Positions 1 through 46,376 of a stretch of DNA of 46,376 nucleotides are shown here, piece after piece. Positions within the stretch are counted from its first letter, which is position 1. Every line of letters begins with the position of its first letter. Location: contig CAMYLB010000133.1 in assembly GCA_947259145.1 (NCBI GenBank), forward strand, positions 1-46,376, in the 5' to 3' direction. The notes under the pieces were generated by a model. It did not search any database. It was not told the origin of the DNA and saw only the letters and a program-made list of their open reading frames with translations. The DNA comes from an uncultured Woeseiaceae bacterium (GTDB lineage: Bacteria > Pseudomonadota > Gammaproteobacteria > Steroidobacterales > Woeseiaceae). Made by a program: the position numbers and the translations under genes.

Positions 1-1
1 A

Positions 2-475
2 TTCATAACCACCGGCGGGACTATCGACAAAATCTACTTTGACGACCTCAGCCAGTTCGAGGTCGGGGAATCGCAGGTGCAGCATATCCTCGCCGAGGGA
101 CGTATTGACTTCGATTTTGAGGCTGTGGCGTTGATGCACAAGGACAGTCTCGAGATCGACGACGCCGATCGCGGCAAGCTGCGCGACTTCATCGAGAAGG
201 ACCACGCGAGCTTTTTCGTCATCACACACGGCACGGATACGATGCCGGAGACGGCCGAGGCGTTGCGCGATTTGAAGAATAAGACGATCGTCCTGACGGG
301 CGCCCTGACGCCCGCGCGATTCAAAACGACCGATGCCGTTTTCAATATCGGCATGGCGGTTGCAACGGTGCAGGTTGCCAAGCCCGGCGTGTATATCGCG
401 ATGAGCGGTCAGGTTTTCGAAGCCGGCGCTGTGCGTAAGAACCGCGCGGAGAACCGCTTCGAGAGAATAACGTAG
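2..475 (+). CDS. L-asparaginase-like protein (asparaginase/glutaminase N-domain), 5-prime partial at window edge
   Basis: The frame is open from the first base. Translation FITTGGTIDKIYF... carries the TGGTID asparaginase signature and HGTDTM. Stop TAG at 473-475. Confidence 0.8.
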   Translation, partial: FITTGGTIDKIYFDDLSQFEVGESQVQHILAEGRIDFDFEAVALMHKDSLEIDDADRGKLRDFIEKDHASFFVITHGTDTMPETAEALRDLKNKTIVLTGALTPARFKTTDAVFNIGMAVATVQVAKPGVYIAMSGQVFEAGAVRKNRAENRFERIT

Positions 476-498
476 GAGCGGCCAAGGCCCGCTCCTAC
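472..498. terminator. Hairpin between convergent genes (possible bidirectional terminator)
   Basis: Perfect 10-bp inverted repeat GTAGGAGCGG / CCGCTCCTAC with a 7-nt loop. It covers both stop codons (473-475 and 495-497). There is no U-tract. Confidence 0.35.
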
Positions 499-1924
499 AG
501 GTCGAAATTAATACCCTGTGCCAACGGCAGGAACGGCAGGTCCCGGCCCCAGTTAATCGTGTTGGTCTGGCGGCGCATGTACGCTTTCCACGCGTCGCTG
601 CCTGCTTCACGGCCGCCACCGGTCTCTTTCTCACCGCCGAATGCACCGCCAATCTCGGCGCCGGAGGTGCCGATATTGACGTTGGCGATGCCGCAGTCGG
701 ATCCGCCGCTCGACAGGAAGTACTCCGCGTTTTGCAGGTTGTCGGTGAAGATCGCGGATGACAGCCCCTGAACGACGCCGTTCTGCATCGCGATCGCATC
801 GTCGAGCGTGTCGAACGGTATCAGGTACAGGATCGGGCCGAAGGTCTCATGTTGCACAATCTCCCAGTCGTTCTGAACCACCGCGATTGCAGGTGTAATG
901 AAGTTGCCTGGTCCATCGATGCGCTCACCACCACAAAGGATTTCGCCACCGGCGTCACGGACCGCTTCGCACGCCGCTTCAACAGTCCTCACCGCTGCAT
1001 CATTGATCAGTGGGCCCATCAGTGTGTCGGGATCGAGTGGATCTCCGATACGAACCTGGCCGTAGGCTTTGACCAACGTACTTTTCACTTCGTCAAAGCG
1101 CGAGCGATGCGCGATTACGCGACGTGTCGATGTACAACGTTGCCCGGCTGTGCCGACCGCACCGAAGACGATCGACGGAATGGCAAGGTCAAGATTGGCA
1201 TATTCATCCACGATGATCGCATTGTTGCCGCCCAGTTCGAGCAGGCACTTGCCCAGGCGATTCGCGAGTCGCTCGCCAACGCCGCGGCCAACCCACGTAG
1301 AGCCCGTAAACGAAATCAGGTTGACTCGTTTGTCGTCAACAAATCGTTCAGCGAGGTCATGCGAATCCGTACCGCCGTTGATCAGGAAGAACACGGGTGG
1401 CAGGTCCATCCCTTCGAGTGCCTCGTTGATGATTTTGTGCACGGCTACACCACACAGCGGTGTATTCGATGACGGCTTCCAGACGTTGACGTTTCCGCAG
1501 ATGGCGGCAATACAGGCGTTCCAGGCGTAGACAGCGACTGGGAAATTGAATGCCGAAATCGTGCCGACCAGGCCGAGTGGATGCCATTGTTCGTACATGC
1601 GGTGCTGTGGGCGTTCCGAGTGCATAGTACGACCAGGCTGCCAAGCGCGTCTTTGTGCTTGCGAAGCGCGTTCGCAATGTGACGTACGGCCTCACCACGA
1701 ACCGGGGCAGGCACAGCGCGCCAGGTGAGAAAAGACTCCTGAGCTTTGGCGATGACTTTTTCATATTCCGCTTTCGACGTGGATCGCACGCTCGCGATGA
1801 GTTCGTCAGTTGCCGGATTGACGGATTCGATAATGGCCGCCGACATGTCGGCACTGGACTCGGCACCCAACCAGGTGCCGTCGTTTACGGCGTCGAGTCC
1901 GAGTTGTTTGAGTATTGATTGCAT
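495..1924 (-). pseudogene. amaB: ALDH7-type aldehyde dehydrogenase (alpha-aminoadipic semialdehyde / piperideine-6-carboxylate dehydrogenase), reading frame interrupted near 1626
   Basis: The C-terminal ORF (495-1625) has [35 protein letters not shown] and [24 protein letters not shown]. The N-terminal part (MQSILKQLGLD..., ATG at 1924, GGAGAA RBS) is in another frame. The total of 1430 nt is not a multiple of 3, and the LEMGK...GLSR segment is absent. Confidence 0.85.
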
Positions 1925-2185
1925 AGTTTGTTCTCCGCTGGGCGCGCATTGTGCCAATCTCATGGTGCCCTTGCCACACCCCGTGCGATGTTTGTCATCG
2001 AGAAAAATGCTGGAAAAACAGAGCCCTTGCCAGGCTGCGCGCGGCACTTAAAAAAGCAGTGAAGAAACGATTCCTAAATCGTTGATTACATGAGAAACTT
2101 TTGAGCCCCGCAGTGCGGCATGGCATAGTCCGCGCTTTGCAGGCGCCGAAGTTCATGCGCCCGCCGCCAGAGACAAGCAACGACC

Positions 2186-3429
2186 GTGAGCAGAACCGTA
2201 CCGAAAAACGAATGGCATCCCGCAAGCTGGCAGAGCTTCGACGCGTCCCAACAGGCTGCGTATCCCGACAAAGCCGAGCTGGAGCGCGTTGTCGCCGAGT
2301 TGAGCCGGCTGCCGCCGATCACGACCTCCTGGGAGGTCGACGCGCTGAAGGATCTTATTGCGACGGCCCAGCGCGGTGAGGCCTTTGTCCTGCAGGGCGG
2401 CGACTGCGCCGAGACCTTCGACGAGTGTACCTCCGAGAACATTGTCGACAAGCTGAAGATCCTGCTGCAGATGAGTCTCGTCATGATCTACGGCCTCAAG
2501 AAACCGGTCGTGCGCGTCGGTCGCATGGCAGGTCAGTACGCGAAGCCGCGTTCGGCAGATACCGAGACACGCGAGGGCCAAACCTTGCCGAGCTTCCGCG
2601 GTGACCTCGTTAATCGCAGCGGCTTCACGCCCGACGATCGCATTCCCGACCCGCAGATGATTCTGCGGGGCTATGAAAGAGCGGCGCTAACACTGAATTT
2701 CGTGCGTTCCTTGGTTGATGGCGGGTTTGCCGACTTGCACCATCCCGAGTACTGGGACCTGGGTTGGGTCGGTCATTCGTCGGCGGCCGATGAATACCAT
2801 GCGATCGTCTCATCGATTTCCGACTCGCTCGATTTCCTAGAAACCGTATCGGGACGGCAGTTCCACAACACCCAGCGCGCCGATATTTACGCGGCGCACG
2901 AGGGCCTGCACCTGCATTACGAACAGGCCCAGACGCGCTACCTGGACCGCCGCGAACGCTGGTACAACCTGACGACGCATTTTCCCTGGACCTGGTGCGC
3001 ACTCTGAATCCGCACAACGAGCCTGGTCGTCTTACGTTGATCCATCGCTTCGGTGCGAAGGCGATTGACGATCACCTGCCCGCATTGATTTCGGCTGTCC
3101 GTGAAACGGGCTCACCCGTGCTTTGGGTCTGCGATCCGATGCACGGCAACACCGAGAGCACGGCGGACGGCACCAAAACGCGACGCTTTGACAACGTTAT
3201 TTCCGAGCTGGAATCCGCTTTCCGTGTCCATCAATCGATGGGCAGCTACCTCGGCGGCGTCCATCTCGAATTGACCGGCGAAAATGTCACAGAGTGCACG
3301 GGCGGCGCCCGCGGACTCACCGACGGCGACCTTGCCAGGGCCTACAAGTCGACGGTCGATCCGCGGCTGAACTACGAGCAGGCAATGGAAGTGGCTATGC
3401 GCATCGCGGGGCTCAAGAACGGCACGTAG
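2186..3429 (+). pseudogene. Class II (plant/actinobacterial-type) 3-deoxy-7-phosphoheptulonate (DAHP) synthase, frame interrupted near 2985
   Basis: ORF 2186-3007 (WHPASW..., GGDCAETF, GRMAGQYAKPRS, WYNLTTHFPW) and ORF 2995-3429 (LNPHNEPGRLTLI, CDPMHGNT, HLELTG) are the two halves of one enzyme in different frames. The total of 1244 nt is not a multiple of 3. Confidence 0.85.
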
Positions 3430-3507
3430 CAGGCCGCCCCGGCAGGAGCGCGCCTCCCCATTCGGGGACAATGCCGGCGCGCGAAGACGTTGTCGGCCGC
3501 TGCGCAC

Positions 3508-4065
3508 CTAGAGCGCTTTCCAGGCTTCCTCATTCGAGATCCGGCGGCTCTCACCGGGGCTCAGGCCATCGAGCGACCAGGGCCCGATCGAATATCGAAT
3601 CAGCCGCAGTGTCGGCAAGCCGACAGCCGCCGTCATGCGCCGGACCTGGCGATTTCGCCCCTGGGCCAGGGTGACGGCAATCCAGGAATCCGCCACACTG
3701 GCGCGATAACGAATAGGCGGATCCCGACCCCAAAGATCCTCTGGCGGCTCAAATGGCGCCGCTGACAGGGCTTTCGCCAGGCCGTCCTTCAAATGCATGC
3801 CGCGCAACAGTTCGTTGCACTGTTCCTCGCCCGCTATTCCTTCAACCTGGGCCCAGTAGGTCTTGGGGATTTTTGACCTGGGCTGGCTGATTCGTGCCTG
3901 CAATTTGCCGTCGTCGGTCAGCAACAGAAGGCCTTCGCTGTCGTAGTCGAGCCTGCCGGCCGGGTAGACCTCGGGCACGTCGACGAAATCGGCAAGAGTG
4001 GCGCGTCCCTCGGAATCGCTGAACTGGCTCAGTACCTGGTAGGGCTTGTTGACAAGAATCAGCAC
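3508..4065 (-). CDS. rluE: 23S rRNA pseudouridine synthase RluE
   Basis: Motifs LVNKPYQVLSQF, AGRLDYDSEGLLLLTDDG, GRNRQVRRMTAAVGLPTLRLIRYSIG. It sits divergent from icd as in E. coli. I prefer the GTG start at 4065 (GGGGA 9 nt upstream). GTG at 4098 is an alternative; the ORF-track start at 4188 overlaps icd and is unlikely. Confidence 0.8.
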   Translation of the reverse strand: MLILVNKPYQVLSQFSDSEGRATLADFVDVPEVYPAGRLDYDSEGLLLLTDDGKLQARISQPRSKIPKTYWAQVEGIAGEEQCNELLRGMHLKDGLAKALSAAPFEPPEDLWGRDPPIRYRASVADSWIAVTLAQGRNRQVRRMTAAVGLPTLRLIRYSIGPWSLDGLSPGESRRISNEEAWKAL

Positions 4066-4125
4066 TATTGGTCGTCCCCGACGATCTGTACAATGCACGC
4101 CCACTGAAATCCGGCCGAGAACGAC

Positions 4126-5466
4126 ATGAAATACGACCACATCGAAGTGCCTGCCGACGGCGAGGCCATTGTAGCCAATCCAGACCACTCGCTGGTCGTT
4201 CCCGACACTCCCATCATTCCTGTCATAGAGGGAGACGGCATCGGAATCGACGTGACGCCCGTTATGCTGAACGTCGCAGAGGCCGCCATCGAACAGGCCT
4301 ACGGCGACAAGCGGCAGATCCGGTGGATGCGGGTCTTTGCCGGTCAGCGGGCAGCCGAAGTCTACGGCGACGACGTCTACCTGCCGGACGAAACGCTCGA
4401 TGCGTTGACGCGCTTTGTCGTCTCGATCAAGGGTCCCCTGGCGACGCCGACGGGCGGCGGCATTCGTTCACTCAACGTGGCTATCCGGCAGAAGCTGGAC
4501 CTGTACGCCTGCGTGCGCCCGATTCGCTATTTTCCGGGCGTGCAAACGCCGATGATGGAATCGGACCTGGTCGACATGACCGTGTTTCGCGAAAACACCG
4601 AGGACATCTATGCCGGCATCGAGTACCCGGCCGGCTCACAGGAAGTTCAGAAGCTGATTCATTTCCTGCAAAAAGAGCTGGGTGTTACGAAGATCCGCTT
4701 CCCGGCAAGTTCGGGCATTGGCATCAAACCGGTATCGCGCGAAGGCTCGGAGCGCCTGGTCAGAAAGGCCATTCAATACTGCGTTGATCGCGACTATGGC
4801 TCGGTGACGCTGGTCCACAAGGGCAATATCATGAAATACACCGAGGGCGCGTTTTGCAAATGGGGTTACGAGGTTTCGCGCGCAGAATTCGGTGCGACCG
4901 AAAAGGACGGCGGGCCCTGGCTGGCATTCAAGAACCCGGTGACAGGCCGTGAGATCGTTATCAAGGACGTCATCGCCGACAACTTTCTGCAGCAGATCCT
5001 GCTGCGCCCGGAAGAATACGACGTCATCGCTACGCTGAATCTGAACGGTGACTACATTTCCGATGCATTGGCGGCGCAGGTCGGCGGCATCGGTATCGCC
5101 CCGGGCGGCAACATTGGCGATGGAATTGGTGTCTTCGAGGCAACGCACGGTACCGCGCCGGGATTTGCCGGCAAAAACCGGGTCAACCCGGGTTCATTGA
5201 TCTTGTCGGCTGAGATGATGCTGCGCTACATGGGATGGACCGAGGCGGCTGACCTGATCATCAAGGGCGTTGCCGGTGCTATCGCCAATGCCGAGCTGAC
5301 GTTCGATCTCGCGCGATTGCGCACAGCGATTCGTGCACCGAAACGCAAAGCGAAGACGCACGACAAAAAAGAGGTTGAGAAAGAGCTCGAGAAACTCGTA
5401 CCCGGTGCACGCCTGGTCGGCACGCGAGGCTTCGGCAGGGCGGTCGTACGCCACATGCAAGACTGA
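4126..5466 (+). CDS. icd: NADP-dependent isocitrate dehydrogenase
   Basis: Full-length match to prokaryotic Icd by eye: [77 protein letters not shown]. It carries an extra Lys-rich segment near the C-terminus. Confidence 0.95.
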
Positions 5467-5469
5467 CGA

Positions 5470-6105
5470 ATGGACGCCGCCGTTTTTGACCGGGACTGCC
5501 GTGCGTGTCCGCGGCTCGCTGCTTTTCTCGATGACGTCAACGGCCGCTACCCGGATTACTACTGTCGCCCGGTGCCGCCGTTCGGCAACGTTGATGCACG
5601 TTTCCTGATCGTTGGGCTTGCGCCCGGCATGCACGGTGCGAACCGTACGGGCCGTCCATTCACGGGCGATCACGCCGGTATCCTGCTTTACCAGATATTG
5701 CACAAATATGGTTTCAGTTCGCGGGAGCATTCGGAATCTGCCGATGACGGCCTGGTGCTGGAGGACTGTCGTATTACCAACGCCGTGAAGTGCCTGCCAC
5801 CCGACAACAAACCGGTTGGCGCCGAGATCAATACGTGCAATAGCTTTCTCGAAAGTGAACTCAAGTTGATGCCGCAGGACTCGGTTGTGATGGCGCTGGG
5901 CGGGATAGCACACAGAGCGATCATCAAAGCACGCGGTTTGCGTCAGGTCGACTACAAGTTTGCGCACGCAGCCGTGCATGATCTCGGTGATTTCCAGCTG
6001 CTCGATTCCTACCACTGCAGTCGTTACAACACGAACACGCGTCGGCTGACCGAGGCAATGTTCGACCGAGTATTTGCAGAGGTACGGAAGTTGCTGCAAG
6101 ACTAG
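5470..6105 (+). CDS. Uracil-DNA glycosylase superfamily protein (family 4/5, UdgB-like, Fe-S type)
   Basis: Motifs GLAPGMHGANRTGRPFTGD, N-terminal CRACPRL and C-terminal HCSRYNT, consistent with cluster-binding UDGs. Confidence 0.75.
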   Translation: MDAAVFDRDCRACPRLAAFLDDVNGRYPDYYCRPVPPFGNVDARFLIVGLAPGMHGANRTGRPFTGDHAGILLYQILHKYGFSSREHSESADDGLVLEDCRITNAVKCLPPDNKPVGAEINTCNSFLESELKLMPQDSVVMALGGIAHRAIIKARGLRQVDYKFAHAAVHDLGDFQLLDSYHCSRYNTNTRRLTEAMFDRVFAEVRKLLQD

Positions 6106-6109
6106 ATTC

Positions 6110-7942
6110 GTGACCGACGAAGCCTTATTTGAAGTTAAGTCCTTTCTGCGCAGCCTGACGCATCGCCCTGGTGTGTATCGCATGCTCGATGCGAAGCACA
6201 ATGTCATTTACGTCGGCAAAGCCCGCGACCTCAAAAAACGAGTATCGAGTTATTTCAATCGAGCACAGGCTTCGACAAAAACTGCGGTGATGATGGAGCA
6301 GGTCGTGCGCGTCGATGTGACGGTAGCGAACACCGAAGCCGAGGCTCTGATTCTCGAATACAGCCTGATCAAGCGGCACAAGCCTCGCTACAACGTTCTA
6401 CTGCGTGACGACAAGAGCTATCCCTATATTCACGCGTCTACCGACAGCCGCTTTCCGCGCCTTCGATTTCATCGTGGCCCGCGACGCGGCAAAGGCCGTT
6501 ACTTCGGTCCGTATCCCAGCACGCGCGCGGTGCGGCAAACGCTGAAGGAGCTGGAGAAACTGTTTCTCATTCGAAACTGCGAGGAGAGTTTCTTCAGCAA
6601 TCGTACCCGGCCTTGTTTGCAGTACCAGATAAAGCGCTGCACTGCGCCGTGCGTCGACTTGATTTCCGAAGAGCAGTACCGCAAGGACATTGACGCTGCG
6701 ATCCAGTTTCTCGAGGGCAAGAATAAATCCGTCGTCGATTCCTTTGTGAAACGCATGGAACACGCTGCAGGATCGCGCGACTACGAACAAGCGGCCCGGT
6801 TTCGGGACCAGATATCGCGGCTAAAGGAAATCGAGGCACGGCAGCTTGTGAAGCGCAGCGACCACAAAGATCTCGATATCCTAGGCTTCGCTTCGAACGG
6901 CGCAATGCACTGTGTTGCGGTCATGTTCATACGCAACGGATCGATTATCGGTAGTCGCGACTATTTCCCACGGCTGCCTGGTGAAACCGACAAACAAAAA
7001 ATTCTCAACGCGTTTGTTGCGCAGTATTACCTGGGCCGCGACGCACCGGCCGAAATTGTGATCGAACTGGAAATCGATGACGCTGAGCTGTTGCAGCAGG
7101 AGCTGGCGCTGCGTGCCGGTCATAAAGTGGCAATTCGATGCCGTGTTCGCGGCGATCGGGCGCGCTGGTTGACCATGGCGAAGACCAACGCTGAGCAAGG
7201 TCTCAGCATGAAAGCCGCGAGCAACGCGACCATCCGGCGGCAGTTCGCAGCGCTCGGTGAAGCTTTAAAGCTCGAGGAACCGCCACAGCGGCTAGAGTGT
7301 TTCGATGTCAGTCACACCTCGGGTGAGGCGACGGTTGCATCCTGTGTGGTTTTCAATACGGCAGGACCGATGAAAAGCGATTATCGGCGCTTCAATCTGA
7401 GCCCGGCAGCCGCAGGCGACGATTATGGCGCGATGGCCGAGGCACTGCGACGCCGTTATGAACGTATCAAGAAAGGCGAAGTGCCAATGCCCGATGTCCT
7501 GTTCGTGGACGGCGGCAAGGGGCAGCTCGCCGCGGCAATGACAATTCTTGATGAACTCGAGCTGGACTGGCTGAGCGTGGTCGCGGTCGCCAAGGGCAGG
7601 GCGCGACGACCGGGGACAGAACGCCTGTTTCGGCCGGGGGACGACAAACCGCTGGAACTCGCGGCCGACTCGCCGGCACTGCTGCTCATTCAGCAAATCC
7701 GCGACGAAGCGCATCGCTTCGCGATTACCGGTCATCGGCAGCGGCGCGGCAAGGCACGGACAACATCACGTCTGGAACAGATTGCCGGGCTGGGACCGAA
7801 GAAGCGACGCGAATTGCTGCGCCAGTTTGGTGGACTGCAGGGTGTGATCAGTGCAGGGGTAGACGATCTCGTGCAGGTGCGTGGGATTAGTCGCAAGCTG
7901 GCCGAAACCATATACAATGACCTGCATCTGGAAAACCAATAA
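6110..7942 (+). CDS. uvrC: Excinuclease ABC subunit C
   Basis: GIY-YIG N-terminus (PGVYRMLDAKHNVIYVGKARDLKKRVSSYF), a UVR domain and C-terminal (HhH)2. The GTG at 6110 gives an N-terminus aligned to E. coli UvrC. The ORF-track start at 6074 overlaps the upstream gene. Confidence 0.93.
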   Translation: MTDEALFEVKSFLRSLTHRPGVYRMLDAKHNVIYVGKARDLKKRVSSYFNRAQASTKTAVMMEQVVRVDVTVANTEAEALILEYSLIKRHKPRYNVLLRDDKSYPYIHASTDSRFPRLRFHRGPRRGKGRYFGPYPSTRAVRQTLKELEKLFLIRNCEESFFSNRTRPCLQYQIKRCTAPCVDLISEEQYRKDIDAAIQFLEGKNKSVVDSFVKRMEHAAGSRDYEQAARFRDQISRLKEIEARQLVKRSDHKDLDILGFASNGAMHCVAVMFIRNGSIIGSRDYFPRLPGETDKQKILNAFVAQYYLGRDAPAEIVIELEIDDAELLQQELALRAGHKVAIRCRVRGDRARWLTMAKTNAEQGLSMKAASNATIRRQFAALGEALKLEEPPQRLECFDVSHTSGEATVASCVVFNTAGPMKSDYRRFNLSPAAAGDDYGAMAEALRRRYERIKKGEVPMPDVLFVDGGKGQLAAAMTILDELELDWLSVVAVAKGRARRPGTERLFRPGDDKPLELAADSPALLLIQQIRDEAHRFAITGHRQRRGKARTTSRLEQIAGLGPKKRRELLRQFGGLQGVISAGVDDLVQVRGISRKLAETIYNDLHLENQ

Positions 7943-7960
7943 CAAGTAAAGAGCAGCCCG

Positions 7961-8524
7961 TTGAAACTGAACCTCGCCAACCTTTTGACCCTGTTTCGTA
8001 TAGCGGCAATACCAGCCGTGGTCATCTGTTTTTACAGCCCGATTCCGAACGCTCGGCCGATTGCGGCCATTCTTTTCGGTATAGCAGCGATTACGGACTT
8101 CATCGACGGCTGGGTCGCACGCCGCTTCAATCAGACCTCGCGATTCGGCGAATTCCTCGATCCGGTTGCGGACAAGCTCATGGTGGCCATCGTGCTTGTC
8201 ATGCTGGTGCAGGCCGAATCCGGCTGGTTTGAGGACATTATCGCCATGATTATAATCGGGCGGGAAATCACGGTCTCGGCGCTGCGGGAATGGATGGCCA
8301 CAATCGGTGAACGCGCAAACGTCAAGGTCTCGATGGCCGGCAAGGTCAAAACCACGCTGCAAATGTTCGGTATTGCATTCATGGTCTATAAGAACCCGAT
8401 GTTTGGCATTGATATCTACGCCGTAGGCTTCGTGCTGCTGGTTCTGGCGGCAATTATGACGATCTGGTCCATGATCATCTATATGAGGGCGGCCTGGCCC
8501 TTCATAATGAGTGATCAGTCCTGA
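7961..8524 (+). CDS. pgsA: CDP-diacylglycerol--glycerol-3-phosphate 3-phosphatidyltransferase
   Basis: NLLTLFRI..., DFIDGWVARR...SRFGEFLDPVADK (CDP-alcohol phosphatidyltransferase motif). Sits directly after uvrC as in E. coli. TTG start. Confidence 0.92.
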   Translation: MKLNLANLLTLFRIAAIPAVVICFYSPIPNARPIAAILFGIAAITDFIDGWVARRFNQTSRFGEFLDPVADKLMVAIVLVMLVQAESGWFEDIIAMIIIGREITVSALREWMATIGERANVKVSMAGKVKTTLQMFGIAFMVYKNPMFGIDIYAVGFVLLVLAAIMTIWSMIIYMRAAWPFIMSDQS

Positions 8525-8552
8525 AGGAATTCGAAAAAGGCGGTTCTCTGCC

Positions 8553-8580
8553 TTGACAGGCGGGCGCAACTGACTAGAAT
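8553..8580 (+). promoter_or_regulatory. Sigma-70-like promoter for tRNA-Gly
   Basis: TTGACA (8553-8558), a 16-nt spacer, TAGAAT (8575-8580), then a GC-rich discriminator CTCGTCCC. The tRNA starts at 8601. Confidence 0.6.
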
Positions 8581-8600
8581 CTCGTCCCTCTGTAGGTTTA

Positions 8601-8675
8601 GCGGGTGTAGCTCAGCGGTAGAGCATCACGTTGCCAACGTGAGGGTCGTGAGTTCAATCCTCATCACCCGCTCCA
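8601..8675 (+). tRNA. tRNA-Gly (anticodon GCC)
   Basis: Cloverleaf read by eye: acceptor GCGGGTG/CACCCGC, anticodon loop TTGCCAA, T-loop GTTCAATCC, encoded CCA. Confidence 0.93.
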
Positions 8676-8765
8676 ATTGAACAAAGGGCTGCCCCCCGGA
8701 CAGATCAACGTCGTGCCTGCTGATATCATCGCCCGTGTTCCATTGAACAGAGAGGGATAGCGACG

Positions 8766-10229
8766 GTGCAGCCCGAATACTTTGATGTCGTCATTGTCGG
8801 CGCAGGCCTGTCCGGCATTGGTGCAGCCTGTCACTTGCAGCACGACTGTCCGGGCAAGAGCTACGTCATTCTCGAAGGCCGCGATGCTATGGGCGGCACC
8901 TGGGACCTGTTCCGTTACCCAGGCATTCGCTCGGACAGCGACATGCACACCTTGGGCTATAACTTCAAACCCTGGCGCGACTCGAAAGCCATTGCCGACG
9001 GGCCGTCCATTCTCAACTACGTGCACGAAACTGCTGCCGAGCACGACATTGACCGGCACATTCGTTACGGGCACCGCATTGTCAAAGCCGCCTGGTCCAG
9101 CGAGGAGGCCTGCTGGACACTGGAAGTTCGTCGGTCCGACGCGAATCAGAGTGTTAACGTCCGCTGCAACCTGCTCCTGATGTGTTCCGGCTACTATCGC
9201 TACGAGCGTGGTCATACGCCGGAGTTCGAAGGTCGAGAGCGCTTTCAGGGGCGAATCGTACATCCGCAGCTGTGGCCGCAGGATCTCGACTACCGTGACA
9301 AAAAGGTGGTCGTCATCGGCTCAGGCGCAACAGCGATGACGCTGGTACCGGCGATGGCGAAACAGGCGGCGCACATCACGATGCTGCAGCGTTCGCCGAC
9401 TTATGTACTGTCACAGCCAGATACGGACTGGATCGCCAATATCCTGGGCAAGGTGCTGCCGCCGAAAATGGCCTACGCGATTACGCGCTGGAAGAACATC
9501 ACAATTCAGCAGTGGATTTACCGCCGCACGCGCACCTCGCCGGACAAGGTCAAGCGAACCCTGCTCAAATGGGTCCGCAAGGAGCTGGGCAAAGACTACG
9601 ACGTCGATAAACACTTCACGCCGGACTACAACCCCTGGGACCAACGGCTGTGCCTCGTTCCGAACGGTGACCTGTTCGTTGCGATTCGCTCAGGCAAGGT
9701 GTCCGTCGTTACCGACCAGATCGAAACTTTTGTCGAAAACGGCATTCGCCTGCAGTCCGGTGCGGAACTCGATGCCGATATCATCATTACGGCAACTGGA
9801 CTCGACCTGCTGGTACTCGGCGGCGTGCAGTTCGCCATCGACGGCAAGCCGGTCGATTTTTCCGAGACCTATACGTACAAAGGCATCATGTCGTCGGGCG
9901 TGCCGAACATGATGTCTACGTTCGGTTACATCAATGCGTCCTGGACGCTGCGTGCCGATCTAACGGCCGAGTATTTCTGCCGGGTCGTGAACCACATGGA
10001 CGCGGGCGGTTACCAACAGTTCACACCGCAATTGCGTGCCGAAGACGCGGATATGCAGCCGCGTCCCTGGATTACGGATTTTTCTCCTGGCTATATGCAG
10101 CGTGGGCTCGATCGGCTGCCGAAGCAGGGCGATCGCGAACCCTGGATCAATCCCCAGAACTACCAGCTCGACAAGAAGATGTTTCTCAAGGGAGAAATAG
10201 ACGACGGCGCATTGGTGTTCCGTCAATAA
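8766..10229 (+). CDS. Flavin-dependent Baeyer-Villiger-type monooxygenase (EthA-like)
   Basis: FAD motif VGAGLSG, BVMO fingerprint FQGRIVHPQLWP, second dinucleotide motif VIGSGATA. The 487 aa length resembles EthA. GTG start. Confidence 0.85.
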   Translation: MQPEYFDVVIVGAGLSGIGAACHLQHDCPGKSYVILEGRDAMGGTWDLFRYPGIRSDSDMHTLGYNFKPWRDSKAIADGPSILNYVHETAAEHDIDRHIRYGHRIVKAAWSSEEACWTLEVRRSDANQSVNVRCNLLLMCSGYYRYERGHTPEFEGRERFQGRIVHPQLWPQDLDYRDKKVVVIGSGATAMTLVPAMAKQAAHITMLQRSPTYVLSQPDTDWIANILGKVLPPKMAYAITRWKNITIQQWIYRRTRTSPDKVKRTLLKWVRKELGKDYDVDKHFTPDYNPWDQRLCLVPNGDLFVAIRSGKVSVVTDQIETFVENGIRLQSGAELDADIIITATGLDLLVLGGVQFAIDGKPVDFSETYTYKGIMSSGVPNMMSTFGYINASWTLRADLTAEYFCRVVNHMDAGGYQQFTPQLRAEDADMQPRPWITDFSPGYMQRGLDRLPKQGDREPWINPQNYQLDKKMFLKGEIDDGALVFRQ

Positions 10230-10278
10230 TACATGGGCCGAATAACACCTTGACGCTGCGTGGCGCAGAACCGGCTGG

Positions 10279-11037
10279 CTAGAGCAAGACCTCTGAGCAG
10301 ATCTTGCGCACATCGTGAGCTTGCCCAAGCTGCTCCAGGGTTAAGTAAAGTGTTATCAGGTAGAAACCCACCCAGACGAAATCGCTGTGCAATTTGTAGT
10401 CGTTGGCAACGAAGAATTCGAAAAGATCGTCGAACGAGGATTTGAACGCGTCGATCGAGAACTGCTGGGCCCGCTGGTCTATGCCAAAATGGGCGTGCAG
10501 GAGTTCTTTGAGTTCGGAGGCGGCTGCCTTCGAGAGTCCGGGGCGCAGCATTCCCATTTGCCGGAGAGCATCGTCGAAGGCGGCCTCGTCGGTACTGTAG
10601 AAGGATCTGTAGAGGGCGAGAATACCGTCGCGAAATTCCGGGCGCAGCTTGATCCAGAGGCCATTCGGCTTGTAACAGAGCGCGTTATCTTTTTTGCCGA
10701 ACCGTGCCATCCTGAGATCCAGAAAAAGCCCGTCATCGACCAGCCACTGTTCGAAATAGAACCGCAGTATCTGGTCCCCAAAACGCTGCAGGCGTTTGCG
10801 GCCCGTGATATCGGCGAGCAGCTCCGCGTCATCCAGATCGTCGCAAAACCCAATGGCCGTCGTATTTTGCATAGAGGACTGCGTGAGCTTGCCAACACCC
10901 TGGCCTGTTGCGTAGCGCCAGCTAACTGAACGCATCGAACCGAGCAGTGGTTTCCACTCGATGGCGTCCCAGCCGCGCAGCGGCACGAAGCGCGCCAGCT
11001 GGCGCAGCTCTTCGGGAATGAAACCAGGTAACTTCAA
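10279..11037 (-). CDS. Hypothetical protein (no recognisable motif)
   Basis: 252-aa ORF, 18 nt downstream of and co-directional with the BNR lipoprotein gene. Composition looks coding. I cannot assign a family. Confidence 0.6.
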   Translation of the reverse strand: MKLPGFIPEELRQLARFVPLRGWDAIEWKPLLGSMRSVSWRYATGQGVGKLTQSSMQNTTAIGFCDDLDDAELLADITGRKRLQRFGDQILRFYFEQWLVDDGLFLDLRMARFGKKDNALCYKPNGLWIKLRPEFRDGILALYRSFYSTDEAAFDDALRQMGMLRPGLSKAAASELKELLHAHFGIDQRAQQFSIDAFKSSFDDLFEFFVANDYKLHSDFVWVGFYLITLYLTLEQLGQAHDVRKICSEVLL

Positions 11038-11055
11038 GAATAATCCTTGTCACTG

Positions 11056-12309
11056 TCAGCGATCGTGAAAGCCGAGTATCGGGACCTTGATCGAGACAAT
11101 CTCGGGATCGTCCATGATTTCGTCGGTCCACGCGAGAATCAGCATATCGTCACTGCGGATCATTTGCGGGTAGAGGCGTATCAAATCCGTGCGGCCAACC
11201 GTTTGCGCAGGTCCGAGCGTTCCTCCGGTCGTCAAACTACGGATATTAATGGCGTTGGTGCCGCGGTTATCAGACTCCACCCAGCTGACAGCAACCGAGG
11301 CGCGGTCAATGATCGCGATGCCGACATGGCCGGATGAACCATCAGATGCGATTTCGACCGGCGCTTTGAAGCTCTTGCCGCCGTTGGTCGACAGCGCGGC
11401 TCTGACGACCGGGTTGCCGTTGGCTGCCGAGAACCAGGCGATAGCCACGAGATCGCCCTGTGCGTCGATCGCGGGGCCGTTCACCGGGCAACCCGCGATC
11501 TCCCAGCCGTCATCGGCGATCGGCGTGCCAGGCTCCCACGCGCCGTTGGCGAATCGCGACACGTAGATATCGCGAATTTCGTTCACGGTACGGTCTCTGT
11601 AGACCGCGATCGGCCCATCGGAGGAGACAGCGACGCCTGTCTGGCAACAGTCGCAGACGATCTCATCGACCAGCTGCTCGTTGCGCACTTCTCCGTCGGG
11701 GCCGACGAGCGCCGAACGCAGCGTCATGCTTGTGACCCCGGGGTCGTCGGTTGCCTCGTTGACCGTCTTGCGCCCGTCCAGCCACAGGAGAGCCGCGGAC
11801 TCGCTCTGTGCATGAATAGAAACGAAACCATGCTCGGTGGGCGTACCATCGCTATGCGGGCGCACAGGATCACTCCAGCTCTTGCCCTCGTCCGAGGACT
11901 GCGCGAGCAAAATGTCGTAGGCGTAGGTCGAGTCAGCGCTTTTGCTTAGCCAGTGCGCCACCCAGTGTGTTTCGTCCAGCGGTGTGACGGAGGGCAGGTC
12001 GGCCCAGTTAACAAACATCTTCGGGTCCGAGGCGACTTTGACCGCTGCCTGCCATTTATCCGATTTTAACGTCGAGAAACGCAGCGTCGCGCCGCTTTCC
12101 CCGCGCTGCATCCAGCTGAGAACAATGTTGCCGTCAGGGCCTGTAGCAAAGCGTGGGCCAACGACGCCGGTGCCGGCCGGAACGGGCAGCGGCGACGGCT
12201 CGCCGAATGCAGGAGGCTCCGCCTGGGTGCACGCGATGACACCGAAGGTGACCAGGAGGAGGGTGGTGAACGTGGACAGGCAGCGCATACGGACCATTAT
12301 GCACATCAA
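11056..12309 (-). CDS. BNR/sialidase-fold (exo-alpha-sialidase-like) lipoprotein
   Basis: Signal peptide with lipobox (LLLVTFGVIAC), Asp-box-like SSDEGKSWS and STNGGKSF, plus cysteine motifs VCDCCQTG and AGCPVNGP. The start could also be Met at 12288. Confidence 0.7.
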   Translation of the reverse strand: MMCIMVRMRCLSTFTTLLLVTFGVIACTQAEPPAFGEPSPLPVPAGTGVVGPRFATGPDGNIVLSWMQRGESGATLRFSTLKSDKWQAAVKVASDPKMFVNWADLPSVTPLDETHWVAHWLSKSADSTYAYDILLAQSSDEGKSWSDPVRPHSDGTPTEHGFVSIHAQSESAALLWLDGRKTVNEATDDPGVTSMTLRSALVGPDGEVRNEQLVDEIVCDCCQTGVAVSSDGPIAVYRDRTVNEIRDIYVSRFANGAWEPGTPIADDGWEIAGCPVNGPAIDAQGDLVAIAWFSAANGNPVVRAALSTNGGKSFKAPVEIASDGSSGHVGIAIIDRASVAVSWVESDNRGTNAINIRSLTTGGTLGPAQTVGRTDLIRLYPQMIRSDDMLILAWTDEIMDDPEIVSIKVPILGFHDR

Positions 12310-12310
12310 A

Positions 12311-12338
12311 TTGATTCTGGGTCAGGGCGATGTATACT
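12311..12338 (+). promoter_or_regulatory. Sigma-70-like promoter for tRNA-Cys/tRNA-Leu
   Basis: TTGATT (12311-12316), a 16-nt spacer, TATACT (12333-12338), then a GC-rich discriminator. The first tRNA begins at 12391. Confidence 0.5.
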
Positions 12339-12390
12339 CCGACGCCAGCTCCGTGGAGCGGCGCCTGCCGCCGTTTCAAAGGACTGCCGA

Positions 12391-12461
12391 GGCTAGGTGG
12401 CAGAGTGGTTATGCAGCGGACTGCAACTCCGTGTACGCCGGTTCGATTCCGACCCTAGCCT
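12391..12461 (+). tRNA. tRNA-Cys (anticodon GCA)
   Basis: Acceptor GGCTAGG/CCTAGCC, anticodon loop CTGCAAC, T-loop TTCGATT. There is one C-A mismatch in the T-stem (12438/12452). CCA is not encoded. Confidence 0.8.
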
Positions 12462-12475
12462 TTTCAGAAGGCCAT

Positions 12476-12562
12476 GCCCGGGTGGCGGAATTGGTAGACG
12501 CTGCGGACTTAAAATCCGCTGAACGAAAGTTCGTGCCGGTTCGAGTCCGGCCCTGGGCACCA
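12476..12562 (+). tRNA. tRNA-Leu (anticodon UAA), long variable arm
   Basis: Acceptor GCCCGGG/CCTGGGC, anticodon loop CTTAAAA, long extra arm, T-loop GGTTCGAGTCC, encoded CCA. Very similar to E. coli leuZ by eye. Confidence 0.92.
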
Positions 12563-12589
12563 AGACTGCGGCCAAAGGCCGCTGTCTTG
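12561..12589 (+). terminator. Hairpin immediately after tRNA-Leu
   Basis: CAAGACTGCGGCC-AAA-GGCCGCTGTCTTG, a 13-bp stem with one mismatch. There is no clear U-tract. Confidence 0.35.
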
Positions 12590-12727
12590 CGCCGGGCAGA
12601 CTCGCCGTTATGGTGGCCCAAGAAGCCCAGCGGCTTCCCCGAAACCGACGCCCAGCTCCCTGCATTCCGGCTACCGAAATATTTTGCTGGCTGACCGTTA
12701 CTGAGACAGCTGCTGCTCGATTAACTG

Positions 12728-12750
12728 GGTTCGAGTCCGGCCCTGGGCAC
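12728..12750 (+). repeat. Direct repeat of the 3-prime 23 nt of tRNA-Leu (att-like)
   Basis: GGTTCGAGTCCGGCCCTGGGCAC at 12728-12750 is identical to 12538-12560 inside tRNA-Leu. It is followed by an AT-rich stretch (TAATAAAAACAGCATGTTACATATACA). Confidence 0.85.
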
Positions 12751-12823
12751 TAATAAAAACAGCATGTTACATATACATCCTCGAAATAAGATGATCATCG
12801 GCGTGGATCTCATGCCAGCATGA

Positions 12824-13235
12824 TCAGGCGGCCCGCCTGTTCCAGAATTTCCACGACAGTTGCAGCTTTGATGCTACCCCGATGATCAGTACGCCATGCA
12901 CGAACCAGGGTACGTCTCCCCAGATAATCACGACGGGCAGCAGGAAGAAGAACACCGCCATCGCGAACCGCCCGAAACGCAGATGCGGAATGCCGTAACG
13001 CCGGTGCCGTAAACGTACATTCATCATGTAGATCTTAAGCACGACAAAGATCGGGACGCACGGCAGCCAGTACTTCGACACGAAGCCGGGAATCAGCATC
13101 CAGAACCACAGCAGCGTACACGCCGAACACCCGCCACCTCAGGTTGTACCAGGCGAGGAGGGTGATGGGGGCGACGCTGAAGATGCGTGACCAGGTGAGC
13201 GAGTCGGCGATCGTCCCGGCGATATTCTTGTTCAT
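12824..13235 (-). pseudogene. Small polytopic membrane protein, frameshifted near 13100
   Basis: The N-terminal piece (MNKNIAGTIADSLTWSRIFSVAPITLLAWYNLRW...) and C-terminal piece (WFWMLIPGFVSKYWLPCVPIFVV...) lie in adjacent frames. The total of 412 nt is not a multiple of 3. Confidence 0.45.
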
Positions 13236-13329
13236 TATCCGTCTGAGGTGACTTTTCAGGCTGTCCAAGATACATCACGCGCTAGTGCCTTTACGTATAG
13301 ACCGGTGTGCACGGCCTAATGTTGAATAG

Positions 13330-13388
13330 AAACCGGGGTCGGACCGAGGTTTTCGAGATTCTCAGAAACCTCGGTCTGACCCCGGTTT
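13330..13388. repeat. Long near-perfect inverted repeat (23-bp stem, 13-nt loop)
   Basis: AAACCGGGGTCGGACCGAGGTTT ... AAACCTCGGTCTGACCCCGGTTT with a single G-U position. On the + strand the stem runs into TTTTT. It lies between two divergent gene starts. Confidence 0.8.
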
Positions 13389-13413
13389 TTGAGTCCAACC
13401 GATCGAGGGAAGA

Positions 13414-13788
13414 ATGCACGCTGAAAAGAAACGCCTGGCCCGTGAACGGTTAACCATGAGTAAAATGGTCGGGATGTATTGCTCCGCTCGGCATGACGGT
13501 TCCGCGGATATCCTGTGTGAATCCTGTCAGGAGTTTCTGGACTATGCCGAGATACGGCTGGAAAAGTGCCCGTATGGCGAAGACAAGCCGACCTGCGCCA
13601 ACTGTCCTATTCATTGCTACAAGCCTGCTCGAAAGGCGCAGGCCAGTCAGATCATGCGATATGCCGGGCCCCGGATGCTGCTTCGCCATCCGCTACTCGC
13701 GATTGCTCACCAGCTTGATAGTTTCCGAAAGGCCAGGCACCCACGATCATTGACGCGAGAGGAGAGAATGCGTTCGCGAAAGGACTGA
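13414..13788 (+). CDS. ygbA: Nitrous oxide-stimulated promoter family protein (YgbA-like, Cys-rich)
   Basis: MYCSARH...CESCQEFLDYAEIRLEKCPYGEDKPTCANCPIHCYKPA...IMRYAGPRMLLRHP aligns by eye to E. coli YgbA. Confidence 0.75.
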   Translation: MHAEKKRLARERLTMSKMVGMYCSARHDGSADILCESCQEFLDYAEIRLEKCPYGEDKPTCANCPIHCYKPARKAQASQIMRYAGPRMLLRHPLLAIAHQLDSFRKARHPRSLTREERMRSRKD

Positions 13789-13824
13789 AGAGTTCGCTGT
13801 TGCCCGGATCAGAATCCCTTAGCT

Positions 13825-15309
13825 CTAGCTTGCTGCGACCGTGCGATTGCGGCCCTCGTTCTTGGCTCGATAAAGTGCCTCGTCCGCCACCCGGATCAAC
13901 GCGGTTTCGTCATCAGCAGGTGTCGCAGGGAAACTCCCGAATCCCAGGCTGACCGTACAACTGATTGTTTGATCACGATCCTGCACCACCAGCGCCTCGA
14001 CGGCTTTGCGTATTCGTTCACAGACTTCTGCGGTACCCTCGATTGTCGCACCAGGCAATATGACCAGGAATTCCTCCCCGCCATAGCGAACGAGCACATC
14101 ACCCTCGCGCAGAACCTGTTTGGCCTCCTTCGCAACATTCGCGAGAACCCGATCACCGATGAGGTGCCCGTGCGTGTCATTGACCAGCTTGAAGTGATCA
14201 ATATCGAACATGATGAGGCCTAAAGGAGAGTCGCTTCGCGTCGCCCGCGTATACTCCTCGCGCAGTCGCGTAAGGCCAAAGCGTCGATTGTAACAATCCG
14301 TCAGCGGATCAAGCGCTGCGATACGCTGCAGATTACCGTGCGTCATCGCATTCGATAGCGCCATAACGAAAGTCCTGGCAAAAATCTGCGACAGCGAACG
14401 CGAGTCTCTTTCGAAAGCCGTCGACCCGGCCAATACAACAACGCCAGTCGCCGTTGAATGGACGATCAGAGGCATAAAAGCGACCTCCCGCGGCTGAAAC
14501 TCAACTAACCCGGCGTTCACGGAGACCCCCTCGGGCAGCTCGACATAAATGGATTCCTGGGTACGAAGCGCCAGCCGCACGTGGTCATTCTCAGTTAAGC
14601 TTTCGGCTCCCACGATTCCGAAGCTGGCCAGCACGGAGAGTTCCCCGCCGACATCGGCAACGATGGCTCCGGCACTGGCTTTCGTTGCTGCGATAAAACC
14701 GCTAAGCGCGCCATTGCATAAAGGACTGAGCTCCAGCTGGCTAGTCATAGTCTTGCTAAACTCGCCGACTCTCTCCTCAACTTGATGGCTGTGCTGCAGG
14801 ACGCGCATTAAATGATTGAACGCAGCAGCGGACTCGCCGATAACATCGTTACTGTCGACCGGTAGTTGGCAACTCTCCGGATCGCAGTCCGTCCAGTCGC
14901 CCGTGTAGGTTGCCTGTTCAACAACCGACTCGATCATTCGCATGCCGTCGACGAGTGCGCGTAATCTCGGCATGACTACTACGCGCATCAAGCGAATATT
15001 GATACCGCCGACGAGTATGCCCGCAAGTAGACATACGCCAAAAAAGAATGGGGTAAGGACAATTTCCCGCGGCACACCAAAGCCAACCAACATAGGCGGA
15101 AATACCGCGCCAATAATGATCCCAACGCCAATCATCCAGATCGAGAGATCGTCAAAAACACTTCGCGTCAATCGCAGGGGGAGTTTTTGATTGTACCCAG
15201 GAGTCTTTTCAGAGGCCGGGACGAATCGCTCATCCTGCGTTGCGATCTCAGGATAAGCAGCGGGCTGTCCGGGGCGATTGCTTGCGAAAGCAGGCTCAGG
15301 CTCAATCAT
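13825..15309 (-). CDS. Membrane-anchored diguanylate cyclase (TM - linker - GAF-like - GGDEF)
   Basis: C-terminal GGDEF domain (DIDHFKLVNDTHGHLIGD, RYGGEEFLVILPG, ADEALYRAKNEGRNR). Two N-terminal hydrophobic segments and a GAF-like middle region. Confidence 0.88.
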   Translation of the reverse strand: MIEPEPAFASNRPGQPAAYPEIATQDERFVPASEKTPGYNQKLPLRLTRSVFDDLSIWMIGVGIIIGAVFPPMLVGFGVPREIVLTPFFFGVCLLAGILVGGINIRLMRVVVMPRLRALVDGMRMIESVVEQATYTGDWTDCDPESCQLPVDSNDVIGESAAAFNHLMRVLQHSHQVEERVGEFSKTMTSQLELSPLCNGALSGFIAATKASAGAIVADVGGELSVLASFGIVGAESLTENDHVRLALRTQESIYVELPEGVSVNAGLVEFQPREVAFMPLIVHSTATGVVVLAGSTAFERDSRSLSQIFARTFVMALSNAMTHGNLQRIAALDPLTDCYNRRFGLTRLREEYTRATRSDSPLGLIMFDIDHFKLVNDTHGHLIGDRVLANVAKEAKQVLREGDVLVRYGGEEFLVILPGATIEGTAEVCERIRKAVEALVVQDRDQTISCTVSLGFGSFPATPADDETALIRVADEALYRAKNEGRNRTVAAS

Positions 15310-15650
15310 TGGCTAAAATCCTCATGCAGAAAGCCCAGTTTCTGGGCTGCGATTTAGACGGTCACGTTCTTGCACAGCGTCCACCAACTATCCCTTTCGT
15401 CGATCGAATTTCGGTCAGGGCACGATTGCACATAATTACGATGGAATCGTGGACCTGATCGACATTTTGAATGGAAAGACTCTGCCACCACTCGCTCGAG
15501 CGGCTGCTTTCCGGAATAGCGGTCGTTCGAGCTTCGCGTAAGCTTCTGATCCGGCCTGCCGCGGACATTCATCAGAGCACCCTCACATAAAGCGCAGGTT
15601 TCGGCGAGCGGTGTATCCTAGGCTGTACTTTCTCGCCAGGGGAGGTTGCC

Positions 15651-17768
15651 ATGAACCGATCAAGTCATCGATTAGCGCCGTCTATTCTACTGATTTCCCT
15701 GACCCTGCTGCTTGCGAGCGCTTGCGCGTCGAATTCCAAGAAGGCACCGGCTGACGATCTGCGCACGCTCCCGGGGCACTTTGCCGAGGAGCTGGTCACC
15801 CAACCTATAAGTGCCGTAGAGGCGTTCATCGGGCCTACCGAGTTCTACATCAGTTACAAAAGCGAAGATGGTCTCGTTCACTCCGGCGGCAATTGGTCGA
15901 ACAAGATTGACCTTACAGCCGTCGGGCAGGGCTCAGAGAATGAGTATGCGGGACCGTACATTCTGCCCCTCGAATACCAGCAGCGAGCACGCTGGGCCGA
16001 CGTGCCGGAGGCACCGATCGTGCCGCGCATCCTTGGCAGCAAGTACTGGAATCGTTTCATCGACACGGTTTTCGAATCCGTGCTGCCGAAAGCGGCCACG
16101 AAAGCGGCCATGACCGGCATCGTCATGCATTTTGGCGAGGATGATTATTTTCTGTATTACAACGACATCAATAATTTTGAAGCGCGGCTGATAACCGAAA
16201 AGCCTGAGAACTACGTTGTCGCCGAGACCATCGACTTCTCTGAGTTCAATCGTCGCGCGCAACCTTTGATGGACGAGTTTCTGAAACAGGAGGGCATTGA
16301 AGAGCGGCGCCTGGTATTCAGTACGGGCGATGCAGGGGCGTATTCGCTGCCATTCGTTTATGTCGACAGGGATATTCCGCTAGGCATATTTGTGCGTTAT
16401 TCGCCTGCCCCGAGAGAAGGACCCGCGGCCAGCAGGGGTTCGCAAGTCGCGCAGTCTGCCGGTCATCTGGCGCAAAGCCATTTGGGAGGGCTGTTTTCAC
16501 GCCCCGTGTCATCCGTGTTTCGCCTGCTTTTCGTTGCCAAGGATGCGGCGGTCGAGACCGTGCGACCGAGCTGGCTGGTCACGCTGGAATCGCAGCCAAT
16601 ACCCGAATTAAACGATGGGCCGGGTATGGATCTCGATGACTGGGAGTTGCAGCTCGACCAGCTCACCGGGCACAGCGCTACCCGCGGGACGATTGACTAC
16701 CTGGTCGATGGGGAGGAGTTTTTTGTGCGTTTCATTGATGCCATTTCGACAGCACTAAAGTCGGTCGATATTCGAACCTATATTTTCGACAACGATGACT
16801 TCGCCGAGAAGATAGGTCGGCTACTGCGACGACGCGCGGACGAAGGCGTCGATATCCGTGTGCTGCTGGATGGTCTCGGCACCATTGTAGCGACCGGCGC
16901 AGATGACGCGAGTTTGCCAGAACACTATGAAGGACCCGAGTCTGTGCGGCGCTTCCTTGAAAACGACTCGAGCATAGCCGTGCGCCAGTCCCGGAACCCG
17001 TGGCTGGTCGCCGGTGATCATGTCAAAACGACCATTATCGACGGACAGGTGGCGTTCGCAGGAGGCATGAATATTGGCCGGGAATACCGCTTCGTCTGGC
17101 ACGACCTGATGATGGAGCTTAGAGGCCCGATCGTCGACGAACTCAATAACGAATTCAACAAAGCCTGGGCGCACGCCGGGATGTTGGGTGATGCCGGATA
17201 CGTTCTGCAGAGATTGAAGCCCAACCCCAGAAACGCAGAAGACCTCGGCCATCCAGTGCGTGCGCTGCATACGCGGCCCGGTGTCGCTGAAATATTCAAC
17301 GCGCAACGCGCGGCGATACGCAATGCCCGAAAATACATTTACATTCAGAATGCCTACCTGACAGATGACGCGATGCTCTATGAACTCGCAAAAGCACGTC
17401 GGCGCGGCGTCGATGTGCGCGTGATATTGCCGCTCGTCGGCAACCATGGACCCATCAACAAGAGCAACGCTCTGGCTGCGAACGCGATGCTTGAGCACGG
17501 CATTCGCGTGTTCGTTTATCCCGGTATGTCACATGTGAAAGCGGCCGTATTCGATGGCTGGGCCTGCCTCGGATCGGCCAACTGGGACAAGCTGAGTTTT
17601 CGCACCAACAAAGAACTCAACATAGCAACCTCGCACCCGCAATACGTCGAGAAACTCTTCGAGCGCGTTTTTGATCCGGACTTTGAAAAATCGGTCGAGC
17701 TGACCGAACCCTTTCCGGAGCGATGGTCCGACCACCTCGTCGAAGCTGTCGCCGACTACCTGCTTTAG
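15651..17768 (+). CDS. Phospholipase D / cardiolipin synthase-family lipoprotein with a large uncharacterised N-terminal domain
   Basis: Lipobox LLLASAC. Two HKD motifs (HVKTTIIDG...GGMNIG and HVKAAVFDG...GSANWD) lie in the C-terminal ~360 aa. The first ~340 aa have no motif I recognise. GGAGG RBS. Confidence 0.85.
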   Translation: MNRSSHRLAPSILLISLTLLLASACASNSKKAPADDLRTLPGHFAEELVTQPISAVEAFIGPTEFYISYKSEDGLVHSGGNWSNKIDLTAVGQGSENEYAGPYILPLEYQQRARWADVPEAPIVPRILGSKYWNRFIDTVFESVLPKAATKAAMTGIVMHFGEDDYFLYYNDINNFEARLITEKPENYVVAETIDFSEFNRRAQPLMDEFLKQEGIEERRLVFSTGDAGAYSLPFVYVDRDIPLGIFVRYSPAPREGPAASRGSQVAQSAGHLAQSHLGGLFSRPVSSVFRLLFVAKDAAVETVRPSWLVTLESQPIPELNDGPGMDLDDWELQLDQLTGHSATRGTIDYLVDGEEFFVRFIDAISTALKSVDIRTYIFDNDDFAEKIGRLLRRRADEGVDIRVLLDGLGTIVATGADDASLPEHYEGPESVRRFLENDSSIAVRQSRNPWLVAGDHVKTTIIDGQVAFAGGMNIGREYRFVWHDLMMELRGPIVDELNNEFNKAWAHAGMLGDAGYVLQRLKPNPRNAEDLGHPVRALHTRPGVAEIFNAQRAAIRNARKYIYIQNAYLTDDAMLYELAKARRRGVDVRVILPLVGNHGPINKSNALAANAMLEHGIRVFVYPGMSHVKAAVFDGWACLGSANWDKLSFRTNKELNIATSHPQYVEKLFERVFDPDFEKSVELTEPFPERWSDHLVEAVADYLL

Positions 17769-17884
17769 TACCCAGTTCACAGTCAAAACCCCGACTGGTT
17801 AACAGTTCTGCACATAAATACCTTAATTGCTGGCCTGGGCGGCCGTCAGATGTCAAAAAAGGCCTTCAAGGATGGAGAGCTGTT

Positions 17885-18109
17885 ATGGCCTCAATTGCAA
17901 AAGACAACATTAGCTACCGCTTGCTCGACAAGCTGAGTAACCTCGTAATCTGCAGTCGCTGCCTGCGTGGCGGGATAGTCACACCGGTGCCACAGATCAT
18001 ATCCGGTCGGCATTCGCTGACCAACCAGTGTGCGCAGTGCCGGGCGAAGAATCCTGATCGGCTCGGCCGCCGCCGTAAAATAGCGAAGCTTCTAACGCTG
18101 CACGACTAG
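17885..18109 (+). CDS. Possible small zinc-ribbon protein (74 aa)
   Basis: ATG preceded by GGAGAG 5 nt upstream. Two CxxC pairs (CSRC ... CAQC) about 27 residues apart. There is no family assignment. Confidence 0.35.
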
Positions 18110-18162
18110 CCCTGCTCGATCCTCGTGCATCGCGTCTGAAGCGATGCCACAATACGCGGGCG

Positions 18163-18741
18163 ATGGCCAAATTTTATTTCTATTACTCCTCGATGAATGC
18201 GGGCAAGTCGACCTCGCTGCTGCAGTCCAGCTACAACTACAAAGAGCGTGGCATGAACACGCTGGTCATGGCGCCCAAGCTTGACGACAGGTTCGGCGTT
18301 GGCAAAGTCACCTCGCGTATCGGCATTGAATCGGAAGCGACCACCTTTCGAAATGACACAAACTTGTTCGATGTCATTGCCGCGAGTAACGCAGAGGAAC
18401 CGCTGCACTGCGTGCTTATTGACGAGGCGCAGTTTCTGACGCGCGACCAGGTATTTCAGCTCACCGATGTGACCGATACATTGAATATACCGGTGCTGGC
18501 TTATGGACTACGGACGGACTTTCAGGGGGAGCCCTTCGAGGGCAGCAAATACCTGCTGGCCTGGGCCGACACGCTCAAGGAGCTCAAGGCGATCTGCCAT
18601 TGCGGTACCAAAGCGATCATGGTTGTGCGCCTGGACGCTGAAGGCAATGCAGTCACCGAAGGCTCACAGGTCGAGATCGGGGGCAACGACCGTTACATCT
18701 CGATGTGCCGCAAGCACTTCAAGGAAGCGTTTTTCGGCTAG
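18163..18741 (+). CDS. tdk: Thymidine kinase
   Basis: P-loop [15 protein letters not shown], and zinc ribbon CHCG...MCRKHF. 192 aa. Confidence 0.93.
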
Positions 18742-18747
18742 TTCAGA

Positions 18748-20031
18748 CTAGGTCTGGATGGTCGACAGGTCTTCCGACGCGATAGGCAACAACGCGGTGT
18801 TTTCCCGAGCGAGCAGGTTTCGCATATCCTGCAGCGTCTTCATGATCGCGGTATCCGCGAATTCGGCACCGTCCAGGCTGCCGCGCGTCGTCGCGTACGG
18901 GTCGTTGAACTTGATCTTGTGGTGTCCCAGTGTAATGAGATCATCGTGCAGCAGCACATGATTGGACACGCGTTTGCCGTTCACAAACGTACCGTTGGTG
19001 CTATTGAGATCCATCAGGAAAGTTGAACTGCCGTGACGCACGAGCAGGGCGTGATGGCGACTGATGAAACGGCTGCCGATCGATATGTCGTTGTGATCCG
19101 AGCGCCCGATCAGCATTCGAGATTTTTCCATCCTGAGCTTGCCAATGATACTGCCGTTATTGGTCACGATTAGCTGCGGCGACTCGGGCGGAACGGAAGG
19201 CCCGCTCTCGGCCGACATGAGTTCGTCGTCGTCCCAGGTGCCGGTTGGCAGCGTGGGGTGCTCAACCTCGGCGACAGCGACAGGCAGCGTTTTGGCACGG
19301 GCCAGAGCCAACAGCGCGAGTCTGTCGAGGATGCCGGGCCAACCACCAGATGCTCTCCACAGCTCCGTGCAAACTGCGTCCGGGAAAACGAAATCCGGGT
19401 AATCGCTGCCTGCGACACGTAGCTTGTTGTGCAGGTAGCCCTTGGCCTCCTGCTGTGTCATCGGGTGCAGGTGCAGTTCGTGCAGCAGGCGTGCTGACAA
19501 GGACTGCATTGCGGGTGCTTTCATCAGGGCTGCCAGTGAACGATCGCTAACCAGGACTATTTTCAAGGCACTGCCGGTATTTACCCGAAGTTCGGCCAAC
19601 TCACACAGCGCACGCAAGCCGCTAGGATTCATTTCATGCATGTTTTCGATGATGAGCAGAGGCGGCTCATGTGAGCCGGCCTGCTGTAATGCGAAGACCC
19701 GTACGAGGCCCAGCAGCTCGTTATTGGAACTCGTTTCGAGCGTGTAGCCGAACTGGTGTAAAACGCTGGTCAACAAGTTCGTCGTATTGAGGCCCTTGCC
19801 GTCAACCAGCGCCACGGCACAATCCTCGTGCAGCGTATCGATGAAACTGCGGATCAAAGTCGATTTACCGGACAAGGTCGGCCCCTGCAGCAGGCAGAGA
19901 CCGGTAGGGTGCTCGTAGGTGTCCTTCAGGGTTTGAAGCGCCTCAATATGTGCGCCATACGACAGGACCGCCAGCGGTTTCCCGTGGCTCGGGAAGGGTT
20001 GTTCCTTTAGCCCGGCGGCGCCTAGATCCAT
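18748..20031 (-). CDS. ExeA/GspA/MshM-like AAA+ ATPase fused to a C-terminal FHA domain
   Basis: N-terminus LKEQPF..., Walker A GPTLSGKST, Walker B LLIIENMH. C-terminal FHA (IGRSDHNDISIGSRFISRHHALL...DLNSTNGTFVNGKRV...GHHKIKF). I prefer the start at Met 20031, where the ExeA-like N-terminus begins. Confidence 0.8.
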   Translation of the reverse strand: MDLGAAGLKEQPFPSHGKPLAVLSYGAHIEALQTLKDTYEHPTGLCLLQGPTLSGKSTLIRSFIDTLHEDCAVALVDGKGLNTTNLLTSVLHQFGYTLETSSNNELLGLVRVFALQQAGSHEPPLLIIENMHEMNPSGLRALCELAELRVNTGSALKIVLVSDRSLAALMKAPAMQSLSARLLHELHLHPMTQQEAKGYLHNKLRVAGSDYPDFVFPDAVCTELWRASGGWPGILDRLALLALARAKTLPVAVAEVEHPTLPTGTWDDDELMSAESGPSVPPESPQLIVTNNGSIIGKLRMEKSRMLIGRSDHNDISIGSRFISRHHALLVRHGSSTFLMDLNSTNGTFVNGKRVSNHVLLHDDLITLGHHKIKFNDPYATTRGSLDGAEFADTAIMKTLQDMRNLLARENTALLPIASEDLSTIQT

Positions 20032-20263
20032 TAGTCGTCTCTCGCAATCGTCATATCGCGGTATGTTTTTTGCTATTGTCCGGTTGCGGTCTGTTCTTAT
20101 ATGAATTGCTGACCGGGCCATTCAGTCTACGACCGCGCTTCAGTTGTTGTAAACCAGAATTCGTGTGTTTCCTTGTACTTCATAGAGACACGGGATGTTA
20201 TTGGGATTGACTTTAATACGTGCGTCTAAGTATCTGTGAAACAAGGAAGTTTAGCTGTGATTT

Positions 20264-20694
20264 TTGAAGCGTCTGCGTTCGGCGACGGAGTATAAGGCAT
20301 TGACCGCAAAGCTATCCGCCGACAACCTCACCCTGATTCGTGGCGAACGCTGCCTGTTTGAGGGCCTCGATTTTGCGCTGAACAGCGGCGAACTGCTGTT
20401 GCTCGAGGGCCGTAATGGCTGCGGCAAGACCAGCCTGATGCGCGCAATTGCCGGCGCTTACCATTGCGGTCGCTGTCGGCCGGTCAACAGCGTCGCGTAG
20501 CGCTGGCCCGCATGCTGCTCGCTGATGTGCCTCTCTGGCTGCTGGACGAACCCTTTACCAACCTGGATCGCGAAGGCAGGAAACTCGTCATGGAACTGGC
20601 GGAAGAACATCTGGCCTCCGGCGGCCTCTGCGTCATGGCGGCGCACCAGGATGTCGAAATCAACGCGCCTATCACAAAGATTCAAATGCAATGA
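20264..20694 (+). pseudogene. ccmA: Heme exporter ATP-binding protein CcmA, internal segment missing and frame broken near 20458
   Basis: ORF 20264-20500 holds Walker A (GRNGCGKTS). ORF 20464-20694 holds the signature and Walker B (LSAGQQRRVALARM...LWLLDEP). The total of 431 nt (143.7 codons) compares with about 205-aa CcmA proteins. Confidence 0.85.
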
Positions 20695-21389
20695 GCGAAC
20701 CCGCACCGCAAATACCGGGAATATTCTCGGGCCTTTGGGCGACGGCGAGGCGCGACCTGCTGCTGGCCTGGAAGCGGCCCGGCGACGTGCTGAATCCGCT
20801 GTTTTTCTTCGCCATGGTTTGCACGCTGTTTCCGCTGGCCATTGGTCCCAGCGCAGAGCAACTCGAATTCATCGGTCCCGGCGTCCTGTGGGTTGCCGCA
20901 CTGCTGTCGACGCTGCTGTCGCTCAATTCACTATTCTTGGGCGATTTCGAAGATGGCAGCCTGGATCAGCTACTGGTCAGCCCTCAGCCCTTGCCCGTCC
21001 TGGCGCTGGGCAAGACGCTGGCTCACTGGCTGACCAGCGGCCTGCCGCTGGTGCTCGTGTCGCCGATACTTGCCGTGACCTACCGCATGCCCGCATCCGT
21101 AGTTCCCGTAATGATGCTGACCCTCTTGCTGGGTACCATCAGCCTGAGTTTGTTAGGCTCAATTGGCGCCGCGCTGACGGTGGGTTTACACCGTGGCACG
21201 GCGCTGCTTAGTTTGCTTATCCTGCCCCTGGCCATGCCCGTGCTATTGCTTGGTGCCAACACGGTATCGCTGGCCGCTGGCAACGACATTTATACGACCG
21301 GCGTATGGGCGTTGGGCGCCTATGCCATTGCATCGCTGAGCCTGGCTCCCTACGCTACGGCCGCCGCTTTAAGAATCAGTAACGAGTAG
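20691..21389 (+). CDS. ccmB: Heme exporter protein CcmB
   Basis: ATGA overlap with ccmA. Polytopic membrane protein with a CcmB-like N-terminus (RDLLLAWKRPGDVLNPLFFF). Confidence 0.9.
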   Translation: MSEPAPQIPGIFSGLWATARRDLLLAWKRPGDVLNPLFFFAMVCTLFPLAIGPSAEQLEFIGPGVLWVAALLSTLLSLNSLFLGDFEDGSLDQLLVSPQPLPVLALGKTLAHWLTSGLPLVLVSPILAVTYRMPASVVPVMMLTLLLGTISLSLLGSIGAALTVGLHRGTALLSLLILPLAMPVLLLGANTVSLAAGNDIYTTGVWALGAYAIASLSLAPYATAAALRISNE

Positions 21390-21399
21390 AATCCCGACC

Positions 21400-22149
21400 A
21401 TGTGGAAATTTTTTCATAAGCTGGCTTCACCGCCACATTTTTATCGCCTGGCCGCTGTCTTTGTGCCGTGGCTTGCAGTGCCCGCCGTCGCGCTTATTGG
21501 GTATGGCGTGTATGCCGGGCTATTTCTGGCCCCGATGGACTATCAGCAGGGCGACGCGTTTCGCATCATTTATGTGCACGTCCCGTCGGCCTACCTGTCG
21601 ATAATGGCGTACATGATCATGGCTGTCAGCGGGGGCATTGGCCTCATCTGGCGTATGAAGCTGGCACACGCTGTCGCGGCAGCCGCGGCTCCGCTGGGCG
21701 CAGCCTTTACGTTTCTTGCCCTCGTGACCGGATCGATCTGGGGCCGGCCGATGTGGGGAACCTGGTGGGAGTGGGGCGATCCAAGGCTGACGTCGGAGCT
21801 TATTTTGTTGTTTTTGTACTTCGGTTATATGGCGCTGCGCAGCGCAATCGACGACACGGCCAAGGCTGACAAAGCCAGTGCCGTACTCGCGTTGGTTGGT
21901 GTGGTGAACGTTGTGATCGTTCACTTCTCGGTGGAATGGTGGAGTTCGTTGCACCAGGGGCAGACGTTGATGAAAGAGGGTGGGCCGGCAATGGATCCTG
22001 GCATGTTGTATCCGCTGCTGGCTATGATCCTCGGATTCACGTTTTTGTTCGGTTCTCTCTTATTGCGTCGCGTACGAACCGAAGTATTGTTCCGCGAACG
22101 GCGCACCCGATGGGTGCGTGAAATGATTTTGTCACCAGAAGGTAGTTAG
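21400..22149 (+). CDS. ccmC: Heme exporter protein CcmC
   Basis: WWD-type motif (WGRPMWGTWWEWGDPRLTS). Position after ccmB. Confidence 0.92.
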   Translation: MWKFFHKLASPPHFYRLAAVFVPWLAVPAVALIGYGVYAGLFLAPMDYQQGDAFRIIYVHVPSAYLSIMAYMIMAVSGGIGLIWRMKLAHAVAAAAAPLGAAFTFLALVTGSIWGRPMWGTWWEWGDPRLTSELILLFLYFGYMALRSAIDDTAKADKASAVLALVGVVNVVIVHFSVEWWSSLHQGQTLMKEGGPAMDPGMLYPLLAMILGFTFLFGSLLLRRVRTEVLFRERRTRWVREMILSPEGS

Positions 22150-22151
22150 GA

Positions 22152-22313
22152 ATGGAAAACCTGGCAATGGGAAATTATGGCGTGTATGTCTGGAGTTGTT
22201 TCGGACTGACATTGGCCGTCGTTGTCTTCTCGGACTGGCGCGCACGGTTGCGCCACAAACGCGTGTATCGCGACATAGAAGTGCGCATCAGAGCGCTGGA
22301 GGAACGCCAATGA
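22152..22313 (+). CDS. ccmD: Heme exporter protein CcmD (53 aa, below ORF-track cutoff)
   Basis: MENLAMGNYGVYVWSCFGLTLAVVVFSDWRARL..., a single TM small protein between ccmC and ccmE. Its stop overlaps the ccmE ATG. Confidence 0.75.
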   Translation: MENLAMGNYGVYVWSCFGLTLAVVVFSDWRARLRHKRVYRDIEVRIRALEERQ

Positions 22314-22783
22314 AACCGAGGCAACAACGTATGCTTGCCGTTGGTCTTGCTGTAGTCGGCATAGCGATTGCCGCGGCATTCACGCTGCGGGCTTTCCAGG
22401 ACAACATGATGTTCTTCGTCGACATCTCGGATGTCGTCAAAGGGGATTATCCCAAGCAGCGAAATTTTCGTATCGGAGGGCTTGTGGTTGACGGCAGTGT
22501 CGAGCGCGCGGAAGGCTCAATGGATTTGAGGTTTCGTGTAACAGATATGAACTGCGAATTACCCGTCAGCTACGTCGGCGTCTTGCCGGACCTGTTTCGC
22601 GAGGGACAAGGCGTGGTTGCACACGGGCGACTCGCTGGCGACGGTGTGTTTATGGCCGACAAGATTCTCGCCAAACATGATGAGAACTATATGGCGCCGG
22701 AAGTCGCAGATTCGCTGGCCAAGCATGTTGACGGCAAGACGGCACCTCTTCGCGCGGGCGGTACGGGGTGTGACACGCAATGA
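22310..22783 (+). CDS. ccmE: Cytochrome c-type biogenesis heme chaperone CcmE
   Basis: MKPRQQRMLAVGL... membrane anchor, LPDLFREGQGVVAHG, and the heme-binding His in AKHDENYMAPE. Confidence 0.92.
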   Translation: MKPRQQRMLAVGLAVVGIAIAAAFTLRAFQDNMMFFVDISDVVKGDYPKQRNFRIGGLVVDGSVERAEGSMDLRFRVTDMNCELPVSYVGVLPDLFREGQGVVAHGRLAGDGVFMADKILAKHDENYMAPEVADSLAKHVDGKTAPLRAGGTGCDTQ

Positions 22784-24741
22784 TTCCTGAAATCGGGCAA
22801 TTCGCCCTTATCCTCGCGCTGTCCCTGGCCATATGCCAGAGCGTTTTGCCGCTGATCGGCGCCCACCGCAACAACCTTGCCATGATGCGAGTTGGCAAGA
22901 CCGCGGCACTCGGCCAGTTCGTATTCGTCGCGGTCGCATTCGGCTGTCTGACATGGTCATTTGTCAGCAGCGACTTCTCGGTTCTTTACGTCGCTAACCA
23001 TTCACAGCTGTCCTTACCCACTATCTACAAGATCTCAGCCGTCTGGGGTGCCCACGAAGGTTCCCTGTTGATGTGGATACTGATTCTTGCAGCATGGACG
23101 GTTGCGGTATCACGCTACAGTTCCGAATTGCCTGAATCATTCGCCGCACGCGTAATTGGCGTGCTGGGATTGTTATCGGTCGGTTTTCTGCTGTTCATAC
23201 TGTTGACGTCGAATCCCTTCGACCGGCTGTTCCCACCCGCGAGCGATGGCGCCGATTTGAATCCGCTGCTGCAGGACCCCGGATTGGCGATTCACCCGCC
23301 GTTGCTCTACATCGGGTACGTTGGCTTCTCAGTTGCGTTTGCTTTCGCCATCGCGGCGATGCTCAGCAGCAACCTTGATCAACGCTGGGCGAAATGGACG
23401 CGACCGTGGACAACGCTCTCCTGGATGTTCCTGACACTCGGCATCATGCTCGGCAGCTGGTGGGCCTATTATGAGTTGGGGTGGGGCGGATGGTGGTTCT
23501 GGGACCCGGTTGAGAACGCCTCTTTTATGCCATGGCTGGTTGGCACGGCGCTGATTCATTCGCTCGCCGTCACCGAGCGCCGCGGTTTGTTCAAAAGCTG
23601 GACCCTGTTGCTCGCCATCACGGCATTTTCATTAAGCCTGCTCGGGACTTTCCTGGTGCGATCCGGAATCATCGTTTCGGTGCACGCGTTTGCGACGGAT
23701 CCGACACGTGGATTCTTTATCCTGACGTTCCTTGCCATTGTCGTTGGAGGCGCACTTACGTTGTACGCCTGGCGCGCGCCGTCACTGGATTCGGACGCCG
23801 GTTTCAGCCTGCTGTCACGTGAAACCTTCCTGCTGTTGAATAACGTATTGCTGGTGGTTGCCGCGACGCTGGTTCTGATGGGCACGCTGGCACCGCTGGT
23901 CATCGAGCTGCTCAACGGCGGCAAGATTTCGATCGGTCCGCCCTGGTTCGAGGTCGCGTTTCTCGTACCCATGATTCCGCTGGTGCTTTTGCTGGGAGTG
24001 GGCATGCACACGGCCTGGCGCAAGCAAGACCCTCGGCCCTGGATTGCTCTGTTACGAATTCCCGCAATTGCAGCCATCCTGCTCGGCGTAGTTTTGCCGC
24101 TGATGTTCTATGGGCGTACCAGTCTGCTTCTCACCGTCGGTTTCTCCGCGGCGCTTTGGATAATTGTCACATCACTGATACAGCCGATACGCTCGATTCG
24201 CCGCAAGGATGGCTCGGCCGGCATTACTCGATCCGCCCTCGGCATGTCCGTTGCCCACCTCGGCATGGGACTATTCGTGCTCGGCGTGACAGTTACTTCT
24301 GCGTTCAACATTGAGTCCGATCGTGCGCTGACCCCGGGGCAGTCGATCGCAGTTGGCGGTTTCGATTTCGAGATGCTCGAACTGCGTGATGTTGAAGGGC
24401 CGAATTATTCGGCGATTGAGGCTGTCGTCGAAATCCGCAAGGATGGCGAGTTCGTCGCCACGGTGCGGCCACAAAAGCGACAGTACCTCGTGCAAAAAAG
24501 CTGGATGACTGAGGCCGGTATCTACGCGACGTGGAACAAGGACCTGTTTGTTGCACTGGGCGATCAGCTCGGCGACGGCGCCTGGAGCGTGCGCGTGCAG
24601 TACAAACCGATGATCCGATTCATCTGGTTTGGCGCGATCATCATGGCGTTAGGTGGACTCATCGCCGTCAGCGACCGACGCTATCGTCTGAAAGCAAGCA
24701 AGACCAGCGCTGCGGATCAAGCGGTTGCGGAGTCCGTCTGA
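22780..24741 (+). CDS. ccmF: Cytochrome c heme lyase subunit CcmF
   Basis: 653-aa polytopic protein with WGGWWFWDPVENASFMPW. Confidence 0.95.
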   Translation: MIPEIGQFALILALSLAICQSVLPLIGAHRNNLAMMRVGKTAALGQFVFVAVAFGCLTWSFVSSDFSVLYVANHSQLSLPTIYKISAVWGAHEGSLLMWILILAAWTVAVSRYSSELPESFAARVIGVLGLLSVGFLLFILLTSNPFDRLFPPASDGADLNPLLQDPGLAIHPPLLYIGYVGFSVAFAFAIAAMLSSNLDQRWAKWTRPWTTLSWMFLTLGIMLGSWWAYYELGWGGWWFWDPVENASFMPWLVGTALIHSLAVTERRGLFKSWTLLLAITAFSLSLLGTFLVRSGIIVSVHAFATDPTRGFFILTFLAIVVGGALTLYAWRAPSLDSDAGFSLLSRETFLLLNNVLLVVAATLVLMGTLAPLVIELLNGGKISIGPPWFEVAFLVPMIPLVLLLGVGMHTAWRKQDPRPWIALLRIPAIAAILLGVVLPLMFYGRTSLLLTVGFSAALWIIVTSLIQPIRSIRRKDGSAGITRSALGMSVAHLGMGLFVLGVTVTSAFNIESDRALTPGQSIAVGGFDFEMLELRDVEGPNYSAIEAVVEIRKDGEFVATVRPQKRQYLVQKSWMTEAGIYATWNKDLFVALGDQLGDGAWSVRVQYKPMIRFIWFGAIIMALGGLIAVSDRRYRLKASKTSAADQAVAESV

Positions 24742-25274
24742 TGTCGCGATATATTTTGCCGCTGATTGCGGTTGTTGCACTGGTCCTGTTTCTGGTCATC
24801 GGTTTGCAGCGTGGCGACCCGAGGGCGCTGCCGTCACCTTATATTGGGAAACCGGCGCCGCAGTTTGAATTGCCGACCCTGGCTGATCCTGCGGTAATGG
24901 TGGCGTCGAAAGATCTCGAGGGAGATTTTGCGTTGGTCAACGTCTGGGCAACGTGGTGCGTCGGCTGCAGGTCCGAGCATCCCTTCCTTCTGCAGCTTGC
25001 GAGAGACAACAGCATTCCTATTTACGGCATCAACTGGCGCGATACGCGCCCCGAAGCACTGCGCTGGATTGCACAGCTGGGTGACCCGTATATCGCGTCG
25101 GGCTTCGATGAGACGGGGCGTGTCGGCATCGACTGGGGCGTATACGGCGCACCGGAGACGTTCCTTCTCAACGCTGATGGCATTGTGGTTCACAAACACC
25201 TGGGTCCTCTCGGCAGAGAGGCCTGGGATCGTGACTTCGTGCCATTGATCAACGCCGGGAGGGCCGCTCAATGA
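24741..25274 (+). CDS. ccmG: Thiol:disulfide interchange protein CcmG/DsbE
   Basis: MSRYILPLIAVV... anchor, the thioredoxin motif WATWCVGC, and GVYGAPETFL. The start overlaps the ccmF stop. Confidence 0.92.
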   Translation: MSRYILPLIAVVALVLFLVIGLQRGDPRALPSPYIGKPAPQFELPTLADPAVMVASKDLEGDFALVNVWATWCVGCRSEHPFLLQLARDNSIPIYGINWRDTRPEALRWIAQLGDPYIASGFDETGRVGIDWGVYGAPETFLLNADGIVVHKHLGPLGREAWDRDFVPLINAGRAAQ

Positions 25275-25711
25275 GACGTGTTCTGATCTTGGCTGTCGCA
25301 GTATTTTCAATGGGACCCGTCGCCGCGATCGATACGGGACAAGCATTTGACGACCCGGTACTCCAGGCGCGTTACGAAAAGCTCATTTCGGAGGTGCGAT
25401 GCCTGAAGTGTCAGAACCAGAGCATCAAGGACTCGAACGTTTTCCTGGCATCCGATCTGCGGCGAGAAATCCGCCGACTAATCGAGGAAGGCAAAAGCGA
25501 CGCCGAGGTTGTGGATTTCCTGGTCACCCGCTACGGCGAATTCGCCCTGTACCGGCCGCGCACAACAGGCAAGACGCTGATTCTCTGGATCGCACCGTTC
25601 CTGCTGGTACTTCTCGGTGGCTTTGCGCTGTTCCGTGTCGTCCGGCACCGCATGTCGATGCCGATGGATGACGACACAGCCATAACAGCCAAAGAAGGGT
25701 CGTCCGAGTGA
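25271..25711 (+). CDS. ccmH: Cytochrome c-type biogenesis protein CcmH
   Basis: Signal peptide, then the VRCLKCQNQSI (LRCxxC) motif and a C-terminal TM segment. Confidence 0.9.
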   Translation: MRRVLILAVAVFSMGPVAAIDTGQAFDDPVLQARYEKLISEVRCLKCQNQSIKDSNVFLASDLRREIRRLIEEGKSDAEVVDFLVTRYGEFALYRPRTTGKTLILWIAPFLLVLLGGFALFRVVRHRMSMPMDDDTAITAKEGSSE

Positions 25712-26769
25712 CTTTCTGGATAATTGCGGGCCTCTTGTGCCTTATTGCCATCGGTTTCGGTGCCTGGCCCCTGTATCGTGAATCACGCCGTCTTACGCCA
25801 GTGCTGGCGATTGTTATCGTGGCCACGGTGGCAGTGTCCGTCGGTCTTTACAGCCGTATCGGCAGCCCGGATATACCGTCAGCCGGGGCACAGTCCGACA
25901 CGATTCCCGATATGGCGTCGGCGATAGCCTCGCTGCAGCAGCGGCTTCTGGACAATCCCGAAGACGTAAACGGTTGGAACATGCTGGCACGTTCCTATAT
26001 GACCATGCAGCGTTTTGGCGATGCAGTTACAGCTTACGAGCGGGTCATGGAACTGGAGGATGGCCAAAACGCGCAGACGATGGTCGATCTCGCACTGGCA
26101 ATCCTGTCTCGCGACGGTACCGCGATCGAGGGCCGAACCTCATCATTGATCGAAAGCGCCCTGGCGCTGGAGCCGAATAATCCGGCAGCGTTGTTTTATT
26201 CGGGCATTGCGTCCGCGAATCGCGGCGATACGGAGATGGCGGCTAACCGTTGGGAGATGCTCCTGGGGCTGAACCCGCCTGCGGAGATCCGTTCGATTCT
26301 GGAGCAGCGCGTCGCGGAATGGCGCGGTGTGCCGATCGAGTCCATTGAACCGCCGGTCGTCGCTGCAGGCCCAAGCGCGCCAGCCGCGCCAGCCGCTCCG
26401 GGCGAAGCGCCAACAGCTGATCCCGATGCTGTGGTAACGGCACGCATCGCTTTATCGAACAGCGCCTTGTCGGCGCTCACGGCTGATGCGAACGTGTTCG
26501 TTATCGCACGTGACCCGGCACAACCGTCGCCGCCCATCGCGGTGAGTCGTGTGCGCTTGTCCGAATTGCCCACTGTCGTCTCGCTCGGGGATGCCCAATC
26601 GATGGTCGCTGGACGTGCACTGTCTGGTTATGAAGAATTCGAATTGCTGGCCCGCGTTTCCCTGAGCGGCTCTCCAGCCGCAACGCCAGGCGACTGGTTC
26701 GGTACCTTGATCGTGCGACCGGCGGACAGCCCCGCGGTTTTCCTGTCGATCGACCAGAGAGTGCCATAG
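25708..26769 (+). CDS. ccmI: Cytochrome c-type biogenesis protein CcmI/CycH (TPR)
   Basis: N-terminal TM pair and a TPR-like region (NPEDVNGWNMLARSYMTMQRFGDAV). Last gene of the ccm operon; overlaps the ccmH stop. Confidence 0.8.
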   Translation: MTFWIIAGLLCLIAIGFGAWPLYRESRRLTPVLAIVIVATVAVSVGLYSRIGSPDIPSAGAQSDTIPDMASAIASLQQRLLDNPEDVNGWNMLARSYMTMQRFGDAVTAYERVMELEDGQNAQTMVDLALAILSRDGTAIEGRTSSLIESALALEPNNPAALFYSGIASANRGDTEMAANRWEMLLGLNPPAEIRSILEQRVAEWRGVPIESIEPPVVAAGPSAPAAPAAPGEAPTADPDAVVTARIALSNSALSALTADANVFVIARDPAQPSPPIAVSRVRLSELPTVVSLGDAQSMVAGRALSGYEEFELLARVSLSGSPAATPGDWFGTLIVRPADSPAVFLSIDQRVP

Positions 26770-27646
26770 TGGCTTTACCGAAGTCGCTCGAAGGCAGGCT
26801 TCGAATCCCCCTGATTGGCGCGCCGATGTTCATCGTCTCGGGACCCGAACTGGTTATCGCGCAGTGCCAGGCTGGCATCGTGGGATCTTTTCCGGCACTT
26901 AACGCGCGGCCGCAGTCGGCGCTCAGTGAGTGGCTGAAACAGATCGAGGACGAACTCGGCGAATACCAGGAAGCGCATCCGGACGAGCCGGTCGCGCCCT
27001 ATGCGGTCAATCAGATTGCGCATGCCAGCAATCCACGTCTTTTTAAAGACGTAGAGACCTGCGTCAAGCACGAAGTGCCCATAATCATCACCAGCCTCAG
27101 GCCCCCTGAAGAAATTGTTACGGCGGTTCACTCCTATGGCGGGCTGGTATTTCACGATGTCATCAGCCTGCGACACTTGCCTTCATCAAGGAAATCCGGC
27201 GCGAGTTCGACGGCGCCCTGATTCTTTCGGGTTGCATTACGAGTGGCATGGATGTGGTTGCCGCGATAGCGTTGGGAGCCGACCTTGCTTACAGCGGGAC
27301 ACGCTTTATCGCCACGCAGGAAGCCCGGGCAGTGCCAAGTTACAAGGAAATGGTGGTAGATAGCAAAGCCGACGGCATCGTGTATACGTCGCTATTCACG
27401 GGTGTTCACGGCAGTTATCTCAAAGGCAGTATCGCCAACGCCGGAATGGATCCCGATAACCTGCCGGAAGGTAGCAAGAGTGACATGGATTTCGGCAACG
27501 AAGAGATTAGTGCAAAAGCCTGGAAAGACATCTGGGGTGCAGGCCAGGGCGTGGGTAACATTGACGAGATCATGCCGGCGCGGGACCTGGTATTACGCAT
27601 GGAGCGCGAGTATCGAGAAACCCTGGCCCACCTTAACGCGGCCTAG
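26769..27646 (+). pseudogene. Nitronate monooxygenase (2-nitropropane dioxygenase family), internal segment missing and frame broken near 27175
   Basis: ORF 26769-27221 (IGAPMFIVSGPELV..., HSYGGLVFHDVISLRH). A third frame continues with TLAFIKEIRREFDGALILSGCITSG and ORF 27248-27646 (ALGADLAYSGTRFIAT). The FMN-binding GVDG...AGGH block is absent. The total of 878 nt is not a multiple of 3. Confidence 0.8.
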
Positions 27647-27648
27647 TC

Positions 27649-28025
27649 ATGCATATCGTTTTTTATTCGTACCTGTTCGTGGCTCTGGGTGGCGCGCTTG
27701 GCGCAATGGCGCGATTAGCACTGAATGTTTTCCTAACCTGATCGGTTGCTTCGTGATGGGGATTCTTGCGCAACTAATCGCCAATACGTCGTGGTTTAAC
27801 GATGCCGGCATCATTCCTGATCAATACCGACTTCTATTTGCAGTGGGCTTCTGCGGAAGTTTCACGACGCTGTCATCGTTAGTGCTGGAACTCAACACAA
27901 TGATCCAGAAGAACGAGCTGTTTTATTCTTTCACGTATCTCGTTAGCACACTGGTCGGTGGTTTCGCTTGCTTCTATTTCGGCGTCGTCCTGATGAAGGC
28001 CGTTTTGCAGCTGCAAAATAGTTAG
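27649..28025 (+). pseudogene. crcB: Fluoride channel CrcB/Fluc, frame broken near 27725-27735
   Basis: MHIVFYSYLFVALGGALGAMARLALNVFLT* stops at 27739-27741. Another frame continues with FPNLIGCFVMG...FCGSFTTLSS... to 28025. The usual FPxGT loop segment appears shortened. The total of 377 nt is not a multiple of 3. Confidence 0.75.
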
Positions 28026-29368
28026 GTGATCTCGGCAGCACTTAGCTCAAGGACCTCGACGATTCGGTCGAGCCAATCGAGGTGTTCGGGCTTCATGAGT
28101 ACCGAGCGCAGACAAGTGATCGTTTCAGAATTCGCTTTTATGCTCGGGGCATAGCGCTGCACCAGTTGAACAGGTAGCTCGATCATCGCGAGATGCAGGT
28201 CGTGTTCGGCGGCCTTAGAAAACACGCGGCGGGCGCGCTCGCTTGCGCTGCGGCTGTCGGGCGCGTCGATCGCATACACGACGATATCGAGTTCAGGCTC
28301 CATCAATGGCACGAAGTACTTGCTGTCCCGCAGCCTTTTCCAAAAGTCGCGCGCGGCGTACAGGCAATCGTTGAGCATCGCGGCGAATTCACCTTCGCGC
28401 ACGAGCGGCAATAGCCGCTGTGTTGCCCAAAGGGCGACAGCCGAGGCGCCCGGTCGCGAGCACTCGAGACTGATCTCCCCGAGGTGGAGTTCCGCCGAAC
28501 TGAAATAGGTGAACGGCGAGCTGTGTTTGTAGAGTTGACCCACTGAGGGGTCCCTGAACAGGATGCAGCCACAGCCATAGGGCTGCAGCCCGTGTTTGTG
28601 CGGATCAATGACGATGGAGTCGACGGCGGCGAGGCTGTCGTAGACAGCACGAGTGTCGTCGTGCAGTTGCCCGGCGAGGCCGAAGTAGCCGCCGTAAGCT
28701 GCGTCGGCATGGATTCGAAAATCGTACTTTGACTGCAAAGCGACAAGGTCGGGGAGCGGGTCAACCGCGCCGAGGCCGGTATTCCCGATGGTCGCAACGA
28801 CCGTCCCGATATTACCTTCGCGCAATAGCAACTCCAGTTCAACAATGTCCATTCGTCCATCGCCGGTGACTGCAACTGGAGAGAACGGCAGGCCGAGAAC
28901 CTCGCTGATGCGACTGTGCGTGTAGTGCGATTGCTCCGACGCGACGATTCGTTTGCCCGGGTGCAACCGTCCCGCGACCCAAAGCGCTTCGAGATTGGCC
29001 ATCGTTCCGCCACCCGTCAGGTGACCAAGCGGCCCATCCCAGCCGAACATTCTTCCGAGTTCGATGACGCACTCTTTTTCCATGGCCGAGCTCGCCCGGC
29101 CGCCATCGAGCGCGTGGTTGTTCGGGTTCACCCAGAGCGACATCGCATAGGCAATACGTGCAACAGGATGGGGTGGTTTGAGCATCTGTCCGGCGTACTG
29201 CGGATGGTAGTAGGGGAAATTGTCGTGCATGCGCGTCGCGACTTCCTGCAGTACGTCTCCGACAGCTCCGGCATCGAATTCAGTGCTGAACTCGGGCAGG
29301 TCTGAATAGCCCTCGGCCAATTTGTCGAGAGCATTTCTCAGCAGGGTCAGTTCTGTCGTGTCTGTCAT
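28022..29368 (-). CDS. Group II pyridoxal phosphate-dependent amino-acid decarboxylase
   Basis: HLTGGGTMANLEAL, and IVIDPHKHGLQPYGCGCILF with the PLP lysine. 448 aa. The substrate cannot be inferred. Confidence 0.8.
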   Translation of the reverse strand: MTDTTELTLLRNALDKLAEGYSDLPEFSTEFDAGAVGDVLQEVATRMHDNFPYYHPQYAGQMLKPPHPVARIAYAMSLWVNPNNHALDGGRASSAMEKECVIELGRMFGWDGPLGHLTGGGTMANLEALWVAGRLHPGKRIVASEQSHYTHSRISEVLGLPFSPVAVTGDGRMDIVELELLLREGNIGTVVATIGNTGLGAVDPLPDLVALQSKYDFRIHADAAYGGYFGLAGQLHDDTRAVYDSLAAVDSIVIDPHKHGLQPYGCGCILFRDPSVGQLYKHSSPFTYFSSAELHLGEISLECSRPGASAVALWATQRLLPLVREGEFAAMLNDCLYAARDFWKRLRDSKYFVPLMEPELDIVVYAIDAPDSRSASERARRVFSKAAEHDLHLAMIELPVQLVQRYAPSIKANSETITCLRSVLMKPEHLDWLDRIVEVLELSAAEIT

Positions 29369-29416
29369 CCGTGGTTCCTGTTACCTTCGCCGCGCAGCAT
29401 ATCGTAAACTGCGCGT

Positions 29417-30712
29417 ATGGACCTTATCGCGATCGCCGTGCCGTTTTTTATGCTTGCGCTAGTCATCGAGCTGATCATCGATTGGAGAAAAGGCAGCGGG
29501 CTTTACCGCAGTAACGACGCTATCAATAGCCTGAGTGCCGGAATACTCAGCACCACAATTGGCTACTTCACCAAGTTCTTGCCGCTGATCGCCTGGGGAT
29601 TCGTGCTGCGCAATTTCGCACTCATCGATATGCAGCCGGAGTGGTTCGATCTCTCACCGAGCGGATTGCTGCTCTGGGTAACCGCGGCGCTCGCCTGGCT
29701 CTGGGTAACCGCGGCGCTCGCCTGGGATTTTTGCTACTACTGGTTCCATCGCTTCAGTCATGAGATATCAGTGCTCTGGGCTGCGCATGCGGTGCACCAT
29801 CAAAGCGAGGACTACAATCTTTCGACCGCGCTGCGGCAGACGAGTACCGGGTTCCTGTTCGGCTGGATCTTCTACACGCCGCTATTTCTGATTGGATTCC
29901 CGCTGGAAGTTCTCATCACGGTCAATGCCATTAACCTGATCTACCAGTTCTGGGTGCACACGCAAATGGTCCGGCGGCTGGGCGTTCTCGACCGGATCCT
30001 GGTGACGCCTTCGAATCATCGCGCACACCATGCTCAGAATGAGCGCTATATCGACAAGAATTACGGCGGCATGCTGATCCTCTGGGATCGCTTTTTCGGG
30101 ACCTTTGAAGATGAGGCTGAAGAAGAACCAGTTGTTTTCGGGGTACGCAAACCGTTGGCGAACCTGAATCCGTTTTGGGCCAACCTGCAGGTCTACGACT
30201 ACCTGCTGTTCGATGCCCGCAAGGCGTCCCGGTGGCGCGACAAGGTCGCGGTCTGGTTCCGCCGCACGGGCTGGCGGCCCGCGGACGTCGAGGAGCAGTA
30301 CCCCAGGCAAGCAACCGACATGTCCCGTTTTCAGAAGTTTGATCCACAAACAGCGCCGCAGCAGCGGTATTACGTCATCGCCCAGTTCACTATTGGCATC
30401 GCCGGCGCACTGATGATTGCAGAGTTGTATGTTCAGAAAGGCATGCAGGCCGTGCTGATCCCCTGCGTTCTGCTATGGCTCCAGCTCTTCACCCTGGGTT
30501 TGCTGAACGAGGGTCGTTCCTCGGCGCGTCGCCTTGAGTGGCTGCGTTTGCTGATCGCGGTCCCTGTACTGTTCTGGCTGTTGCAGGCCACGGGCGATGG
30601 ACTGCAGCTGCAAAACGTGGGATGGATCATTGTGGCCGTTTATACAATGGCATCCGCGGCCTGGTTGGCGCTGATCCCAAGGCCTGCTAGAGATCCGGTA
30701 AGTCAATTATAA
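29417..30712 (+). CDS. Fatty acid hydroxylase superfamily (sterol desaturase / alkylglycerol monooxygenase-like) membrane protein with extra C-terminal TM domain
   Basis: His boxes HRFSHE, HAVHHQSE and HRAHHAQNERYIDKNYGG. Contains a 9-residue tandem duplication, LWVTAALAW x2. Confidence 0.8.
   Translation: MDLIAIAVPFFMLALVIELIIDWRKGSGLYRSNDAINSLSAGILSTTIGYFTKFLPLIAWGFVLRNFALIDMQPEWFDLSPSGLLLWVTAALAWLWVTAALAWDFCYYWFHRFSHEISVLWAAHAVHHQSEDYNLSTALRQTSTGFLFGWIFYTPLFLIGFPLEVLITVNAINLIYQFWVHTQMVRRLGVLDRILVTPSNHRAHHAQNERYIDKNYGGMLILWDRFFGTFEDEAEEEPVVFGVRKPLANLNPFWANLQVYDYLLFDARKASRWRDKVAVWFRRTGWRPADVEEQYPRQATDMSRFQKFDPQTAPQQRYYVIAQFTIGIAGALMIAELYVQKGMQAVLIPCVLLWLQLFTLGLLNEGRSSARRLEWLRLLIAVPVLFWLLQATGDGLQLQNVGWIIVAVYTMASAAWLALIPRPARDPVSQL
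29672..29725 (+). repeat. Perfect 27-bp tandem duplication inside the hydroxylase gene
   Basis: CTCTGGGTAACCGCGGCGCTCGCCTGG occurs twice head-to-tail (29672-29698 and 29699-29725), in frame. Confidence 0.95.
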
Positions 30713-30767
30713 TCATAGAGCTACGACTGCAATCTCAAGTAAATTATTGGTTGCAGGGAGAACGTTG

Positions 30768-31163
30768 ATGGGCACCAGGAAGAACATTCACTCAGGCGCT
30801 CCGTGGGAGTTCAAAGCGGGCTATTGCCGCGCCGTTCGCGTTGGACCGCACATCATGGTCTCGGGAACTGCAGCCGTTGGCAAAGATGGCGAAGTCGTTG
30901 GTGCCGGCGATGTTTACGCCCAGGCCAAACGGTGCATTGAGATCATTGCCGGTGCGCTTGAGGAAGCCGGGGCGGGCCTCGAAGACGTCGTTCGCACCCG
31001 CATGTTCGTCACGGATATCAAGCAGTGGTCTGAGGTGGCCCGGGCGCACCAGGAAGCTTTTGGCAAGGTGACACCAGCGACGACCATGGTCGAAGTCTCA
31101 AAGCTCATTGATCCCGCAATGCTCGTCGAAATCGAAGCGGATGCGTTGCTCGAGGATGACTAA
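30768..31163 (+). CDS. RidA/YjgF/Rid-family protein
   Basis: ATG at 30768 with a GGGAG RBS. VSGTAAV...GDVYAQAKRCIEIIAGALEEAGAGLEDVVRTRMFVTDI... is typical of the YjgF/chorismate-mutase-like fold. Confidence 0.8.
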   Translation: MGTRKNIHSGAPWEFKAGYCRAVRVGPHIMVSGTAAVGKDGEVVGAGDVYAQAKRCIEIIAGALEEAGAGLEDVVRTRMFVTDIKQWSEVARAHQEAFGKVTPATTMVEVSKLIDPAMLVEIEADALLEDD

Positions 31164-31779
31164 GATCCTGCTGCGACCGTCTGCCATAGCGCTGATCCTT
31201 GCGAACCTGGTGCCGTTGGCGGGTGTGCTGCTGTTCGATTGGCGGGTATTCGATATCTTGATGCTCTATTGGGCAGAGAATGTCGTTATTGGTGCCATCA
31301 ATGTACTGCGCATGAGTTTGTGCAGAGCCGCTATCAAGTGGTTTCTGATGCCGTTCTTCGTCGTGCATTACGGCATGTTTTGCTTCGGGCATTTGGCCGC
31401 AGTGACCGCCCTGTTCAGTGACTCCATGGGCACCGCAACGGCGTGGCAGTACTTTTTTGGAATGCCGTTTGCTGACGCCTGGAAATCGCCTCTCTGGATA
31501 GGTATCGCTGCGATTGCGGCGAGCCACTTATTTTCATTCTTCGCAAACTTCATCGCAGACGGAGAGTATCGCCGGACGAACGTCAACGACCTCATGCAAA
31601 GACCTTATGGACGAATCGTCGTATTACACGTGGCGATCATCCTCGGGGCTGCCCTGATCCAGTGGCTGGGCAGCCCCGTCTTGATGCTGCTCGTGCTGAT
31701 CGCCGCGAAGATCGTCTTGGATCTGCGGCTGCACCTGGCTGAGCGTGAAAAGTTTGCGGACGAAGCTGTGACGCGCTGA
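31156..31779 (+). CDS. Polytopic membrane protein (DUF6498-like)
   Basis: MTKILLRPSAIALILANLVPLAGVLLFDW...LYWAENVVIG... with about six hydrophobic segments. It overlaps the RidA stop by 8 nt. The family name is from memory only. Confidence 0.6.
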   Translation: MTKILLRPSAIALILANLVPLAGVLLFDWRVFDILMLYWAENVVIGAINVLRMSLCRAAIKWFLMPFFVVHYGMFCFGHLAAVTALFSDSMGTATAWQYFFGMPFADAWKSPLWIGIAAIAASHLFSFFANFIADGEYRRTNVNDLMQRPYGRIVVLHVAIILGAALIQWLGSPVLMLLVLIAAKIVLDLRLHLAEREKFADEAVTR

Positions 31780-31782
31780 CTG

Positions 31783-32271
31783 TTACTCCGCGCCGGTGCC
31801 GGTCTCATCCCTGGGTCGCCGGCGATCCTGCTTGCCATGATGCTTGCCTTCGCGCCGGTTCTCGCGGGCTTCGGCACGCTCTTCCTCCGACATCGATTCC
31901 CATTGCGCGCGCCGCTGGGCTTTTTTCTCCGCGTGTGCTGCACGCTTGATTGCCCGTTCTTCCTCAGACATCGATTCGCATTGTTCCCGCCGCTGGGCAT
32001 GTCTTTCCTTGCGTTTCTTGCCGGCGTCTTCAGGCCGGTTTGCGGCCATGCGCTCGCGTAAGGCCATGCGATCCTCGTCCGACAGTGCTTCTCGATCACT
32101 GCGCCATTTTTCGCGCATTGCGGCGCGTTCGTCGGGTGACATGCTCTCCATGTAGGTGCGGCGGTCTTCCGGACTGAGGTCTGCCATATCGGATGCCGAC
32201 TGTGTATAGCCCGGTACAGGCAGGAATAGCGCCAGCCCGGAAGCCAGCAGGAGCAAGCGAAGTTCTTGCAT
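31783..32271 (-). CDS. Secreted charged repeat protein (S-P/E-E-E/D-R repeats; DUF3106-like?)
   Basis: Signal peptide MQELRLLLLASGLALFLPVPGYTQS, then repeated LSPEDR / MSPDERAAMREKW / LSDEDRMALRERM / ESMSEEERA units. The DNA repeats are visible at 31870-31990. Confidence 0.6.
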   Translation of the reverse strand: MQELRLLLLASGLALFLPVPGYTQSASDMADLSPEDRRTYMESMSPDERAAMREKWRSDREALSDEDRMALRERMAANRPEDAGKKRKERHAQRREQCESMSEEERAIKRAAHAEKKAQRRAQWESMSEEERAEARENRREGKHHGKQDRRRPRDETGTGAE

Positions 32272-32348
32272 CTGGTATTCTCCTCAGTTGAGACGATTCC
32301 GCCTTGCAGCGGCTCATTGTTTGACGCATGGATGTGTACTGGGTTGAC

Positions 32349-32883
32349 ATGAATATTCCGAGAACATTCAAATTTGGTTACTCGCTTTTGATCGCAGGCC
32401 TGGTTCTCGCGGCGTGCGCATCGCGACCTGAACTCATGGCCAGAAGTGCTGTTGTACCGCCCGGCGCAGACTTGTCCGGCCTCTGGCAGCTTCGCGAGGA
32501 ACCCGGCTCGAAACCCATTCCAGGAGCGAACCCCGAACCTGGATTTCGGATACCGCCGACAAATACAAGCCGGAACACAGGCGCACGGCGGTCGAAACGC
32601 TCGTCGGGTACAGCGGCAACGATGTTTCTCGAAACAGGTGCATCACTGAAAATCTCGCAAACTCCCGACGGTTTGTTCATCAGTTTCGACCGGGCCATCG
32701 TCGAGGAGTACCGGTTTGGGGAAAACCGTATCGTCTCCGTGGGCCCGATCGAGGCGCAGCGGGTATCGGGATGGAAGGAGATGGTTTTTGTCGTCGAGAC
32801 GCTCGATGACCAGGGAGAAATATATTGGTATCCCGCGGTGATGACGAACGGTCTTCGTCGCGGCAGCGCTTCGACCGCATCTA
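32349..32883 (+). CDS. Lipoprotein of unknown function, probable frameshift near 32812-32825
   Basis: Lipobox LVLAAC. As written, the ORF runs 70 nt into the convergent gene. A shift after ...ETLDDQG gives ...NILVSRGDDERSSSRQRFDRI* ending at 32883, abutting the neighbour. The total of 535 nt is not a multiple of 3. Confidence 0.5.
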
Positions 32884-33621
32884 GTGTCCTGGTGTGTAGC
32901 TGCGCAACGTCGCCCGCACGCGCAGTTTGCCCTTACGATGCTGTTCGATAACAACCGGCAGGTAGCCTAGTTCCTCAGCGCACCAAAGCGTCGTTACCCT
33001 GGAGGAGGTCTCCGTCTGATGCTGGATGCCAATTGCCGTGAACTTACCAGCCGGAACGTCGATCTGTCGCGTGCCGATCGAGCGCACATTCAGGGTTTTG
33101 AGCTTATCGGCTTCGAACAACTCGTACTGTGTTTTGAGCTGATCGTTAAGCAGGTCATGCATAAGTGCATATTGAATAGACACCCGATCCTGCCTGATTC
33201 GATCCAGGTCCGCGTGAAACTCTTCATCATTGACCGTGCCGCTTGCCTTAAACGTATTCCAGTCAAACTGAATGTCGGCGCGCGGGTCGCCTTTGGCGAG
33301 CGTGTCGTTGGTCTGGTAGGAAATCGGATAAACGCCATCATCGCCGGCGGCGAACTCGGAAACTTCGACGATTTCGCCGTGAGCAACAATTCTTGACATG
33401 CCCGTTGGCTCAACGAAGTGCCTGGCGACGTAGCCGGAATCGGTGGCTTTAAGCGTCGTACCGAGTCGGCCACCGACAACACTTATCTTGATTCTGTACT
33501 CGGCCGTGTGCGGCGTCAGCGTTCCGCTCGCCTGCGCAGCGCCCGCAAACAAGCTGGCCGCCAACAGGAGCGTTGTCAGCCAATGCAGACTTCGGGTAGT
33601 TCGGCGGTAGTGCCCGTTCAT
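32881..33621 (-). CDS. Secreted DUF3108-like protein
   Basis: Signal peptide (LLLAASLFAGAAQASG) and a beta-rich sequence ending in ...LPVVIEQHRKGKLRVRATLRSY, typical by memory of DUF3108. It overlaps the upstream gene by 4 nt. Confidence 0.6.
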   Translation of the reverse strand: MNGHYRRTTRSLHWLTTLLLAASLFAGAAQASGTLTPHTAEYRIKISVVGGRLGTTLKATDSGYVARHFVEPTGMSRIVAHGEIVEVSEFAAGDDGVYPISYQTNDTLAKGDPRADIQFDWNTFKASGTVNDEEFHADLDRIRQDRVSIQYALMHDLLNDQLKTQYELFEADKLKTLNVRSIGTRQIDVPAGKFTAIGIQHQTETSSRVTTLWCAEELGYLPVVIEQHRKGKLRVRATLRSYTPGH

Positions 33622-34301
33622 GCACGCACCTCTTTAAGGACCTGCTCTGATTCTCGCATAAGTGACATGACTGCTTCCTGAACGGCCAGACGGTGCGACT
33701 CCAGCTGGTCAAGCGGCGCATCGGCCGGTATCGGGTAGGGCTGCCCAATGGCCAGTACAAGGCGTGAAAAGGGCTTGGGCACCATGAAATCGTCCCAGCG
33801 ATTCAAGTACCAGGCGTGCTCCGCTGCGCAAGCGATCGGAATAATGGGCACCCCCGCAATGCGAGCCATGAGGACGGCGCCGGCCTTGAACTCGTATTTG
33901 GGACCACGAGGACCATCGGCAGTCGTAACGATGGAATACCCGTTCTTCATCATGCGCTGCATGTCACGCAGTGCCAGAGCGCCACTTTCATTGGCCGAAC
34001 CGCGAATAACTTCCGCGCCCCATGCACGGGCAATACGTTCCGGCACTTCGCCGTCGACCGACCCCGAAACCAGGAAGCAGGCCTTGAATCCCCGCTGTAC
34101 CCACGAGCGAATCAGCATCGAGCCGACGACCTGGTGCTGGTGCCAGTAGCAGGGCGCACACACGGTGCCGTCCTTGATGAAGGGCTCAATGCGCTCGGCA
34201 CTGATGACTGCCTCGACCCGGTAGGTCGATGTCAGCAGTCGTATCAACGCCTGTAGCACGGGCAAGCCCAGGAAGTAATAGATTCGACGCGCCGGTGTCA
34301 T
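33618..34301 (-). CDS. Lysophospholipid acyltransferase family protein (DUF374-type)
   Basis: From Met at 34301: LLTSTYRV..., CYWHQHQ, VSGSVDGE..., and ITTADGPRGPKYEFKAGAVLMA, the characteristic DUF374 core. 227 aa. Confidence 0.75.
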   Translation of the reverse strand: MTPARRIYYFLGLPVLQALIRLLTSTYRVEAVISAERIEPFIKDGTVCAPCYWHQHQVVGSMLIRSWVQRGFKACFLVSGSVDGEVPERIARAWGAEVIRGSANESGALALRDMQRMMKNGYSIVTTADGPRGPKYEFKAGAVLMARIAGVPIIPIACAAEHAWYLNRWDDFMVPKPFSRLVLAIGQPYPIPADAPLDQLESHRLAVQEAVMSLMRESEQVLKEVRA

Positions 34302-34477
34302 GCGACGTTGCGAAGCTTTGCTGCGACGTGACTCGACCGAGTCGGAGGTTTTGGGGCGCTGGTTGCTCAAAATGGGACCCGGCGGAAGAAGTGCATGAGT
34401 TTGCAGTATCGGTTCGACGCCGGTCAATGTAATATTGCGCCTGCATTTCCTGAGTCCCACCGAACCCCCATCTGCAG

Positions 34478-35785
34478 ATGACAGAAGCCCAGCTCGCATA
34501 CAGGCAGCCGCCCGGTCCTGACCAAGCCATTACGCTCGGCATTGACCAAGAGACGCTCGCGACGCTCGAGGCCCTGCAGCGCGAGTTCGGCGACATGGTC
34601 AGCATGATCAAGCCGAACGGACGCCTCGCGTACTTCGTCAACGATTCCCACGAGGTGCGCCGCATCCTGGTGCGCCGGCACAGCAAGTACCACAAGGGCC
34701 CCGGATTCGAACGCGTCAAGATGCTGCTCGGCAACGGCCTTATTGTCAGCGACGGAGATGTGTGGAGGCGCTCGCGCACAATGATCCAGCCAGCATTCAG
34801 CCGACAGAATGTTCATCGCCTCATAACCGTCATGGTCGAATGCTGCGACCGCCGTGCCGTCCATTGGGCCGACCTTGTTGCGCGCGGCGAGAACGTCAAT
34901 ATTACCGAAGAGACGTCAGATTTTGCCCTGGAGCTTATCCTGATCAGCATCTTCGGCAGCGATTACCAGGACCGTATTCTGACCCAGGGTGAAAATCCGT
35001 TCGCATTTCTCAGCCGGGACTCGACTCGAGACCTGGGTGTCGTTTTGAAGATTCGAAAGCTGCGCGAGCTGTTGATGAGTATTATCGACGAAAGACGCAG
35101 CGGCGGCGGCGGGGATCACTTCGACTTCCTCTCTATGTACCTTACTGCCGTTGACAAGAAGGGCCAGCCGTTCACAGACGCCGAGTTGCTTGACGAACTC
35201 ATGACATTGATTGTGGCCGGCTTTGAAACATCGGCCAACACGCTGAACTGGGTCTGGTACCTGATCGCGAAAAATCCCGACATCGAGGAAAGACTGGTTG
35301 CAGAAGCGCGGCACGCATTGCCCGGCGTTTCTGCCGTGAACGCCGACTCCGTGAACTCGATGCAGTACACTCAACAAACCTTAGAAGAAGCACTCAGATT
35401 GTATCCGCCGGTCTGGCTGTTTACGCGACGCGCGCACGACGAAGACGAACTCGATGACTACGATGTTCCACCGGGAACCGACATCTACCTGTCCCCGTTC
35501 ATCCTGCACCGGACCGAACGATACTGGCCTGACCCGAACACCTTCGACCCGGAGCGATTCGCCCCGACCGACAAACCGAGCAAGGACCGACCGTACTTTC
35601 CGTTCTCGCTGGGCCCCCGACGCTGTCTCGGCGAGTATTTTTCTTTTCTGGAAATGAAGGTGCATCTGGGCCTGTTGCTGCCACGTTTTCGCATGCGTCT
35701 GCTGGATGACAAAGAACCCGAACTCGAATTGGGTATCAATCTTCGTTCAGCGACTGATATCTACCTGCAGCCCGAGGAGCGGTAA
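34478..35785 (+). CDS. Cytochrome P450 (CYP4/CYP102-like heme loop; probable fatty-acyl substrate)
   Basis: I-helix AGFETS, ExxR in EEALRLYPP, PERF-like DPERF, heme loop FPFSLGPRRCLGEYF. Confidence 0.9.
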   Translation: MTEAQLAYRQPPGPDQAITLGIDQETLATLEALQREFGDMVSMIKPNGRLAYFVNDSHEVRRILVRRHSKYHKGPGFERVKMLLGNGLIVSDGDVWRRSRTMIQPAFSRQNVHRLITVMVECCDRRAVHWADLVARGENVNITEETSDFALELILISIFGSDYQDRILTQGENPFAFLSRDSTRDLGVVLKIRKLRELLMSIIDERRSGGGGDHFDFLSMYLTAVDKKGQPFTDAELLDELMTLIVAGFETSANTLNWVWYLIAKNPDIEERLVAEARHALPGVSAVNADSVNSMQYTQQTLEEALRLYPPVWLFTRRAHDEDELDDYDVPPGTDIYLSPFILHRTERYWPDPNTFDPERFAPTDKPSKDRPYFPFSLGPRRCLGEYFSFLEMKVHLGLLLPRFRMRLLDDKEPELELGINLRSATDIYLQPEER

Positions 35786-35792
35786 GCCACAC

Positions 35793-37760
35793 ATGGAGCT
35801 TTACAACACACTGACCGACCTGCTGCAGGACGCACGCGGCAAGGACGGCGAAATTCGATTTATCGACGGCGAGAATGATGAAAGTGTCATTCGCTTTCCC
35901 GACCTGTGGGATCGGGCGATCGCGCTGCTTGGCTCCTTGCAGGCCCGTGGTATGCGGCCGGGTGATGAGCTGATCATTTTCAGCAAGTCGAATGAGAGTT
36001 TCGTCGTGGCATTCTGGGCCGCCGTGCTCGGCGGTATCGTGCCGGTGCCGGTCGCAGTTGGTATCAGTGATGAGCATCGGCTCAAGTTGTTTCGCATCGT
36101 GTCACAGCTCCGAAAGGGAACGCTGTTTACAGAAATGGGGCTGCTGGAACGCTTGCTCGAATTTTCGAAGCAACGGGAGCTGGATGACATCACGCACTTG
36201 CTGGAAACCCGCACCGTGCTGATGAGCGACGTAGAACCGGAATCGCATGGCGAGGTATTCACAGCAACGCCCGACGACATCGCATTCATACAGTATTCCT
36301 CGGGTTCGACGAGTGATCCGAAAGGCATCGTACTTACGCATAAAAACCTGTGCATCAACATCCGCGCAATTGTCGAGGCAACTGGCTGGAACAAGGACGA
36401 CCAGAGCCTGAGCTGGATGCCGCTGACCCACGATATGGGGCTGATCGGTTATCACTTGAGCGTGCTCGGCGTTGGCATGAATCATGCCGTCATGGATACC
36501 AACGTATTCGTCAGGCGGCCGCTGTTATGGATGAGCAAAGCCGATGAACTTCGCGCGACGCAGCTGTGCTCGCCTAATTTCGGCTACAAGCACTTCCTCA
36601 AACTGTTCGCGCGCAAGGGCCTCCCGGACATGGATCTCTCATGCGTCAAGTTGATCCTGAACGGCGCAGAACCGATTTCATGGGAGCTCTGCGAGGAGTT
36701 CCTGGCGGCGCTTGCACCGCACGGTCTGAAGCGCACGGCGATGTATCCCGTGTACGGGCTGGCCGAGGCAACCGTTGGCGTGTCATTGCCGAAACCCGGC
36801 AGCGAATATTCGCGCATCACGGTAGACAGGCACAGTTTGCGGGTCGGAGACGGGTACCGGGCCGTGGACCCCGGCGATTCGGATGCTGTGAGCTTTGTCA
36901 AAGTCGGCACTGCCATTCGCGATGTTGAAATTCGTATTGCCGACGACCAGGACAAGGCTTTGCCCGAAGGCATGATCGGAAATATTCAGCTGCTGGGTGG
37001 CAGTGTGACCGAAAAAGTGTACGGCGACGAAGCGGCGACAGCCGAGCTGTTCACGACAGACGGCTGGCTGCGCACCGGGGATTGCGGCGTGTTCGTTGAC
37101 CAACAACTGGTGATCACGGGCCGTCAGAAAGACATCATCATCGTCAATGGTCAGAACTACTATCCGCACGACATCGAAGAGATCATCGCGGGGCTCGAGG
37201 GCATGGATCTCAACAAGGTCGTGGTTGCAGGCGCGACGCCCAAGGGCGGACAGACCGAGGAACTGATCGCATTCATTCTCTACCGGCAGGCAGTGGAAGA
37301 TTTTGTGCCAGTGATCCACCAGGTACGAGCGCTGGTCGGCGAGCAAACGGGCCTCGAAGTCGATACGGTAATCCCGGTTTCACGTATTCCAAAAACAACC
37401 AGCGGCAAAGTGCAGCGCGGCAAACTTCTGGAATCCTACCTGGACGGCGAATTCGATGAGGTTCTCAGCCAGCTGGCGCCCGATGACGCGGGTGATGCCG
37501 CAATCGACGACGACGAACTTGTCGCCGAACTAATTACGATTTGCCGCGAGTTTTCGAAAGATCGTAAGATCGGGCCGGAAGACAACCTGTTTGAAGTCGG
37601 CGTGAGTTCGCTGACCTTGACCGAGATCGTACTGGCGGTTGACGAGAAATACCCGGGCAAACTGGATATCAGCGATTTGTTCGATTATCCGACGTTGCGA
37701 GAGATCGCGGCGTTCCTAAGAAGGAATACCACACGAGAAGACACTGGATACCTCCGATGA
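35793..37760 (+). CDS. Fatty acyl-AMP ligase-type adenylation domain fused to an acyl carrier (PP-binding) domain
   Basis: IQYSSGSTSDPKGIVLTHKNL, YGLAEAT, GWLRTGDCG and TTSGKVQRGKL, then the carrier motif FEVGVSSLTLTEIV. ATG is 7 nt after the P450 stop. The C-terminal end may be affected by the junction at about 37720-37745. Confidence 0.85.
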   Translation: MELYNTLTDLLQDARGKDGEIRFIDGENDESVIRFPDLWDRAIALLGSLQARGMRPGDELIIFSKSNESFVVAFWAAVLGGIVPVPVAVGISDEHRLKLFRIVSQLRKGTLFTEMGLLERLLEFSKQRELDDITHLLETRTVLMSDVEPESHGEVFTATPDDIAFIQYSSGSTSDPKGIVLTHKNLCINIRAIVEATGWNKDDQSLSWMPLTHDMGLIGYHLSVLGVGMNHAVMDTNVFVRRPLLWMSKADELRATQLCSPNFGYKHFLKLFARKGLPDMDLSCVKLILNGAEPISWELCEEFLAALAPHGLKRTAMYPVYGLAEATVGVSLPKPGSEYSRITVDRHSLRVGDGYRAVDPGDSDAVSFVKVGTAIRDVEIRIADDQDKALPEGMIGNIQLLGGSVTEKVYGDEAATAELFTTDGWLRTGDCGVFVDQQLVITGRQKDIIIVNGQNYYPHDIEEIIAGLEGMDLNKVVVAGATPKGGQTEELIAFILYRQAVEDFVPVIHQVRALVGEQTGLEVDTVIPVSRIPKTTSGKVQRGKLLESYLDGEFDEVLSQLAPDDAGDAAIDDDELVAELITICREFSKDRKIGPEDNLFEVGVSSLTLTEIVLAVDEKYPGKLDISDLFDYPTLREIAAFLRRNTTREDTGYLR

Positions 37761-38634
37761 GTGGATTCGCGAAAGAACGGGCATCAAGCGCAGGCACATC
37801 GCCGGCGACAACGAGACCACGTCGACGATGGGCGTGCAGGCGGCGAAACGCGCCATGGAAATGGCGGGCGTTGGCGCTGAAGATATCGATCTCATCGTCC
37901 TCGGCACGGCGACCCCCGACAAGATCTTCCCTTCCACCGCCTGCATCATTCAAAGGCAGCTGGGCGTCAAAGGCTGTGGGGCTTTTGACGTGCATGCCGT
38001 CTGCAGTGGTTTTGTGTACGGCCTGGATCTTGCCAACCGGTACATCCAGACGGGTGGTGCCCGAACGGCACTGGTCATCGGGTCCGAGACCCTGTCCCGG
38101 ATCACGAACTGGGAAGACCGTGGGACCGCTGTCCTGTTCGGCGATGGGGCAGGTGCCGTCGTCCTGCAGGCCAGCGAGGAGCCCGGCATTTTGTCCACGC
38201 ACATTCATGCCGACGGTGAGTACGAAGAACTGTTGCAGGTCAAGCAAGGTGTTTCAGTAGGTTTCGACGTTACGAAGGCCGGCGGCGCCTATATCACGAT
38301 GGAAGGTAACGCCGTTTTCCGGCGCGCCGTCGCAACGTTCGACAATATCGCCCGTGAAACCGTCGCGGACCTCGACGGTCACCTGGACGACATCGACTGG
38401 TTCATACCTCATCAGGCCAACATGCGCATCATCAAAGCGGCGGCAAAAAAACTGCAAATGCCGATGGAGCGCGTGATCGCGACCGTAGACGAGCATGCCA
38501 ATACTTCCGGGGCGTCCATCCCGCTCGCGATGGACCTCGCCATTCGTGACGGTCGTATCAAGCGGGGTCAGACACTGCTGTTGGCCGCCTTCGGGGCCGG
38601 CTTCACCTGGGGGTCAGCGATGCTCCGCTATTGA
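37747..38634 (+). CDS. fabH: 3-oxoacyl-ACP synthase III (KAS III, FabH-like), 5-prime end missing
   Basis: The frame reads DTSDEWIRERTGIKRRHIA..., AVCSGF (Cys), PHQAN (His), HANTSGASIP (Asn). It opens only at 37720 after an in-frame TAA. No plausible start exists, and the first ~25 residues of FabH are absent. The ORF-track ATG at 37828 lies inside the conserved core. Confidence 0.8.
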   Translation, partial: DTSDEWIRERTGIKRRHIAGDNETTSTMGVQAAKRAMEMAGVGAEDIDLIVLGTATPDKIFPSTACIIQRQLGVKGCGAFDVHAVCSGFVYGLDLANRYIQTGGARTALVIGSETLSRITNWEDRGTAVLFGDGAGAVVLQASEEPGILSTHIHADGEYEELLQVKQGVSVGFDVTKAGGAYITMEGNAVFRRAVATFDNIARETVADLDGHLDDIDWFIPHQANMRIIKAAAKKLQMPMERVIATVDEHANTSGASIPLAMDLAIRDGRIKRGQTLLLAAFGAGFTWGSAMLRY

Positions 38635-38803
38635 GTCCCGAGCGCCCAGACCCCGACCAATTCGACATAAGCTGGAAAACAGGCCGTTTTGCGCCACTTT
38701 AGTGTGACCCGATTCACACTTTGAGGGCCATGCTGTCTCTATACTGCGACAGTAACTACTGTCTCCAAACGGAGACAACCACCGACCAAATTCTACGACG
38801 ACA

Positions 38804-38956
38804 TGCCGCTTTCGGAATCGAATGTGTCGCTCAAACTGGCCGATATTCAGAAACAGTGTTCGCAGCTTCTGCAGGACACCGAAGATTCAATCGAATTAAC
38901 ACTCGAGGATGCCGTAATTCCCGGCGATGCGTTCAATCCCTACGATCGCGCCTGAA
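38804..38956 (+). CDS. Possible small acidic protein (50 aa)
   Basis: ORF MPLSESNVSLKLADIQKQCSQLLQDTEDSIELTLEDAVIPGDAFNPYDRA in an otherwise ORF-poor 450-bp gap. There is no clear RBS. Confidence 0.2.
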
Positions 38957-39086
38957 GCCCTCGTTCGCTCGTCCTAAGCAAATACCGACAACAAGCGTTG
39001 CCGCGGCTCGATCGACCCCGATTACCCGCGACGTTTGCTAGTATCCCCCTGGTGACATCAAGACCATCGGACCAGGGGGTTTAAGT

Positions 39087-39545
39087 ATGGCTATCGAACT
39101 GACGATCAACGGTCAGGCAGTTTCACTCGACGTAGACCCGGATATGCCTTTGCTGTGGGCGATCCGCGATGTCGCGGGTCTGACGGGCACCAAATTTGGC
39201 TGTGGCAAAGCGCTGTGTGGCGCCTGCAATGTGCACTTGGACGGCCAGGTAATGCGGTCCTGTGTGATCCCCGTGTCAGCGGCCGTGGGCCGCAAGTTAA
39301 CGACCATCGAGGGCCTGACTGAAGACGGTAATCATCCGGTCCAGGTGGCATGGCGGGAGCTCAACGTCGCGCAATGCGGTTACTGCCAGCCCGGCCAGAT
39401 CATGAGTGCCGTGGCGCTCCTGGAACGCAATCCGAATCCGAGTGATGACGATATTGACGCGGCAATGAGCGGCAATATTTGCCGCTGCGGCACCTACACG
39501 CGCATCCGCCAGGCAATCCACAAAGTTGCGGAGGACCGGTCATGA
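39087..39545 (+). CDS. (2Fe-2S)-binding small subunit of a molybdopterin oxidoreductase (IorA / aldehyde oxidase small subunit type)
   Basis: [12 protein letters not shown] and [11 protein letters not shown]...CRCGTY, the two [2Fe-2S] motifs. 152 aa. Confidence 0.9.
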
Positions 39546-41797
39546 GCGAACTTCGACATATCAGCCGCCGCGAATTCCTCAAACGTACGGGACAGGCCGG
39601 TGGCGGACTGGTCCTGGCACTGACATTCACGGCAGGCTGCGGACGGGTGGCCCCCGGTCCCGCCGGCCAAAACACCGCCTCGGTTGCGCCCAACGTCTAC
39701 GTTAACGTTCGTAACGACGGCATCGTCGAAATATTCTGCCATCGCTCCGAAATGGGGCAGGGCATTCGTACCTGCCTGCCGCAGATTATCGCCGACGAAA
39801 TGGATGCTGACTGGGATCGAATCGAGCTGATACAGGCGCTCGGCGATGCGAAATACGGCGATCAGAATACCGACGGCTCGACGAGTATCCGCAACCAGTT
39901 TGACCTGTTGCGCAATGCCGGGGCCACCGCGCGCGAGATGCTGATTGCGGCCGCGGCAGCCGAGTGGGGCGTACCGGCAGGGGAGTGCAGCGCCCGCGAG
40001 CATGCTGTGCATCATGAGGGCAGCGGCAAGTCAGCGGGCTTCGGCGACCTCGTGGACGCCGCCGCGAAGCTCGAAGCGCCGACTGAAGCACCCTTCAAGT
40101 CCCGCGAAGACTACCGCTATATCGGTAAGTCGATGGATACCATCGATGGATTCGCTTTTACAACGGGCCAGGCCATCTATGGCATCGACACGGTCCTTCC
40201 AAAAATGCTGTATGCCTCGATCGAACGCTGCCCGGCATCTGGCGGCACCGTCGTGTCGTTCGACGACGCCAAGGCCAAAGCGGTCCCAGGTGTCGTCGAC
40301 GTAGTGAAGCTTCCCGATCCAACGTCGCCAGTGTTGTTTAACGTTCTGGGCGGTATTGCCGTACTCGCCACCAATACCTGGGCCGCACAAAAAGGCCGCG
40401 AGGCGCTGCAGATCGAATGGGACCGGGGCGCGAACGGCACGCATGAATCGGCCGCCTACCGCAAAGCGCTGGTGAAGTCTGCCACGTCGAGCGGCAACCC
40501 GATTTTGACTCGCGGTGACGTGGCTGCGGCTTTCAAAGCGGCCAATAGCGTACATGAAGCCGTCTATTACGCACCCTACCTGTCCCAGGCTCCGATGGAG
40601 CCGCCGGCGGCCATAGCGCGGATCACGGACGATGGCGGGTGTGAAGCCTGGGCCTGCACGCAAAACCCGCAGGCCGCACAGGACACGGTCGCGGCGACGC
40701 TGGGCATCGACAAGGAAATGGTCAAGGTCCATGTGACGTTGCTGGGCGGTGGCTTCGGGCGCAAGTCCAAGCCCGACTTTATTGCCGAAGCGGCCTGGCT
40801 TGCACGGGAAACCGGGAGGCCGGTCAAGGTCACCTGGACGCGCGAAGACGATATCCGCCACGGGTATTTTCACTCGGTCAGTGCGCAGTACCTCAAGGCG
40901 GGTCTCGATGCCGACGGCAATGCCACCAGCTTTTTGCACCGCAGCTGTTTCCCGTCGATCATGTCGACGTTCGACCCGAGCGCGACCGGACCCGGTGGCT
41001 TCGAACTCGACCTCGGTCTACTCGATAACCCCTATGACATTGCGAACATGCAACTCGAAACGGCAGATGCCAAAGCGCACCTGCGCATCGGTTGGCTTCG
41101 CTCAGTCTGCAATGTCTTTCACGCCTTCGCGCTGAGCGGTTTCGTCGATGAGCTTGCCCACGTTGCCGGCCAGGATCCCAGGGACCATTTGCTCAAGCTG
41201 CTCGGCAAGCCGCGCCAGGTCGACCCGGCCGACGACGGGGCCAAATATACTAACTACGGTCATCCGCTCGAGAACCACCCGATTGACACAGGTCGAATTG
41301 CCGCGGTCGTTGAAAAGGTCGCCGACATGGCTAACTGGGGAAGGGCGCTGCCTGACGGGCATGGCCTCGGCATTGCCGTGCATCGTTCTTTTCTGAGTAT
41401 CGTTGGCACGGTGGCCGAAGTGAGTGTCGACAAGAACGGCAAACTGGTCGTGCACGATGTCTGGACTGCCGTTGATGCCGGGACAGTGATTAATCCGGAT
41501 CGCGTAACGTCGCAGATGGAGGGCGCCGCAATTTTCGGCATGAGTATCGCCCTGCACGGCGAGATTACGGCTAAAGACGGGGCTGTCGTGCAAGGCAACT
41601 ACGATACCTATCCGGTTGTGCGAATGAGCGAAACGCCGGATGCCATCCATGTTCACATCATGGAATCGACGGCACCTCCGGGCGGCGTGGGCGAGCCGGG
41701 CGTTCCGCCGGTTGCGCCCGCAATCGTGAACGCCTATTTCGCGGCGACCGGCAAGCGAATTCGGGAATTACCGTTACGGAATGCCGGGCTGACCTGA
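39542..41797 (+). CDS. Molybdopterin-binding large subunit (IorB / xanthine dehydrogenase family), Tat-exported
   Basis: ATGA overlap with the small subunit. Twin-arginine signal [10 protein letters not shown] and lipobox-like TAGC. Large MoCo-binding domains ([17 protein letters not shown]). Confidence 0.88.
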
Positions 41798-41801
41798 TCC
41801 C

Positions 41802-42800
41802 GTGAATCGCTGCGCGCCTTTTCTGGTGTTGATCTGCAGTGCCAGTCAGGCGTCGCCGTTATTTGATGAACACGACGTCCTTGAGATTACTCTCGAGGGC
41901 CCCGTGTCCACGTTGTTGGAAGACAGCGAAGCGCGCGGCGAGCAACCCTTTCGCCTTACCCTGGGCGACCAGGTCTTTAACGTGGGCGCAAACCTGCGTG
42001 GCAACAGCAGGGTAGAGCTCTGTCACTTTCCACCAATCCGCCTGAATTTTTCGAAAAGCGACGCACAGGAAACCGTTTTTGCAGGCCAAAGGAAACTCAA
42101 ACTCGTCACACATTGCAAGGGCGGTGCAAATTACGAAAAGAACTTGCTGGAGGAGTATGCAGCGTACCGCATTCTGAACGTGCTCACGGACATGAGCTTT
42201 CGGACACGTTTGCTGCATATTCGATATGTGGACAGTGAGCACCCCGATCGCGATGCCGTTGTGCGCTATGGCTTCCTGATTGAGCCTGAGAAAGCCCTTG
42301 CAGGGCGCAACGGCGGGACCCTGCTCGATCTGCGCCACGTTACGAAACCGCGGCTCGACGAGCCGCATGCGGCGATCGTCTATGTTTTCCAATACCTCGT
42401 TGGCAACACGGACTGGTCACTTGTCAGGGCGTTCGATTCTGAAACGTGCTGCCACAATGGCGAGCTCGTGGGTATCGATGATCGGCAATACTATGTGCCC
42501 TACGACTTCGATATGGCGGGACTCGTCAATGCACGCTATGCGGCGCCAAATCCAGACCTGCGTTTAAGACGTGTGACCCAGAGAAGGTATCGAGGTTACT
42601 GTTCCACGACCGAGGCCGTTCGGGACGCGCTCCAGTTGGTGATTAGCCACCACGATGACATCCTGAAAATCATCGCAGAACTGCCGGGCTTTTCTGAAGA
42701 CGACATCGCATCTTCATCCCGGTTTCTGGAGGGGTTCTTTAAGGGCGCCGCAAACGAAGAGAAGCTACTGCGTGAGTTTGAGCGTCGATGCCTGAAGTAA
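41802..42800 (+). CDS. Secreted hypothetical protein (332 aa)
   Basis: Signal peptide MNRCAPFLVLICSASQA. GTG start 4 nt after the iorB-like stop. Conserved-looking block YLVGNTDWS...YYVPYDFDMAGLVNARYA, but I cannot name a family. Confidence 0.6.
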   Translation: MNRCAPFLVLICSASQASPLFDEHDVLEITLEGPVSTLLEDSEARGEQPFRLTLGDQVFNVGANLRGNSRVELCHFPPIRLNFSKSDAQETVFAGQRKLKLVTHCKGGANYEKNLLEEYAAYRILNVLTDMSFRTRLLHIRYVDSEHPDRDAVVRYGFLIEPEKALAGRNGGTLLDLRHVTKPRLDEPHAAIVYVFQYLVGNTDWSLVRAFDSETCCHNGELVGIDDRQYYVPYDFDMAGLVNARYAAPNPDLRLRRVTQRRYRGYCSTTEAVRDALQLVISHHDDILKIIAELPGFSEDDIASSSRFLEGFFKGAANEEKLLREFERRCLK

Positions 42801-42813
42801 CAATCGTTCGGCC

Positions 42814-43683
42814 GTGAGCAACACAGCCCTTTACCTGATCACGGTCCTGATCTGGGGGTCGACCTGGCTGGCCATCGAGTTCCAGCTCGGCGTGGTTGAA
42901 CCCGAAGTGTCCATCGTCTACCGCTACGCAATTGCGTCTGCAGTGCTCTTTATATACTGTAAAATCAATAAATTAAAGCTATTATTTGATCTAAAGTGTC
43001 ATGTGTGGTTTGTGCTTCTGGGCGCGTCTCTTTTCGGCCTCAATTATATCTTCGCGTATCGCGCACAGGTCCACATTACGTCAGCCCTGGCGGCCATCGC
43101 GTTCTCCTCGATGCTGTGGATCAACATCGTACTTTCCCGCCTGATATTTGGTACCCGCGCAGGGCGGCGCGTACTGATCGGTGCCTTCCTCGGCATCCTC
43201 GGCATTATCGTGCTGTTCGCACCGCAGGTAAGCGAAGTTTCATTGTCGGATGAGGTTTTCATCGGCTCGATTCTGGCGCTGCTTGGAGCCCTCACGGCGT
43301 CAATAGGCAACATGGTCTCTCAGGGCGCACAAAAACGCGCTTTACCGGTCATGCAGGCCAACGCCTGGGGCATGCTCTATGGGGCGCTGCTGACGGCCAT
43401 CATTGCCCTGTTTCAGGGGCACGCATTCACGTTCGACGCGACTTTTACGTACATCGCGTCACTGGCTTATTTGGCACTATTTGGCTCAGTGGTGGCGTTT
43501 GGCGCCTACCTGACATTGCTTGGCCGGATCGGTGCTCACAAGGCGGGTTACGCAACAGTCATGTTCCCGGTTGTGGCACTGGTACTTTCCATTCTGTTCG
43601 AAGGACTGGGCCTCGACATGAGCATTGTGTTGGGCACAGCCCTGGTCCTTTTGGGCAATCTGCTGGTATTGAAAGAAAGATGA
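42814..43683 (+). CDS. DMT-superfamily (EamA-like) transporter
   Basis: Ten hydrophobic segments with two EamA-like halves. 289 aa. GTG start. Confidence 0.8.
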   Translation: MSNTALYLITVLIWGSTWLAIEFQLGVVEPEVSIVYRYAIASAVLFIYCKINKLKLLFDLKCHVWFVLLGASLFGLNYIFAYRAQVHITSALAAIAFSSMLWINIVLSRLIFGTRAGRRVLIGAFLGILGIIVLFAPQVSEVSLSDEVFIGSILALLGALTASIGNMVSQGAQKRALPVMQANAWGMLYGALLTAIIALFQGHAFTFDATFTYIASLAYLALFGSVVAFGAYLTLLGRIGAHKAGYATVMFPVVALVLSILFEGLGLDMSIVLGTALVLLGNLLVLKER

Positions 43684-44930
43684 ATAACAAACGCGATCCG
43701 ATCGAAGACCTGGCCCACCTCCGTCATGAATTCGGCGAACACGGCGGCGTCAACATGTCGATCGAGGCGAGCACGACGTTCACCGTTATCGACCCGAAGA
43801 CGATGCCGGACCTGTTCGAGGGACGCAAAGGTCCGGCCAAGGGCTGCTACCTGTACGGCCGCCACTTCAACCCGACGGTATTCAACCTGGGTCGGCAGAT
43901 GGCTGCGCTCGCGGGCACCGAAGCCGGCTACTGCACGGCCAGCGGTATGGCCGCGATCTCGGGGGCCATACTGGGCTTGTGTAATGCCGGAGATGAAATT
44001 GTTGCTTCCAATACGATCTATGGCGGCAGCTACGCGCTTTTGCACGACTTCCTGCCCGCGAAAGCGCGCATCAGGACGACGTTTGTAGACATCACAGATC
44101 TCGATGCTGTGACCAACGCCATCACGGCGAGAACAAAACTGGTCTTTACGGAAAGCATATCGAATCCGACATTGCGCCTTGCAAACATGCCGCGGCTCGC
44201 GGCTATTGCGCACGAGCGTGGCATGCCACTGGTCGTCGACAACACCTTCAGCCCTCTGCTGCTCAGGCCCGCGACATTGGGTGCGGATATCGTGGTTCAT
44301 AGTATTACGAAGTTCATCAGCGGTGCCTCGGATGTCATTGCCGGTGCGGTTTGTGGCAGCGAGAGTTTTATCGGCCAGCTCATGGACTTGCACATGGGGC
44401 CGTTAATGCTGCTCGGACCGACAATGGACCCGCACGTAGCCGCAAACGTCAGCCTGCGCATTCCGCATCTTCCGCTTCGAATGGCCGCGCACGGGGAGCG
44501 TGCCCTGCAACTTTCAAGGCGACTCGACGCGCTCGGACTCAATGTCAGCTATCCGGGTCTGCCGCAGCACCCTGATCATGAATTGTTCAACGAACTACGA
44601 TCCAGCGAGTACGGTTACGGCGGTGTACTGACACTGGATGTGGGCGACGCGGAAACGGCCAATGAGCTGATGTCGCATTTGCAGAACGAGCAGCGCTTCG
44701 GCTACCTGGCCGTCAGTCTCGGTTATTTCGATACGCTCATGTCCTGCTCGGGCTCCAGCACCTCAAGCGAGTTGAGTGACGACGACAAAGCCGCGGCCGG
44801 CATATCGCCTGGCTTGGTGCGCATGGCCGTTGGTTACACGGGCACGCTGGAACAGCGTTGGGGACAACTGCTTGCGGCCCTCGAGGACACGGGTATTGTA
44901 AAAGCCGGAAAAGCGCAGGCACGAACATGA
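43680..44930 (+). CDS. Cys/Met-metabolism PLP-dependent enzyme (methionine gamma-lyase / cystathionine gamma-synthase family)
   Basis: YGRHFNPT, DNTFSPLLLRP and SITKFISGASD (PLP lysine). ATGA overlap with the transporter gene. Confidence 0.85.
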   Translation: MNNKRDPIEDLAHLRHEFGEHGGVNMSIEASTTFTVIDPKTMPDLFEGRKGPAKGCYLYGRHFNPTVFNLGRQMAALAGTEAGYCTASGMAAISGAILGLCNAGDEIVASNTIYGGSYALLHDFLPAKARIRTTFVDITDLDAVTNAITARTKLVFTESISNPTLRLANMPRLAAIAHERGMPLVVDNTFSPLLLRPATLGADIVVHSITKFISGASDVIAGAVCGSESFIGQLMDLHMGPLMLLGPTMDPHVAANVSLRIPHLPLRMAAHGERALQLSRRLDALGLNVSYPGLPQHPDHELFNELRSSEYGYGGVLTLDVGDAETANELMSHLQNEQRFGYLAVSLGYFDTLMSCSGSSTSSELSDDDKAAAGISPGLVRMAVGYTGTLEQRWGQLLAALEDTGIVKAGKAQART

Positions 44931-45511
44931 AGAGCATCAGCGTCAAGACACTGCTCGTGTTCCTCGCCGCCGCACTGTTTGTTGCGTGCCTGCAAGCCGC
45001 AGACGATCCGCGCCTCGAAGAGAGTCGGGCACTGGTGCAGTCGTTTGGTACCACTTTGCAGGGCGAACTGAAGAAGGGCCTTGCAGAGGGTGGACCTGTG
45101 GAGGCGATCAGCGTGTGTAAAGACAAAGCACCTCAGATTGCGTCCGAGTTGTCGCGGCTCAGCGGGGCTAAAGTGCGACGAACGAGTCTTCGTTTTCGCA
45201 ATCCCGCGAACGCACCGGAGCCTTGGGAAACGAGCGTATTGCTCGAGTTCGAACAGCAGGCGATTGGGGCAGAAGCAGAAACACCGTCGGAACACTTCGC
45301 GGAGGATGCTGATGGCACGATTCGCTATATGGCAGTTATCAAGACGGGCGCTGTTTGTCTTACCTGCCACGGCGCGCCACTGTCGCCCGAATTGGACGCA
45401 ATACTCGATGCCGGCTATCCTCATGACCGGGCGCGTGGTTACGCACTCGGTGATGTTCGAGGCGCTTTCAGTGTGACCTGGCCTGCGTCCGATGATGCAT
45501 CGAGCAGGTAA
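44927..45511 (+). CDS. Secreted DUF3365 (Tll0287-like) protein with a c-type heme motif
   Basis: Signal peptide MKSISVKTLLVFLAAALFVAC, AISVCKDKAP, CLTCHG (CxxCH), and RGAFSV near the C-terminus. The start overlaps the previous stop. Confidence 0.7.
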   Translation: MKSISVKTLLVFLAAALFVACLQAADDPRLEESRALVQSFGTTLQGELKKGLAEGGPVEAISVCKDKAPQIASELSRLSGAKVRRTSLRFRNPANAPEPWETSVLLEFEQQAIGAEAETPSEHFAEDADGTIRYMAVIKTGAVCLTCHGAPLSPELDAILDAGYPHDRARGYALGDVRGAFSVTWPASDDASSR

Positions 45512-46376
45512 TGGAAACCGACAAGCGAGAAAGCGGAGTCAAGATCGGACTTGCACTCGGCAGCGGCTCGGCCCGCGGCTGGTCGCATATCGGCGTGTTA
45601 CGGGCGCTCATTGACCGGGGCATAGAGCCGACAATAGTGGCCGGATCTTCGACGGGTGCGCTCGTCGCGGCGTCCTATGCCAGTGACCAGCTCGATGCGC
45701 TCGAGACCTGGGTGCGAACGCTGACCAAAGTCGACGTGTGGCGGCTTCTTGACGCGACCCTCAGCGGCGGCGGCGTAATGCGTGGCAATCGACTGATGCG
45801 AACAGTCGCGGAGCACCTGGAGGATCGGGCCATCGAGACTCTGGCCCGACCGTTTGGTGCGGTCGCCGTGGACCTGTATACGGGCAAAGAGGTCTGGATC
45901 CAGAAGGGTTCCATGCTGGATGCTGTCCGTGCTTCCAGCGGGTTGCCCGGCCTGTTCACGCCCATGCTTCACGATGGCCGCTGGCTCATCGATGGCGGCG
46001 TCCTCAATCCGGTACCCGTCTCGATGTGCCGAGCACTGGGCGCCGACTACGTTATTGCCGTGAAACTAAACCGGCCCGCTAACGAGAGCCGCCTGGGCAA
46101 GAGGAAAAACCCGGCCAAACCTCCGCGACAGGAGGGCAGCAGTCCGGAGGAGGGAGCCGAACTGTTCGCGCGATGGACCGGTTTGCTGGACAGTTTTGTG
46201 AACTCAATTCGGGCAGATCGCGAAGCCAGCGAACCCGGCATCGCTGAGGTCGTGTACAACGCAATCAATATCATGCAGGCCCAGATTTCATCCAACCGCA
46301 TGATCGGCGATCCGCCGGACCTGGTCGTTACGCCACGCCTCGATCATTTTCATTTAATGGACTTTCACCGCGCCGC
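45511..46376 (+). CDS. Patatin-like phospholipase (RssA-like), 3-prime partial at window edge
   Basis: Not in the ORF track because no stop lies in the window. Translation METDKRESGVKIGLALGSGSARGWSHIGV...AGSSTGALV...IDGGVLNPVP shows the GxGxxG, GxSxG and DGG motifs. The ATG overlaps the previous TAA. Confidence 0.85.
   Translation, partial: METDKRESGVKIGLALGSGSARGWSHIGVLRALIDRGIEPTIVAGSSTGALVAASYASDQLDALETWVRTLTKVDVWRLLDATLSGGGVMRGNRLMRTVAEHLEDRAIETLARPFGAVAVDLYTGKEVWIQKGSMLDAVRASSGLPGLFTPMLHDGRWLIDGGVLNPVPVSMCRALGADYVIAVKLNRPANESRLGKRKNPAKPPRQEGSSPEEGAELFARWTGLLDSFVNSIRADREASEPGIAEVVYNAINIMQAQISSNRMIGDPPDLVVTPRLDHFHLMDFHRA

Follow-up and report, generated by a model that had tools for sequence, protein, structure and literature searches.

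The window (the whole stretch of DNA that was analyzed, 46,376 nucleotides) carries two compact, divergent gene sets, and all five open reading frames and the motifs quoted for them in an earlier, sequence-only reading were found in it (Table 1). On the plus strand, a cytochrome P450 with the heme loop FPFSLGPRRCLG comes first, followed, after a gap of 7 nt as described before, by a fatty acyl-AMP ligase (FAAL)-type adenylation domain fused to a carrier domain (FAAL::ACP) with the motif GVSSL, and then by what remains of a gene for KAS III (fabH). On the minus strand, a DUF374 gene overlaps that for a secreted DUF3108 protein by the 4 nt reported earlier (33618-33621).

Table 1. Features of the locus, with positions in the window.
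Feature	Position	Strand	Evidence
Secreted DUF3108 protein, 246 aa	32881..33621	-	PF11306, 50.6 bits (cutoff 26)
DUF374 / LpxJ-family membrane acyltransferase	33618..34370	-	PF04028, 71.7 bits (Pfam gathering score 26.8)
Invariant non-coding block: boxA GAGTTTGCAGTATCG, 10 nt, boxB GGTCAATGTAATATTGCGCCTG	34397..34443	.	Spacer conservation
Cytochrome P450, 435 aa, heading the plus-strand operon	34478..35785	+	PF00067, 243 bits
FAAL-type adenylation domain + carrier domain, 655 aa	35793..37760	+	PF00501 + PF00550
67-bp deletion junction, ACCACA joined to CGAGAAGAC	37733..37734	+	Alignment with relatives
fabH (KAS III) remnant, codons 25-322	37738..38634	+	tblastn, TIGR00747 orthologue

The conserved unit and its spacer

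To place the locus in context, 82 related loci, each with up to 10 kb of flank (~20 kb per genome), were compared. They came from MAGs of Woeseiaceae, Steroidobacteraceae, Lysobacterales, Chromatiales, Thiohalomonadales, and Burkholderiales, and were graded by FAAL identity from 95% down to 48%; the Woeseiaceae members were mostly from marine-sediment metagenomes. Over this entire range, DUF374 was kept with FAAL::ACP, adjoining it divergently, in 60 of 61 loci, and the P450 in 66 of 74, its stop codon lying no more than 15 nt from the FAAL start in 66 of 67. These three genes stayed adjoining across orders and across rearrangements of the flanks, and every other neighbor changed. Judged from the neighborhoods, the conserved unit is the trio of FAAL::ACP, P450, and LpxJ-family DUF374, with accessories that are lineage-specific. 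One such accessory appears to be the DUF3108 gene, which adjoins DUF374 in 45 of the 46 loci with at least 52% FAAL identity and in 2 of the 12 below (in L066 it stands on the opposite side of FAAL), thus accompanying the unit mainly in Woeseiaceae. Of the five genes of the earlier reading, the P450, FAAL::ACP, and DUF374 were co-inherited; DUF3108 went with them mainly in Woeseiaceae, and KAS III adjoined them only there.

In about eight distant loci (L068, L069, L071, L072, L074, L077, L078, and L082), a PPTase-like gene is inserted between DUF374 and the P450. The L069 member alone matched Pfam ACPS, the rest being tied to it by weak similarity; the presence of such a gene within the unit suggests that the carrier domain is in use. 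The neighborhood comparison revealed no conserved thioesterase or other off-loading enzyme near the module, and DUF374 is the sole conserved transferase beside the loaded carrier. Neither an RND/MMPL exporter nor a LolB-like partner is conserved with the module, and no lipid A genes (lpx, waaA, and msbA) were near it in any locus examined. Literature searches (LpxJ with FAAL; FAAL, ACP, P450, and lipid A combined) returned no publication with this gene set, in agreement with the earlier statement that no characterized pathway with exactly this composition is known; the trio is conserved and uncharacterized in marine-sediment Woeseiaceae.

The reading frame of DUF374 can start at an ATG (34301; 227 aa) or at a probable TTG (34368-34370; 250 aa). 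The 69 nt 5′ of the ATG are coding: codon position 3 varies three times as much as positions 1 and 2, and a conserved peptide, (L/M)SNQ..DSVESRRS, is encoded there. DUF374, therefore, most likely begins at the TTG, which leaves a spacer of about 107 nt (34371-34477) to the P450. The two operons are divergent, as had been noted, but the control region they share is probably shorter than the 176 bp (34302-34477) proposed. Within the spacer, the boxA/boxB block is present as a single copy, in fixed orientation and spacing, in about 50 Woeseiaceae loci; those without the P450 keep it, there upstream of FAAL::ACP. The block is a candidate overlapping divergent promoter/operator. No RNA family was found when positions 31500-39300 were searched against Rfam, and a scan for sigma-70 promoters and terminators yielded nothing in the spacer, with fewer sites than in shuffles. 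Reading boxA as a sigma-54 element was discarded on visual inspection: the GC lacks a GG 10 nt before it, and the upstream portion shows no conservation.

Domain identities, catalytic residues, and folds

DUF374 corresponds to the LpxJ family, which comprises late (secondary) acyltransferases of lipid A (PMC6148475). In LpxJ of R. typhi, W60, H61, D86, D132, W172, and D173 are critical, loss of any one of them abolishing activity (PMC6148475); they correspond to W53, H54, D83, D129, W169, and D170 of the DUF374 protein (equivalences drawn from motif and spacing rather than from a direct alignment with RT0047), each of which is kept in 98% or more of 64 orthologues from the module. The D-to-D (46) and D-to-W (40) spacings are identical to those of LpxJ, and an HX4D motif is absent (local context YWHQHQVVGS). 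The AF2 model (pLDDT 82.4) shows a predicted LPLAT/GPAT acyltransferase fold, Foldseek aligning it with PlsC (5kym, TM 0.53), PatA (about 0.5), and LpxM (5knk, 0.48); a PDB sequence search gave no useful match. By its residues, the protein is assigned to the LpxJ family and not to the generic lysophospholipid acyltransferases, so that the previous call was right about the DUF374 domain but not about the type. All members of the family characterized so far acylate lipid A (PMC6148475, PMC6286764), and acyl-ACP is the donor of the characterized LpxJ enzymes (PMC6286764). The family is large (7439 representative clusters). Among the best 150 of these representatives, no fusion with FAAL, ACP/carrier, or WaaA was found, and one metagenomic protein (P0441) has an ApeI-like dehydratase domain as its fusion partner.

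The best NCBIfam match of the adenylation domain is a fatty acyl-AMP ligase subfamily (339 bits; curated cutoff 600). Its relatives in the PDB are StsA, McyG, EcFAAL, LpFAAL, and FadD32, of which the keto-acid A domain of StsA matched best (E 3e-82) and the last three with E 1e-60 to 1e-64. A specific insertion that prevents the use of CoA separates motifs A5 and A6 in FAALs. In the corresponding region, 70 residues lie between YGLAE and GNIQLLG; E. coli FadD has about 43. The phmmer match to EcFAAL pairs query residues 6-549 with chain residues 21-560, near-equal spans that speak against a large indel on balance. At YGLAE, the sequence follows the FAALs and not the keto-acid A domains, which are marked by Gly-Met (PMC7923214). 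The domain most likely acts on a fatty acid; against this substrate stand the StsA keto-acid NRPS domain as top solved relative and FAAL HMM scores under the curated cutoffs. The carrier domain has the motif G[VIAL]SS[LIM] in 78 of 82 loci.

The P450 and its heme loop are as previously described, and the Cys loop F..G.R.C.G is found in 67 of 67 orthologues. The closest PDB relatives are mixed (7wzl, CYP97 (LUT5), CYP170A1, CYP46A1, CYP4B1, CYP3A4, and BM3), and all NCBIfam equivalogs score far under their own cutoffs. By similarity, the protein is within the broad CYP97/170/46/4/3/102 neighborhood, without assignment to any one family. The CYP4/CYP102-like, fatty acyl-acting enzyme of the sequence-only reading is compatible with that neighborhood, but membership leaves the substrate unfixed. 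No redox partner gene adjoins the P450, which is cleanly absent from seven Woeseiaceae loci; oxidation is thus dispensable for the core reaction.

The DUF3108 protein, also correctly recognized before as secreted, has a signal peptide that, read from the sequence, ends in AQA with S following. A PDB sequence search returned no match. Its AF2 model (pLDDT 85.6) is beta-rich and barrel-like, with Foldseek matches to DUF1849 (6ntr, TM 0.58) and, at TM 0.3-0.4, to RseB/MucB, LolA/LolB, and LprG. The likeness to LolA-like proteins is, thus, weak; the model suggests a secreted LolA/RseB-like half-barrel closest to DUF1849.

The truncated fabH

The closest relatives have an ATGA in which the end of FAAL::ACP and the start of fabH overlap, -4 nt being the commonest spacing (19 loci). 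Alignments with L001, L002, L003, L005, L007, and L061 revealed a 67-bp deletion in the window, at 37733/37734, that is missing from five close relatives and that removes the overlapped fabH start codon together with codons 1-24. The KAS III frame of the window is open only from 37720, its first in-frame ATG/GTG/TTG is the ATG at 37828, and tblastn of L001 FabH (322 aa in relatives) covered residues 25-322 only. At the other side of the junction, FAAL::ACP counts 655 aa, compared with 646-647 in relatives, and its last eight residues (REDTGYLR) are an artifact of the deletion; an exact look-up of the protein returned no match because its C-terminus is altered. Microhomology was sought at the deletion junctions and none was found. 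The region 37734-38777 is mosaic, with 85% nucleotide identity to L001 and 90% to L005, the flanks being 94-98% identical to L001. Because the window holds several further gene-breaking indels, the fabH lesion may be an assembly artifact. A programmed frameshift joining FAAL::ACP to KAS III is unsupported, and relatives carry two separate genes.

The full-length orthologue (L001) scored 440 bits with TIGR00747 (cutoff 292) and 452 bits with PRK09352. Like E. coli FabH, to which it is 55% identical, it has C112, H244, N274, and F87. Phe87 of FabH limits the primer pocket to short acyl groups, and the normal primer of FabH enzymes is acyl-CoA rather than acyl-ACP. Unlike in E. coli, the gene is located downstream of FAAL::ACP and not in a plsX-fabHDG-acpP cluster. 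A second fabH, fabD, or acpP was found neither in the 82 loci nor in the window, except for a partial FabD-like match at the edge of L080. The KAS III with an intact Cys-His-Asn triad that had been read here exists in so far as the frame ending at 38634 contains the equivalents of Cys112, His244, and Asn274, but the gene is 5′-truncated. The call is not to be taken at face value: truncated in the window and outside the conserved unit, KAS III is most likely a syntenic housekeeping fabH, to judge from its sequence and neighborhoods, and not a pathway step.

A putative acyl-transfer module, its relatives, and its alternatives

The trio probably puts an oxidized fatty acid onto an envelope lipid. 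The specific version we favor, with a probability of roughly 45%, is a three-gene acyl-transfer module in which FAAL::ACP provides a private acyl-carrier donor, whose chain is modified by the P450 and transferred by the LpxJ-like enzyme to an envelope glycolipid, likeliest lipid A. It draws on precedents for private carriers, the LpxJ residues, the LPLAT fold, co-inheritance, and the spacer element that is kept when the P450 is lost. From the domain identities, conserved catalytic residues, folds, and co-inheritance observed here, we infer the substrate, step order, acceptor lipid, and DUF3108 role as follows. The FAAL-type domain would adenylate a carboxylic acid in its free form (a fatty acid, most likely) and load the acyl group onto the fused carrier domain, presumably without a CoA intermediate. 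The P450 would then oxidize the chain, probably while carrier-bound. DUF374, anchored by its N-terminal helix on the cytoplasmic side of the inner membrane, would take the chain from the private acyl-carrier and esterify a hydroxyl of the envelope glycolipid, most likely lipid A, which would thereby gain a secondary acyl chain. The DUF3108 protein of Woeseiaceae, secreted and LolA/RseB-like, may have a part in the periplasm by binding the product or escorting it. Counting against the module as proposed are the neighborhoods free of lipid A genes, the StsA likeness and low FAAL scores of the adenylation domain, the loss of the P450 from seven Woeseiaceae loci, the lack of a redox partner gene beside it, and the weak likeness of DUF3108 to LolA-like proteins; nor is adjacency of the genes by itself proof that the FAAL::ACP carrier is accepted by DUF374.

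The acyltransferase resembles LpxJ of Helicobacter, Campylobacter, Wolinella, and Rickettsia (lipid A 3′-secondary acyltransferases) in Pfam family, the six critical residues, spacing, lack of HX4D, N-terminal membrane helix, and LPLAT fold. The known enzymes, however, use housekeeping acyl-ACP and are unlinked to FAAL::ACP or a P450, whereas here they are linked; furthermore, there are no lipid A genes near DUF374, whose activity on lipid A is a prediction. In Rhizobiales, the private carrier AcpXL gives an (omega-1)-hydroxy VLCFA to the lipid A late acyltransferase LpxXL of the same cluster (PMC5613085). This system is similar in that a private carrier feeds a special acyl chain to a clustered transferase; it differs in that the chain is built de novo by FabF/FabZ paralogues, instead of a free acid being adenylated and P450-oxidized, and in that the transferase is of the LpxL family instead of DUF374. 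Neither a stand-alone AcpXL nor FabF/FabZ paralogues nor an LpxL-family LpxXL were found in the module or the window, which makes the module analogous to this system but not a member of it. A private carrier also feeds an envelope-lipid acyltransferase in APE biosynthesis (ApeH/ApeE/ApeD/ApeL; PMC8253772). The APE system (ApeH, ApeE/F, ApeD, and ApeL/N) shares CoA-free loading on a dedicated ACP, attachment by an LPLAT, and LolA-like secreted proteins; the module lacks the polyene KS/KR/DH set, the RND exporter, and the LolB-like gene, has loader and carrier fused, and contains a P450. In E. coli Aas, an acyl-ACP synthetase/2-acyl-GPE acyltransferase, both activities are fused in one polypeptide; the acyltransferase domain is of the PlsC type with HX4D, and AcpP is used in trans. 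Aas likewise couples ATP-dependent activation of free fatty acids onto a carrier to transfer to a membrane lipid, but in the module ligase and carrier are fused and the transferase is separate and LpxJ-type.

Lipid A acylation sets outer-membrane stability and sensing of the molecule, and the known late acyltransferases, to our knowledge, all take their chains from FAS II acyl-ACP or, in the case of Rhizobiales, from a private ACP that carries a chain built de novo. If true, activation of free acids, oxidation, and LpxJ-type hand-off would be a new way of envelope remodeling, would for the first time place a FAAL::ACP-P450 pair in a functional context beyond polyketide and lipopeptide pathways, and would suggest a role for DUF3108. 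A wider proposal is put forward only tentatively, as rather unlikely: that Steroidobacterales and related Gammaproteobacteria possess a self-contained route, independent of the FAS II AcpP pool, in which free (scavenged or recycled) fatty acids pass via P450, FAAL-fused carrier, and LpxJ-family enzyme to lipid A, yielding an oxidized secondary acyl chain by an undescribed mechanism.

The dedicated oxidized-acyl-lipid route of the sequence-only reading comprised all five genes: the P450 oxidizes, FAAL::ACP loads, KAS III primes or extends, and the elongated product goes on to a membrane lipid through DUF374. The ATGA overlap and the presence of KAS III next to the module in 47 of the 48 loci with at least 60% FAAL identity fit this route, as do the ketosynthases known to be dedicated to private ACPs (acpXL-fabF1XL/fabF2XL, PMC5613085; APE clusters, PMC8253772). 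However, none of the 15 loci below 52% has it, adjacency being restricted to Woeseiaceae, of which one locus, L025, has a peptidase in its place; KAS III is also missing from the module in L054, L057, L059, and L060. Together with the canonical FabH scores well over cutoff, the retained Phe87, the usual preference for acyl-CoA as primer, and the loss of the start and 24 codons in the window, this argues against a dedicated KAS III step. The five-gene route is, thus, very improbable; its co-inherited P450, FAAL::ACP, and acyltransferase are retained in the three-gene module, from which KAS III is probably excluded.

The same hand-off from carrier to DUF374 could also serve an acceptor other than lipid A, be it a lysophospholipid, as in Aas-like free fatty acid salvage, or a different lipid or glycolipid of the envelope, with export to follow in the way suggested for aryl polyene lipids. 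The neighborhood without lipid A genes would agree with this, the DUF374 model fits PlsC and PatA as well as LpxM, and the P0441 fusion places some family members in APE-like pathways; the APE system, moreover, unites LolA/LolB-like proteins with an LPLAT acyltransferase and an enzyme that loads ACP by adenylation (PMC8253772), and the DUF3108 model predicts a LolA/RseB-like fold. We consider such an acceptor unlikely, considering that the characterized DUF374 members all acylate lipid A, that the six LpxJ-critical residues are all retained, and that no exporter or LolB-like partner accompanies the module. Quite unlikely, finally, is that the genes are neighbors without a shared pathway, DUF374 being a housekeeping LpxJ on acyl-AcpP, P450-FAAL::ACP doing something else, and the divergent promoter region merely being shared. 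The very large size of the DUF374 family, its lack of FAAL or carrier fusions among the best 150 representatives, and the independent loss of the P450 would be in line with such an arrangement. The three-gene module is better reconciled with the lack of another conserved off-loading partner for the loaded carrier, with the PPTase-like gene in the DUF374 operon of distant loci, and with an adjacency of DUF374 and FAAL::ACP that persists across orders despite changes in the flanks on both sides.

Gene content and conservation of the module

All five proteins that the sequence-only reading had placed in one lipid-tailoring cassette were found by ORF list, translations and Pfam scans, and the overlap of the DUF374 and DUF3108 genes, the gap between the P450 gene and that of the FAAL::ACP (a fatty acyl-AMP ligase-type adenylation domain fused to a carrier domain), the P450 loop and GVSSL are as it described them (see the table). 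That description was largely right; two corrections concern the KAS III gene and the spacer. Homologue names assign the window to the gammaproteobacterial family Woeseiaceae, and its related sequences come mostly from sediment and other environmental metagenomes.

A scan of species-representative genomes yielded 80 further loci (FAAL::ACP identity 95% down to 48%) from Woeseiaceae, Steroidobacteraceae, Lysobacterales, Chromatiales, Thiohalomonadales, Thioalkalispiraceae and Burkholderiales MAGs, onto which the window proteins were mapped by tblastn, counting only loci with enough flank. The DUF374 gene was divergent and adjacent in 60 of 61 loci, in all FAAL-identity bins. The P450 gene lay directly upstream of FAAL::ACP in 66 of 74, being cleanly missing in seven Woeseiaceae loci, and its stop was at most 15 nt from the FAAL start in 66/67. 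DUF3108 was present in 45 of 46 loci at FAAL identities of at least 52% and in 2 of 12 below; for KAS III the counts were 47/48 (at least 60%), 3/9 (52–60%) and 0/15 (below 52%). The script gave 2/9 in the middle bin, and one locus (L052), whose KAS III gene overlaps FAAL by 25 nt and so falls outside the script's threshold, was counted as adjacent by hand. Because of these counts, the conserved core is DUF374 plus FAAL::ACP, usually with the P450; the proposed co-occurrence of all five genes holds for these three and, below 52% identity, fails for KAS III and mostly for DUF3108. In a Woeseiaceae locus (L025), an M20-like peptidase gene, not fabH, comes next after FAAL::ACP; in L066, DUF3108 is on the opposite side of FAAL::ACP, so that the neighborhood is preserved though the order differs. 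Unrelated genes flank the distant group: GGDEF-EAL, nadC, a Fur-family gene and peptidases.

Distant, Steroidobacteraceae-like versions of the module (L068, L069, L071, L072, L074, L077, L078 and L082) carry a PPTase-like gene between DUF374 and P450, on the DUF374 strand, which suggests that the carrier domain is in use; a Pfam ACPS match was established for that of L069 only, to which the others are tied by weak tblastn similarity. No such gene was found in the window.

Many Woeseiaceae loci, though not the distant ones, share synteny between the genes at 28022–31779 and the module; these genes may represent a further lipid-modifying neighborhood. Those at 39087–42800 follow fabH only in close relatives, and their [2Fe-2S] protein does not stand out as a partner for the P450.

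Features of the window and of related loci (positions in the window unless a locus is named)
Feature	Position	Strand	Remarks
Aldehyde dehydrogenase; class II DAHP synthase	495–2047; 2186–3540		broken; each split between frames
CDP-alcohol phosphatidyltransferase	7961–8524		lipid gene
705-aa protein, two PLD-like domains	15651–17768		lipid gene; cardiolipin-synthase-like
ccm cluster	~21400–26769		cytochrome c maturation
NMO-family gene	26769–27643		broken; 82-bp deletion near 27176 (vs L001)
crcB	27649–28022		broken; 40-bp deletion near 27734 (vs L001)
PLP-dependent decarboxylase; 431-aa fatty-acid-hydroxylase-superfamily protein; RidA; DUF6498	28022–31779	−; +; +; +	431-aa protein: weak OlsE similarity
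Tandem duplication	29672–29725		27 bp, perfect, in frame (GCTCTGGGTAACCGCGGCGCTCGCCTG)
Hypothetical gene	32622–32945		broken; 55-bp deletion near 32816 (vs L001)
DUF3108 protein	32881–33621	−	Pfam
DUF374 protein	3′ end at 33618	−	Pfam; 4-nt overlap with DUF3108
boxA/boxB block	34397–34443		47 nt, in spacer
P450	34478–35785	+	Pfam; loop FPFSLGPRRCLG
FAAL::ACP	35793–37760	+	Pfam (AMP-binding, PP-binding); GVSSL; 7 nt after P450
KAS III frame (fabH)	end at 38634	+	ORF list, Pfam; broken; 67-bp deletion at 37733/37734 (vs relatives)
[2Fe-2S] + molybdopterin oxidoreductase, two genes	39087–42800		aldehyde oxidase/xanthine dehydrogenase type; followed by conserved 332-aa protein without Pfam match
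PPTase-like genes	L068:8078–8764; L069:7961–8650; L071:8018–8746; L074:4798–5430		
Partial FabD-like match	L080:4261–4773	−	malonyl-CoA:ACP transacylase-like

KAS III and the assembly of the window

KAS III had been taken as a step of the pathway, which is not supported, and in the window the gene is not intact: an open frame begins only at 37720, with the first ATG/GTG/TTG at 37828. In L001, a relative whose FAAL::ACP is 98% identical, and in L002, a 647-aa FAAL::ACP and a 322-aa KAS III share an ATGA overlap. Alignment with L001, L003, L005, L007 and L061 revealed a clean deletion (junction ACCACA followed by CGAGAAGAC) that removes the start codon and codons 1–24 and extends FAAL::ACP by eight residues. 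The remaining 298 codons, whose product is 94.6% identical to that of L001, carry no further lesion. On TIGR00747 (cutoff 292) a full-length relative reaches 440 bits, and on PRK09352 it reaches 452 bits; it shares 55% identity with an E. coli FabH sequence of the expected length and catalytic positions. The relative keeps the Cys-His-Asn triad that had been noted (Cys112, His244, Asn274) and also Phe87, the residue that in FabH structures admits only short acyl groups to the primer pocket. Together with the lost adjacency in the distant loci, the canonical scores and Phe87 led us to drop KAS III from the pathway; the evidence favors a housekeeping fabH that has come into synteny, and probably cotranscription, with the module in Woeseiaceae. 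The partial FabD-like match in L080, a distant locus, shares 31% identity with E. coli FabD and is located at the contig edge, downstream of FAAL::ACP by ∼2 kb.

The lesion is not isolated: at least six conserved window genes are broken by indels of ∼40–100 bp or frameshifts, and all are intact in L001 (DNA 94–98% identical) wherever the two overlap. The tandem duplication, in the fatty-acid-hydroxylase-family gene, is likewise absent from L001, and no microhomology was seen at the indel junctions on comparison with it. The fabH segment (37734–38777) is 85% identical to L001 and 90% to L005 at the DNA level, while both its flanks are closest to L001 (94–98%) and both its borders coincide with indels, which makes it an indel-bounded mosaic patch, attributable either to strain-to-strain recombination or to a chimeric assembly path. 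Chimeric or error-prone metagenomic assembly explains the overall pattern at least as well as true gene decay would, and assembly artefacts are the suggested reading of the broken genes. If this fabH is the sole copy in these genomes, its truncation is very probably an assembly artefact.

The LpxJ-family acyltransferase and the predicted acyl route

The DUF374 family has been renamed LpxJ, and in Helicobacter, Campylobacter, Wolinella and Rickettsia its members attach the secondary acyl chain at the 3′ position of lipid A; in the Rickettsia enzyme, which lacks the HX4D motif, W60, H61, D86, D132, W172 and D173 are essential (PMC6148475). Acyl-ACPs are the donors according to a review citing the original work (PMC6286764). 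Across 64 module orthologues, W53, H54, D83, D129, W169 and D170 are conserved with identical 46- and 40-residue spacings, again without HX4D. The AlphaFold model (pLDDT 82.4) matches PlsC, PatA and LpxM, and the public annotation "lysophospholipid acyltransferase family protein" is a superfamily label only.

For the adenylation domain, the nearest NCBIfam models are FAAL subfamilies, scoring under their cutoffs, and PDB relatives are StsA, McyG, the E. coli and Legionella FAALs and FadD32. A FAAL-like YGLAE stands where StsA has the Gly-Met typical of keto-acid selection (PMC7923214), and the A5–A6 stretch is ∼27 residues longer than in E. coli FadD. The most likely substrate would be a fatty acid. 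The nearest solved relatives of the P450 (CYP97, CYP170A1, CYP46A1, CYP4B1, CYP3A4 and BM3) fit the broad CYP4/CYP102-like class proposed before; they do not fix the substrate. The DUF3108 protein has a signal peptide, and the half-barrel predicted for it (pLDDT 85.6) is best matched by a Brucella DUF1849 protein (TM 0.58), with weaker matches to the lipid binders RseB/MucB, LolA/LolB and LprG.

From a free acid, FAAL::ACP would form a private acyl-carrier thioester. The P450 would oxidize the chain, and the LpxJ-family enzyme would off-load it onto an envelope glycolipid, at a hydroxyl group; in Woeseiaceae, DUF3108 may take care of the product in the periplasm. Off-loading is assigned to DUF374 because it is the sole conserved transferase near the module and its family is known to accept acyl-ACP, and we give this general hand-off about even odds or better. 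Lipid A is the likeliest acceptor to name, if a rather doubtful one, since lipid A genes are missing from the surroundings of the module in every locus and a metagenomic protein (P0441, 380 aa) fuses DUF374 to an ApeI-like dehydratase domain. This fusion hints that some DUF374 enzymes serve aryl-polyene-like, carrier-dependent pathways rather than lipid A synthesis, so that other acceptors may be possible. In aryl polyene clusters, ApeH charges a dedicated ACP with the acid, bypassing CoA; attachment and localization of the product fall to an LPLAT acyltransferase and LolA/LolB-like proteins (PMC8253772). [quoted passage not shown] The earlier idea of a lipid-tailoring pathway survives for three of its five genes, without the KAS III step, and gains a specific candidate target from the LpxJ identity. 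It would be a private-carrier-dependent envelope-lipid acylation, known in kind; as had been supposed, no description of this module was found in the literature. The reading is readily testable.

The divergent spacer

Directly 5′ of the DUF374 ATG at 34301, a stretch of 69 nt encodes a conserved peptide, (L/M)SNQ..DSVESRRS, with codon position 3 three times more variable than positions 1 and 2, which points to the TTG at 34368–34370 as the most likely start (250 aa); in L020, the first codon of the extended frame is ATG. Read in this way, the supposed 176-bp shared control region shrinks to 107 nt. Within it, the 47-nt block consists of boxA (GAGTTTGCAGTATCG), 10 nt and boxB (GGTCAATGTAATATTGCGCCTG). 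It has no Rfam match and was not called in a promoter consensus scan. It shows essentially no variation among ∼50 Woeseiaceae loci with coding regions sharing only 60–75% identity, and it is kept 5′ of FAAL::ACP in loci lacking the P450. With TTGACC-17 nt-CAAACT on the minus strand and TGtAATATT on the plus strand, it is a candidate overlapping divergent promoter/operator.
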